Positions 1 through 64,000 of a stretch of 64,000 nucleotides of DNA are shown piece by piece. Under the pieces are notes generated by a model. That model did not search any database, was not told the origin of the DNA, and saw only the letters and a program-made list of their open reading frames with translations. Each line of letters begins with the position of its first letter. Positions within the stretch are counted from its first letter, which is position 1. Made by a program: the position numbers and the translations under genes. Source of the stretch: Escherichia coli (lineage in GTDB: Bacteria > Pseudomonadota > Gammaproteobacteria > Enterobacterales > Enterobacteriaceae); the NCBI RefSeq assembly GCF_024502345.1, contig NZ_JALDNN010000001.1; one strand, written 5' to 3'.

Positions 1-1
1 C

Positions 2-352
2 TACGGTCTGGTAGGGGTTATCGTTAAGATTGATGACCTGGGGTATTGGCTGGCGGAAAAATCCAGCGCGCTGATGCAGGCATTAGGTAAAGGGTTATTG
101 ATCATTGCGCCCTGGCTGATGAAAGCGTTATCGATTGTCGGCACGCTGGCGATGTTCCTCGTCGGCGGCGGGATTGTGGTACATGGTATTGCGCCGCTGC
201 ATCACGCCATTGAACATTTCGCCGGGCAGCAAAGTGCAGTGGTGGCGATGATATTACCGACTGTTTTAAATCTGATTCTTGGATTTATCATCGGCGGCAT
301 CGTGGTGCTGGGAGTGAAAGCCGTAGCGAAAATACGCGGTCAGGCACATTAA
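2..352 (+). CDS. yedI: Inner membrane protein YedI (DUF808), C-terminal part; 5' end lies outside the window
   Basis: Open frame runs from position 2 with no stop; hydrophobic membrane-protein sequence; conserved position next to yodC/dgcQ. Confidence 0.7.
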
Positions 353-430
353 TACTCGCACAGGCTATTATGCAAAATTCGCCATCTTCAACTAAGGTGA
401 ACAAGTTTCACTCGAAAAAAGGAGGCGAGT

Positions 431-613
431 ATGAGCTTTATGGTTAGTGAGGAAGTTACGGTTAAAGAGGGCGGCCCGCGGATGATTGTCACCGGATACT
501 CCAGCGGTATGGTTGAGTGTCGTTGGTATGACGGTTACGGGGGCAAGCGGGAAGCTTTTCATGAAACCGAGCTTGTTCCGGGGGAGGGGAGTCGTTCTGC
601 GGAAGAAGTTTGA
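431..613 (+). CDS. yodC: Small protein YodC
   Basis: 60-aa ORF preceded by a GGAGG Shine-Dalgarno; conserved synteny. Confidence 0.65.
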   Translation: MSFMVSEEVTVKEGGPRMIVTGYSSGMVECRWYDGYGGKREAFHETELVPGEGSRSAEEV

Positions 614-768
614 AAGGGTATCATTAACACCAGGCCGGATCACTTCCGGCCTGGTGTGCCAATGCCTGCAATGAATGATAGTCGCGTCTTATCATGCCAC
701 CATTATAAAATTATCGCTGTTTTGCGGTACGCTATCGCCAGGTTATGCCAGAATCATAAAAAAGCAGG

Positions 769-3308
<2,540 letters not shown>

Positions 3309-3487
3309 TTACCAGGATGATTCTCAAAACAGCACAAATAATCAAAGATGATTTTTTCGGGAGCGATCCCGTTGACGCCAGAGCCACCAAGGGGTGACGC
3401 ACGTCACATTTCTATTCATAAGTAGCGTTAATCATTCATATCGCGAATATTTTCTTGTCAGCGAAAAAAATTGCGGATAAGGTGATG

Positions 3488-3574
3488 AACACATCAGATT
3501 TCCTGGTGTAACGAATTTTTTAAGTGCTTCTTGCTTAAGCAAGTTTCATCCCGACCCCCTCAGGGTCGGGATTT
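3488..3574 (+). ncRNA. dsrA: DsrA small regulatory RNA (Hfq-dependent regulator of rpoS and hns)
   Basis: Sequence AACACATCAGATTTCCTGGTGTAACGAATTTTTTAAGTGCTTCTTGCTTAAGCAAGTTTCATCCCGACCCCCTCAGGGTCGGGATTT matches DsrA as recalled, including the terminal intrinsic-terminator hairpin and T-run. Confidence 0.8.
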
Positions 3575-3587
3575 TTTTATTGTGCAT

Positions 3588-3815
3588 TCAACGATTCACT
3601 TCAGAGACGCTGAAGTCATGAATATCCAGTTCGAAGGCATCCGCCAATTCACGCCATGTATGATATTCACGTCCATCGACGCTAACGTGTTCAGAATCGT
3701 TCTGGCTGCGATGAACTTCGCTTTCGCTAATTTCATTGATCGCCGCCAGCAGGGCATCGACATCGACGCTGACCTCACGTTTTGCGGTATCGCTGTACTC
3801 TTTTGCGGTTTTCAT
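3588..3815 (-). CDS. yodD: Stress-induced small protein YodD
   Basis: ORF containing MKTAKEYSDTAKREV...; conserved location between dsrA and dsrB. Confidence 0.7.
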   Translation of the reverse strand: MKTAKEYSDTAKREVSVDVDALLAAINEISESEVHRSQNDSEHVSVDGREYHTWRELADAFELDIHDFSVSEVNR

Positions 3816-3887
3816 CATCTTTCCTCGCAACCGTTACTCTGTTGTTGCCGCCAGTCGTTAAGTCCGCCTGGCATCTCTTAAGTATAG

Positions 3888-4166
<279 letters not shown>

Positions 4167-4209
4167 TCTTATTCAGCCTGACTGGTGGGAAACCACCAGT
4201 CAGAATGTG

Positions 4210-4833
4210 TTAGCGCATGTTGACAAAAATACCATTAGTCACATTATCCGTCAGTCGGACGACATGGTAGATAACCTGTTTATTATGCGTTTTGATCTTA
4301 CGTTTAATATTACCTTTATGCGATGAAACGGTCTTGGCTTTGATATTCATTTGGTCAGAGATTTGAATGGTTCCCTGACCTGCCATCCACATTCGCAACA
4401 TACTCGATTCGGTTCGGCTCAATGATAACGTCGGCATATTTAAAAAAGAGGTTATCGTTGTCTCTTTTTTCAGAATATCGCCAAGGATATCGTCGAGAGA
4501 TTCCGGTTTAATCGATTTAGAACTTATCAATAAATTTTTTCTGACCAATAGATATTCATCAAAATGAACATTGGCAATTGCCATAAAAACGATAAATAAC
4601 GTATTGGGATGTTGATTAATGATGTGCTTGATGTGCTGACTGTTAGAAGCATCATGGATGAAACAGTCCTCATTAATAAACACCACTGAAGGGCGCTGTG
4701 AATCACAAGCTATGGCAAGGTCATCAACGGTTTCAATGTCGTTGATTTCTCTTTTTTTAACCCCTCTACTCAACAGATACCCGGTTAAACCTAGTCGGGT
4801 GTAACTACATAAATCCATAATAATCGTTGACAT
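4210..4833 (-). CDS. rcsA: Colanic acid capsule transcriptional activator RcsA (LuxR-type HTH)
   Basis: 207-aa [24 protein letters not shown]..., C-terminal LuxR-family HTH. Confidence 0.9.
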
Positions 4834-5117
4834 GGCATACCCTCACTCAATGCGTAACGATAATTCCCCTTACCTGAATATTTCATCATGACTAAACGGA
4901 ACAACATGGGTCACCTAATGCGCCACTCTCGCGATTTTTCAGGCGGACTTACTATCCCGTAAAGTGTTGTATAATTTGCCTGGAATTGTCTTAAAGTAAA
5001 TGTTGCGATATGTGAGTGAGCTTAAAACAAATATTTCGCCGCAGGAGTATCCTGGAAGATGTTCGTAGGTATTATTTTTCGGATAATCCTTAGGATAACA
5101 TGATAAACGTTACGGAA

Positions 5118-5903
5118 TTATATTAATGGCAATTCACTAATAATATCAGCCAGCAAATTAAACATCTCACTGAATAAATGTTCGCAAAAAGGTGCAATTA
5201 ACGGCATTAATGCCGCCATTAAAGAGATACCGACAGTCAGAGTTAATGGAAATCCAATAACAAAAATGGATAATTGCGGGGCCATACGATTCAGTAAACC
5301 TAATGCCAGATTCAGGGTCAGCAGCAGAGTAATGAGCGGTAACGCCAGCATCAGCCCGTTAAGGAAAATCAAACTCCCTGCTTTGGTGAGTGCCAGAAAC
5401 GCATTGCTGTTCAACGGTTCGCCACCAATTGGCAGGGTGTGAAAGGTATCGACCAGCAGTGAAATCAACCATAAATGACCATTAAATGTCAGGAACAGCA
5501 ATAACGCCAGCATATCCATGATACGGGCTAGAACGGGCATATTTAGATGGCTGGCCGGATCGACAAACGTCGCAAATGACAGCCCCATTTGCAGACCGAT
5601 AATTTCGCCAGCGGTTCGCACAGCGGCAAAGGCAAATTGCATGGTGAAACCAAGCGCAATGCCGATCAGGATCTGCTGCACGGCCAGCCACAGAGCAAAG
5701 AACGAAAAAACAGGAACATCGTTGGCAGGTAATGATGGGGCAATAGCGAACGTGATCATCATTGCCAGACCCAGTTTTACCCGTTTCGGCACGCTGCGTT
5801 CGCTCAGAATTGGCGCGGTAGAAATGAGCGCCAGCACGCGCAGTAACGGCCAGAAGTACAGACTTAGCCAGGAAAGCCATTGATCGCTTGTCACCTGCAT
5901 CAT
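5118..5903 (-). CDS. fliR: Flagellar export apparatus protein FliR
   Basis: 261-aa polytopic membrane protein; last gene of the fliL-R operon. Confidence 0.9.
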
Positions 5904-5911
5904 TGTACGGG

Positions 5912-6181
5912 CTACCCGATGATATACGGCAGGTTAGTGAACAAGGTGCGGACGTAATCCAGCAACAGATTGAGCATCCACGGTCCGGCAATAATAATGG
6001 CAATAAATACGGCGATGATTTTTGGAATAAACGACAGCGTCATTTCGTTGATCTGCGTGGCGGCCTGCAAAATACTGATGATAAGGCCCGTGACCAGCGC
6101 CACCAGCAACAGCGGGGCAGCCAGTGCCAGCGCGACTTTCATCGCTTCAGTCCCCATCATCATGACCGATTCAGGTGTCAT
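5912..6181 (-). CDS. fliQ: Flagellar export apparatus protein FliQ
   Basis: 89-aa membrane protein in conserved operon position. Confidence 0.9.
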
Positions 6182-6190
6182 TTTGCCTCT

Positions 6191-6928
6191 CTAGCTGTAA
6201 AAGCTCTGCGCCAGCGAACCGACCAGCAATTGCCAGCCATCCACCAGTACAAACAGCATCAGTTTAAAGGGCAGAGCAATGGTGGCGGGGGGAACCATCA
6301 TCATCCCTAATGCCATCAACACGCTGGCTATCACCAGGTCGATAATCAAAAAAGGGATGAAAATCGTGAAGCCTATCTGAAATGCGGTTTTCAACTCGCT
6401 GGTCACGTAGGCCGGGAGCAAAATGCGCATCGGCACGGCTTCAGGTCCCTGCAACGGGCCGGTATTCGCCAGTCTGGCAAACAACCCTAAATCTGCCTCA
6501 CGGGTCTGACGCAGCATAAACTCACGCAGCGGCTGCGCCCCTTTTTCCAGCGCCTCCTGCATTGATATTTTCTCTTCGCTGAATGGCTGGTACGCATCGA
6601 CATAAATTTTGTCGATCACCGGTGACATAATAAAAAAGGTCAAAAACAGTGCCAGCCCCAGCAATACCTGGTTAGGTGGCGCGGAGGGTGTTCCCAGCGC
6701 GTTACGCAATAAACCAAAAACAATGATGATGCGGGTGAAACTGGTCATCATCAGTAAAATTGCCGGAATAAACGTCAACGAGGTGATGAACACCAGCGTC
6801 TGCACCGGGAGCGACCAGCTTTGTCCACCGCCAGGCAGCGGCTGGCTGGTGATACCCGGCAGTTGCGCGAAGGCGAGGGGCGTAATCAGCCAGAGAAGGA
6901 CAGGTGCGACAGACAATAAACGACGCAT
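6191..6928 (-). CDS. fliP: Flagellar export apparatus protein FliP
   Basis: 245-aa ORF with signal peptide and conserved FliP core. Confidence 0.9.
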
Positions 6929-7293
6929 CAGGATCTCCCGCTACGCTTAAGCAAATTTTTCATGACCGACTGAAAATCGGTCTGCGGTATCTCTTCTGTT
7001 GGTGCAGAAGGGGGAAGTTTATGCAGCAGATTGATTTGCCCTGCGGTAACGCCGAGCACCAGCCGTGCATCATCCACATCGACCACCACAACCCGTTCAC
7101 GCGCGCCCAGCGAAGCACTGGCGCTAATTTTCAGACCGTTAACGCCAGTGCGTTTAGGGACAAATCCCAACCGTTTTACCAGCCAGGCAGCAGCGAGGAT
7201 CAGGGCAATAATGGCGATGAGTGCGCCGCTCACCTGCAGCAGTGGCGCAGCAGAAACCGGCGCGGAAGATTGCACAGTAGCGTGGTTATTCAT
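6928..7293 (-). CDS. fliO: Flagellar biosynthesis protein FliO
   Basis: About 121-aa single-pass membrane protein; operon position. Confidence 0.85.
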
Positions 7294-7295
7294 CA

Positions 7296-7709
7296 CTAAC
7301 GGCTCAGGCGGCGCATTCGCTCAGACGGAGTAATGATATCGGTGATCCGCACGCCATATTTATCGGCAACGACCACCACTTCGCCCTGGGCAATTAAATA
7401 ACCGTTGATCAGAATATCCAGTGGTTCGCCCGCCAGACCGTCCAGCGCCACGACGGACCCTTGCGTCAGACGCAACAGCTCTTTGATGGTCATCCGCGTA
7501 CGGCCCAGCTCGACGGTCAGCTTGACCGGAATATCCATAATCAGGTCGATATCCTGCAACGTTCCGCTGACATCACCACCGCCAAATTGCTGGAACACCG
7601 CGTCGGCAGCGCTTTTGCTGCTGGTTGATTTTTGTTCGCTCAAAGCTTCAGCCCACAGATCGTCCATTGCGCCGTTGTTGTCATCGGCCGGATTATTCAT
7701 GTCACTCAT
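7296..7709 (-). CDS. fliN: Flagellar motor switch protein FliN
   Basis: 137-aa ORF with SpoA-like C-terminal domain. Confidence 0.9.
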   Translation of the reverse strand: MSDMNNPADDNNGAMDDLWAEALSEQKSTSSKSAADAVFQQFGGGDVSGTLQDIDLIMDIPVKLTVELGRTRMTIKELLRLTQGSVVALDGLAGEPLDILINGYLIAQGEVVVVADKYGVRITDIITPSERMRRLSR

Positions 7710-8710
7710 TTGGGCTGTTCCTCGTTCAGAGAATTTAAAATCGGGTTAATCAAATGTTCTATCCGTAACGCATACTGACCGTTGAGGGTGCCGTACTGAC
7801 TGGTCAGTACCGGAACGCCGTCAACATGAGCGATGATGCGATCGGGTTTTTCTATCGGCAGGACGTCGCCGGGTTTCAGTTTTAAAATCTGCGACAGGCG
7901 TAGCGAGATATCGGCAAAGTTGGCGACCAACTCCAGCTGTGAATGCTGCACCTGGCGCACCAGGTTATCGCGCCAGTTCTGATCTTCATTACGCGAGTTT
8001 TCCAGCGGCGGGTTAACCAACAATTCCCGTAGCGGCTCGATCATGCTGAATGGCAGACAGATATTAAATTCGCCGGTCAGGTTGCCAATCTCCACATGGA
8101 ACGGCGTGTTAACCACAATGTCGTTCGGCGAGGTGGTGATATTGGTAAATTTCACCTGCATTTCCGAACGCACGTACTCAACTTCCAGCGGATTAATCGC
8201 CTTCCAGGCGTCGCTATAGCCTTCAAGCGCCAGCTTTAACATGCGGTTGATGACGCGCTGTTCGGTATGGGTAAACTCGCGACCTTCCACTTTGGTCGGG
8301 AAGCGTCCATCGCCGCCAAACAGGTTATCCACGGCGATAAACACCAGACTCGGTGAAAACACCACCAGCCCTGTGCCGCGCAGCGGTTTCAGATGGATAA
8401 GGTTCAGGTTGGTCGGCACCGGCAGGTTGCGGGCAAATTCATGGTACGGCTGAATGCGGATGGACCCGACGGTTATATCCGGGCTACGACGCAGCAGGTT
8501 GAACAGCCCCATACGAAAATGGCGGGCAAAGCGCTCATTAATGATTTCCAGCGCCTGCAAACGTTCGCGCACAACCCGTCGTTGGGTATTCGGATCGTAC
8601 GGACGAATGTCACTTTCGCCGCTAACACTGGCTGTCGGTTCGTCTTTGACTTCGCTGTCACCATTCAACAGCGCATCAATTTCAGCTTGAGAAAGAATAC
8701 TATCGCCCAT
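7706..8710 (-). CDS. fliM: Flagellar motor switch protein FliM; start taken at MGDSILSQAEIDALL, the longer ORF-track start is probably spurious
   Basis: Conserved FliM N-terminus and length (about 334 aa); overlaps the fliN start. Confidence 0.9.
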   Translation of the reverse strand: MGDSILSQAEIDALLNGDSEVKDEPTASVSGESDIRPYDPNTQRRVVRERLQALEIINERFARHFRMGLFNLLRRSPDITVGSIRIQPYHEFARNLPVPTNLNLIHLKPLRGTGLVVFSPSLVFIAVDNLFGGDGRFPTKVEGREFTHTEQRVINRMLKLALEGYSDAWKAINPLEVEYVRSEMQVKFTNITTSPNDIVVNTPFHVEIGNLTGEFNICLPFSMIEPLRELLVNPPLENSRNEDQNWRDNLVRQVQHSQLELVANFADISLRLSQILKLKPGDVLPIEKPDRIIAHVDGVPVLTSQYGTLNGQYALRIEHLINPILNSLNEEQPK

Positions 8711-8714
8711 GTCG

Positions 8715-9179
8715 TTATCGCAGAATAAAAGCGGTATACAGCACGTCGGTGACATCCTGTTTCGGTTGCCCGGCAACAAGCGGGGTGGAAAGCGTGGTTT
8801 TAATCTCGGCAATCAGGTTTTTCTTGCCTTCTTCTGTCGCCAGTACGGCAGCATCCTGACGCGAAAACAGTAACAGCAAACGGCTACGGACTTCCGGCAA
8901 ATACTCACTCAGCCGCGAGCGGGTAGCTTCATCTTTCAGGCGCAGGGTTATGCCGATATAAAGTACGCGATCTGCATCGCCCAGATTGACCGTAAAGGTA
9001 TCCAGCGCATAGAAGACCGGGGAGGGCACGACGCGTTGCTGCGCTTTGTCGTCAGCGGCAACCTGATGCGAATGCCAGTAGCTGTAACCTGCGCTGGCAC
9101 AGGCCGCGAGGGTAATGAATACCAGAATCGGGATCCAAAGCGATCGCTTGCTTTTCTTGCTTATCGCGTAATCAGTCAT
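8715..9179 (-). CDS. fliL: Flagellar basal-body-associated protein FliL
   Basis: 154-aa single-pass membrane protein; first gene of the fliL operon. Confidence 0.9.
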
Positions 9180-9283
9180 GTGTTGCGGTCTTCCTGTGTC
9201 GCTACTGCTTATCGGCTAATTATCCTGCGTCTTGAGCGCAACAAAGCGGGGAAAAGACGCGGATTACGGTGCTACCTCTGACG

Positions 9284-10411
9284 TTAGGCGAAAATATCAA
9301 CGCCGCTGTTGCCTGTTACACGTACTTGTAAAGAGACGGGAACCGGAAGCGTATCGTCGTCTTCCCCCGCCAGAGGTTCATGGTTTGCTGTGCGTTGGCT
9401 TTGCTGTTGCTGGGAAGCGGCCTGCTGCTGACCACTAAAGCTTTCGCCACTGATGTTGCTTTGCCCTAACTGAATGCCACTTTCGGCCAGCTGCGTTCGC
9501 AGTACCGGAAGCGCTGCTTCCAGGGCGGCGCGTACGTGTTGATGCGGTGAAACCATCTGGATTTGCGCCTGGTTATCATCCACTTTGAGGGAGATTTGCA
9601 CTTCACCTAAATCCTGCGGGTGCAGACGCAACTCTGCACTTTGTTGCCCCTGGCGGGTGAACAGCGAAATATGCTGGCTTAATGATTGTTGCCATTCGTG
9701 AGAACCCAGCGGTGCACTCAACACAGGCGCGGCGACGGTGGGCAGTGGCTGTGTCTGGTGTGGAGTGATTAGCGGGCTGGCGGCAGCGGTCACCGGTGAA
9801 GGTGTGCTGATGACTTCCGCTTTACCCTGGGCTTCTGCTACCAGCGGTGTTAATGGCTGAGCTGGCGTGCCGGGGGCATCATCAGGCTGTGCTGTTGTGA
9901 GTTGCGCAGAAGTCAGTTTTGTGAAGAGCGTTGGTTTCTCTGCCGGTAACACGGTTGACGGCACATCAGTCACTTTGGGCGTATTGTCAAAACCCGGCAA
10001 CATCGCAAAAAGGGCGCTCAGGCTTGCGGTGACGTCTTCATTCAGATCATCCGCTTTTTCGTCTTTTGCCGTATTGTTGCCAGCCACCGCAGCCAACGTC
10101 ATCGTTTGAGCGGTGGTTAATGGTGTTGATGTGGATTGTTCGTCGTTGATGACAGGCGGTGTTTCATCCACAGGGATCAGTAAATCCGCTTGTTGCGCAT
10201 CGGCAAGAATCTCGCTGACCAGCGGCTCGCCTTTTGTCGTGGGCTTATCTGTTGCCACCAGCAACTGGGGGGCCGCTTTGTCGGTAGTTGTCTCGCCTGC
10301 TAATGCTTCGCTCAACAACGCGAGAAAATCTTGTGCAGCATCGCTGGCTTTGCCGCCAGGCAATGTGGTGGTGTCAACGTCGGCGGTAATTAAGGGCGCT
10401 AAGCGAATCAT
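9284..10411 (-). CDS. fliK: Flagellar hook-length control protein FliK
   Basis: 375-aa Pro/Thr/Gln-rich protein with conserved C-terminal domain. Confidence 0.9.
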
Positions 10412-10851
10412 TCAGGTTTCCTCATGGCGGCGCGCTGGGCGAACTCATCCATCTTTTTCTGATCGAGGCGGTTTTCTGCAAGCAGTGCCGCCGTGGATTG
10501 CCGTTCCTGCAGTGTCTGCCAGGCCTGCAAACGTTGTTTCTTTTCTCGCCAGCTGTTCAGGGCAATGTCAACTTTCTGCGTCCACTGATTAAGTTGCTGG
10601 CGATGCTGAGTAATGGCTTTTTCCAGCGTCTGGATAAACTGCTGATAGTTGATCCAGCGGTTGCTGGTCATCCCGGCACTCATATCGCTGTTGAGGTTAT
10701 TGCGATATTCATTCTGATAATCGATCAGCATTTTGAGCTGTTCTTCCGCCTGCTGACACCCGCGACGCATTTCACCCAGCAGGCGCGCGGCATCCTCTAC
10801 CTCTTTTTCTGCCAGATCTTTCAGGGTCGCCAGCGCGCCATGTTCTGCCAT
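10408..10851 (-). CDS. fliJ: Flagellar export chaperone/stalk protein FliJ
   Basis: 147-aa coiled-coil protein. Confidence 0.9.
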
Positions 10852-10869
10852 CTGCCGTTATCTCCTGGG

Positions 10870-12242
10870 TTATGACACTGTCGGGAAAATACGCTTCAGC
10901 CCCTGGAGAGACGCTTCCCAGTCCGCGCGTTCAAAAATGCCTTGTTGCAAATAGCCCTCCAGCTGCGGCCACAGGGCGATGGCTTTGTCGAGCATCGGAT
11001 CGCTGCCTTTGGCATACGCGCCGACGCTAACCAGATCGCGGTTACGCTGAAAACTCGACAACAGCTGTTTGAAGGTGCGCACTCGCGCGTAATGTTGCTC
11101 ACTGATCAACGCCGTCATTGCGCGGCTGATCGACGCTTCAATATCGATAGCCGGATAGTGCCCGGCTTCCGCCAGTCGGCGAGACAGCACAATGTGACCG
11201 TCGAGGATTGCCCGCGCAGAGTCGGCAATGGGGTCCTGCTGGTCATCGCCTTCAGTGAGCACGGTATAAAACGCGGTAATCGATCCGCCGCCGCTAATGC
11301 CATTTCCGGCACGCTCGACCAGTGCCGGTAATTTGGCAAACACCGACGGGGGATAACCTTTAGTGGCGGGTGGTTCGCCAATCGCCAGCGCAATTTCACG
11401 CTGGGCCATCGCGTAGCGGGTGAGGGAGTCCATAATCAGCAACACATGCTGACCACGATCGCGAAAATCTTCGGCAATGCGCGTGGCATAGGCGGCACCC
11501 TGCATTCGCAGGAGAGGAGAAACATCCGCCGGAGCGGCAATCACCACGGAGCGTGCACGCCCTTCGGCACCGAGGATATTCTCAATAAAATCTTTTACTT
11601 CGCGTCCGCGTTCACCAATCAAACCCACGACAATGACATCGGCGCGGGTGTAACGTGCCATCATCCCCAGCAGCACACTTTTACCAACGCCGGACCCGGC
11701 AAACAGCCCCATACGCTGCCCACGCCCAACGGTAAGCAGGGCATTGATTGGGCGCACGCCGGTGTCCAGCACATGTTCAATCGGTGTACGTTGCAACGGG
11801 TTAAATGGCGGGGTAATCAGCGCACCGGTTTCCGTCGTATCGGGGGAGGGCAGGCCATCGAGTGGCTTACCGCTGCCGTCCAGAACGCGACCTAATAACG
11901 CCGGACCGAGCGGCAACTGCTTGCTGCTTTGCAGTCCTTCAGCCGAAATGTTTTTGGCATAAACCCGCGCGCCGGGCAGGACACCTTCCACTTCCTCCAG
12001 CGGCATTAAAAACAGCCGTTGACCGTTAAAGCCAACGACTTCGCTTTCTACTTCGTGCGTTTCGCTGCCGTTCTGGCGTTCAATGACACAGGTTGCGCCG
12101 AGCGGCAATTGTAATCCGGTGGCTTCCAGCACCAGCCCGGTAGCGCGGGTTAATCGCCCATAGCGACGTACCGCAGGCAACTGCGCCATTTTGGCTTCAA
12201 AGTTATCCAGCGTGGTTAGCCAGCGAGTCAGGCGCGTGGTCA

Positions 12243-12243
<1 letters not shown>
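10870..12243 (-). CDS. fliI: Flagellum-specific ATPase FliI
   Basis: 457-aa ORF with Walker A GSGVGKS and F1-ATPase-like core. Confidence 0.95.
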
Positions 12244-15568
<3,325 letters not shown>

Positions 15569-15782
15569 CGCGCACCTCGTGGCTGATTATGGACGGCGTT
15601 ATTGGCAAAGTGGAACAAGACTCACTCCCGGGTCAGCAAACTCGAAAAATTGACGCTGCCATTATTTGTGCTTTCGTTTTTTTCTATCCGCCAATAAACC
15701 CGTTTTTTTGTTGCTATTTAGCGCCTTTGTCTTATTGACTTACTGGTAGGCTTTGCTACCAGAAATTATCCAGGAGACGAAA
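15569..15782. promoter_or_regulatory. Divergent fliF / fliE promoter region (class 2, FlhDC-dependent, by established knowledge of the flagellar regulon)
   Basis: Intergenic region between divergently oriented fliF and fliE; individual sites not mapped here. Confidence 0.5.
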
Positions 15783-16097
15783 ATGTCAGCGATACAGGGG
15801 ATTGAAGGGGTTATCAGCCAGTTACAGGCTACGGCGATGAGTGCGCGTGCGCAGGATTCACTGCCGCAACCGACCATTAGTTTTGCCGGGCAGCTGCACG
15901 CCGCGCTCGATCGCATTAGCGATACACAAACAGCTGCCCGCACGCAGGCAGAAAAATTCACCCTCGGTGAACCCGGCGTGGCGTTAAACGATGTGATGAC
16001 CGATATGCAAAAAGCCTCAGTTTCTATGCAAATGGGGATTCAGGTGCGTAATAAGCTGGTGGCGGCGTATCAGGAAGTGATGTCCATGCAGGTGTAG
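15783..16097 (+). CDS. fliE: Flagellar hook-basal body protein FliE
   Basis: [16 protein letters not shown]... about 104 aa; ORF-track start is 10 codons upstream. Confidence 0.85.
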
Positions 16098-16299
16098 GTT
16101 TTGTAACCTGTTGTTAATTACTTCCAATCTCACCGCTTGGGGCATGGATGGGGCAAACTCACTCAATTTCTGGTTTAAAATGGATACCTGATCCTGAAAG
16201 TTTTCTGCCATCCACGATCCGTAAACGCGATAACATGTTTTGTCGGTGATGCTGCCAACTTACTGATTTAGTGTATGATGGTGTTTTTGAGGTGCTCCA

Positions 16300-16575
16300 G
16301 TGGCTTCTGTTTCTATCAGCTGTCCCTCCTGTTCAGCTACTGACGGGGTGGTGCGTAACGGCAAAAGCACCGCCGGACATCAGCGCTATCTCTGCTCTCA
16401 CTGCCGTAAAACATGGCAACTGCAGTTCACTTACACCGCTTCTCAACCCGGTACGCACCAGAAAATCATTGATATGGCCATGAATGGCGTTGGATGCCGG
16501 GCAACCGCCCGCATTATGGGCGTTGGCCTCAACACGATTTTCCGCCATTTAAAAAACTCAGGCCGCAGTCGGTAA
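16300..16575 (+). CDS. insA: IS1 InsA (transposition inhibitor / N-terminal part of transposase)
   Basis: 91-aa [46 protein letters not shown]... Confidence 0.9.
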
Positions 16576-16997
16576 CCTCGCGCATACAGCCGGGCAGTGA
16601 CGTCATCGTCTGCGCGGAAATGGACGAACAGTGGGGATACGTCGGGGCTAAATCGCGCCAGCGCTGGCTGTTTTACGCGTATGACAGGCTCCGGAAGACG
16701 GTTGTTGCGCACGTATTCGGTGAACGCACTATGGCGACGCTGGGGCGTCTTATGAGCCTGCTGTCACCCTTTGACGTGGTGATATGGATGACGGATGGCT
16801 GGCCGCTGTATGAATCCCGCCTGAAGGGAAAGCTGCACGTAATCAGCAAGCGATATACGCAGCGAATTGAGCGGCATAACCTGAATCTGAGGCAGCACCT
16901 GGCACGGCTGGGACGGAAGTCGCTGTCGTTCTCAAAATCGGTGGAGCTGCATGACAAAGTCATCGGGCATTATCTGAACATAAAACACTATCAATAA
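16494..16997 (+). CDS. insB: IS1 InsB frame (expressed as the InsAB' fusion)
   Basis: 167-aa ORF in the -1 frame relative to insA, inside IS1. Confidence 0.9.
16551..16557 (+). promoter_or_regulatory. IS1 programmed -1 ribosomal frameshift motif (AAAAAAC) generating the InsAB' transposase
   Basis: A6C heptamer at the insA/insB overlap. Confidence 0.75.
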
Positions 16998-17352
16998 GTT
17001 GGAGTCATTACCTTGCGTAAGATAGATGAGACAAACTGAGACGCATAATGGTTTGCAAGGCTCTAATACTTTGATGTTGAGGATGTGATGGGGCATGTAC
17101 GGGGCATAGTACAATGATGTCCATGCTGGTGTAGATAATCTCCAGGCTTATCCGGTGCGCCGTAAAACCCCGTCCTTCAGGGCAGGGATATAAGGCGTGG
17201 TTTTCCACCTAACCAGGTGTTTGCTGTTGTTCAATGTATTGGCGGATGACGGATATTGGCGCACCTCCGCAGCTACTGGCAAAATAGCCAGCACTCCACA
17301 AAACGCCTTTGTAGTAATACCTGACTGCAATATCTGGTCGATCTCGTCGCAG

Positions 17353-17640
17353 TCACCTACCCGATACGCCTTTGAGGCTGTTTACCAGACTGGATATCGC
17401 CAGTTTGGGAGGATAGTTAATTAACAAATGGACGTGATCTGGTTCGCCATCCATTTCAACCAGTTCAGCTTCAAAATCAGCACATACATTTGAAAAGTAA
17501 GTGCGTAGTTTTTCTGTCGCGTCATGGTCAAAAATCTGACGTCGGTATCTGGTGACAAAGACCAGGTGAACATGCATCAGGAAAACACAATGCCTTCCAC
17601 GCCGGATATCGGTTTCTTTTTTCACAGACCAAAGTATCAT
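17353..17640 (-). pseudogene. tnpA: IS200/IS605-family transposase TnpA, C-terminally truncated (HuH motif present, catalytic Tyr region missing)
   Basis: 95-aa ORF with the HuH motif HVHLL; IS200-type TnpA normally continues for about 50 more residues including the catalytic tyrosine. Confidence 0.6.
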
Positions 17641-17647
17641 TTGGCCT

Positions 17648-18856
17648 GTGAAACGACTACAAGCATTTAAATTCCAGTTAAGACCCGGTGGTCAACAGGA
17701 GCGTGAAATGAGGCGCTTCGCAGGCGCATGTCGTTTCGTTTTCAATCGTGCTCTGGCACGTCAGAATGAGAATCATGAGGCCGGTAATAAATACATCCCT
17801 TACGGGAAAATGGCTTCCTGGCTGGTTGAGTGGAAAAATGCCACTGAAACGCAATGGCTTAAAGATGCCCCGTCACAGCCATTGCAACAGTCACTGAAAG
17901 ACCTTGAGCGGGCTTACAAAAACTTCTTCCAGAATCGGGCTGCTTTTCCCCGATTCAAAAAGCGGGGACAGAATGATGTATTCCGCTACCCGCAGGGCGT
18001 TAAGCTCGATCAGGAAAACAGCCGTATTTTTCTGCCGAAACTGGGCTGGATGCGCTACCGGAACAGCCGTCAGGTCACGGGTGTTGTGAAAAATGTCACT
18101 GTCAGCCAGTCCTGCGGTAAGTGGTACATCAGTATTCAGACAGAAAGTGAAGTATCAACTCCGGTTCACCCTTCAGCATCAATGGTCGGGCTGGATGCTG
18201 GCGTGGCTAAACTCGCCACGCTGTCAGATGGCACAGTCTTTGAGCCTGTAAACAGTTTTCAGAAAAACCAGAAGAAGCTGGCGAGACTTCAGCGACAGTT
18301 AAGCCGCAAGGTCAAATTCAGCAACAACTGGCAGAAGCAGAAACGCAAAATACAGCGACTGCATTCCTGTATCGCAAATATCCGCAGGGACTACCTTCAC
18401 AAAGTCACAACGACCGTCAGCAAAAACCACGCAATGATAGTCATTGAGGATTTGAAGGTCAGCAACATGTCAAAGTCAGCAGCGGGTACGGTCAGCCAGC
18501 CGGGGCGCAATGTCCGGGCAAAATCAGGTTTAAACCGTTCGATACTGGATCAGGGCTGGTATGAAATGCGCCGCCAGCTTGAGTACAAGCAGCTCTGGCG
18601 TGGCGGTCAGGTGCTTGCTGTTCCGCCAGCGTACACAAGCCAGCGTTGCGCGTGCTGTGGTCATACAGCGAAAGAAAACCGCCTGTCACAAAGTAAATTC
18701 AGATGCCAGGTATGTGGATATACAGCGAACGCCGATGTAAATGGCGCTCGTAACATTTTAGCGGCGGGGCACGCCGTTCTTGCCTGTGGAGAGATGGTGC
18801 AGTCAGGCCGCCCGTTGAAGCAGGAACCCACCGAAATGATTCAGGCGACAGCCTGA
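17648..18856 (+). CDS. tnpB: IS200/IS605-family TnpB (OrfB): RuvC-like nuclease with C-terminal zinc finger, RNA-guided nuclease family
   Basis: 402-aa ORF; RuvC motifs (GLDAGV..., IVIEDLKV) and CxxC...CxxC zinc finger (CACCGH...CQVCGY); divergent from tnpA. Confidence 0.85.
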
Positions 18857-18895
18857 ACGTAGCAGGGATCCTCGTCCTTCAGGGCGTGGAGGATG

Positions 18896-19621
18896 TCAAC
18901 AAACAGGTTGAATTAACTCCGCGCCCTGGTTTTTGACATTACCTACCGCGCGCGATACCGGGTGCCAGGTGAACTGGTTTGCTGGCACACAGCCGTTGGT
19001 AGCAATTTCTGATGCTTCTTTACCGCCAATCTCTTGCCGCATCCATTCCTGTGCAGCTTCTGGCGACAGAACCAGCGGGCGGCGGTCATGAATGTCTACC
19101 AGACCCTGGTCTGCTGCAGCAGTGACAATTAAAAATCCTTCGGCTTCGTCACCACGCTCAAATGGTGTGCTACCTATCGCGGCCATAAAAATAGGTTGTC
19201 CATCAGCACGATAGATAAAAAAAGGCTGTTTTTTGTCGCCTTCTTTTTTCCACTCAAACCAGCCATCGGCAAAACAGATTGCCCGACCATGTTGCCAGAG
19301 CGGTTTAAACATGCGACTGGTTGCGGCAGTTTCTACGCGGGCGTTAATCAGCGGCGGTTTATCCCACCATCCGGGAGCATATCCCCAGAAAACCGGATCC
19401 AGATGAAGGTGTTCATCACGTTCACTGAGCAGAAGAACTTTGGTTCCCGGCGCGACGTTGTATCTGCCAATGGGTTCGGGATCGTAGGGAATATCGCGTT
19501 CAATATCTTCCGCGAGAAGCGCAAGGTAATCTTCACGCGAGGGAATATCGCGTTCAATATCTTCCGCGAGAAGCGCAAGGTAATCTTCACGCGTTTGGGA
19601 TTGGGCAAAGCGTCCACACAT
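18896..19621 (-). CDS. yedK: SOS-response-associated peptidase YedK (abasic-site crosslinking, SRAP family), carrying an in-frame 18-aa tandem duplication
   Basis: MCGRFAQS... with N-terminal catalytic Cys2; REDYLALLAEDIERDIP unit present twice. Confidence 0.85.
   Translation of the reverse strand: MCGRFAQSQTREDYLALLAEDIERDIPSREDYLALLAEDIERDIPYDPEPIGRYNVAPGTKVLLLSERDEHLHLDPVFWGYAPGWWDKPPLINARVETAATSRMFKPLWQHGRAICFADGWFEWKKEGDKKQPFFIYRADGQPIFMAAIGSTPFERGDEAEGFLIVTAAADQGLVDIHDRRPLVLSPEAAQEWMRQEIGGKEASEIATNGCVPANQFTWHPVSRAVGNVKNQGAELIQPVC
19497..19604. repeat. Perfect 54-bp tandem duplication (2 copies) inside yedK
   Basis: AGGGAATATCGCGTTCAATATCTTCCGCGAGAAGCGCAAGGTAATCTTCACGCG occurs twice head-to-tail (19497-19550 and 19551-19604). 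Confidence 0.9.
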
Positions 19622-19727
19622 AGAAACCTCCTGAGATCATACTGAAAAGAATAGGAGAGGGGGCGGGTAAAATCTATGTGTCAGAGGCAACGATGTTCCC
19701 GCTGTGGGTCACAGCGGGAATGAGGGA

Positions 19728-19961
19728 TTACTTCTGAATTAAATAACGAATGGTCGGCCCGTCTTGCTGAATATCCAGCACCGTATAGCCGTGATTACGC
19801 GCATCCAGTGGAATATTATTGATCGACTGCGGACAGTCGCTCACCACTTCCAGGATTTCCCCTTTTTTTAACTGCGGCATCGCCTCAAGGGTTGCGACTG
19901 CCGGATAAGGGCAGGGTTCACCCACCATATCAAGGCGGTAATCAGGAACGATATTTTTCAT
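19728..19961 (-). CDS. yedF: TusA-like sulfurtransferase YedF
   Basis: 77-aa ORF with the CPxP motif (GEPCPYP). Confidence 0.85.
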   Translation of the reverse strand: MKNIVPDYRLDMVGEPCPYPAVATLEAMPQLKKGEILEVVSDCPQSINNIPLDARNHGYTVLDIQQDGPTIRYLIQK

Positions 19962-21163
19962 GCGATCTCCTTAGCAGTCTGCGGTGCCGCACGGCGGAAG
20001 AAGCGTTTTTCCCAGCCGATAATCAACATCAGCGCAGCAAACAACAGCAAATATGTCACCAGCAGGCCACCCATCGGACCAAAGGTTTTCAGCAGGTTGA
20101 TTTTGTCCCAGTCGGTGGCCAGCGCCGGAGCGAAATCATCCCAGTAATACGCCAGAATCGTTGAGCCGATCACATTGCCCAGACCGACCCACCAGTAGTG
20201 CACCTGGCCTTCTACCGCGCGGTACATCCAGCCGGTTTCGCAGCCGCCAGCCAGCACGATGCCAAAACCAAACAGTAAACCACCAATTACCGCGTTTGGT
20301 CCCGCCCACATAATTTTGGGTTCAACGCCTAACTGTACGTAACTGAAGATCCCGATGGCACTCACCGCCATACCAATAATGATTGCTTTCGCCATATGGG
20401 TACGTCCGGTGATCCACATATCGCGGAACGCCGAAGTAAAGCAGATTTGCGCACGTTCAATCAGTAAACCAAAGCCGACGCCAAACAGCATTGCCAGCCC
20501 CAGTTTGGGTTGGTTCATCGCTGTGAGCAGCGCCCAGCCCAGCATGCCGAAAAAGACCAGCATCCCGAGACGAAAACGACGCCGCGCCTGATCCGGTTTT
20601 TGCGTCAGCGGTGAGGCGGCAGAAACTTTCTGCATTTTCACGGGAATACGGAAGATGGGCAGCAGGGTAAAGCGCGCGCCAAACCATGAACCAATGGCAG
20701 TGGCGATGGCAAAGAACCAGGCATGCAGCGAGAACTGAGGAATACCGGTAAAGAACGCCGCCAGGTTACAGCCCATTGCCAGACGCGCGCCAAAACCGGC
20801 GATAATGCCGCCAATGATGGCCTGCATAATGCGGATACGGCTGCGCGGCATTCGCAGTTTGACATTGTTGGCCCACAGCGCTGCGGCAAAGCAGCCGCCA
20901 AACATACCGAGGATCATCATCCCGTCGATGCGGGTTAATGGCGATCCTTCCAGATGGATAATTTTAAAGTAACCCCACTCTTCAGCATGGACGCCGAACA
21001 GTTGCAGGAGCTGGCCGCCCCAACGGGTAAATTCACCCGTGACAGCCCAAAAAGTGCCAGTAATGCCAAAATAGTAAGTGGAGAGAATACCCGCCGCGAT
21101 GACCGCGGGGATGGGCGCCCAGAATTTAATCAACCAGGAGTGTTTGAATTGCTGCCATGACAT
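19958..21163 (-). CDS. yedE: YedE family inner-membrane transporter (sulfur/selenium-related)
   Basis: 401-aa polytopic membrane protein; overlaps the yedF start. Confidence 0.85.
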   Translation of the reverse strand: MSWQQFKHSWLIKFWAPIPAVIAAGILSTYYFGITGTFWAVTGEFTRWGGQLLQLFGVHAEEWGYFKIIHLEGSPLTRIDGMMILGMFGGCFAAALWANNVKLRMPRSRIRIMQAIIGGIIAGFGARLAMGCNLAAFFTGIPQFSLHAWFFAIATAIGSWFGARFTLLPIFRIPVKMQKVSAASPLTQKPDQARRRFRLGMLVFFGMLGWALLTAMNQPKLGLAMLFGVGFGLLIERAQICFTSAFRDMWITGRTHMAKAIIIGMAVSAIGIFSYVQLGVEPKIMWAGPNAVIGGLLFGFGIVLAGGCETGWMYRAVEGQVHYWWVGLGNVIGSTILAYYWDDFAPALATDWDKINLLKTFGPMGGLLVTYLLLFAALMLIIGWEKRFFRRAAPQTAKEIA

Positions 21164-21346
21164 GAATGTAGCCTCTGAACTCAGAAGGTTTGAAACAAGA
21201 GTCGCGAATCATACACCATGCAAATTTATTTTCGGGGTAATAATTCACAAAAATAATAGTTAGATCAAATTTCTCTCTGAACCTGGAAAGGCTGGCGACA
21301 TCAGGGCTTTAATGCCACAATCCTCTTTTCTTCTCATGCAGGACGA

Positions 21347-21763
21347 ATGATGAAAAAACTCGCAATTGCAGGCGCGCTCATGTTGCTGGCGGGCTGTGCC
21401 GAAGTCGAAAACTATAACAATGTCGTGAAAACCCCCGCGCCGGACTGGCTGGCGGGCTACTGGCAGACCAAAGGGCCGCAACGTGCGCTGGTCAGCCCGG
21501 AAGCGATAGGCAGCCTGATTGTCACTAAAGAGGGCGATACCCTGGATTGCCGTCAGTGGCAGCGGGTGATTGCCGTGCCGGGTAAGTTGACATTGATGTC
21601 TGATGATCTCACTAACGTTACCGTAAAACGTGAGCTGTACGAGGTTGAGCGTGACGGTAACACCATTGAGTACGATGGTATGACGATGGAGCGTGTGGAT
21701 CGCCCGACAGCAGAGTGTGCCGCCGCGCTGGATAAAGCGCCGTTACCGACGCCACTGCCGTAA
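21347..21763 (+). CDS. yedD: Lipoprotein YedD
   Basis: 138-aa ORF with lipoprotein signal peptide (LLAGC lipobox). Confidence 0.8.
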   Translation: MMKKLAIAGALMLLAGCAEVENYNNVVKTPAPDWLAGYWQTKGPQRALVSPEAIGSLIVTKEGDTLDCRQWQRVIAVPGKLTLMSDDLTNVTVKRELYEVERDGNTIEYDGMTMERVDRPTAECAAALDKAPLPTPLP

Positions 21764-21796
21764 TGAAATCTCCCCGGCTTGCCGCCGGGGATGAAT

Positions 21797-23284
21797 TTAA
21801 ATCACCTCTTCGATAACCCACACGCTGACGCTGCCGCCGTTGCAAAAGAAGGTTGCTTCGCCGTTTTCGTCGGTCACTACGCTCTCTTGCCGGTTCCCCA
21901 GAAAATCACGCCAGGTTTTATTGCCGTAATTCTCTCCCAGATGAATGGTTTTTTCGCCATCATCCCCATTCGACATGACCACCACGCAGCCGGGATATTC
22001 GTCGGTGCCACTGCGGCTAAAGGCAATGCAGTTCGGATGGTCGAAAAATAACGTCTGTACACCGTGGGCGAAACGCTGACGGGCGAGAATTAACTCATCA
22101 AGCTGTTCGATTATTGGCATATCTATCGGATAGGTTTGCCCGTCACCACCGACATCTTCGTAATGCGCACCGTAGAGGTCCGGATAGAATACCGAAGGAA
22201 CGCCATTTTCCCGCAACAAAATTAAGGCATACGCCAGCGGTTTAAACCACGGTTCGACCGGCGCTTCGAGGGCTTGCAACGGTTGGGTGTCGTGATTGGC
22301 AACGAGCGTCACGGCGTGGAAAGGATCGGCTTCCACTAATGTACCCGTGAAAATCTGCGTCATGTCGTAGTCGCGCCCCATGCGCGATGCTTCATGGAAT
22401 TTCATCTGCAGCGGCGCATCGAACAGCATGGTTTTGCCTTCCACCTGATCAATATACGTTTGCAGTTTATCGACTTCATGCGACCAGTACTCCGCCACAA
22501 TAAACAGCGGCTTTGGCGCAACTTCCTGTACGTGTTCGATCCACTCTTTATAAAACCAGGCTGGAATATGTTTGACCGCATCAAGACGAAAACCGTCGCA
22601 TTGCGTTTGTTCCATCACCCAGCGCGCCCAGTATTTAATCTCTTCCGTCACGGCATGATTGCGAAAATCGATATTCTCGCCCATCAGATAATCGAAATTA
22701 CCTAATTCATCATCAACCTGATCGTTCCAGCCTTCGCCGGTGTAGTCGTTAACAATTTTAAATATGCCATCTTCATCAGGGTTTTCGATATGGTCGATAC
22801 CGCTAAAACATTTGAAATCCCAGATAAACTGTGAGTATTGCCCGGCACGGGCGGGGAAGGTGTAACGCGTCCAGCCTTCGCACTCAATGATTTCTTCATC
22901 AATTTGCGTACGGTCGTCAGCATTTACACGCTGCACGCGAATAGCTTCTTTTTCATCCGCGCCCATTTTGTGGTTGACTACCACGTCCAACAGCACCGCA
23001 ATGTCATTACGTTTCAGGGCGTCAATGGCGGCCAGCAGTTGTACTTTATCGCCATATTTAGTAGGGATGCTGCCTTTCTGATCAAACTCACCTAAATCAA
23101 ATAAATCATAGGAGTCGTAGCCGACCGAATACCCGCCCGATGCGCCTTTATAGGCGGGCGGCAACCAGACCATATTGATACCAATATCATTAAAACCGTC
23201 GGCGCGCTCGGCCAGTTCAGGCCAGAGCTTACCGCCTTCCGGGTAATACCAGTGAAAACATTGTAACAGCGTGGGATTACGCAT
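21797..23284 (-). CDS. amyA: Cytoplasmic alpha-amylase AmyA (GH13)
   Basis: 495-aa ORF, no signal peptide, GH13 motifs ([15 protein letters not shown]). Confidence 0.9.
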
Positions 23285-23361
23285 TCTTCGACTCCATTCA
23301 AGGGGAACATTAGAAGCGTAGCCGTAATCGGATTATTCGCGAGCCATCGACTCATTCAGAT

Positions 23362-23727
23362 TCAAAAGAGGTTATCCTGCGGAGCCAGCACAAAGCCGCC
23401 CTGATCGCCATAGGCACTTAACACCGATTTTTGCACCGATGACTGACCGACCAGTTTCGCCAGTTCATCCATCCGAATCTGTAATAACTGCTTTACCTTG
23501 CTTTCGTTGTCGAGAATCAGGCGCAGCATCGGGCGGAGCTGCTCCTGCATCGTGGTGGACGGGTCAATCTCTTCAGTCAGATGTGCAATCTCCTGCACCG
23601 CATTCACATACGCCATTTCGCTGGCGATGAGTTTGTCCCATTGTTCTTCCGTTGCCAGGCGTAACATGAGCTGGCTTTTTTCGACGAGTTGTTGCCAGGC
23701 GAAATACAAATGCGGTGCATGGTTCAT
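23362..23727 (-). CDS. fliT: Flagellar chaperone / anti-FlhDC factor FliT
   Basis: 121-aa ORF downstream of fliS. Confidence 0.85.
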
Positions 23728-24137
23728 CAGACTGGGTCCTGAATCAAAGAAGGGGAGAGTAACGACTCTTTCCAGGCATCGGCAATATTGCGCATTAATG
23801 TTTCCACTTCTTCGACTGCGGAGACATCGTTGCGTAAATTGGCTTGCAGCAAACGCCTGACCATATAGCTATAAAGAGCAATCAAGTTTTGGGTTAATTC
23901 GTCTTTGCTCTCTTCATCAAGACTCACCCGCAGTCCGTTCTCAATAATGTTGATCGCTTTTGACAAAGAGACGCCTTTGCCTTGCTGATTGTTGTCCTGC
24001 ATAAACAGGCGCGCTCTAACCAGTGCGCTCAGCACTCCATCAAATAGCATGGTGACCAGCTGCTGCTGGCTGGCGCTCATTACGGCGCTTTCGACGCCAA
24101 TTTGTGCATAGGCCTGGGTGCCTTTTGCCGCGTACAT
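23727..24137 (-). CDS. fliS: Flagellin-specific chaperone FliS
   Basis: 136-aa ORF; operon position. Confidence 0.9.
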
Positions 24138-24161
24138 GACCTGTCTCCCGATGAATATTGC

Positions 24162-25568
24162 TTACTTGGAATTACTGTTGTTTTCGAACTGCTGCGTTAA
24201 GTAGCTGCTTGTGCTGTTTAACGAGGTCATTAAAACGTCCAGTTGGGTAAATTGTTCTTTGTAGCGCGCGACCTGCGCATCAATGCGATCGCTGGCGGCG
24301 TTGTAGTCTTTAGTTAATTTATTCAGGGTCTTACTAACGCCATCGGTAGCGGCTTTAATAATGCCCGTTGTCGAAAGCCAACTGGTCAGGTTGCTGCCGA
24401 TGGTGGTCGTGATGCCGGTTTTTTTACCATCGCCAACAATCAATGCACCTACGCCGCTGGCATCTTTTTTCAGTGCAGCGGTGAGTTTGTCGGCATCCAG
24501 TTCCAGTTTGCCATCGCTGGGATCGGTCGTGATACCAATCTGCGCCAACGTTTTATAGCTGGAAGAACTGACGGTATTACTCAGCATCGACTTCAACTGC
24601 GTCTGAATCGTCCGCAGCGTGGAGTCGCCGAGCAGTGCGCCATTGCTAGAACTCTGGCTATCAGCTCCCGCATCTACGGCGGTGTATTTGGTCAGGCTGC
24701 TGAAGGTATCTATTAGCGAGTTATAGGCATTCACCCAGTCTTTAATCGCCGTTTGCGCTTTGGAGGTGTCCTGAGTGATGGTTAGCGTCTGGTTGCCCGT
24801 GATGACATCGTTCAGGTTCAGGGTGATGTTTTCCAGCGCGTCGCTGATGGTGTTGCTGCTGTTCTCAATGGCGACGTTGTTGACCGTCAGCTGCGCATTC
24901 TGGGCGGCGACCGAGACTTCCATACCGTTGCTGCTGGCACTGGCGTCATAGCCCATAAAACTTTGTAGCGCATCATCACCGCTGACCGAGAGTGTCATCG
25001 CATTATCAAGGCCGGTGTCATTTGATGTGACTGACAGACGATATTCACCGTTACCCACGTTAATGATGCTCGCACTTACTCCCGCTTTTGCGTTGTTGAT
25101 GGCATCACGGATCCCGCTTAACGACGAGTTAGCCGCGCTGATATCAATGGTAATCGGATCTTTGTCGCCGCCTTGTTGAATGGTGAGTTTACTGTCGCTG
25201 GTGGCGATCGCCGTTTTCGTATCATCTCTGGTGGTGCGCGTGGTCAGGGTTTGCGCCTGCGCCAGATGGGTGACGCTGATGGTGTATTTCCCGGCGATGG
25301 CGTTACCCGCGGTGGTGGCACTGAACGCGGTGGTGCTGCTGGTAGTGCTGGTGGCGGAAAAAAGATCGGCTTTAGACAATGCAGTATTGGCGGTCTGGAA
25401 AGTCGTCAACGCGCTTTTCAGCGTACCGTAGGCGCTAAGTTTAGCGGTAAACGACGATTGCTGATTTGAAATAGGGGTTAGCGTCGCTTTTTGCGCGGCG
25501 GTGAGGCTATCAAGGATTGAACTTAAATCCAGGCCTGACCCGACTCCCAGCGATGAAATACTTGCCAT
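24162..25568 (-). CDS. fliD: Flagellar filament cap protein FliD
   Basis: 468-aa ORF; first gene of fliDST. Confidence 0.9.
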   Translation of the reverse strand: MASISSLGVGSGLDLSSILDSLTAAQKATLTPISNQQSSFTAKLSAYGTLKSALTTFQTANTALSKADLFSATSTTSSTTAFSATTAGNAIAGKYTISVTHLAQAQTLTTRTTRDDTKTAIATSDSKLTIQQGGDKDPITIDISAANSSLSGIRDAINNAKAGVSASIINVGNGEYRLSVTSNDTGLDNAMTLSVSGDDALQSFMGYDASASSNGMEVSVAAQNAQLTVNNVAIENSSNTISDALENITLNLNDVITGNQTLTITQDTSKAQTAIKDWVNAYNSLIDTFSSLTKYTAVDAGADSQSSSNGALLGDSTLRTIQTQLKSMLSNTVSSSSYKTLAQIGITTDPSDGKLELDADKLTAALKKDASGVGALIVGDGKKTGITTTIGSNLTSWLSTTGIIKAATDGVSKTLNKLTKDYNAASDRIDAQVARYKEQFTQLDVLMTSLNSTSSYLTQQFENNSNSK

Positions 25569-25730
25569 GCGATTTCCTTTTATCTTTCGACACGTAAAAC
25601 GAATACCGGGGTTATCGGCCTGAATTGCGCAAAGTTTACGTTTAATTGTTTTTTTTAATAGCGGGAATAAGGGGCAGAGAAAAGAGTATTTCGGCGACTA
25701 ACAAAAAATGGCTGTTTGTGAAAAAAATTC

Positions 25731-25757
25731 TAAAGGTTGTTTTACGACAGACGATAA
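25731..25757 (+). promoter_or_regulatory. Sigma-28 (FliA) class 3 promoter of fliC
   Basis: TAAA-N15-GACGATAA matching the sigma-28 consensus TAAA-N15-GCCGATAA, about 80 bp upstream of the fliC start. Confidence 0.65.
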
Positions 25758-25833
25758 CAGGGTTGACGGCGATTGAGCCGACGGGTGGAAACCCAATACG
25801 TAATCAACGACTTGCAATATAGGATAACGAATC

Positions 25834-27846
25834 ATGGCACAAGTCATTAATACCAACAGCCTCTCGCTGATCACTCAAAATAATATCAACAAGAACCAGT
25901 CTGCGCTGTCGAGTTCTATCGAGCGTCTGTCTTCTGGCTTGCGTATTAACAGCGCGAAGGATGACGCCGCAGGTCAGGCGATTGCTAACCGTTTTACTTC
26001 TAACATTAAAGGCCTGACTCAGGCTGCACGTAACGCCAACGACGGTATTTCTGTTGCGCAGACCACCGAAGGCGCGCTGTCCGAAATCAACAACAACTTA
26101 CAGCGTATTCGTGAACTGACGGTTCAGGCGACGACCGGAACTAACTCCACCTCTGATCTGGACTCCATTCAGGACGAAATCAAATCCCGTCTTGATGAAA
26201 TTGACCGCGTATCCGGCCAAACCCAGTTCAACGGCGTGAACGTACTGTCAAAAGATGGCTCGATGAAAATTCAGGTCGGCGCGAACGATGGCGAAACGAT
26301 TACTATTGATCTGAAGAAAATTGACTCTGATACGCTGAATCTGGCTGGTTTTAACGTTAACGGTAAAGGTTCTGTAGCGAATACAGCTGCGACAAGCGAC
26401 GATTTAAAACTGGCTGGTTTCACTAAGGGCACCACAGATACCAATGGCGTGACCGCGTATACAAACACAATTAGTAATGACAAAGCCAAAGCTTCCGATC
26501 TGTTAGCTAATATCACCGATGGATCAGTGATCACTGGGGGAGGGGCAAACGCTTTTGGCGTGGCTGCAAAGAATGGTTACACCTATGATGCAGCAAGTAA
26601 ATCTTATAGTTTTGCTGCAGATGGTGCCGATTCAGCGAAGACGTTAAGCATCATTAATCCAAACACCGGTGATTCGTCGCAGGCGACAGTGACTATTGGT
26701 GGTAAAGAGCAGAAAGTTAATATTTCCCAGGATGGAAAAATTACTGCGGCAGATGATAATGCGACGCTGTATTTAGATAAACAGGGAAACTTGACAAAAA
26801 CGAATGCAGGTAACGATACCGCAGCGACTTGGGATGGTTTAATTTCCAACAGCGATTCTACCGGTGCGGTTCCAGTTGGGGTTGCAACTACAATTACAAT
26901 TACTTCTGGTACAGCTTCCGGAATGTCTGTTCAGTCCGCAGGAGCAGGAATTCAGACCTCAACAAATTCTCAGATTCTTGCAGGTGGTGCATTTGCGGCT
27001 AAGGTAAGTATTGAGGGAGGCGCTGCTACAGACATTTTGGTAGCAAGTAATGGAAACATAACAGCGGCTAATGGTAATGCACTTTATCTTGATGCGACTA
27101 CTGGTGGATTCACTACAACGGCTGGAGGAAATACAGCTGCTTCGTTAGATAATTTAATTGCTAACAGTAAGGATGCTACCTTAACCGTAACTTCAGGTAC
27201 CGGCCAGAACACTGTTTATAGCACAACAGGAAGTGGCGCTCAGTTCACCAGTTTAGCAAAAGTAGACACTGTCAATGTTACCAACGCACATGTCAGTGCC
27301 GAAGGTATGGCAAATCTGACAAAAAGCAATTTTACCATTGATATGGGCGGTACAGGTACAGTAACTTACACAGTTTCCAATGGGGAGGTGAAAGCTGCTG
27401 CAAATGCTGATGTTTATGTCGAAGATGGTGCACTTTCAGCCAATGCTACAAAAGATGTAACCTACTTTGAACAAAAAAATGGGGCTATTACCAACAGCAC
27501 CGGTGGTACCATCTATGAAACAGCTGATGGTAAGTTAACAACAGAAGCTACTACTGCATCCAGTTCCACCGCCGATCCCCTGAAAGCTCTGGACGAAGCG
27601 ATCAGCTCCATCGACAAATTCCGTTCTTCCCTGGGTGCGGTGCAGAACCGTCTGGATTCCGCAGTCACCAACCTGAATAACACCACTACCAACCTGTCCG
27701 AAGCGCAGTCCCGTATTCAGGACGCCGACTATGCGACCGAAGTGTCCAACATGTCGAAAGCGCAGATCATTCAGCAGGCCGGTAACTCCGTGCTGGCAAA
27801 AGCCAACCAGGTACCGCAGCAGGTTCTGTCTCTGCTGCAGGGTTAA
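25834..27846 (+). CDS. fliC: Flagellin FliC, long-variant (670 aa) with extended central variable domain
   Basis: Conserved N-terminus MAQVINTNSLSLITQNN... and C-terminus ...NQVPQQVLSLLQG; long Thr/Gly/Ala-rich central region. Confidence 0.95.
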   Translation: MAQVINTNSLSLITQNNINKNQSALSSSIERLSSGLRINSAKDDAAGQAIANRFTSNIKGLTQAARNANDGISVAQTTEGALSEINNNLQRIRELTVQATTGTNSTSDLDSIQDEIKSRLDEIDRVSGQTQFNGVNVLSKDGSMKIQVGANDGETITIDLKKIDSDTLNLAGFNVNGKGSVANTAATSDDLKLAGFTKGTTDTNGVTAYTNTISNDKAKASDLLANITDGSVITGGGANAFGVAAKNGYTYDAASKSYSFAADGADSAKTLSIINPNTGDSSQATVTIGGKEQKVNISQDGKITAADDNATLYLDKQGNLTKTNAGNDTAATWDGLISNSDSTGAVPVGVATTITITSGTASGMSVQSAGAGIQTSTNSQILAGGAFAAKVSIEGGAATDILVASNGNITAANGNALYLDATTGGFTTTAGGNTAASLDNLIANSKDATLTVTSGTGQNTVYSTTGSGAQFTSLAKVDTVNVTNAHVSAEGMANLTKSNFTIDMGGTGTVTYTVSNGEVKAAANADVYVEDGALSANATKDVTYFEQKNGAITNSTGGTIYETADGKLTTEATTASSSTADPLKALDEAISSIDKFRSSLGAVQNRLDSAVTNLNNTTTNLSEAQSRIQDADYATEVSNMSKAQIIQQAGNSVLAKANQVPQQVLSLLQG

Positions 27847-27882
27847 TCGTCCTAACCTGATTAACTGAGACTGACGGCAACG

Positions 27883-27988
<106 letters not shown>

Positions 27989-28021
27989 AACATAAAGCGC
28001 AATTTGTCAGCAACGTGCTTC

Positions 28022-28046
28022 CCCGCCACCGGCGGGGTTTTTTCTG
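28022..28046 (+). terminator. Rho-independent terminator downstream of fliC
   Basis: GC hairpin CCCCGCCACCGGCGGGG followed by a T-run. Confidence 0.7.
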
Positions 28047-28165
28047 CATGGAATTTACCGGTAACCCCCAAATAACCCCTCATTTCACCCACTAATCGTC
28101 CGATTAAAAACCCTGCAGAAACGGATAATCATGCCGATAACTCATATAACGCAGGGCTGTTTATC

Positions 28166-28885
28166 GTGAATTCACTCTATACCGCTGAAGGTGTAATGGA
28201 TAAACACTCGCTGTGGCAGCGTTATGTCCCGCTGGTGCGTCACGAAGCATTGCGCCTGCAGGTTCGACTGCCCGCGAGCGTGGAACTTGACGATCTGCTA
28301 CAGGCGGGCGGCATTGGGTTACTTAATGCCGTCGAACGCTATGACGCCCTACAAGGAACGGCATTTACAACTTACGCAGTGCAGCGTATCCGTGGCGCTA
28401 TGCTGGATGAACTTCGCAGCCGTGACTGGGTGCCGCGCAGCGTGCGTCGCAACGCGCGTGAAGTGGCACAGGCAATAGGGCAACTGGAGCAGGAACTTGG
28501 CCGCAACGCCACGGAAACTGAGGTAGCGGAACGTTTAGGGATCGATATTGCCGATTATCGCCAAATGTTGCTCGACACCAATAACAGCCAGCTCTTCTCC
28601 TACGATGAGTGGCGCGAAGAGCACGGCGATAGCATCGAACTGGTTACTGATGATCATCAGCGAGAAAACCCGCTACAACAACTGCTGGACAGTAATCTGC
28701 GCCAGCGGGTGATGGAAGCCATCGAAACGTTGCCGGAGCGCGAAAAACTGGTATTAACCCTCTATTACCAGGAAGAGCTGAATCTCAAAGAGATTGGTGC
28801 AGTGCTGGAGGTCGGGGAATCGCGGGTCAGTCAGTTACACAGCCAGGCCATTAAACGGTTACGCACTAAACTGGGTAAGTTATAA
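28166..28885 (+). CDS. fliA: Flagellar sigma factor sigma-28 FliA
   Basis: 239-aa sigma-70-family protein, MNSLYTAEGVMDKHSLWQRY... Confidence 0.95.
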   Translation: MNSLYTAEGVMDKHSLWQRYVPLVRHEALRLQVRLPASVELDDLLQAGGIGLLNAVERYDALQGTAFTTYAVQRIRGAMLDELRSRDWVPRSVRRNAREVAQAIGQLEQELGRNATETEVAERLGIDIADYRQMLLDTNNSQLFSYDEWREEHGDSIELVTDDHQRENPLQQLLDSNLRQRVMEAIETLPEREKLVLTLYYQEELNLKEIGAVLEVGESRVSQLHSQAIKRLRTKLGKL

Positions 28886-28930
28886 CGTCAGTAAATGCCG
28901 CACTTTAACTTTGACTACCAGGAGTTCTTA

Positions 28931-29482
28931 ATGATGGTGCAGCACCTGAAAAGACGGCCATTAAGCCGCTATCTTAAAGACTTTAAACACAGCCAGACCC
29001 ATTGCGCGCATTGCCGTAAATTACTCGACCGCATTACCCTCGTTCGCGACGGCAAAATAGTGAATAAAATCGAGATTTCCCGCCTGGACACGCTGCTTGA
29101 TGAAAATGGCTGGCAAGTGGAACAACAATCATGGGCGGCATTGTGCCGATTTTGCGGTGATTTACACTGCAAAACGCAGAGTGATTTTTTCGATATTATC
29201 GGCTTTAAGCAATTTCTTTTTGAGCAAACTGAAATGAGCCCAGGTACGGTGCGTGAATATGTCGTTCGTCTGCGCCGTTTGGGGAATCATCTACACGAGC
29301 AAAATATTTCCCTCGATCAGCTGCAGGACGGTTTCCTTGATGAAATCCTCGCCCCGTGGCTGCCCACCACCAGCACCAACAATTACCGCATCGCATTACG
29401 GAAGTATCAACACTATCAGCGTCAAACGTGTACCGGACTTGTGCAGAAATCCTCCAGCCTGCCTGCTTCTGATATATATTAA
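28931..29482 (+). CDS. fliZ: Regulator FliZ; start taken at MMVQHLKRRPL
   Basis: Immediately downstream of fliA; ORF track begins 12 codons earlier. Confidence 0.85.
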   Translation: MMVQHLKRRPLSRYLKDFKHSQTHCAHCRKLLDRITLVRDGKIVNKIEISRLDTLLDENGWQVEQQSWAALCRFCGDLHCKTQSDFFDIIGFKQFLFEQTEMSPGTVREYVVRLRRLGNHLHEQNISLDQLQDGFLDEILAPWLPTTSTNNYRIALRKYQHYQRQTCTGLVQKSSSLPASDIY

Positions 29483-29569
29483 ATAAGAATAAGATGTAGC
29501 GGAGTTGTTTTTGTGTTTACAAACAATGGCTCTACACTGCAAACAGACATAACAACATTCGGGGTGAAT

Positions 29570-31461
<1,892 letters not shown>

Positions 31462-31475
31462 CTCCGGGAACGCTC

Positions 31476-32144
31476 ATGCAAGAAAGTATACAACTGGTTA
31501 TTGATTCCTTGCCGTTCCTGCTGAAAGGGGCTGGGTATACGCTGCAACTCAGTATCGGCGGCATGTTTTTTGGCTTACTGCTCGGGTTTATTCTCGCGCT
31601 GATGCGCCTGTCGCCAATCTGGCCCGTGCGCTGGCTGGCGCGTTTTTATATCTCTATTTTTCGTGGTACGCCGCTCATCGCACAACTGTTTATGATCTAT
31701 TACGGCCTGCCGCAGTTTGGTATCGAATTAGATCCCATTCCGTCAGCAATGATTGGTCTGTCGCTCAACACTGCCGCCTATGCTGCCGAAACGCTGCGCG
31801 CCGCCATTTCTTCTATTGATAAAGGTCAGTGGGAAGCAGCTGCCAGTATTGGTATGACGCCATGGCAGACTATGCGTCGCGCGATTTTGCCACAGGCGGC
31901 GCGGGTGGCGTTGCCGCCGCTGTCGAACAGCTTTATCAGCCTGGTAAAGGATACGTCGCTGGCCGCGACAATCCAGGTGCCGGAGCTGTTCCGTCAAGCG
32001 CAGTTGATTACCTCGCGCACGCTGGAGGTGTTCACCATGTACCTGGCGGCTTCGCTCATCTACTGGATCATGGCGACAGTATTATCGACGTTGCAGAACC
32101 ATTTTGAGAATCAACTTAATCGCCAGGAGAGAGAACCAAAATGA
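31476..32144 (+). CDS. tcyL: Cystine ABC transporter permease TcyL (YecS)
   Basis: 222-aa polar-amino-acid ABC permease. Confidence 0.85.
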   Translation: MQESIQLVIDSLPFLLKGAGYTLQLSIGGMFFGLLLGFILALMRLSPIWPVRWLARFYISIFRGTPLIAQLFMIYYGLPQFGIELDPIPSAMIGLSLNTAAYAAETLRAAISSIDKGQWEAAASIGMTPWQTMRRAILPQAARVALPPLSNSFISLVKDTSLAATIQVPELFRQAQLITSRTLEVFTMYLAASLIYWIMATVLSTLQNHFENQLNRQEREPK

Positions 32145-32893
32145 GTGCCATTGAAGTTAAGAACCTGGTGAAAAAATTTCACGGTCAGACGGTGCTGCAC
32201 GGTATCGACCTTGAGGTAAAGCCTGGCGAAGTGGTGGCAATTATCGGTCCGAGTGGTTCCGGCAAAACCACGTTGCTACGTAGCATAAATCTGCTGGAAC
32301 AACCGGAAGCGGGAACGATCACCGTTGGCGATATCACTATTGATACTGCACGTTCATTAAGTCAGCAAAAATCGCTGATTCGCCAGTTGCGTCAGCACGT
32401 CGGGTTTGTCTTCCAGAACTTTAATTTGTTTCCGCATCGTACGGTGCTGGAAAACATTATTGAAGGGCCGGTGATCGTCAAAGGCGAACCGAAAGAAGAG
32501 GCCACGGCGCGCGCTCGCGAGCTGCTGGCGAAAGTTGGGCTGGCCGGTAAAGAAACCAGCTATCCACGTCGTTTGTCTGGCGGTCAACAGCAGCGTGTTG
32601 CGATTGCGCGTGCGCTGGCAATGCGTCCTGAGGTGATTTTGTTTGACGAGCCAACGTCAGCGCTGGATCCAGAGCTGGTGGGCGAAGTCCTGAACACAAT
32701 CCGCCAGCTGGCGCAGGAAAAGCGCACGATGGTGATTGTGACGCACGAAATGAGCTTTGCCCGGGATGTTGCGGACCGGGCGATTTTTATGGACCAGGGG
32801 CGGATAGTCGAGCAGGGGGCAGCAAAAGCGTTATTTGCCGATCCCCAGCAGCCTCGCACCCGACAGTTCCTCGAGAAGTTTCTGCTGCAATAA
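32141..32893 (+). CDS. tcyN: Cystine ABC transporter ATP-binding protein TcyN (YecC)
   Basis: Walker A GPSGSGKTT, ABC signature LSGGQQQRVAIARAL, Walker B ILFDEPTSALD. Confidence 0.9.
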   Translation: MSAIEVKNLVKKFHGQTVLHGIDLEVKPGEVVAIIGPSGSGKTTLLRSINLLEQPEAGTITVGDITIDTARSLSQQKSLIRQLRQHVGFVFQNFNLFPHRTVLENIIEGPVIVKGEPKEEATARARELLAKVGLAGKETSYPRRLSGGQQQRVAIARALAMRPEVILFDEPTSALDPELVGEVLNTIRQLAQEKRTMVIVTHEMSFARDVADRAIFMDQGRIVEQGAAKALFADPQQPRTRQFLEKFLLQ

Positions 32894-33088
32894 TAAGAAA
32901 AAATCAGCCCCGACGATTCACCTGTCGGGGCGGGACGCCATTTCAAGCGTGATAAAACTGCTTAACAAATCAGCATAACTCATTAATAACATAAGAGAAT
33001 GCGATGGCTTGCAAAAGTAATTCATTGCCTGAATAATATAAATTATATATAAATCTTATTTATGTGATAGTTTGAATTATCATTATAA

Positions 33089-33844
33089 ATGATACTCACT
33101 CTCAGGGGCGTTGCGGTTTACTATGCAGATACGGATTTTTTCAGCTGGCGTCGCACGATGCTGTTGCGTTTTCAGAGGATGGAGGCCGCAGAAGAGGTCT
33201 ACCATGAAATAGAGCTTCAGGCTCAGCAGCTGGAGTACGATTACTATTCGTTATGTGTTCGCCACCCGGTACCATTCACGCGACCTAAAGTGGCTTTCTA
33301 CACCAATTACCCTGAGTCGTGGGTTAGTTATTATCAGGCAAAAAATTTTCTCGCAATTGATCCTGTGCTGAACCCTGAAAACTTTAGTCAGGGCCATTTA
33401 ATGTGGAATGATGACTTATTCAGCGAAGCACAGCCATTATGGGAAGCCGCGCACGCACATGGTTTACGCCGCGGTGTCACTCAGTATTTAATGCTGCCAA
33501 ATCGGGCGCTGGGCTTTTTGTCCTTTTCCTGTTGCAGCACGCGCAAAATACCCATTCTTAGTGATGAACTGCAATTAAAAATGCAGTTACTGGTGCGCGA
33601 AAGTCTGATGGCTCTGATGCGCTTAAATGATGAAATAGTGATGACGCCAGAGATGAATTTCAGCAAGCGCGAAAAAGAAATTCTGAAATGGACGGCGGAA
33701 GGGAAGACATCAGCAGAGATAGCGATGATTTTGTCAATCTCTGAGAATACGGTCAATTTCCATCAGAAAAACATGCAGAAAAAAATCAATGCACCAAATA
33801 AGACCCAGGTGGCCTGTTACGCGGCCGCTACTGGCTTAATTTGA
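33089..33844 (+). CDS. sdiA: LuxR-type quorum-sensing regulator SdiA, with atypical N-terminus in this sequence
   Basis: Body matches SdiA as recalled (FFSWRRTMLLRFQRME...ACYAAATGLI); the canonical MQDKDFF start is not in frame here. Confidence 0.8.
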   Translation: MILTLRGVAVYYADTDFFSWRRTMLLRFQRMEAAEEVYHEIELQAQQLEYDYYSLCVRHPVPFTRPKVAFYTNYPESWVSYYQAKNFLAIDPVLNPENFSQGHLMWNDDLFSEAQPLWEAAHAHGLRRGVTQYLMLPNRALGFLSFSCCSTRKIPILSDELQLKMQLLVRESLMALMRLNDEIVMTPEMNFSKREKEILKWTAEGKTSAEIAMILSISENTVNFHQKNMQKKINAPNKTQVACYAAATGLI

Positions 33845-33870
33845 TCGCTTTTCTTTCTGCGTGCCAGATG

Positions 33871-33908
33871 CAAAAACCGGCTGAAAGGCACGCTCTCAGC
33901 CGGTTTTA
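33871..33908. terminator. Bidirectional intrinsic terminator between convergent sdiA and yecF
   Basis: Hairpin AAAACCGGCTGAAAGGCACGCTCTCAGCCGGTTTT with A/T runs on both sides. Confidence 0.65.
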
Positions 33909-33910
33909 TA

Positions 33911-34135
33911 TTACTGACGGTAGGCTTGTTTAATTTGCTTAACCGTTTTGGAAAATACTGCAGCCTGGGTTTCGTCTTCGATCAGCGCAAGCTGTTTTTC
34001 CATCTTTAACATCACGCGGCCCGCGTCAGCTTGTCCCATCGCCTGCAGCATCAGCGTCAGCATCGCTTTCAGGCAGGAGACTTCATTTGCCAGTTCTTGA
34101 TTATTCTCGGCAGTAGAAAAATCAGGCGTACTCAT
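33911..34135 (-). CDS. yecF: Small protein YecF (DUF2594)
   Basis: 74-aa ORF; conserved neighbour of sdiA. Confidence 0.75.
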
Positions 34136-34471
34136 TTATTTTCCTCGTCATGTTGCAATGAAAATTTGCGGTGAAAAATGTTAAGGCGGCGGAGTATACC
34201 ATAAGCTTTGCTAAAAATAGCAGTGGTTGTTTTTTGAGCGTGATATCGGCAGTGCTATAAAATACGTTAATATAATGACCAATAAATATTTTTATCATGA
34301 ATGTTTTTTGCCCGTATTGTTCGGGTTAATTAATGTTACATATTCAGCGGGCTGATTTTCATTTTTGCTGAATAAAGTCAATTTTTGTCACATTTCATCG
34401 CCGGGCTTACTGTGAAACGATCCCGGAAGCCGTTGGTGACGGGCGTGACCATAACTGTGGACAATCGAATT

Positions 34472-35528
34472 GGCTTTGTTGAATAAATCAGATTTCGGGT
34501 AAGTCTCCCCCGTAGCGGGTTGTGTTTTCAGGCAATACGCACGCTTTCAGGCATACCTGCTTTCGTCATTTTGTTCAGCGCTCGTACCAGGGCCATAGCC
34601 TCTGCAACCTGACCATCGTAGTCACGCAGTGTCAGTGAACCCCCGAACAGCTGTTTTACCCGGTACATCGCCGTTTCCGCTATCGAGCGACGGTTGTAAT
34701 CTGTTGTCCATTTCCACCGCGCATTACTCCCGGTCATTCGCTGATTAGCCACTGCACGGTTACGGTCTGCATATTCACCGGGCCAGTAACCCGCACCTTT
34801 TCGGGGAGGGATAAGCGCGCTGATTTTCTTACGCCGCAGTTCATCGTGACATAGCCGGGTATCGTAAGCGCCATCGGCGGCGGCTGACCTGATTTTCCGG
34901 TGGGTTTGCCGGATTAACCCGGGGAAGGCCTCTGAGTCCGTAACGTTGTTCAGCGACAGGTCAGCGCAGATGATTTCATGTGTTTTACTGTCAACGGCGA
35001 GATGCAGCTTACGCCAGATACGGCGGCGTTCCTGGCCATGCTTTTTGACTTTCCACTCGCCTTCACCGAAGACCTTCAGCCCGGTGGAATCAATTACCAG
35101 GTGTGCGATTTCACCCCGGGTGGGCGTTTTGAAACTGACATTAACCGACTTTGCCCGCCTGCTGACACAGCTGTAATCCGGGCAGCGTAGCGGAACGTTC
35201 ATCAGAGAAAAAATGGAATCAATAAAGCCCTGCGCAGCGCGCAGGGTCAGCCTGAATACGCGTTTAATGACCAGCACAGTCGTGATGGCAAGGTCAGAAT
35301 AGCGCTGAGGTCTGCCTCGTGAAGAAGGTGTTGCTGACTCATACCAGGCCTGAATAGCTTCATCATCCAGCCAGAAAGTTATGGAGCCACGGTTGATGAG
35401 GGCTTTATTGTAGGTGGGCCAGTTGGTGATTTTGAACTTTTGCTTTGCCACGGAACGGTCTGCGTTGTCGGGAAGATACGTGATCTGATCCTTCAACTCA
35501 GCAAAAGTTCGATTTATTCAACAAAGCC
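34472..35528 (-). mobile_element. IS903-type (IS5 family) insertion sequence, complete 1057 bp, flanked by 9-bp target-site duplication AATCGAATT
   Basis: Terminal inverted repeats GGCTTTGTTGAATAAATC at both ends; identical 9-mers at 34463-34471 and 35529-35537. Confidence 0.9.
34528..35496 (-). CDS. IS903-type DDE transposase
   Basis: ORF MKDQITYLPDNADRSVAKQKFKITNWPTYNKALINRGS... inside the IS. Confidence 0.9.
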   Translation of the reverse strand: MKDQITYLPDNADRSVAKQKFKITNWPTYNKALINRGSITFWLDDEAIQAWYESATPSSRGRPQRYSDLAITTVLVIKRVFRLTLRAAQGFIDSIFSLMNVPLRCPDYSCVSRRAKSVNVSFKTPTRGEIAHLVIDSTGLKVFGEGEWKVKKHGQERRRIWRKLHLAVDSKTHEIICADLSLNNVTDSEAFPGLIRQTHRKIRSAAADGAYDTRLCHDELRRKKISALIPPRKGAGYWPGEYADRNRAVANQRMTGSNARWKWTTDYNRRSIAETAMYRVKQLFGGSLTLRDYDGQVAEAMALVRALNKMTKAGMPESVRIA

Positions 35529-35659
35529 AATCGAATTTACAAAAACGAGAGAAAAATCGAATACCCACCATTTTTAACGTTTCAAAGTTGCAATAAAAAC
35601 CGCTAATATACGAATGACTAACTATCAGTAGCGTTATCCCTATTTCTGGAGATATTCCT

Positions 35660-36316
35660 TTGATCAACGTTCTACTTGTTGATGACCACGAACTGGTGCG
35701 CGCAGGGATACGACGCATTCTGGAAGATATAAAGGGTATAAAAGTCGTCGGTGAGGCATCGTGCGGTGAAGACGCCGTTAAGTGGTGCCGGACAAATGCC
35801 GTTGACGTGGTGCTAATGGACATGAGTATGCCGGGCATTGGCGGTCTTGAGGCGACGCGTAAAATCGCGCGTTCCACAGCTGATGTCAAAATCATCATGC
35901 TTACCGTCCATACAGAAAACCCTTTACCAGCGAAAGTCATGCAGGCCGGTGCTGCGGGCTACCTCAGCAAAGGCGCGGCTCCGCAGGAAGTCGTGAGTGC
36001 GATTCGTTCTGTCTATTCAGGGCAGCGTTACATTGCTTCTGACATCGCTCAACAAATGGCGTTAAGCCAGATCGAACCAGAAAAAACAGAAAGCCCATTT
36101 GCCAGTTTGTCTGAACGTGAATTGCAGATTATGCTGATGATCACCAAGGGCCAGAAGGTCAATGAGATCTCAGAACAGCTCAATCTCAGTCCGAAAACGG
36201 TGAACAGCTACCGCTATCGTATGTTCAGTAAACTAAACATTCATGGCGATGTTGAGCTGACTCACCTGGCAATTCGCCATGGTCTGTGTAATGCGGAGAC
36301 ATTATCAAGTCAGTGA
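35660..36316 (+). CDS. uvrY: Response regulator UvrY (BarA/UvrY two-component system, NarL/FixJ family)
   Basis: 218-aa [22 protein letters not shown]..., receiver domain plus LuxR HTH. Confidence 0.9.
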
Positions 36317-38145
36317 GTGATCAGTTTGACGCAAAAGCGTTTTTAAAAACCGTAACCAGCCAGCCAGGCGTTTATCGCATGTACGATGCTGGTGGTACGG
36401 TTATCTATGTCGGCAAAGCGAAAGACCTGAAAAAACGGCTTTCCAGCTATTTCCGTAGCAACCTCGCTTCGCGCAAAACCGAAGCGCTGGTCGCCCAGAT
36501 CCAGCAAATTGATGTAACGGTTACTCACACAGAAACCGAAGCGCTGTTGCTGGAACACAACTACATCAAACTCTATCAGCCGCGTTACAACGTTTTGCTA
36601 CGCGATGATAAATCATATCCTTTTATCTTCCTGAGTGGTGATACCCACCCGCGTCTGGCGATGCATCGTGGTGCGAAGCATGCCAAAGGTGAATATTTCG
36701 GCCCGTTCCCGAATGGCTATGCCGTACGTGAAACACTGGCGCTACTGCAAAAGATATTCCCCATTCGCCAGTGCGAAAATAGTGTTTATCGCAATCGCTC
36801 GCGTCCGTGTCTGCAATATCAGATAGGGCGCTGTCTGGGACCGTGCGTTGAAGGACTGGTGAGTGAAGAAGAATACGCTCAGCAGGTCGAGTATGTGCGC
36901 CTGTTTTTGTCTGGCAAAGATGATCAGGTGCTTACGCAACTCATTAGCCGTATGGAAACTGCCAGCCAGAATCTGGAGTTTGAAGAAGCTGCACGTATTC
37001 GCGACCAAATTCAGGCGGTGCGACGCGTCACCGAAAAACAATTCGTTTCCAATACCGGCGACGACCTCGACGTTATTGGTGTGGCGTTCGATGCGGGCAT
37101 GGCTTGTGTCCACGTATTGTTCATTCGTCAGGGCAAAGTGCTCGGCAGCCGCAGCTATTTCCCGAAAGTGCCTGGCGGTACGGAACTGAGCGAGGTGGTA
37201 GAAACCTTCGTAGGCCAGTTCTATTTACAAGGCAGCCAGATGCGCACCTTACCGGGTGAGATCCTGCTCGATTTTAATCTTAGCGATAAAACGCTGCTCG
37301 CCGATTCCCTTTCAGAACTGGCGGGACGCAAGATTAATGTTCAAACCAAACCTCGCGGCGATAGGGCGCGTTATCTGAAACTCGCGCGCACCAATGCGGC
37401 GACGGCCTTAACCAGCAAACTTTCGCAGCAATCTACCGTTCACCAGCGACTGACCGCGCTTGCCAGCGTGTTGAAATTGCCGGAAGTGAAGCGGATGGAG
37501 TGCTTTGACATCAGCCATACCATGGGCGAACAAACCGTCGCTTCCTGTGTGGTGTTTGATGCTAACGGCCCGCTGCGTGCGGAGTATCGGCGCTATAACA
37601 TTACAGGCATCACGCCGGGCGATGATTATGCGGCGATGAATCAGGTGCTGCGTCGGCGTTATGGTAAAGCCATTGACGACAGTAAGATCCCGGATGTGAT
37701 CCTTATCGACGGCGGCAAAGGCCAGCTTGCGCAGGCGAAAAATGTCTTCGCCGAACTGGATGTCTCATGGGATAAAAATCATCCACTGCTACTTGGCGTT
37801 GCCAAAGGAGCAGATCGTAAGGCTGGGCTGGAAACACTGTTCTTTGAGCCGGAAGGTGAGGGATTCAGTTTGCCGCCAGATTCTCCCGCGCTGCATGTTA
37901 TCCAGCATATTCGCGATGAATCACACGATCACGCGATTGGCGGGCACCGTAAAAAACGGGCGAAGGTCAAAAATACCAGCTCCCTGGAAACCATTGAAGG
38001 CGTCGGGCCAAAACGTCGGCAAATGTTGTTGAAATATATGGGCGGTTTGCAAGGTTTACGTAACGCCAGCGTCGAGGAAATTGCAAAAGTGCCGGGTATT
38101 TCGCAAGGTCTGGCAGAAAAGATCTTCTGGTCGTTGAAACATTGA
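36313..38145 (+). CDS. uvrC: Excinuclease ABC subunit C UvrC
   Basis: 610-aa ORF with GIY-YIG N-terminus ([23 protein letters not shown]) and C-terminal HhH. Confidence 0.9.
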
Positions 38146-38201
38146 TGTCTCTGTAGCAACATAGGGGTAATCTTACTGACAACAGATAGTTACCCGTCAT
38201 T

Positions 38202-38750
38202 ATGCAATTTAATATCCCTACGTTGCTTACACTGTTCCGTGTCATCCTTATCCCATTCTTTGTATTGGTCTTTTATCTGCCTGTCACCTGGTCGCCGTTT
38301 GCCGCCGCGCTCATTTTCTGCGTCGCGGCGGTGACTGACTGGTTCGATGGTTTTCTGGCACGCCGCTGGAACCAGAGTACCCGGTTTGGTGCTTTCCTTG
38401 ACCCTGTCGCAGATAAAGTTCTCGTGGCTATCGCCATGGTGCTGGTAACCGAGCATTATCACAGCTGGTGGGTGACCTTACCGGCAGCAACGATGATCGC
38501 CCGTGAAATTATTATTTCTGCGCTACGCGAATGGATGGCGGAGTTGGGTAAACGCAGTAGCGTGGCTGTCTCCTGGATTGGGAAAGTGAAAACCACTGCC
38601 CAGATGGTGGCGTTGGCATGGCTGCTGTGGCGTCCGAACATTTGGGTTGAGTACGCCGGTATTGCACTTTTCTTTGTGGCTGCGGTACTGACTCTGTGGT
38701 CAATGTTGCAATATTTGAGCGCTGCGCGTGCAGATTTGCTTGATCAGTGA
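38202..38750 (+). CDS. pgsA: CDP-diacylglycerol--glycerol-3-phosphate 3-phosphatidyltransferase PgsA
   Basis: 182-aa membrane protein with CDP-alcohol phosphatidyltransferase motif (DGFLAR...G...DPVADK). Confidence 0.9.
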
Positions 38751-38901
38751 TCGTTTCGGCGCAATTTTCAGCAAACGATCAAAAGTGGTGAAAAATATCG
38801 TTGACTCATCGCGCCAGGTAAGTAGAATGCAACGCATCGAACGGCGGCACTGATTGCCAGACGATAATAAAATCAAGTGATTAACTGATTGCTTGATGAA
38901 T

Positions 38902-38977
<76 letters not shown>

Positions 38978-39031
38978 GTTTAAAAGACATCGGCCTCAAG
39001 CGGATGTCTGGCTGAAAGGCCTGAAGAATTT

Positions 39032-39105
39032 GGCGCGTTAACAAAGCGGTTATGTAGCGGATTGCAAATCCGTCTAGTCCGGTTCGACTCCGGAACGCGC
39101 CTCCA
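39032..39105 (+). tRNA. cysT: tRNA-Cys (GCA anticodon)
   Basis: GGCGCGTTAACAAAGCGGTTATGTAGCGGATTGCAAATCCGTCTAGTCCGGTTCGACTCCGGAACGCGCCTCCA. Confidence 0.9.
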
Positions 39106-39117
39106 CTTTCTTCCCGA

Positions 39118-39204
39118 GCCCGGATGGTGGAATCGGTAGACACAAGGGATTTAAAATCCCTCGGCGTTCGCGCTGTGTGGGTTCAAGTCCCACTCCGGGT
39201 ACCA
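39118..39204 (+). tRNA. leuZ: tRNA-Leu (UAA anticodon), class II tRNA with long variable arm; integration site of the downstream island
   Basis: GCCCGGATGGTGGAATCGGTAGACACAAGGGATTTAAAATCCCTCGGCGTTCGCGCTGTGTGGGTTCAAGTCCCACTCCGGGTACCA. Confidence 0.9.
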
Positions 39205-39245
39205 TGGGAAACATCAGAATAATCAAAGCAATAAGCAGTGTCGTT

Positions 39246-39269
39246 AAACCACCTCCGGGTGGTTTTTTT
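39246..39269 (+). terminator. Rho-independent terminator of the glyW-cysT-leuZ operon
   Basis: AAACCACCTCCGGGTGGTTTTTTT hairpin plus T-run. Confidence 0.8.
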
Positions 39270-39445
39270 GTGCCTGAAATTCATGTCCTGTGCATATCCT
39301 GTGCTCACGGGGTGCGATGAGCTGCAATCTCCAGCCTGGCAATGACGAATCGAACGTGTCGCCTCCAGCATAGAGAACCAGGCCGCTTTGCCTGTTTTCC
39401 GGTACGCTTCCGGGAAGGGGGGCCTGCTGAGCAAGCTGTAATGCT

Positions 39446-40186
39446 CTAGCCACCCTGAGTACAAAGTTGCTTAATTCGTGCAATCACCTCATCTCTGTAC
39501 TTCTGGTGTCCGCGCATAGCCCGTGGATGGGCAATTCTGAAACAGATTGCATTACCTGTTTTGAACTCCCATAGCTTCCCCGGAATGACTGAAGAAGTCT
39601 CATAGCCGCCCAGCTCAGTAAGCACCTGTTTTATGATGTAGTCTGTTCTCCGGGCTCCAGATGCAAAGATGATGAAATCAGGCTCAAGGTGTTTAATTTG
39701 TACCGCCAGCAGCTTCAGCGAGGCTAATATGACTTCCTGCACTTCATTTTGAGGGCGATTGAGAGGGGTCAGTCCGTCGTAATCCCACGCCAGTAGATTG
39801 GCATACACGATTGCCTGGGGAAGAATATTAAGCTCCCGGGCCAGCCTGAAATGATATTGCGTGAAGCGGCTACGTGATTTGAGGTTGGTGGTGCCATCAT
39901 TTTGTACCGGAAGATGATTCCTGTAACGATCTACAGCTTCTTCAACCACCTGCCCGATGGTGACGTCAGGTATAAGTCCCAACACCCGTGATATCGTATT
40001 CTTACCATTCAGCGTATTCCAGCCTGCGGTTTCACGTCCAACCAGCATGATTTTTATCGGTGAATGCCAGTATTCTTCAAACGGCACGGGTAAAAAGACG
40101 CCTGAGTATTTATCTTCATTCAGGTTAAATGACTGGGCGTCAACTTCCTGTAATATCCGTTTGTACGCGTCTAATAGCTTTTCCAT
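39446..40186 (-). CDS. Island-encoded hypothetical protein, possibly a divergent uracil-DNA-glycosylase-superfamily protein
   Basis: 246-aa ORF between leuZ and the integrase; weak resemblance to UDG motifs (IMLVGRETAG; C-terminal IAHPRAMRG); assignment tentative. Confidence 0.45.
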   Translation of the reverse strand: MEKLLDAYKRILQEVDAQSFNLNEDKYSGVFLPVPFEEYWHSPIKIMLVGRETAGWNTLNGKNTISRVLGLIPDVTIGQVVEEAVDRYRNHLPVQNDGTTNLKSRSRFTQYHFRLARELNILPQAIVYANLLAWDYDGLTPLNRPQNEVQEVILASLKLLAVQIKHLEPDFIIFASGARRTDYIIKQVLTELGGYETSSVIPGKLWEFKTGNAICFRIAHPRAMRGHQKYRDEVIARIKQLCTQGG

Positions 40187-40236
40187 TCTTCAATCCTGCC
40201 CCGTAATAAAAACACCTTCAGATATATATTATCTCC

Positions 40237-41484
40237 ATGATATCAATCAGATACATGAGGATAAATATGCAAAAATCCTTCCGATTCACCAATTCATCCA
40301 TCAAAGCCCTTCCGGCAAACACAGATACCCGATCTACAGAGCTTGAGGTATCAGATACCGAGGTCATAGGCCTCAAATGTCTCTCAGGTCGAACGGGTAA
40401 CAAACGTTTCCTCCTGCGCTACACATTCCACGGTACCAAAAAAAGTATCAGTATTGGCAGATTCCCTGAAATCGATGTGGGGACAGCCCGTCAGATAGCT
40501 CGCCGTCATAAGGAGGCGATTGCACTTGGAAATGACCCCAAGGCAGAGCGCGATAATTATCGTGCGATGCCAACGCTTAGTGAGTTTTTTCACCTGACCT
40601 ATGTTCCGTTCATCAAGCGCCATAAAAAGTCCTGGGATAAGGATGTTCAGCGTTTCACGCAATACATTGAACCTCGTCTGGGGAAGATACGTTACTGCGA
40701 TCTCAGGGCCAGAGAGATACAACAGGTGCTGTTTGACATGCTGGAGGGGCGTATTCACGGGCAGCAATATGCGCCGTCTACCTGTAACAGAGCCCTTGCT
40801 ATTCTGAAAACGATGGGGCGTTATGCGTTGCGACAGGATGTGCTGGAAAAGAATGAAGCCGATAAGATCCCTTTACTGAAAGAGAATAATCAGCGGACGC
40901 GCTTTTTTGATGCTGATGAGATCAGGCGCATTCTTGACGCTGCTACCCAATATCCCAACAAAGCTGCCGGGGGATTGATAGCCATGTTGTTGTTAACCGG
41001 TACACGCAAATCAGAAATGCTTAATGTCAGGCATGAACATATCGACCGGGCCAATCGTACTCTGTTCATTCCTTATACAAAAAATGGTCGCAGTCGGACG
41101 GTATATCTAAGCGATGCAGCATTATCGATTATTGATGCTATCCCACGAGTTGGCAGTAATCCGTATCTGTTCGCCATTAAGGATAATGGAAAACCGATAT
41201 CGGAACCCCGATGGGCATATGAAAAAATACTGGCACAGTGCGGTATAGACAAGAATGAAGTCTGTTTTCACACCACACGTCATTCTGTTGCCTCTTTACT
41301 GGTTTCGAGTGGTCAATTCAGCCTGTATGACGTTAAAGCACAACTGGCGCATGCCAGTATTCAAAGTACGGAGCGCTACGCGAAATTGACACCAGAGCGT
41401 ATGCGTCAGACCGGGCAGGGCGTAACTGACCTTCTTTTGAACACCGTTACTGCCGGTAACAATGATGATTTTAGCACCCCTTGA
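40237..41484 (+). CDS. int: P4-type tyrosine recombinase / integrase (probable start MQKSFRFTNSSIKALP at about 40267)
   Basis: C-terminal catalytic region with HTTRHSVASLL and LAHASIQSTERYAKL; immediately next to a tRNA gene. Confidence 0.85.
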   Translation: MISIRYMRINMQKSFRFTNSSIKALPANTDTRSTELEVSDTEVIGLKCLSGRTGNKRFLLRYTFHGTKKSISIGRFPEIDVGTARQIARRHKEAIALGNDPKAERDNYRAMPTLSEFFHLTYVPFIKRHKKSWDKDVQRFTQYIEPRLGKIRYCDLRAREIQQVLFDMLEGRIHGQQYAPSTCNRALAILKTMGRYALRQDVLEKNEADKIPLLKENNQRTRFFDADEIRRILDAATQYPNKAAGGLIAMLLLTGTRKSEMLNVRHEHIDRANRTLFIPYTKNGRSRTVYLSDAALSIIDAIPRVGSNPYLFAIKDNGKPISEPRWAYEKILAQCGIDKNEVCFHTTRHSVASLLVSSGQFSLYDVKAQLAHASIQSTERYAKLTPERMRQTGQGVTDLLLNTVTAGNNDDFSTP

Positions 41485-41493
41485 ACGTGGAGT

Positions 41494-41751
41494 ATGAGTA
41501 TGCCGTTAAAATGTCCTAAGTGTGGTAGCCGAAATACAGTGACAGAAACTGCCGGAAAGATAGCAGAAGTGACTCGCGATGACCGGTTCCTGACATCGAC
41601 ATCCGGTTATATTAGCCCGGAGCAATTACCAGAATTGCTTAAAGAAATCATCAGGGCGATACAACGTCTCTTTAGATTCCTTGAACAGCGTGAAAGGAAT
41701 AATGCGCCAGTGCTGATCTGCAAGGATTGTGGATATTATGAAAGAATATAG
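41494..41751 (+). CDS. Small zinc-ribbon protein (two CxxC pairs)
   Basis: 85-aa ORF, CPKCGS...CKDCGY. Confidence 0.5.
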   Translation: MSMPLKCPKCGSRNTVTETAGKIAEVTRDDRFLTSTSGYISPEQLPELLKEIIRAIQRLFRFLEQRERNNAPVLICKDCGYYERI

Positions 41752-41796
41752 ATGACCACTGAAGGCAATTCCAGATTCTTTAGCCTGTCTATGTAA

Positions 41797-41830
41797 CCCC
41801 GATACTTAAAACGTATCGGGTTTTTTGTTT
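41797..41830 (+). terminator. Rho-independent terminator
   Basis: Hairpin CCCGATAC-TTAAAACG-TATCGGG followed by TTTTTTGTTT. Confidence 0.65.
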
Positions 41831-41844
41831 ATGAGGATTATTCA

Positions 41845-42216
41845 ATGAAATTTGTCTCGAACTGGCAAGACCTGCCGTCGCTCCTTCTTCCGGAGTCAGT
41901 AATGAGTCTGTTGAAAACAGAGCTGGTACTCCCATTTGAAGATGAATACTCTGCAATGAGTTTCTGGGATGAAGTCGGGGTGACATTAATATATGTCGAG
42001 CCCGATGATGTACCTGAAGATATTAAAGCGCAGGTATTAAATGTGATTCATCAGTTAATTGCAAATCCAGAATTTGTAGTCCGTCTGACAGATGACTATT
42101 ACCTGATGCTTTCTGTTACGGAAGATAACGGGAACGGTATTTATCTGTTATTTCACCCCGATTGCCCTCTGAAGGGTATTGATTTATTAATTTCTATGGC
42201 CGAATCACGCTATTAA
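41845..42216 (+). CDS. Hypothetical acidic protein
   Basis: 123-aa ORF with plausible SD; first of three co-oriented island genes. Confidence 0.45.
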   Translation: MKFVSNWQDLPSLLLPESVMSLLKTELVLPFEDEYSAMSFWDEVGVTLIYVEPDDVPEDIKAQVLNVIHQLIANPEFVVRLTDDYYLMLSVTEDNGNGIYLLFHPDCPLKGIDLLISMAESRY

Positions 42217-42241
42217 ACACAAGCAAAACCTGGAACGCAAA

Positions 42242-42775
42242 ATGAGTAAATCAAAATTAGTTAAAAATAATGTTGAGTCAGTTTCGAAGGAGATTAAAAA
42301 TGAGGCAGAGGTTATTCATGAAAATCTCAGTGCAGATGAACAAACATTATCTGATATAAAAGACTATCAGTTGCTCATTGAAACAGGCCAGGCAGAAAAA
42401 ATCAGTCCTAAGGCAAGTGGTATTCTGACATGGCAACTGGCGATATCAGAGGTGGACAATGAACTTTATCTTCGTCTGGTGGCAAATGGCTGTGGAGGGT
42501 TGTTCTCTAAGGACTGGATCTCACTTTCTAAGATTGCAACTGTTCTGGAAACACAACCTGCTACCGGCTTCTCATCCGGAGTATTCAGGCCGCTATTCAA
42601 AGGGGCAAGCGCCAACAATGCAGGTTTTCTGGCTGCTGTTTTACGCTCCCCGGATATATGTCTGCTGGAGGCACATCCAGAGAAGTTATTTACTCATGTA
42701 TTATACCCGGACTGGAGGGAGCGGTTGAATAAACTTAATACGATCAGTAGCCAGGGAAAGATTACAGAGGATTAA
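42242..42775 (+). CDS. Hypothetical protein
   Basis: 177-aa ORF, 25 bp after the preceding gene. Confidence 0.45.
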   Translation: MSKSKLVKNNVESVSKEIKNEAEVIHENLSADEQTLSDIKDYQLLIETGQAEKISPKASGILTWQLAISEVDNELYLRLVANGCGGLFSKDWISLSKIATVLETQPATGFSSGVFRPLFKGASANNAGFLAAVLRSPDICLLEAHPEKLFTHVLYPDWRERLNKLNTISSQGKITED

Positions 42776-42847
42776 TTTATTTCCTGCACTGTTATACAAC
42801 CAGAAATCACCACACACCACTATTTACTTTCTAAAGGAAAATTTATT

Positions 42848-43282
42848 ATGCAAACCCAATATGCCTTAAAACAGGCAGGATTAACTCTGCCTGTTACTAA
42901 AGAATTTCAGCAGCATATTACTACTCTTCTGGCAAATCAGGTTTTACAAAAAATAACTGAGGCAGTGGTTATTAATTTCCGCGATCCGGACTACAGTGCA
43001 GAATCCGGGGGCTTTCATCCCGTTGAAATACGGTTTATCCGTAAGAATAATGAATGGTATTTTGATTATGTCACAGATTTTAGTTATATGGGGCGTGTCT
43101 ACCCTGAGCTGGAAAAAGAAATTGATTTTTGCTGGTCGGGGAATTATGTCTTCCATTATCTGATTGGGGATATTTCACTGGCAGCAGAGAGGAATGAACT
43201 CTGGTCTCTGTGGGAGCGTAATTTTATGGAGTATCTCTCTATGGGGATTTACCGGGTAACGGTAACTGTGGAAAGTTGTTGA
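42848..43282 (+). CDS. Hypothetical protein
   Basis: 144-aa ORF, co-oriented. Confidence 0.45.
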   Translation: MQTQYALKQAGLTLPVTKEFQQHITTLLANQVLQKITEAVVINFRDPDYSAESGGFHPVEIRFIRKNNEWYFDYVTDFSYMGRVYPELEKEIDFCWSGNYVFHYLIGDISLAAERNELWSLWERNFMEYLSMGIYRVTVTVESC

Positions 43283-43583
43283 CCCGTTATGAACAGGAAG
43301 AAAGCGGGCGGCTTTGTAATCTACAGCATGTGGTGTGCATCACAGCATGGAGATGATGTCTCTTTTTCCTGGCTGTTCGCATAAACAAGTGCAGACACGG
43401 GGGATCTCAGATCCCTCGTGATTTTTGCCCCCTATGGTGCATTCTTCTGTAGCAGGGTGATAACGGTTAATCCATTACCCCAACGACAGTATTACACCGG
43501 TAATAAATGTTCATGAATACAGTTAGTTATGTGGGTTTTGAGGTGGGCTATGTCATCGTTGACGATAACTGAAGGTTTTACAG

Positions 43584-43811
43584 ATGTATAAAACTCGCGG
43601 TGAAAGGATCGCAGAAAGGCTGTGCTGGATATTACTTCAACTGTATACCGGTAATACGGTATCGGTTAATGATATATGTCAGCGTTTCGCGGTCAGTCGC
43701 CGAACCGGACAGCGTGATTTGTTGAGAGTTGAAACTGTAACGGAAACTATTTCACCTGGAAGGGTAAGGCTGGCAAATTTGATAAGGGAACGAGTTAGAC
43801 GAAATTTTTAA
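43584..43811 (+). pseudogene. Remnant of a WYL/BrxR-type regulator gene (N-terminal HTH only)
   Basis: 75-aa ORF resembling the N-terminal HTH of the 300-aa regulator at 44773-45675; no WYL domain follows. Confidence 0.4.
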
Positions 43812-43892
43812 TCGAATCCATATCAATTCTATAAAATATGAAACTTAACGGGAGTAAATATACACTCCCGTTATAATGCAACCTTTTTTTAA

Positions 43893-44711
43893 CTACTCAA
43901 ATGATATTAATTTAGGTGCGACAGTGTTTTTATGACATGTTAAATTCGCAAGATCAATAATATCATGAAACAATTTTATGTCGTCGTCAGTGAGCTCTAC
44001 GTCTGGATCAGCTAAATCGGCACAGGTAACATTTAACCAGTGTGTTAATGAATCAATCCTGTTTGAAGTAATATATTCAGTGTGACCAATATCCCACTTC
44101 CAGTTGATCACCCGAGCAGGTCTGAATCTCACCTCCCGAACCCCAATTGGCGTTACTGACTCTACGAGAGGGTATATCGTGTTAAGTACTTTATCATGTT
44201 CACTGTAGATATTTAAATGCCCCATTTTTGAACCGTAAGCCATTTTCATTATGTTCTCTGTATAACTTGTTATTGGGGTGGCTCCGGCCATAGAGATTGT
44301 TAAGAGAATATTATCATTTTTAATATAGGGTAATGTATTGTTTATTAATCGAGTCCCTAAAGAATGACCCATTATGATCACATTACGCTTTTCTTTAACG
44401 TATATCTCGTTTATTACGTGTGCTAATTTTTCTCTGTTATTAACTGCTGCTTTCGTTGCATTATACCAGGCCTGACGCGCTTTAAATGGAATGGAGATTG
44501 ATGACAATAAAGGAGATGTTCTCAGGGGGAAGAGAGTATATAACCCCCACTTGTTCGCTATGTCAGAACTTAATATGGATAGTAGATTTGCCGATTCCCA
44601 TTTATAGTATCTGACATCAAGGCCACACCCTGCTTTAATTCGGTTAAACCATGATATATCATTTTCGGTCAGAAACCCTGATACAACAAGAAGAACCGGG
44701 CATTTTTTCAT
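43893..44711 (-). CDS. Alpha/beta-hydrolase-fold protein with GHSLG nucleophile elbow (esterase/lipase-like), function unknown
   Basis: 272-aa ORF; GxSxG motif GHSLG; candidate Asp/His downstream; immediately downstream of the WYL regulator gene. Confidence 0.6.
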   Translation of the reverse strand: MKKCPVLLVVSGFLTENDISWFNRIKAGCGLDVRYYKWESANLLSILSSDIANKWGLYTLFPLRTSPLLSSISIPFKARQAWYNATKAAVNNREKLAHVINEIYVKEKRNVIIMGHSLGTRLINNTLPYIKNDNILLTISMAGATPITSYTENIMKMAYGSKMGHLNIYSEHDKVLNTIYPLVESVTPIGVREVRFRPARVINWKWDIGHTEYITSNRIDSLTHWLNVTCADLADPDVELTDDDIKLFHDIIDLANLTCHKNTVAPKLISFE

Positions 44712-44772
44712 GGTAACTCCATTTTTTAGCTTACAAAAATAGCACTCAATGAAAATTATATTATCCGTGTCA

Positions 44773-45675
44773 TTACGGGGCGTTACTTGGCTGGGTGTAA
44801 CGTTTCAGTGCGGATTGTATATCTTCAGCAAGTTGTTGACGGATTGAGGCCGGTTGTATTACTTCGACATCCGGTATCCAGTATTTCATTAAAGGCATTA
44901 TCTGATCTGTGTGTGTTACACGTGATATCACCAGTAAATCGCCAGACCGGGAAGTATGAATTATTTCCTGTCCTGGCAATAGATGACGGTGGGTAAACCA
45001 CGGAGCAACATGTGCGGAAACTGAAATAAGAACTTCGATAAGGTCTTCGCTATACCAGATACCATCTGTCTTTTCTATTTTTTCATTAATTTCGGGGATT
45101 ATCCTGAAAGAGATATTACTCATGCAAACGTCTTTGACAGATGAGATAACAAAGCTTTTTAATGTACTGTCATGGGCGGCAGCGAGATACCACAATCCGT
45201 TGTCATTAACCAGCCTGTATGGCTCAACAGCCCGAAACTCTTTATCTTTGTAATTAAAATTTACTTTCTTCTGTGACAGGATGGCATCGGATAATACATT
45301 CAGAATTGACATGAATGATCCGCAGTTTTCGTATGGACGTTGTTTTATCAGAAACGGGTTGTTTTTCGTGTTACCTAACAAAATACTCAGTAGTCTGTCA
45401 TCCCAGCGAGGGAACAGCCCTTCAATACCCAGGATGCGCGTGAAATGACGTAAATCAGCATTGCTGCGTTGACCGAGAACACCGTCAGACAGGCGATAGC
45501 GACCATTTTGTCGAATCAGATTAAGATAGGACAGGCGCTGAGTAAGATCACGACGGATAGTTTTTTCGCAAACGTTAAATTCCTCAGATAACTCCCGGAC
45601 GGCTAGTGACTCACCATTGTTCAGGCGAGTTAATATCAATCCGAGTCGATATCCAAGTTTATCGTGCTTACCCAT
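44773..45675 (-). CDS. HTH + WYL-domain transcriptional regulator (BrxR/CapW-like, defence-island regulator family)
   Basis: 300-aa ORF; N-terminal DeoR-like HTH ([22 protein letters not shown]), central WYL-type segment ([10 protein letters not shown]). Confidence 0.65.
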
Positions 45676-45723
45676 TCGTTTATCCGGTTAATGCCAGCGA
45701 AGAGGATATTTTCAGCAAAGTAA

Positions 45724-45836
45724 CGGACAGGATGAGTCCACTTTTACTGTGACGGAGAAAAAAATTAACTCATTAATTATCAATATATTAAAACATTGCT
45801 GGAATCATCGAATAACATGTGGACTCATCCTGTCCA
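45724..45836. promoter_or_regulatory. Perfect 17-bp inverted repeat pair upstream of the WYL regulator gene (candidate operator)
   Basis: GGACAGGATGAGTCCAC at 45724-45740 and its exact reverse complement at 45820-45836. Confidence 0.45.
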
Positions 45837-46054
45837 TGTGTATTTTTACGTTCAGGGTGATAATTATTATCCTGACCTGTACATGACATGTTTTTGCTGC
45901 ATATTTGACCATGCACTTTTGCCATCAAGTCGGAGAGGCAGGGGGGAACGTAAGATCCGAAGGTTAGAGAGGTTATCAGCAATTACAATGATGATTAATA
46001 TTTTCATAATATCGGAGAACATCATATTAGTTGAAATAACATAAAGGTGGTTCT

Positions 46055-46381
46055 ATGTATTTACATATCAGAAAGTATCAACTCGTAAATGCGAGATGGC
46101 GTGATGTCATTGATCTGACAGATTATGAAGAAACAATCAGGCAGGTTGTCGGTACATTATTTGGAAATGATTTTATTGAGGTCAGCGTTGAAACAAATTG
46201 TTTTACTCTGACAGTAAACAGTACAAGCAGTAAAATACCACACGGCATACTGGTGAATATGGGGAAAAGGCTGGCGGCTAATCTCCAGAGTATCACCTGT
46301 CATGCCATGCGGATCTATCATGTAAATGGCCATCCTGACGCGCGGCAGTTATTTCACTGTTTTGATGCCGATTGCCTGTGA
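46055..46381 (+). CDS. Hypothetical protein
   Basis: 108-aa ORF convergent with the piPolB gene; weak support. Confidence 0.3.
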   Translation: MYLHIRKYQLVNARWRDVIDLTDYEETIRQVVGTLFGNDFIEVSVETNCFTLTVNSTSSKIPHGILVNMGKRLAANLQSITCHAMRIYHVNGHPDARQLFHCFDADCL

Positions 46382-46429
46382 TTAAGCCCCCAACTTCTGT
46401 TAAAGGAGTTGGGGGAGATTTAACGGTTA

Positions 46430-49093
46430 TCAGACTGGAAGACAGAATGTCGGATATTTACGGGCTATGATATCCATCAGTGACTTCATTCGCGGTGTTA
46501 CAGAACTAAATTTCATTTGGGGTATTTTTGCTCTTACCGCATTTTTTACATCAGTCACCGTTACTGAATAGCCTTCTGACGTCAGCCATTCAGCAACCTC
46601 TTTACAGGAATAACTTTTTTTATCTTTCAGCATCAGCCCCCATTGGCACTGAGTCAGCGCCCGGAGAAATAGTCTGACTAAAATATCATCACTACGTTTG
46701 CTTCCGACTTTTAGTTTCATATCAGAAAACACCGTCCGGCAATAGAGAAAATCACACCAGTCATCCCAGTCAGCCAGGGTCTTCAGTGTATGCGTTTGCC
46801 GCCAGTCGTCGAAAAGGGAGCGCTGCTGCAGAGCCTCTTCCATATTATCCCATGGGCGGGAAAACATCAGTAAATGCCCTTCATTCATGGCGGGCTGTAC
46901 GGGCTGGCGTTTGAAATCGAATTCCAGATTAAGACGGATATCCTGTTCCCGGGATACCAGATCGCTTTCCGACAGCCACATCTCACGCGTTGATATCAAC
47001 GTACTTCGGGATAAAGTCTGACCGGGTAAACGATTAAGGTAAAGATCTACCATATAGTCGTTATAGTCACTGCGTGGAATATCGGCAGGAGGTTTGACGC
47101 CAGCCCTGGCATGAACAACAGGTTTTCCCTGAATAGCTCTATAGGTTAACTGCCCCCGGGTTTTCATGGCGATAAGCTGGCTGACTTCATGCTTACATGT
47201 CAACATTGATGAACCCGGATCAACAATATCGCACAGCGACTGGAAGCGGGAAGACAGTGGACCGCTCATGTTTATCTTGTTAAGTGGGCAATTTGTCAAA
47301 AAGCCATCGGTTGTGACGCTGACAACCGATGAATCAGAAGGCAAAGCATTCATGAGTTCCCCGGCAACGGCGCGGATAAATCCCGTTACATGCGCAGCAA
47401 AGAATGGCTGAGTAACCGATGATGGTGGGAGGGATCTGTTTAATCCACGGGCAGTATCAAAGGCGGTTTTGGCGCGAAGGCCCTGAGCAAGTTTGCCATA
47501 AAGCGAGTTGCCAATTTCTTTCCAGAATTTCTCCTCCAGAGAACCTTTAATATGGCGATTACGGTTCTCACGGACCTGTTGAACAAAGGGAAGAAACACC
47601 GATGTTGATTCGCTGTTATGTGGGGAGGTGTCACAGATCCAGGGGACGATGATCCCATTATGGATCGTCATCTCTGCCCCGAGCGACAGAGCAAGTTCGA
47701 TTTCAGGTGCCGTTGCCCATGATTCGCCACTTAATGGAAAGAATAACCCATATTGATCGGTCCGAACCGGCAGGCTGGGATAGGGAACTGATTCCGGGAA
47801 CCGAAATGTGACAAGCGCAAATCCCATTACATGCCCACAGTAATCGTCCGGATTTTTACTGAGGCGGATGTTCCCGTAATCGGGTGTGAGGATATCTAAT
47901 AGCCCGGTGGTATACGCTCCAGCCAGATCGTAGTCATACCAGTGATCAGACGGTGTAACCCCCATCATAAAACACTCATTGCGTCCGCCGTGGTAACAGT
48001 TGATCGGGAACGTTTCAAACAACTCTCTTGAAGGAACACTGGCGGGGTTTTTAATCGTCCGGAATGCCTGTTTCTCCGTGAGCCAGAGTTCACGGGTTTT
48101 AATGTGTGTCCCAAGGCAGACTTCAGGAGACATATTGTTTTCTTTAAGTGTTTTGGTGAACCGTGAAACTGCCATCGCCCCGATGGTGGCGGGGACACGA
48201 TCAATCATCAGCTCCCGGGCGCAAAAATTGCGAACCTGTAAAGCATAACGAACCGCAATCTCGGCATCCCGCAGAGCATAGGCTTCAAACCCTGCTCTGT
48301 CGCCCAGAAGATATTCACGCATATTGGTTATGGAATAAGGTGCAGGAATGGTGAGTTTGGGAAGACCCAGTAATTCACCACATTCAGCCAGACCCATACC
48401 CCCGGGAGTGATAAGCAGTGTATCGATGAAAGCTACGTTACTGCAACGCGGAGGGGAAGTTCGTTTGTCAAACATTATCTGTTCAGTCTTTACGCGACGT
48501 TCCTGCTGTTCATCAAAATCGATACCGTAACGATTTTTGAAGCTGCTGACAGTACCGCGTATTCCTTTCAGAAGAATTTTGTAGTCTGACCAGAAATTGG
48601 CAAAGGAGGCGATATCCGCACGAATGAAATGCGCATATATATTAATAATACCGGGCCATTTTGTAATCACACCCGTTTCAAGAAGCGGTGTAATCGTTTG
48701 ACAGAGAAATTCCTTAAAAGACAGCCGGGATTTTTTCTGTGAGTCAGGTGGATAGATAATGTTCGATATACCTGTATTATCGGGTAAGATAACATAACTC
48801 TGATATGACAGAATATCATTCTGTCGTGTTTCAGGGTTGAAAACATATTCGGTATCAAAACCGATATGGAGTGTCAGGTCACTTGAAATAACAGATACTT
48901 TTTTTGATGCAGGTGGTATCACAGGATAATCATCAAGCGTTTTAGGTCTTTTACGATTGAGCGCTGGCTCTGAAGTCACGGACTGATACCCCGAGGCGGC
49001 AGCGAGGATGTCCTGCAAATTATTGCTCATAGTTAACTCCGAAAAAATGCCGGGAGCTGTGTCCCGGCATAAAGAATCAGGATTTAATAACAT
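46430..49093 (-). CDS. Family B DNA polymerase of the primer-independent (piPolB) type, pipolin hallmark gene
   Basis: 887-aa ORF; Exo I FDTE; motif B KEIGNSLYGK; motif C-like VTTDGF; KTRG in place of the canonical KxY motif (IAMKTRGQLTY). Confidence 0.8.
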   Translation of the reverse strand: MLLNPDSLCRDTAPGIFSELTMSNNLQDILAAASGYQSVTSEPALNRKRPKTLDDYPVIPPASKKVSVISSDLTLHIGFDTEYVFNPETRQNDILSYQSYVILPDNTGISNIIYPPDSQKKSRLSFKEFLCQTITPLLETGVITKWPGIINIYAHFIRADIASFANFWSDYKILLKGIRGTVSSFKNRYGIDFDEQQERRVKTEQIMFDKRTSPPRCSNVAFIDTLLITPGGMGLAECGELLGLPKLTIPAPYSITNMREYLLGDRAGFEAYALRDAEIAVRYALQVRNFCARELMIDRVPATIGAMAVSRFTKTLKENNMSPEVCLGTHIKTRELWLTEKQAFRTIKNPASVPSRELFETFPINCYHGGRNECFMMGVTPSDHWYDYDLAGAYTTGLLDILTPDYGNIRLSKNPDDYCGHVMGFALVTFRFPESVPYPSLPVRTDQYGLFFPLSGESWATAPEIELALSLGAEMTIHNGIIVPWICDTSPHNSESTSVFLPFVQQVRENRNRHIKGSLEEKFWKEIGNSLYGKLAQGLRAKTAFDTARGLNRSLPPSSVTQPFFAAHVTGFIRAVAGELMNALPSDSSVVSVTTDGFLTNCPLNKINMSGPLSSRFQSLCDIVDPGSSMLTCKHEVSQLIAMKTRGQLTYRAIQGKPVVHARAGVKPPADIPRSDYNDYMVDLYLNRLPGQTLSRSTLISTREMWLSESDLVSREQDIRLNLEFDFKRQPVQPAMNEGHLLMFSRPWDNMEEALQQRSLFDDWRQTHTLKTLADWDDWCDFLYCRTVFSDMKLKVGSKRSDDILVRLFLRALTQCQWGLMLKDKKSYSCKEVAEWLTSEGYSVTVTDVKNAVRAKIPQMKFSSVTPRMKSLMDIIARKYPTFCLPV

Positions 49094-49715
49094 TTACTAC
49101 AGATTTGAAAATATCGGTTTTGTGTGATTCATCATCTACATGGATAAAGGAAACGAGTTTCCTGCCTGCTTTAATCAGGATACCGCGTTGCGTCTTTTCC
49201 ACAGACGGGGTAACGTGTGCAGATAACAGACAATGTTCATGTAAATGAAGAAACTTTTTTGAGGCGTAGCCGCCATGTAATCGGGCTTGAATGTCAAGAT
49301 ACATATCATCAAGAGAACCGGGTTCTCCTGATTCACTCAATACCGGATAACCCTTCTTATCAAAGAGGTTAAGGATAGATTTACTATCATGTTCGAACAG
49401 GGTAACACCGTAAATGTATTTCATTCGAAAGGTGAGGGAATCGGTGGTGTAGACCTCCTCCTGACGATTGAAATTTTTGAGACGCCTGGCTAATTCATTA
49501 AAAACAGCACGAGCAGTAGCCGTGTCCTGCAGGGTGTAGGTATAAAGTACGAAGCCATCTGTGCCGATGAGCTTTACTAAGTTGTCCATAATCGTGATAG
49601 CGAGAACTAATGCAAAGGACAGATATTTTTCATCGTTGTCTACAGCTGTGTTTGCTGCTTCAGGAAGAATGTTCAGTGCATTATTAGCATTATTTGCTGT
49701 GTTCTTAGTAACCAT
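49077..49715 (-). CDS. Hypothetical protein, overlapping and probably translationally coupled to piPolB
   Basis: 212-aa ORF; stop overlaps the piPolB start; start overlaps the alpA-like stop. Confidence 0.5.
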   Translation of the reverse strand: MVTKNTANNANNALNILPEAANTAVDNDEKYLSFALVLAITIMDNLVKLIGTDGFVLYTYTLQDTATARAVFNELARRLKNFNRQEEVYTTDSLTFRMKYIYGVTLFEHDSKSILNLFDKKGYPVLSESGEPGSLDDMYLDIQARLHGGYASKKFLHLHEHCLLSAHVTPSVEKTQRGILIKAGRKLVSFIHVDDESHKTDIFKSVVNVIKS

Positions 49716-49905
49716 TTATATCACCTTTAAGTTTGTTTTGACGATGTGCATTTTCCCACTCAACAATATCATCAAGAGAGAATCGTATAGCCCGCCCAAT
49801 TCTGATGAAGGGCGGGAGTTTTCCTGGGTTGCGCGATATATCTGACGCAACCGTGGATGCGGAAAGATTAAATCTTTCTGCAAACTGCTTAATGGTTAAA
49901 TACAT
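49705..49905 (-). CDS. AlpA-family HTH protein (excisionase / transcriptional regulator)
   Basis: 66-aa ORF, MYLTIKQFAERFNLSASTV...; typical partner of integrases in islands. Confidence 0.65.
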   Translation of the reverse strand: MYLTIKQFAERFNLSASTVASDISRNPGKLPPFIRIGRAIRFSLDDIVEWENAHRQNKLKGDINGY

Positions 49906-50055
49906 AAACCTCCGGTTTTAGAGAAGAAGAAACCACGCGGATTTAATATCAATCCACATTCTTTGATGACTTAATGCAGGGCCCTGCAGAAGCATGCAAT
50001 GACAATACCGTCCTTAAACGAGTGTTGCATCAATCACGAATCACAGATCATAGGT

Positions 50056-51186
50056 TCATTTTTTCGTGTCATAACTTTCTATGACCTGAGAAACCACTGC
50101 GTGCGATGTCGCTGCATTGTGAAAAGCGTAGCGACGGGTCGCCGTGAGTGAATGGTGATTTAGCAGATGGGAAGCGATTGCAATATCCCCGGTCGCCTGT
50201 AGTACCCGGGTGGCAAAGGTACGGCGCAGGTCATGCATCCGCAGGTTATCAATGTTGGCATCCCGACAAATACGGGCAAAGGTTGCACGCGGATATGCCA
50301 GAGGGCGGGCATTGTCGGTTAGTTGTGGAAAAATGTAAGTTTTGCTGAGCATCAGGTCTTGCTGGCACTGGACAACTGCAATGGCTGGAGGTGCAAGTGG
50401 GCAGGTGAAAGGGTGTCCGGACTTTGTATCAGGCAGTATGAGTTGATGCATATCCGGGTGCCAGTACTCCCATTTCAGGGTACATACCTCACCAATACGC
50501 ATCCCCGTATAAAGAGCAAGCAATATAGAATCAGCTGCCGGTGTTTGCAGCGCTGTTGCCGCGTCAATAAAGCGCGGGATTTCTGTCGCTGATAGTGTGC
50601 GATAGCGAATGTTATTTTCTTTCAGATAGCGGACATGTGACATCGGGGAATGTGTGATCCATCCAGCACGTACTGCCAGAGAGCATATTTTGGACAATAT
50701 TGCGAGGATACGGTTTACTGTTGACGGACGTAATTTTTCCCGTAAGCCAGCAGCATATTGTTCTAGTTCCCCTGCCGTGATGTCGCGAAGTTGCCGCTTG
50801 CCCCAGAACGGGCGAACGTAGAGGTTGAGTTTTGACAACTCTGACTGAGGACTCTTTTTATACAACTGCAAATCCGGTAGCCACAGGTCATTGATGGCCT
50901 GTTCCACAGTGAATCGACGGGACTGAACCGCAAGACGATTTTTATCAGCAAGCAGTTTCATCACATGCTGACGGGCATCCTCAACGCAGAGCTGAGGGAA
51001 CTGACCCAGGGTTTCATATATACGCTGATTGTTTATAGTGGCACGAAAGGCCAGCGTGATCCGATTGGGATACACCAGAGCACGCAGGTTTTGGCAGTGA
51101 ATATCACGGTATTCCTGACAACCCGTGAGGGGATGTGGAAGTTGGTGAAGTGATTTGTTGCTGAAACGCAGATCCAGAATAGGCAT
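50056..51186 (-). CDS. Second tyrosine recombinase (XerC/D-like integrase)
   Basis: C-terminal catalytic motifs HDLRRTFATR, LLNHH, TATRRYAF. Confidence 0.8.
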   Translation of the reverse strand: MPILDLRFSNKSLHQLPHPLTGCQEYRDIHCQNLRALVYPNRITLAFRATINNQRIYETLGQFPQLCVEDARQHVMKLLADKNRLAVQSRRFTVEQAINDLWLPDLQLYKKSPQSELSKLNLYVRPFWGKRQLRDITAGELEQYAAGLREKLRPSTVNRILAILSKICSLAVRAGWITHSPMSHVRYLKENNIRYRTLSATEIPRFIDAATALQTPAADSILLALYTGMRIGEVCTLKWEYWHPDMHQLILPDTKSGHPFTCPLAPPAIAVVQCQQDLMLSKTYIFPQLTDNARPLAYPRATFARICRDANIDNLRMHDLRRTFATRVLQATGDIAIASHLLNHHSLTATRRYAFHNAATSHAVVSQVIESYDTKK

Positions 51187-51329
51187 CGTATTTCTCCTGT
51201 AAATGACACTGGAAAAATACGATGTGAGGTTATAGTCTGCCAGTTACAGCTTTCACAGTTCATCAGGTGAAAAAACGCAGATTCGGATATAATGGCAACA
51301 CAATTCCATGTCGCCATTATATTAAGAAA

Positions 51330-52460
51330 CTACAGTTTCATGATCTTGTTCGCTATTTTTTCGAAGTAAACCTCATTCTTAAGAAGAGTGATATTGTTTG
51401 TTTGAACACCCAGACCACTGGAGGTTGACTGGAAGTTGAGTGAACCACTTATCACTGTGGACTTTCCTGATAAAAATGAAATCAACTCCTTGGAAGATGG
51501 TGCCCACTCAGGGTTTAAGAGTAATGCAATATAGATATATGTCTTACGAAGCAATTGTTCTATATCTTTTTTATGCCCTGTAGTGTTTTGCTTACCTTTA
51601 ATGCAAATAGATTTGATTATGAACTCATCAGGGCTGGTTAAAGGCGTTTTAAACTCACTCAGTGATCCATCGTTATGAATGACTTCATAAGGCAGCATAG
51701 ATAAAATGATCAATGCAATCATTTTAGGATGATAAAGGTAGTTATCACGAATGATTTTTCCTGCCTTCATTGTATTGAGCGTTGTTTGAATAAATACAAA
51801 AAGATATTCAGAGCAAAAGTAACAAAACACAAGCCAGGATAGGTCAATGGATGGAATGTTAATATCCTTAGGTAGTTTGTTTAGCCAGTATTCAGACTTC
51901 AAAAAGGTCCTGATTTCAACAGTATATTCATGCATTTTTGCGCTGAAATCAAGCATTGCTACTTGACCTGATTGTTCCGTAACTGTGTGGTCTATAAATG
52001 TTAGTGTATTGCACATTTTATCCAGCGTGTTTTGAAAACAAGAAAGGAGTTCGGCATTATTATTACCATTAACCGCAGATGAAAGTTCAGTTTTAATAAA
52101 TGCATCCAGTAGCATACAGATTTCTTTCGGAATGACATTTTTACGGGATTGCTGTGAATAGAAATGTACTGCCAGTAAATTAAAGGCAGTGCACTCCTTT
52201 TTTAACCATTGTTCGAGCACTGGGACGTGCTGAAAAAAATTGATATGCTTAGCAGTAGATGCTGATGGAGATAGTACATGAAGAATATCTACAGCAGGCT
52301 TCATTTGCAATATTTGATCGGATTCGGTAGTCGTCATTAGTTCCAGTAATTGCTGTTCAGAAAATAGTTTAGACAGGTGATCAATGTCTTTTTGGTATTG
52401 ATTAAGTTTTGTTAAATTCCCCGGTATACGGGTTACATTGTTTTTCATTTTCTCGAACAT
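51330..52460 (-). CDS. Hypothetical protein (AT-rich gene, no recognisable motifs)
   Basis: 376-aa ORF, Lys/Asn/Ile-rich; long uninterrupted frame in a strongly AT-rich stretch. Confidence 0.5.
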   Translation of the reverse strand: MFEKMKNNVTRIPGNLTKLNQYQKDIDHLSKLFSEQQLLELMTTTESDQILQMKPAVDILHVLSPSASTAKHINFFQHVPVLEQWLKKECTAFNLLAVHFYSQQSRKNVIPKEICMLLDAFIKTELSSAVNGNNNAELLSCFQNTLDKMCNTLTFIDHTVTEQSGQVAMLDFSAKMHEYTVEIRTFLKSEYWLNKLPKDINIPSIDLSWLVFCYFCSEYLFVFIQTTLNTMKAGKIIRDNYLYHPKMIALIILSMLPYEVIHNDGSLSEFKTPLTSPDEFIIKSICIKGKQNTTGHKKDIEQLLRKTYIYIALLLNPEWAPSSKELISFLSGKSTVISGSLNFQSTSSGLGVQTNNITLLKNEVYFEKIANKIMKL

Positions 52461-52966
52461 AATTTTATCCTCGTTTGAATTATTACACTGATTTAAAAAG
52501 TAGCATGTCGTGTTAGCGAGGTAATCCTAAAACGTGAATGGCAGCAGGGGCAAGCTTGAATCTGCGTAAGGATATGGCTTGAATTTAATGGTGTAATCAG
52601 TGAGTTAGAGGCTTATAGCCATTTAAATACAATAAGTTATGATAATATATGGCGGGTGTAAATCGGTTAGTTTTTATGGTTAAAATATGAGCATTGTGAG
52701 ATTTGAGATATGATGGTTTTTAAATTACATACAAGTTACCCCTGATGATCAGTATTAATACCAGAATGATACATGCGAGCAGCACCCAATCCTGTACTAT
52801 TTATGATGGCTATACAAGGCTGAAACTTTGAGTCGTATGTTGCCAGGAGGATTAATGTCCACAAGGCCCAGATAGAATGATTTCTCAGATATTAAAGTTG
52901 AAACTTATTAACTATGTGAGAGGCTGATATTTATTCAGTCTCTCATTTGTTTTTATCGTTTTAAAG

Positions 52967-54202
52967 TTAAAAGGAAATAAATAATGCCTTCCGCCGATGA
53001 ATCAGTGTACTGATTTCTCGAAAATCAGCCTCAATACTACCAACATCACCAAAGACTTCACCACTAATCTCTCTTCGATTTTTCATGAAATTGGTGCTTA
53101 ATAAGCTTTCTTTTTTTAGTGTCACTAATTTTGGTTTTATATCGTTATAGAAATGCTTACGGCTTACCCTGATGCTATGAATCGAGTAGTAAACTGTTTT
53201 ATACATCAAAAATATAAGTAACTGGCCGAGAAGATATTCTTTTTCAATGTATTTATATTGAGAGGATTTTTCGCGTTTCGCCAGGTAGAAAACATGAGGT
53301 GCGATGATGGTGGGGATGAAATCCAGTGCTGGAGAGGTTTTGGTTTTTTCTGTTTCTCTTCCGGATTGAAGATGTTGAAGTACAGAGTATACAATGCTTA
53401 AAATTATGGCGTTACTTATATTATTAATTGCAGTTGGGTAAATATGCAGATTGCTTATCAATTCTGAAAGGCAAAGTAAAACACCAGTGATGTTGGGTTT
53501 TCTGCCGGAGATTGTGGTGCTGTTGAAAATGTGACGATTCTTACGACTTATATTGACAAGTTTATGAGTGCAGAACTCTATATGTTCGACGATTTTATCT
53601 TGACTATTTTTAATGTATTTTGAAATGTTAGTGATCCGGCCATTCAACGTTAGTTCATCAAGCAATATATCATTTTTAATATTGCGAATTTCATCGCAAT
53701 GTTCACATTGAGAAACTATCTCATGTAATACATAACTCGACGTATTGCGGGGTGACGCTGATATGTAATCTAAAATAGAAGGCTCGATTTTGATTTTTTG
53801 TTTGTATTTTTTAATGCACTGTTTGATTGTTTTTTGTAGAGTATTTGAGATGTGTTTTTTATATTCTTTTAGAAAATCTTGCTCTAAAAAGAGTGAGGAG
53901 AAGATCAACTGCTGGCGAGATAATTTAATCTCAGGCTTGATCAATTTAATCCGAAAAACTCTTCCCTCCAACTCATAGCTGAACATGGAAGATAAGTCAT
54001 AGTGGGGTGATAAATGTTCGAGTAACGACATTCGTGTATTCATTAGCCGCTTGAATTTATGGTCAGCATACATAAGTGTTTTTTTTATTTGCTCATCATA
54101 AAGTGGGCCGATAGCGCAGTTGGCAATACTCATTCTATCCGGAGACCTCCAGTCAGCAGGGGAATCACATTGACGGTCATCATTACTATCAAAGGGCATC
54201 AA
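52967..54202 (-). CDS. Hypothetical protein (AT-rich gene, no recognisable motifs)
   Basis: 411-aa ORF, similar composition to the preceding gene; divergent from hsdM. Confidence 0.5.
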   Translation of the reverse strand: MMPFDSNDDRQCDSPADWRSPDRMSIANCAIGPLYDEQIKKTLMYADHKFKRLMNTRMSLLEHLSPHYDLSSMFSYELEGRVFRIKLIKPEIKLSRQQLIFSSLFLEQDFLKEYKKHISNTLQKTIKQCIKKYKQKIKIEPSILDYISASPRNTSSYVLHEIVSQCEHCDEIRNIKNDILLDELTLNGRITNISKYIKNSQDKIVEHIEFCTHKLVNISRKNRHIFNSTTISGRKPNITGVLLCLSELISNLHIYPTAINNISNAIILSIVYSVLQHLQSGRETEKTKTSPALDFIPTIIAPHVFYLAKREKSSQYKYIEKEYLLGQLLIFLMYKTVYYSIHSIRVSRKHFYNDIKPKLVTLKKESLLSTNFMKNRREISGEVFGDVGSIEADFREISTLIHRRKALFISF

Positions 54203-54505
54203 CGTTGCCGATTATGGATCATGTCAGCTCCACACACCAGAACGGGTGATATATGGATCATCATTACCCCAACGGCAGTTTTACACCATGGCTAATATGG
54301 ATGCTATCTTACTAAGATAATTGGTTTTTAGCGAGTGACGAGCCCGGTTGTGTCAGTCTGTCTCATGTCGATATTACGGGGATGATGCAAACCTGAATGC
54401 TGCGATATTGGCGTGTCAGGGGAGGCATCTTACGGTATCATTTACCGCAATTTTTAAGATGCAAAGCCCTGCATCGCTAGCTTTTTCTTCAGACCAGGAT
54501 GATTC

Positions 54506-56029
54506 ATGAACGACAAAATCAGTCAGGACACGATCAACAAAGCCCTGTGGGCCGCGTGTGATACGTTCCGTGGCACCATCAGTGCTGATACCTATAAAGA
54601 CTTTATCCTTACCATGCTATTCCTTAAGTACATTTCGGATGTCTGGCAGGATCACTACGACGAATATAAAGTGCAATATGGTGATGAGCCGGAACTGATT
54701 GAAGCGATGATGGCGAACGAGCGCTTCGTGTTGCCGAAAAGCGCCAGTTTCTATGCGTTGTACGAGCGACGTCATGAGCCGGGCAACGGTGAGCGTATCG
54801 ATCAGGCGCTGCATGCGATTGAAGAAGCCAACGGCACCAAACTGAAAGATGCCGGGAAAAGTGTCTTCCAGGATATTTCGTTTAACACTGACCGTCTGGG
54901 CGAAGAAAAACAGAAGAACACCATCCTGCGTCAGTTGCTGGAAGACTTTGCCGGTGAAGATCTTAACCTGAAGCCAAGCCGTGTCGGTACGCTGGACGTT
55001 ATCGGTAATGCTTACGAATATCTGATCAAAAACTTTGCTGCCAGCGGTGGGCAGAAAGCCGGGGAATTCTATACCCCACCGGAAGTTTCGGATCTCATCG
55101 CTGAACTGCTTGATCCTCAACCCGGTGATACAATCTGCGACCCGGCCTGTGGTTCCGGTTCGTTGCTAATGAAGTGCGGGCGTAAAATTGTCTCAGGACA
55201 TGATAGCCGCAACTATGCGTTGTTCGGTCAGGAAGCGATTGGCTCCACGTGGTCGCTGGCGAAAATGAACATGTTCCTGCACGGCGAAGATAACCACAAA
55301 ATCGAGTGGGGCGATACCATTCGTAACCCGAAGTTGTTGGATAAAAACGGCGACCTGATGCTGTTTGATATCGTGACCGCAAACCCACCGTTCAGCCTGG
55401 ATAAGTGGGGCCATGACGAGGCCGAGAATGATAAGTTTGGGCGTTTCCGTCGCGGTGTACCGCCGAAGACTAAAGGGGATTACGCCTTTATCTCGCATAT
55501 GATCGAAACCCTGAAACCGGGAACGGGTCGTATGGGCGTAGTGGTGCCGCACGGTGTGCTGTTCCGTGGCTCCAGCGAAGGCAAAATTCGTCAGAAGCTG
55601 ATTGATGAAAACCTACTCGATGCGGTGATTGGCCTGCCTGAAAAACTGTTCTACGGTACGGGTATTCCTGCTGCAATTCTGATTTTTAAAAAGCAGAAAG
55701 TGGATGACAAGGTGCTGTTTATCGACGCCAGCCGTGAATTTAAGGCAGGTAAAAACCAGAACCAGCTCAGCGCAGAAAACATCGAGAAAATCGTCAAGAC
55801 CTACCGTGATGGCGATAGCGTCGAGAAATATGCCTACCTTGCCAGCCTGAAGGAGATTCAGGACAACGATTACAACCTCAATATTCCGCGCTATGTCGAT
55901 ACCTTTGAAGAAGAAGAAGATATCGATTTACTTGCCGTTCGTGCTGAGCGGGAGGAATTGAAAGCGGAACTGGCGAAATTGGAAACGCAGATGGCGGGTT
56001 ATCTGGAGGAGCTGGGTTATGGTGCCTAA
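54506..56029 (+). CDS. hsdM: Type I restriction-modification system methyltransferase subunit HsdM
   Basis: 507-aa ORF; SAM-binding motif DPACGSGSLL and catalytic NPPF (TANPPFSLDKW). Confidence 0.9.
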   Translation: MNDKISQDTINKALWAACDTFRGTISADTYKDFILTMLFLKYISDVWQDHYDEYKVQYGDEPELIEAMMANERFVLPKSASFYALYERRHEPGNGERIDQALHAIEEANGTKLKDAGKSVFQDISFNTDRLGEEKQKNTILRQLLEDFAGEDLNLKPSRVGTLDVIGNAYEYLIKNFAASGGQKAGEFYTPPEVSDLIAELLDPQPGDTICDPACGSGSLLMKCGRKIVSGHDSRNYALFGQEAIGSTWSLAKMNMFLHGEDNHKIEWGDTIRNPKLLDKNGDLMLFDIVTANPPFSLDKWGHDEAENDKFGRFRRGVPPKTKGDYAFISHMIETLKPGTGRMGVVVPHGVLFRGSSEGKIRQKLIDENLLDAVIGLPEKLFYGTGIPAAILIFKKQKVDDKVLFIDASREFKAGKNQNQLSAENIEKIVKTYRDGDSVEKYAYLASLKEIQDNDYNLNIPRYVDTFEEEEDIDLLAVRAEREELKAELAKLETQMAGYLEELGYGA

Positions 56030-57266
56030 GGGGTGGAAACGAGTACCGATTAAGGATGTGTGCGAGTCTATAATCGATTGCGTAAATAAAACAGCTCCAG
56101 TTGTTGATTATGAAACTCCCTTTAAGATGATTCGTACCACGAATGTACGTAATGGAAGGGTTAATACTGAAGACGTCAGATATGTGACTGAAGACACTTA
56201 CCTGCAATGGGTTCGACGCGGAAAACCGCAAGTAGGTGATATCATCTTTACACGTGAAGCACCTGTAGGAGAAGCAGGTGTCCTGCAAGATGCTGAAGGT
56301 ATTTTCCTCGGGCAAAGAACGATGATGTATCGAGCTGATACCTGCCTTTCAGATAACTATTTCTTGTTCTACTCGTTATCAAGTCCCTTCTGCCAGAAAC
56401 AAATTGAAGATTTTAGCAATGGCGGTACTGTAGCTCATATGAGAGTTCCAGATTGCGGTGAGATATTGATCAATCTACCGCCTTTCCTCGAACAAAAGAA
56501 AATCGCCCAAATCCTGTCAACCTGGGATAAGGCGATTTCGGTGACGGAAAAGCTTCTCACCAACAGCCAGCAGCAGAAAAAAGCCCTGATGCAGCAATTG
56601 CTTACTGGGAAGAAACGCTTGCTGGATGAGAATGGGACAAGGTTTTCTGAAACTTGGAAATTATATGCCTTATCGAAATTATTTCAGAGAGTTACGACTA
56701 AAAACAATGGAAAAAGCAACAATGTTGTAACCATTTCTGGACAACATGGTTTGATTAAACAGGAAGACTTTTTCAAGAAAACAGTCGCATCAGATACCCT
56801 TGATGGTTATTTCTTATTAAAAAAAGGGCAGTTTGCTTACAATAAAAGTTACTCTAATGGTTATCCGATGGGTGCAATAAAAAGATTAAATCGATATCCA
56901 GAGGGAGTAGTAACAACTCTGTATATATGTTTTGAACTTACTACACCCAAAAAATCATGTGGTGACTATTGGGAGCATTATTTTGAGTCAGGGCTTTTGA
57001 ATAACAGTTTGTCTCAAATTGCTCATGAAGGTGGACGGGCTCATGGCTTGCTAAATGTAAAACCTTCGGACTTCTTTTCATTAAAAGTTGCGGTTCCTGG
57101 CTTTGAAGAGCAACAAAAAATCGCATTAGTTCTGTCCGCTGCCGACACCGAAATCTCCACACTGGAGAAAAAACTCGCCTGCCTGAAAGACGAGAAGAAA
57201 GCCTTGATGCAGCAACTGCTGACCGGGAAACGTCGGGTGAAAGTGGATGAGGCGGTTGCCGTATGA
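56019..57266 (+). CDS. hsdS: Type I restriction-modification system specificity subunit HsdS
   Basis: 415-aa ORF with two target-recognition domains separated by conserved repeats (KKALMQQLLTGKKRLL and KKALMQQLLTGKRRVK); overlaps the hsdM end. Confidence 0.85.
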   Translation: MVPKGWKRVPIKDVCESIIDCVNKTAPVVDYETPFKMIRTTNVRNGRVNTEDVRYVTEDTYLQWVRRGKPQVGDIIFTREAPVGEAGVLQDAEGIFLGQRTMMYRADTCLSDNYFLFYSLSSPFCQKQIEDFSNGGTVAHMRVPDCGEILINLPPFLEQKKIAQILSTWDKAISVTEKLLTNSQQQKKALMQQLLTGKKRLLDENGTRFSETWKLYALSKLFQRVTTKNNGKSNNVVTISGQHGLIKQEDFFKKTVASDTLDGYFLLKKGQFAYNKSYSNGYPMGAIKRLNRYPEGVVTTLYICFELTTPKKSCGDYWEHYFESGLLNNSLSQIAHEGGRAHGLLNVKPSDFFSLKVAVPGFEEQQKIALVLSAADTEISTLEKKLACLKDEKKALMQQLLTGKRRVKVDEAVAV

Positions 57267-57946
57267 AACTGACGAAAAGCGGTCCACTGACTGACCGGGA
57301 AATCGACTGGCTGGAAGAAATATTAATGAAGTATGGAATGGATGATTCTGTACTCTGTTTCTCTGAGCTGGATGGATTGCTGACGGCGATTTTATCAGGT
57401 CCAAATATGGTTTCACCCAATATCTGGCTGAGTGCTATTTGGGGAGGAGGCGATTATCATCCGAAATGGTCATCTGAGAGAGAGATGGAGCGTTTTGTCA
57501 GTCTGTGTTTTCAGCATATGAACGATATCGCTGGTTGCCTTTATGACGCCCCTGAACTGTTTGAGCCGATTTTCAATGAGCGTGAGGTAAAGGGGGAAAA
57601 ATATACCATTGTGGAAGAGTGGTGTTTTGGTTATATGAAAGGAAAGTCACTGGATGACTGGTCTGGTCTTCCCGGTGAGTTACGGCCTTCTCTGGAAGTG
57701 ATCGCTCTTCATGGCGTGGAGAAGAATTTTCCTGTACTTGAGAAAATGACCGGAGAGCAGTTTGAGAAAAGTATTTCCCTTATTCAGCCTGCTGCACTGG
57801 CACTTTATCAGTACTGGTTGTCAGTGAGAATGTCAGAGGCATCATCCCGGCCTGTTCCAGTGAAGGGGGCAGAAAACATGCCCGGGCGAAATGACCCGTG
57901 TCCGTGTGGCAGCGGTAAAAAATTTAAGAAGTGCTGTCTGCATTGA
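57263..57946 (+). CDS. YecA-like (UPF0149) protein with C-terminal SEC-C zinc motif, embedded in the Type I R-M operon
   Basis: 227-aa ORF; C-terminal GRNDPCPCGSGKKFKKCCLH; start overlaps the hsdS stop (ATGA). Confidence 0.8.
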   Translation: MKLTKSGPLTDREIDWLEEILMKYGMDDSVLCFSELDGLLTAILSGPNMVSPNIWLSAIWGGGDYHPKWSSEREMERFVSLCFQHMNDIAGCLYDAPELFEPIFNEREVKGEKYTIVEEWCFGYMKGKSLDDWSGLPGELRPSLEVIALHGVEKNFPVLEKMTGEQFEKSISLIQPAALALYQYWLSVRMSEASSRPVPVKGAENMPGRNDPCPCGSGKKFKKCCLH

Positions 57947-57995
57947 TGAATCTTCATGTGACCAGTAGCGAGTAGCGCCAGAAAGAAAAGGATTA

Positions 57996-60900
57996 ATGAT
58001 GAACCAGACGTACACGCCAAAATTCCAGGAAGAATACAGCGCCAAAATTCCGGCACTGACGTTACTGACCAGCCTCGGCTGGACGTTTTTATCTCCGAAA
58101 CAGATTATGGATTACCGGGGCTATAAACAGGATGAGGTGGTGCTGCGTCCGGTTCTGCGTGAAGAGCTGTCGAAGCGTTCCTTTATGGCGGGTGGCAAAA
58201 CCTGCCAGTTATCGGAAAAAGCACTGGATAACCTGATATCACAGGTCTGTTCTCCGGCGCTGAATGAAGGGCTGCTCAAAGCCAATGAACGGATGTATAA
58301 CCATCTGCTCTACGGTATCGCCGTCACGGAGTTTGTCGATGGCAAGAAGGTCAACCCCACCATTGCGCTGATCGACTGGGAACATCCGGAAAATAACCAG
58401 TTCCACTTTACTGAAGAATTTACGGTATTGCGGTCAGGTGGTGTTGAAACCCGGAGGCCAGATATTGTCTGCTTTGTTAATGGTATCCCGCTGGCTGTTA
58501 TTGAAGCGAAAAGCCCGGCTGGTCATGGCAAGAAAGGGCCAACCATTGACGAGGGGATATCCCAGAGTATCCGCAACCAGTTCAACGATGAAATCCCGCA
58601 GCTGTTTGTCTACAGCCAGTTATTACTTTCGATTAACGGTCATGACGGGCGCTACGGTACATGCCATACGCCAATGAAATTCTGGGCGGCATGGCGCGAA
58701 GAAGATATTACCGATGCGCAGATGTATGCTCTGCGCAACCATCCTTTATCGACTGAACAAATTCATGCGTTGTTTGATCATCGTCCATCAGCCGATCTCA
58801 ACTGGTACCAACAGTTAATCGCCGCCGGTGAACTGGCTGTCAGTGGACAGGACAAACTGCTCATCAGCCTGCTTTCGCCGGAACGTCTGCTGGAGATGAC
58901 CCGCTTCTTCACTCTGTTTGATAAAAAGACCGGGAAAATTGTCGCCCGCTATCAGCAGGTGTTCGGTATTAAAAGACTGCTGGAGCGCATCAGTACCCGC
59001 AGACCCGATGGGGGCAGGGAAGGTGGTGTTATCTGGCATACCACCGGCTCTGGCAAATCGTACACCATGGTGTTCCTCAGCAAGGCGCTGATTCTTCATG
59101 ACAGCCTGAAGCGGTGTCGTATCGTGGTGGTGACGGACCGTATCGATCTTGAAGAACAGCTCAGCAGTACCTTTGCATCCGGCGGCGAGTTGGCCGGGAA
59201 AAAAGACAAAGCCAATGCAATGGCGACATCCGGGCAGATGCTGGCGAAACAGATTGGCTCCGGTAAAGAACGCATCATTTTCACCCTAATCCAGAAATTT
59301 AATTCAGCGACAAAACTTCCTGAATGCGTCAATACCAGCCCCGATATCATCGTTCTGGTTGATGAAGGACACCGTAGCCAGGGTGGTGAGAACCATGTGC
59401 GAATGAAACTGGCACTGCCGAACGCCGCCTTTGTGGCATTTACTGGTACGCCATTGCTAAAAGAAGATAAGACCACCAATAAATTCGGACCGATTGTCCA
59501 CGCTTATACCATGCAGCGAGCGGTAGAAGATAAAGCCGTTACACCTTTGCTGTATGAAGAACGTATTCCCGACCTTGAGGTTAACGATCGGGCAATAGAT
59601 GCCTGGTTTGATCGTATTACCGATGGGTTAAGCGAAGCGCAAAAAGCCGACCTGAAGCGTAAATATGCCCGTAAAGGTGAGGTTTATAGTGCAGATGATC
59701 GCATCCGTCTGATCGCACTCGATATCGCCACGCACTTCTCGAAGAATATTGATGAGGGACTGAAAGGCCAGCTTGCCTGCGACAGCAAGATTTCCGCCAT
59801 CAAATATAAAAAGTATCTTGATGAAGCCGGGTTGTTTGAGTCAGCTGTAGTTATCAGCCCGCCGGATACCCGGGAAGGGAATACCGAAGTGGATGAAAGC
59901 AAACTGCCGGAAGTGACGAAATGGTGGAAGGATAATGTCGGCACGCAGGATGAGTCTGTGTATACCCGTAATGTCATCAGTCGTTTCGATACCGATGAGA
60001 AGCTCAAATTGCTGATAGTCGTTGATAAACTGCTCACCGGGTTTGATGAGCCGAAGAATACCGTGCTGTATATCGACAAGCCGCTTAAGTCCCACAACCT
60101 TATCCAGGCGATTGCGCGGGTGAACCGACTGCATCCACTAAAAAAGTTCGGTCTGCTGATTGATTATCGCGGTATTCTGGCTGAGCTGGACACGACTATC
60201 GGCAAATATCAGGACCTCGCCTCCCGAACTCAGGGCGGATACGATATCAAAGATATTGACGGGCTGTACAGCGCCATGAGCTCTGAATACAAGCGCCTGC
60301 CGCATCTGTATAACCAGCTGTGGGCCATATTTGCCGGTGTTAAAAACAAAAATGATACTGAGCAGTTACGTGCGGTACTGGTGCCTAAAATGGAAGAACG
60401 TGACGGAGAGATGGTCGATATCCATCAGAAAACCCGTGATGATTTCTTCGAGGCGTTAACGGCCTTTGCCGGATGCCTGAAAGTGGCACTGCAGTCCGCT
60501 ACCTTCTTCACCGACAAGAGCTTTACGGAACAAGACCGAAATCTCTATAAAGAAACCGTAAAACAGATGTCCAGCCTGCGCCAGTGGGCGATGCAGGTAA
60601 GTGGAGAGCAGGTCAATTATGACGACTACGCTGAGCAGGTGAAAAAACTGCTGGATAAGCATGTCACCGGCGTTGAAGTTCGTGAACCGGATGGCGTGTA
60701 TGAAGTCGGTAAAATGGGCAAGAGCGAAAAGCCCGAAGAGTGGGACAACAATAAAACCCGCAATGAAACCGACATCATTAAAACCCGTGTGACAAAGATG
60801 ATTGAGCAGGAATTGCGTGATGACCCGTATGCTCAGGAGGCATTTTCAAAACTCCTGCGTATGGCTATCGAAGAGGCTGAAAAACTGTTTGACCATCCGC

Positions 60901-61283
60901 TGAAACAGTACCTTTTGTTCCGTGAATTTGAAGAACAGGTTGAAGCCCGTAAGCTCAGCGATATCCCGGATGCACTGGCGGTAAACAAGCATGCTCAGGC
61001 GTATTACGGTGTATTTAAAAAAGAGCTACCTGAGGTTTTTGCGGTAAACGACGTTCAGGTGCAGGATAAGTGGACGAAGCTGGCTTTTGAAGTGGACAAC
61101 ATTATCGTCAAAGCGGTGGCAGAAAACTCCCTGAACCCCCAGGACATTGAGAAAGTCGTTAAGACAAGTCTGCTACCACTGCTGTTTACGGCCTGCCGGG
61201 AAATTGGTGCCGGAATGAATCAGGTTAACCGTATTGTTGAAACCATCATCCAGATACTGCGCGTTGGTTTGATGAAATCATGA
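57996..61283 (+). CDS. hsdR: Type I restriction-modification system endonuclease/helicase subunit HsdR
   Basis: 1095-aa ORF; Walker A TGSGKS, DEAH-type motif VLVDEGHRSQ, helicase C region. Confidence 0.9.
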   Translation: MMNQTYTPKFQEEYSAKIPALTLLTSLGWTFLSPKQIMDYRGYKQDEVVLRPVLREELSKRSFMAGGKTCQLSEKALDNLISQVCSPALNEGLLKANERMYNHLLYGIAVTEFVDGKKVNPTIALIDWEHPENNQFHFTEEFTVLRSGGVETRRPDIVCFVNGIPLAVIEAKSPAGHGKKGPTIDEGISQSIRNQFNDEIPQLFVYSQLLLSINGHDGRYGTCHTPMKFWAAWREEDITDAQMYALRNHPLSTEQIHALFDHRPSADLNWYQQLIAAGELAVSGQDKLLISLLSPERLLEMTRFFTLFDKKTGKIVARYQQVFGIKRLLERISTRRPDGGREGGVIWHTTGSGKSYTMVFLSKALILHDSLKRCRIVVVTDRIDLEEQLSSTFASGGELAGKKDKANAMATSGQMLAKQIGSGKERIIFTLIQKFNSATKLPECVNTSPDIIVLVDEGHRSQGGENHVRMKLALPNAAFVAFTGTPLLKEDKTTNKFGPIVHAYTMQRAVEDKAVTPLLYEERIPDLEVNDRAIDAWFDRITDGLSEAQKADLKRKYARKGEVYSADDRIRLIALDIATHFSKNIDEGLKGQLACDSKISAIKYKKYLDEAGLFESAVVISPPDTREGNTEVDESKLPEVTKWWKDNVGTQDESVYTRNVISRFDTDEKLKLLIVVDKLLTGFDEPKNTVLYIDKPLKSHNLIQAIARVNRLHPLKKFGLLIDYRGILAELDTTIGKYQDLASRTQGGYDIKDIDGLYSAMSSEYKRLPHLYNQLWAIFAGVKNKNDTEQLRAVLVPKMEERDGEMVDIHQKTRDDFFEALTAFAGCLKVALQSATFFTDKSFTEQDRNLYKETVKQMSSLRQWAMQVSGEQVNYDDYAEQVKKLLDKHVTGVEVREPDGVYEVGKMGKSEKPEEWDNNKTRNETDIIKTRVTKMIEQELRDDPYAQEAFSKLLRMAIEEAEKLFDHPLKQYLLFREFEEQVEARKLSDIPDALAVNKHAQAYYGVFKKELPEVFAVNDVQVQDKWTKLAFEVDNIIVKAVAENSLNPQDIEKVVKTSLLPLLFTACREIGAGMNQVNRIVETIIQILRVGLMKS

Positions 61284-62035
61284 GTGAAAAAGAATCGCCA
61301 TCAATGAAAGCGTTACGCATTGTCTATGGTGATGAGGTCATCGTCGTACAGTGTGTTCCGCGTCAGGTCGTAAAGGGCAGGGTGCTCATTAAGGTTTATC
61401 CGGACTGCCGGGTTGTGGCCTCTGTACCGCCTGAAACACCGGAGCACGAGGTATTGTCTGCGCTGAAAAAACGTGGGCGCTGGATATACCAGCAACTGCG
61501 TGATTTCAGGGAGCAACAGATACACATTGTTCCGCGTCAGTATGTCAGCGGAGAAAGCCATTATTATCTCGGTAAGCAATATCAGTTGAAAGTGACAGAA
61601 GACGCTACTGTGCCGCAACGAGTGAAAATGTTGCGTGGACGTCTGGAAGTGACTGTCAGACACAAATCGGCAGAAAAGATTAAAGCCTTGCTGGCTGAAT
61701 GGTATCGGGAACGTGCCAGAGATGTTTTTCAGCGCAGGCTTGATTTACTGATTCCGCAGACCCTTTGGGTCAGTGAGCGTCCTCCGATACGTCTGCGGGC
61801 GATGCAAACGCAATGGGGCAACTGTTCAGCAAAAGGCTGTCTGACCCTGAATCCATGGCTGGTTAAGGCATCTTCAGAATGTATCGATTATGTTTTGCTA
61901 CATGAGTTATGCCATGTGGCTGAGCACAACCACAGCGAGGAGTTTTACCGTCTGATGGGACAGGTTATGCCGGGCTGGGAAAAGGTTAAGAAGCGACTGG
62001 ATGGTATGGCTGGGATGTTGTTGGCAGATATGTAA
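61280..62035 (+). CDS. YgjP-like (DUF45 / M48 family) zinc metallopeptidase, coupled to hsdR
   Basis: 251-aa ORF with HExxH motif (LLHELCHVAEHNH); start overlaps the hsdR stop (ATGA). Confidence 0.75.
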   Translation: MSEKESPSMKALRIVYGDEVIVVQCVPRQVVKGRVLIKVYPDCRVVASVPPETPEHEVLSALKKRGRWIYQQLRDFREQQIHIVPRQYVSGESHYYLGKQYQLKVTEDATVPQRVKMLRGRLEVTVRHKSAEKIKALLAEWYRERARDVFQRRLDLLIPQTLWVSERPPIRLRAMQTQWGNCSAKGCLTLNPWLVKASSECIDYVLLHELCHVAEHNHSEEFYRLMGQVMPGWEKVKKRLDGMAGMLLADM

Positions 62036-62060
62036 CTTATCAATATGAGTTCTTAAGAGT

Positions 62061-63932
62061 TTGGTCAGTCTCGTTAATGCAGGGAGTATAATAATGAGTA
62101 AGTTAGATAATAAAATTGAAGCACGCCATCGTAATTTGTTTGATGTTCTAAATGCGCAAAAATATACCGTTGATTACTTTCAGCGCGAGTATAGCTGGGG
62201 TGAGAAACATATTGAAGAGTTGGTTACAGACTTAACATCTGCGTTTCTCAATGAATACACAGTCGGTGATTCTCGGGAGCAGGGTGAAAACTACAATAAT
62301 TATTACTTAGGACCATTTGTTGTGAGTAGTAAAGATGGAAAGCGGAGTATTATTGATGGTCAGCAACGACTGACTTCATTAACTTTATTTCTAATTTACC
62401 TCCATAATCTTCAGAAAGAACTTAAATATGAAGAGAAAATAGAATCAATGATTTTCTCCGAGCTACGTGGCAGCAAATCATTCAATATAGTAGTTGAAGA
62501 CAGAATTCCTTGCATGGAAGCATTGTTTAATTTTGGTAGCTATAGTTTAGTTGATGGGGATGATGAGTCAACCCATAACATGGTGGAGAGATATCAGAAT
62601 ATCACAGATGCTTTTCCTGATGAGTTAAAAGGTCAGGCTTTTCCTTTTTTTATCGACTGGCTTAAGTATAACGTTATTATGGTTGAGATAGTCGCCTATT
62701 CAGATGAAAACGCATATACCATCTTTGAGACTATGAATGACCGAGGATTGAATCTTACTCCGTCCGAAATGCTTAAAGGTTTTTTACTTTCACGTTTTCA
62801 TCAGGGAGATAAACGCCAAAAGGCAAATGAACTCTGGAAAAAAGCGATGATGGATTTAAAAAGCTATGACAAAGATGAAGACCAACGTTTTTTCCAGTCA
62901 TGGTTGCGTGCTCAATATGCTGATACAATACGCCCGGGTAAAGCTGGTTCAAAAAATGAAGACTTTGAAAAAATAGGTACGCGTTTTCATAGCTGGGTTA
63001 GAGATAATCTTCAGGCGGTGGGATTGGACCCAGATAATGGTGAGACATTCGAACGATTTATACAAAAAAACTTTTTGTTTTATTTGAATGCCTATACACA
63101 AATACTGAATGCTGAGAGAGTATTAACGCACCAACTGGAATATGTATTTTATATCCACCATTGGGGTATTGCACCTACTTTAAGTTTTCCTTTGATGTTG
63201 GCTCCATTAAATGTAGGTGACAGTCCTGAGGCTGTGATAGCCAAAATAAACCTAGTGGCTCGCTATATTGAAACGTTTGTTGTTCGTCGTTCTGTTAATT
63301 TCCGAAAATTCTCTGCCAGTTCTATTCGTTACACAATGTACAGTCTTGTTAAAGAGATTCGTGGTAAAAGTTTTGAAGAATTAAAAGATTTATTATCTAA
63401 GAAGTTATCCGAAATGCCAGATACTTTTGCAGGAATGGAAGAGTTTCGTCTCCATGGTCAAAACTATCGTTTTGTGAAGTTTTTGCTTTCTCGTATAACT
63501 GCGTGGGTTGAGCAACAAGCCGGAATGAGTACAACCTTCATTACATATTATCAGCCAGAACACGGTAAGCCATTTGAAGTCGAGCATATTTGGGCCGATA
63601 AATATGAACGTTACTCTGATGAGTTTGAACAAGAGCACGAATTTAACAATTACAGAAATCGCTTAGGTGATTTGGTTTTATTACCTAGAGGCTCAAACCA
63701 GTCATATGGTGATTTGTGTTACGATCAAAAGCAACCTCATTACATCAAAGAGAATCTCCTGGCTAAATCGTTATGCCCATTGGCATATATGAATAACCCT
63801 AATTTCAATCAGTTGAGAAATGTATTCGGATTGCCTTTCAAACCACATGATTCATTTAAAAAACAAGATGTCGATGAACGACAGTCTTTGTATAAAATAA
63901 TTTGTGAGAATATTTGGGGCCATAATTTATAG
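62061..63932 (+). CDS. GmrSD-family Type IV restriction endonuclease (N-terminal DUF262 ParB-like domain, C-terminal DUF1524 HNH-like nuclease)
   Basis: 623-aa ORF; DUF262 signature IIDGQQRLTSL; C-terminal segment EVEHIWADKYERYSDEFEQEHEFNNYRNRLGDLVLLP. Confidence 0.75.
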   Translation: MVSLVNAGSIIMSKLDNKIEARHRNLFDVLNAQKYTVDYFQREYSWGEKHIEELVTDLTSAFLNEYTVGDSREQGENYNNYYLGPFVVSSKDGKRSIIDGQQRLTSLTLFLIYLHNLQKELKYEEKIESMIFSELRGSKSFNIVVEDRIPCMEALFNFGSYSLVDGDDESTHNMVERYQNITDAFPDELKGQAFPFFIDWLKYNVIMVEIVAYSDENAYTIFETMNDRGLNLTPSEMLKGFLLSRFHQGDKRQKANELWKKAMMDLKSYDKDEDQRFFQSWLRAQYADTIRPGKAGSKNEDFEKIGTRFHSWVRDNLQAVGLDPDNGETFERFIQKNFLFYLNAYTQILNAERVLTHQLEYVFYIHHWGIAPTLSFPLMLAPLNVGDSPEAVIAKINLVARYIETFVVRRSVNFRKFSASSIRYTMYSLVKEIRGKSFEELKDLLSKKLSEMPDTFAGMEEFRLHGQNYRFVKFLLSRITAWVEQQAGMSTTFITYYQPEHGKPFEVEHIWADKYERYSDEFEQEHEFNNYRNRLGDLVLLPRGSNQSYGDLCYDQKQPHYIKENLLAKSLCPLAYMNNPNFNQLRNVFGLPFKPHDSFKKQDVDERQSLYKIICENIWGHNL

Positions 63933-64000
63933 CAAAGTTGGGGTGTTAATTAATGTGTAATGGCATCATGATTTTTAAAAGGAGGTTGAATTGCGTTCTG

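What the first reader, a model, noticed from the sequence alone, without database searches (positions are those of the whole stretch)
62061..63932. GmrSD-family Type IV restriction enzyme (DUF262 + DUF1524)
The 623-aa ORF has the DGQQR signature of the DUF262 ParB-like NTPase domain and a C-terminal DUF1524 HNH-like nuclease. Single-polypeptide enzymes of this family restrict modified DNA. Its position directly after the Type I system gives a layered defence.
Basis: partly seen in the sequence, partly recalled or inferred. Interest (0 to 1): 0.5.

Follow-up and report, generated by a model that had tools for sequence, protein, structure and literature searches.

The report
GmrSD-family defence nuclease on a pipolin
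This gene encodes a one-protein anti-phage nuclease of the well-known GmrSD (DUF262 + DUF1524) family, already catalogued in E. coli, so the call is correct but ordinary; which DNA it attacks has not been shown.

Summary
The ORF is real. It most likely starts at ATG 62094, giving 612 aa rather than 623. Pfam finds GmrSD_N/DUF262 (4.4e-33) and GmrSD_C/DUF1524 (1.4e-7). The QR, DGQQR, FxxxN and E-H…N motifs are 95-100% conserved across 79 homologues that share only 32-50% identity with this protein. An AlphaFold model (pLDDT 94) matches only DndI, SspE and BrxU in the PDB.

The family profile aligns over its whole length with the UTI89 GmrSD protein (hhalign 99.3%), at about 20% identity. The clade is about equally distant from DndI, GmrSD and SspE, and far from BrxU. 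Its best PADLOC match is HEC-06, a modification-dependent anti-T-even nuclease.

The E. coli protein is already listed as GmrSD cluster CLS_012 in Silas et al. 2025. That paper says it tested representatives of all 15 GmrSD systems against T-even phages, but the held text does not say which were active, nor that CLS_012 is one of the 15.

Close homologues sit inside or just after Type I R-M operons. One sits inside a CRISPR-Cas operon, and several stand alone. The gene therefore looks like an autonomous cassette. Here it is cargo of a pipolin integrated at tRNA-Leu.

Verdict: interpretation supported, already known, substrate unproven, low interest.

The parts
62094..63932 (+). GmrSD-family gene (612 aa plus stop), cluster CLS_012 of Silas et al. 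2025
   Evidence: ORF. Pfam GmrSD_N + GmrSD_C. 99.7-99.9% nt identity to genes annotated 'DUF262 domain-containing protein' in E. coli. WP_042202019 and WP_000039876 are listed under CLS_012.
62061..62093 (+). In-frame 5' extension of the mechanical ORF (TTG start), probably untranslated; contains the ribosome-binding site AGGGAG at 62081-62086
   Evidence: Sequence. RefSeq starts the gene at the ATG. Homologues align from about residue 1-8 of the 612-aa form.
62142..62786 (+). N-terminal DUF262/GmrS ParB-Srx-like NTPase (sensor) domain, aa 17-231. Motifs: QREYSW 62181-62198, DGQQR 62355-62369, FETMNDRG 62724-62747
   Evidence: Pfam 4.4e-33. Q30, R31, W35, D88, G89, Q91, N215, R217 and G218 are invariant in 79 homologues.
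62805..63518 (+). All-helical linker domain, about aa 238-475
   Evidence: DSSP on the AlphaFold model shows only helices from 238 to 475. This region aligns collinearly with the linker of UTI89 GmrSD.
63546..63767 (+). C-terminal DUF1524/GmrD His-Me finger nuclease core, aa 485-558. EVEHIWA 63576-63596 (E497-H498 at 63582-63587); RNRLGDLVLLPRGSNQS 63654-63704 (N535 at 63696-63698)
   Evidence: Pfam 1.4e-7. Model shows strand 494-498, strand 527-531, helix 532-538. E497 77/79, H498 78/79, N535 78/79.
54506..62035 (+). Upstream Type I R-M operon: hsdM 54506-56029, hsdS 56019-57266, embedded YecA-like gene 57263-57946, hsdR 57996-61283, M48/YgjP-like gene 61280-62035
   Evidence: NCBIfam hsdM 4.5e-84, hsdR 6.9e-138, PRK10396 5.5e-107. 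RefSeq annotation. 4-11 nt gene overlaps.
63991..64000 (+). Start of the next gene, a 375-aa PD-(D/E)XK protein (PADLOC candidate PDC-S26), cut by the window end
   Evidence: L001 15898-17025. PADLOC 2e-50.
39118..39268 (+). tRNA-Leu(taa) and the left att repeat of the island that carries the gene
   Evidence: ARAGORN. An approximately 120-bp direct repeat matches L001 18495-18616, just before yecA.
46430..49093 (-). piPolB (primer-independent family B DNA polymerase), the hallmark gene of a pipolin
   Evidence: Published piPolB PCR primers match at 46718-46738 (exact) and 47281-47304 (2 mismatches), with 0 matches expected by chance. RefSeq calls it 'DNA polymerase'.

Best explanation
The gene encodes an autonomous single-chain defence nuclease of the GmrSD (DUF262-linker-DUF1524) family.

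Inferred mechanism, by analogy with characterised relatives: the N-terminal ParB/sulfiredoxin-like domain binds and hydrolyses NTP through the DGQQR pocket and reads the state of the DNA. It signals through the helical linker to the C-terminal His-Me finger nuclease (E497/H498 as catalytic base, N535 as metal ligand), which nicks or cuts foreign DNA.

The most likely target is phage DNA with hypermodified bases, such as hmC or glucosyl-hmC of T-even phages. That would make it a Type IV enzyme covering phages that escape the neighbouring Type I R-M system.

Shown here: the gene, its domains, its motifs, family membership, and its cassette-like genomic behaviour. Inferred: NTPase and nuclease activity, anti-phage function and substrate.

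My rough probabilities: GmrSD-family defence nuclease about 0.9; modification-dependent (Type IV) about 0.55-0.6.
For: - Domains: Pfam GmrSD_N 4.4e-33 and GmrSD_C 1.4e-7.
- Family size: 542 representatives (one per 50%-identity cluster) at E<=1e-30; nearly all of the 150 listed match collinearly, most over the full length.
- Motifs: QR, W35, DGQQR, FxxxN, E497, H498, N535, K546 and N554 are 95-100% conserved in 79 sequences that share 32-50% identity with this protein.
- Structure: AlphaFold model pLDDT 94.4, pTM 0.89, with a beta-beta-alpha nuclease core. The only PDB hits at E<=0.001 are DndI, SspE and BrxU.
- Homology to bona fide GmrSD: hhalign of the family profile against UTI89 GmrSD gives probability 99.3%, E 2e-20, 524 collinear columns with EH and LGxL…N aligned. 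HMMER gives 72 bits in one full-length domain.
- Closest defence family: PADLOC HEC-06, 1.4e-39. HEC-06 needs DGQQR and EH for defence and is reported to block T4. A HEC-06 homologue blocks T-even phages but not unmodified T4-GT7.
- Prior cataloguing: the protein is listed in GmrSD cluster CLS_012.
- Autonomy: homologues occur alone in Pantoea, Rhodococcus, an E. coli IncF plasmid and a Lactobacillus plasmid. One is inside a CRISPR-Cas operon.
- Separate origin: the gene is 36.7% GC against about 50% for hsdM, hsdR and the M48 gene.
Against: - No activity or substrate data for this clade could be retrieved. The text of Silas et al. says 8 of 15 GmrSD systems were active against T-even phages but not which.
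- By profile score the clade is as close to DndI (87 bits) and SspE (67 bits), which sense host phosphorothioate, as to GmrSD (72 bits), and it is far from BrxU (22 bits).
- The C-terminal Pfam match is partial.
- The canonical GmrD motifs deviate. The sequence is EHIWA instead of EHxxPQ. The Asn of L(G/A)N is Asp here and Gly or Ala in most of the clade.
- NCBIfam has no model that matches the protein.
Confidence: 0.7

Rival explanations
1. It is a self-mark-sensing nickase like SspE or DndI. It would attack DNA that lacks a host modification and be released or regulated by that modification, either phosphorothioate or the m6A written by the neighbouring Type I methyltransferase.
For: DndI is the best PDB match by both sequence profile (1.1e-23) and fold (1.7e-12, TM 0.48), and SspE is next. 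Close homologues are translationally coupled inside hsdM-hsdS-X-hsdR operons.
Against: - No dnd or ssp genes appear in the island annotation.
- Homologues occur alone or inside a CRISPR-Cas operon with no methyltransferase within 10 kb, and about 18 of 32 species-level loci have no Type I genes nearby.
- The residue used by DndI for sensing (Y25, just before QR) is Tyr or Phe throughout this clade and Tyr in UTI89 GmrSD, so it does not discriminate.
- The hsdS genes next to close homologues differ widely (22-91% identity). A sequence-specific mark is therefore unlikely.
Confidence: 0.08
2. It is a guard of the Type I R-M system, as PrrC is for EcoprrI. It would be kept silent by the R-M complex and unleashed when a phage anti-restriction protein disables that complex.
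For: In Marinobacter, Acinetobacter, Aeromonas and a metagenome it occupies the same slot as prrC (hsdS-X-hsdR), in several cases with 4-nt overlaps. 14 of about 32 informative species-level loci have Type I genes within 10 kb.
Against: - Solo and CRISPR-embedded copies exist at 32-76% identity.
- Here the hsdS-hsdR slot is taken by another gene and this one sits after hsdR and the M48 gene with different GC.
- The related HEC-06 and BrxU are reported to work alone.
Confidence: 0.07
3. It is an anti-phage or anti-plasmid nuclease whose trigger is not a base modification, for example a phage protein, a DNA structure or replication intermediates.
For: Only 8 of 15 enterobacterial GmrSD systems restricted T-even phages. 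The clade's nuclease motifs differ from canonical GmrD.
Against: Every characterised family member senses a DNA chemical mark: hmC, glucosyl-hmC or 5mC for GmrSD, BrxU, TgvAB and the HEC-06 homologue, and phosphorothioate for SspE and DndI.
Confidence: 0.1
4. It is a decayed or non-functional remnant, or has a non-defence role.
For: 20 of 178 E. coli matches cover less than 80% of the gene. Truncated forms exist in the protein database.
Against: The ORF is full-length with all catalytic residues intact. It is 75-97% identical to proteins from several other gammaproteobacterial genera, and 158 E. coli genomes hold a match covering at least 80% of the gene. It always lies among defence genes or on mobile elements.
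Confidence: 0.05

Closest known systems
GmrSD cluster CLS_012 (Silas et al. 2025, Nat Commun, PMC12373910)
   Same: This is the same protein family at 99.7-99.9% nt identity. WP_042202019 (E. coli CT02) and WP_000039876 (ETEC H10407 ETEC_RS10590, the same coordinates as hit H13) are listed in this cluster.
   Different: Nothing differs at sequence level. The window copy has a few substitutions, for example G instead of D near the C-terminus. The phenotype of the tested representatives is not in the text I could read.
HEC-06 (Payne et al. 2024 bioRxiv; PADLOC)
   Same: It is the best PADLOC match (1.4e-39), with the same three-part architecture and the DGQQR and E-H motifs. HEC-06 is a single-gene system found embedded in other defence operons. 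It needs both motifs for defence, and a homologue acts only on modified T-even DNA.
   Different: The best-scoring stretch of the leading HEC-06 model covers only the N-terminal 266 residues. HEC-06 models are about 560 positions against 612 aa here. The nuclease motif is EHICP in HEC-06 and EHIWA here. HEC-06 was found inside Hma systems; this gene is in or next to Type I R-M.
GmrSD of E. coli CT596/UTI89 type (CLS_006) and Eco94GmrSD
   Same: Collinear homology runs over N domain, linker and nuclease (hhalign 99.3%, 524 columns; 72 bits). It is also a single polypeptide in an E. coli defence island.
   Different: Identity is only about 20-22%, and BLASTP detects the N domain alone. UTI89 GmrSD is 697 aa with an extra C-terminal region. 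The canonical EHxxPQ and LGN motifs are altered here.
DndI (PDB 9JFL) and SspE (6JIV/7DRS)
   Same: These are the top solved-structure matches by profile and by fold. They share DGQQR and a His-Me domain.
   Different: They work with dnd or ssp phosphorothioation genes, which are not annotated in this island. They sense the host mark and nick unmodified DNA.
BrxU (PDB 7P9K/7P9M; HEC-05; CLS_010)
   Same: Same superfamily, and the same habit of being embedded in another defence operon (BREX).
   Different: It is very distant: 22 bits over the N-terminal region only, and Foldseek E 7e-4.

Membership tests
GmrSD family (DUF262 + DUF1524; Machnicka et al. 2015) | N-terminal DUF262/GmrS domain (Pfam PF03235) | tested here: met
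   E 4.4e-33, aa 17-231, covering model positions 3-198 of 199.
GmrSD family (DUF262 + DUF1524; Machnicka et al. 2015) | GmrS motifs QR, (I/V)DGQQR and FxxxN | tested here: met
   Q30-R31, I87-DGQQR92 and F211-ETM-N215 are present. They are invariant or at least 97% conserved in 79 homologues.
GmrSD family (DUF262 + DUF1524; Machnicka et al. 2015) | C-terminal DUF1524/GmrD domain (Pfam PF07510) | tested here: met
   E 1.4e-7, a partial match (model positions 50-115 of 138) over aa 485-558. Precomputed Pfam gives PF07510 for the homologues.
GmrSD family (DUF262 + DUF1524; Machnicka et al. 2015) | GmrD motifs (I/L/V)(E/D)H(I/L/V)xPQ, L(G/A)NLxLLxxxN and NxxFxxKK (the E/D-H-N-N nuclease signature) | tested here: inconclusive
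   V-E-H-I is present, but the sequence is WAD instead of xPQ. The second motif reads LGDLVLLPRGSN: the first Asn is Asp (Gly or Ala in 61 of 79 homologues) and there is one extra residue before N535. E497, H498 and N535 are at least 97% conserved and N554 95%, N522 77%. The catalytic core is kept but the canonical pattern is not.
GmrSD family (DUF262 + DUF1524; Machnicka et al. 2015) | Full-length collinear homology to an experimentally studied GmrSD | tested here: met
   Family profile against UTI89 GmrSD: hhalign 99.3%, E 2e-20, 524 columns; HMMER 72 bits in one domain spanning profile positions 6-539.
GmrSD family (DUF262 + DUF1524; Machnicka et al. 2015) | Three-part fold: ParB/Srx-like domain, helical linker, beta-beta-alpha-metal nuclease | tested here: met
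   Model pLDDT 94.4. The only PDB matches at E<=0.001 are DndI, SspE and BrxU.
Type IV (modification-dependent) restriction enzyme | Cleaves DNA only when it carries a modified base; restricts phages with modified DNA but not unmodified mutants | not testable with these tools
   Needs plaque assays or in vitro cleavage. Indirect support comes only from HEC-06 and its homologue and from GmrSD and BrxU.
Type IV (modification-dependent) restriction enzyme | No cognate methyltransferase is required | tested here: met
   Homologues occur alone or in a CRISPR-Cas operon with no methyltransferase detected nearby.
HEC-06 (PADLOC) | Match to the PADLOC HEC-06 profile HMMs over the protein | tested here: inconclusive
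   Best family, E 1.4e-39 to 1.7e-37, but the best stretches cover the N-terminal region (1-266, or 6-114). The models named 'Orf5' give a full-length match (aa 21-555, E 1.9e-30). PADLOC's own score cut-offs are not shown.
SspE / DndI phosphorothioate-sensing nickases | Genetic linkage to sspABCD or dndBCDE phosphorothioation genes | tested here: not met
   No dnd or ssp genes are annotated in the E. coli island or in 15 inspected homologue loci.
SspE / DndI phosphorothioate-sensing nickases | Sequence and fold similarity to the solved proteins | tested here: met
   DndI 1.1e-23 and SspE 1.2e-17 by profile. Foldseek 1.7e-12 and 4.1e-11. This shows shared ancestry, not the same function.
BrxU subfamily | Close similarity to BrxU, including its RLFDS nucleotide-binding motif | tested here: not met
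   Only 22 bits over the N-terminal ~90 residues. PADLOC HEC-05 5.4e-10, N-terminal only. No RLFDS in the sequence.

The most novel reading that the evidence does not exclude
The clade that rides with Type I R-M operons (CLS_012 and relatives) may not be a classical anti-hmC enzyme. It could read a different DNA mark: another phage hypermodification, or the presence or absence of the adenine methylation written by the adjacent Type I methyltransferase, in the manner of DndI and SspE. That would make it a second, sequence-independent restriction arm of the R-M system. Three observations leave room for this: the clade is equally distant from GmrSD and from DndI/SspE; its nuclease motif is altered; and it is repeatedly translationally coupled between hsdS and hsdR.
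Probability: 0.12. Interest if true: 0.6.

Novelty: already known. Interest (0 to 1): 0.2.

Why it matters
It adds little that is new. The protein is annotated in RefSeq, matches two Pfam GmrSD domains, and is already listed as one of the twenty commonest enterobacterial GmrSD clusters.

Its practical value is as a worked example of a layered, modular defence island. A Type I R-M operon, a GmrSD-type nuclease, a PD-(D/E)XK candidate and an Mrr-like nuclease are all carried by a pipolin at tRNA-Leu.

What remains open is the substrate of this clade, and why it so often inserts into Type I R-M operons.

Tried and rejected
- NCBIfam gave no match for the protein.
- Single-sequence search of the PDB found only DndI, and a designed repeat protein that I take to be a chance match. 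A family profile was needed to see SspE and BrxU.
- I first concluded that the clade is closer to DndI/SspE than to GmrSD. Scoring the same profile against UTI89 GmrSD gave 72 bits, between DndI (87) and SspE (67), so I withdrew that claim.
- I could not find what the PADLOC model name 'Orf5' refers to.
- I could not find whether CLS_012 was among the active GmrSD variants. The result is only in a supplementary figure image.
- The first attempt to locate UTI89 gmrSD missed the region.
- The promoter and terminator scan found no more sites than shuffled sequence and nothing in the 58-nt gap, so it says little about co-transcription.
- DndI's sensing residue Y25 cannot be used as a discriminator, because Tyr or Phe precedes QR throughout this clade and Tyr precedes it in UTI89 GmrSD.
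- No internal third att repeat was found in the window part of the island, despite two integrase genes.
Full report
**Observation.** The + strand ORF 62061..63932 exists. It opens with TTG, but an ATG at 62094 lies 7 nt after a good ribosome-binding site (AGGGAG, 62081-62086). That ATG is the start RefSeq uses for the 99.9%-identical gene of E. coli CT02 (WP_042202019.1, 'DUF262 domain-containing protein'). The product is therefore most likely 612 aa, not 623. The gene is 36.7% GC, so an ORF this long cannot be a chance event.

**Domains and motifs.**
- Pfam finds GmrSD_N/DUF262 (aa 17-231, E 4.4e-33) and GmrSD_C/DUF1524 (aa 485-558, E 1.4e-7, a partial match).
- The motifs that Machnicka et al. 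2015 use to define the GmrS domain (PMC4619093) are all present: QR (Q30-R31), IDGQQR (87-92) and FxxxN (F211…N215).
- The nuclease half has V-E-H-I (496-499) and LGDLVLLPRGSN (524-535).

**Family.** An exhaustive HMMER search of 1.84 billion cluster representatives returns 542 at E<=1e-30. Nearly all of the 150 listed match collinearly, most over the full length. I aligned 79 of them, which share 32-50% identity with the query.
- Q30, R31, W35, D88, G89, Q91, N215, R217 and G218 are invariant.
- E497 (77/79), H498 (78/79), R521, N535 (78/79), K546 and N554 (75/79) are nearly invariant.
- The clade departs from the canonical GmrD pattern. EHxxPQ becomes EHIWA. The Asn of L(G/A)N is Gly or Ala in most members and Asp here. 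One extra residue precedes N535.

**Structure.** The AlphaFold2 model is confident (pLDDT 94.4, pTM 0.89). It shows a mixed alpha/beta N domain, an all-helical linker (about 238-475) and a strand-strand-helix unit (494-498, 527-531, 532-538). H498 sits at the end of the first strand and N535 in the helix, as expected for a His-Me finger. Foldseek against the PDB gives significant hits only to DndI (9JFL, 1.7e-12), SspE (7DRS, 6JIV, 7DRI) and BrxU (7P9M, 7e-4).

**Position within the superfamily.** One profile, built from the 79-sequence alignment, scores as follows:

| Protein | Bits | Source |
|---|---|---|
| DndI (9JFL) | 87 | |
| Uncharacterised DUF262 chain 20yv | 84 | |
| GmrSD of E. coli UTI89 | 72 | |
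| SspE | 67 | |
| BrxU | 22 | |

I took the UTI89 GmrSD sequence from the immigration control region of that genome. Its 72 bits come from a single domain spanning profile positions 6-539. hhalign gives 99.3% probability, E 2e-20, 524 collinear columns, with the EH and LGxL…N motifs aligned. Pairwise identity to UTI89 GmrSD is only about 20-22%.

PADLOC ranks HEC-06 first (1.4e-39), then models named 'Orf5' (one full-length, 1.9e-30), then SspE (1e-16) and HEC-05/BrxU (5e-10). The protein is therefore a genuine member of the GmrSD-like superfamily but belongs to its own clade. That clade is about equidistant from GmrSD, DndI and SspE, and far from BrxU.

**What is already published.**
- Silas et al. 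2025 (PMC12373910) clustered enterobacterial DUF262 proteins. Their Supplementary Data 6 lists WP_042202019 and WP_000039876 under cluster CLS_012. The latter is ETEC H10407 ETEC_RS10590 at 2106343..2108181, which is exactly my hit H13.
- They report synthesising representatives of all 15 GmrSD systems and testing them against T2, T4 and T6. Five new ones plus three known ones were active. The held text does not say whether CLS_012 is one of those 15 systems, or whether it was active.
- HEC-06 is a GmrSD-like single-gene defence that loses function when DGQQR or EH is mutated. It is reported to block T4. A 22%-identical HEC-06 homologue protects against T-even phages but not against T4-GT7, which has unmodified cytosine.
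- DndI and SspE have the same architecture but sense host phosphorothioate and nick unmodified DNA.

**Genomic context.**
- The gene follows hsdM-hsdS-(YecA-like)-hsdR-(M48/YgjP-like) after a 58-nt gap.
- It is followed, just beyond the window, by a PD-(D/E)XK protein (PADLOC candidate PDC-S26) and an Mrr-type nuclease.
- Close homologues (75-96% identity) lie after hsdR and the YgjP-like gene in Citrobacter and Yersinia.
- In Marinobacter, Acinetobacter, Aeromonas and a metagenome they lie between hsdS and hsdR, in several cases with 4-nt overlaps.
- In Aggregatibacter the homologue lies between cas4 and cas1 of a type I-C CRISPR-Cas operon.
- More distant members (32-61% identity) stand alone in Pantoea, Rhodococcus, an E. 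coli IncF plasmid and a Lactobacillus plasmid. Others sit in a Ralstonia methylase-helicase operon or beside a DISARM-like cluster in Aeromonas.
- In a scan of one genome per species, 14 of about 32 informative family loci have Type I genes within 10 kb and about 18 have none.
- The gene's GC content (36.7%) differs sharply from that of the adjacent R-M genes (about 50%).

Together these points indicate an autonomous cassette that preferentially lodges in DNA-targeting defence operons. Machnicka et al. 2015 and Payne et al. 2024 described the same habit for GmrSD-like genes.

**The island.**
- The gene is cargo of a pipolin. The 887-aa polymerase ORF (46430..49093, minus strand) contains both published piPolB diagnostic primers.
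- The element is inserted at tRNA-Leu(taa) between pgsA and yecA, which is the published pipolin site.
- An approximately 120-bp att repeat at 39147-39268 recurs just before yecA in the CT02 genome.
- ETEC H10407, which carries the same gene, is a known pipolin host.
- The gene is present in 178 of 5426 complete E. coli genomes and is always chromosomal.

**Mechanism.** Shown here: sequence, domains, conserved catalytic residues, fold, family membership and modular context. Inferred from relatives: NTP binding and hydrolysis at DGQQR, coupling through the linker, and metal-dependent nicking or cleavage by the His-Me finger.

The substrate is the weakest link. I favour modified phage DNA (Type IV), at about 0.55-0.6, for three reasons. 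The nearest defence family (HEC-06) and the GmrSD, BrxU and TgvAB branches all act on modified cytosines. The gene works in contexts with no methyltransferase. It also persists in E. coli, most strains of which carry Dam and Dcm methylation, so it presumably tolerates those ordinary marks; that last point is inference from general knowledge and I did not test it.

The rivals are a DndI/SspE-style sensor of a self mark, a PrrC-style guard of the Type I system, a trigger that is not a modification, and a decayed gene. I rate each at 0.1 or below, for the reasons given under rival explanations.

**Verdict.** The finding is ordinary and already catalogued. I score it low, and the clade's substrate remains an open question.

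Noticed in passing
window 39118-64000 (continues about 2.7 kb beyond the window); piPolB at 46430-49093 (-): The whole defence island is a pipolin. It has a primer-independent PolB gene that carries both published diagnostic primers. It is inserted at tRNA-Leu(taa) between pgsA and yecA. An approximately 120-bp att repeat (39147-39268) recurs before yecA in E. coli CT02 (L001 18495-18616). Two tyrosine recombinase genes are present (40237-41484 +, 50056-51186 -).
   Followed up: yes
window 57263-57946 (+): A YecA-family paralogue (UPF0149 + SEC-C motif, 227 aa) is translationally coupled between hsdS and hsdR. It matches PADLOC defence candidate PDC-S12 (3.9e-99) and NCBIfam PRK10396 (5.5e-107). 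The housekeeping yecA lies just outside the island. Citrobacter and Yersinia versions of the same operon lack it. Its role in a Type I R-M operon is unexplained.
   Followed up: partly
L010 10001-11845 (Aggregatibacter actinomycetemcomitans): A 76%-identical homologue of the GmrSD-family gene is inserted between cas4 and cas1 of a type I-C CRISPR-Cas operon, on the same strand.
   Followed up: no
window 61280-62035 (+): An M48/YgjP-like (DUF45, HExxH) gene overlaps the hsdR stop by 4 nt. It accompanies this Type I family in E. coli, Citrobacter, Yersinia, Acinetobacter, Aeromonas, a metagenome contig carrying the Marinobacter protein (L009) and more distant phyla (L026, L035, L061). It has no PADLOC or NCBIfam match.
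   Followed up: partly
window 63991-64000 and L001 15898-18311: Downstream genes are a 375-aa PD-(D/E)XK protein (PADLOC candidate PDC-S26, 2e-50), then a 393-aa protein with a C-terminal Mrr-type nuclease domain. The Mrr-type gene directly follows the GmrSD-family gene in Citrobacter and Yersinia (90-92% identity). The PD-(D/E)XK gene is an extra insertion in E. coli.
   Followed up: partly
window 62094-63932 versus 54506-62035: The GmrSD-family gene is 36.7% GC, hsdS 41.9%, and hsdM, hsdR and the M48 gene about 50%. The operon is a compositional mosaic, which suggests the parts were acquired separately.
   Followed up: partly
L019 21385-23478 (E. coli UTI89): RefSeq annotates UTI89 gmrSD as two pieces (a partial DUF262 pseudogene plus a GmrSD-domain protein), yet the DNA holds one uninterrupted 739-codon ORF. 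Its NTPase motif reads EGQQR rather than DGQQR.
   Followed up: no
window 51330-52460 (-) and 52967-54202 (-): Two hypothetical genes (376 and 411 aa) lie between the second integrase and hsdM. Neither has a PADLOC match, and the one checked against NCBIfam (411 aa) has none.
   Followed up: no
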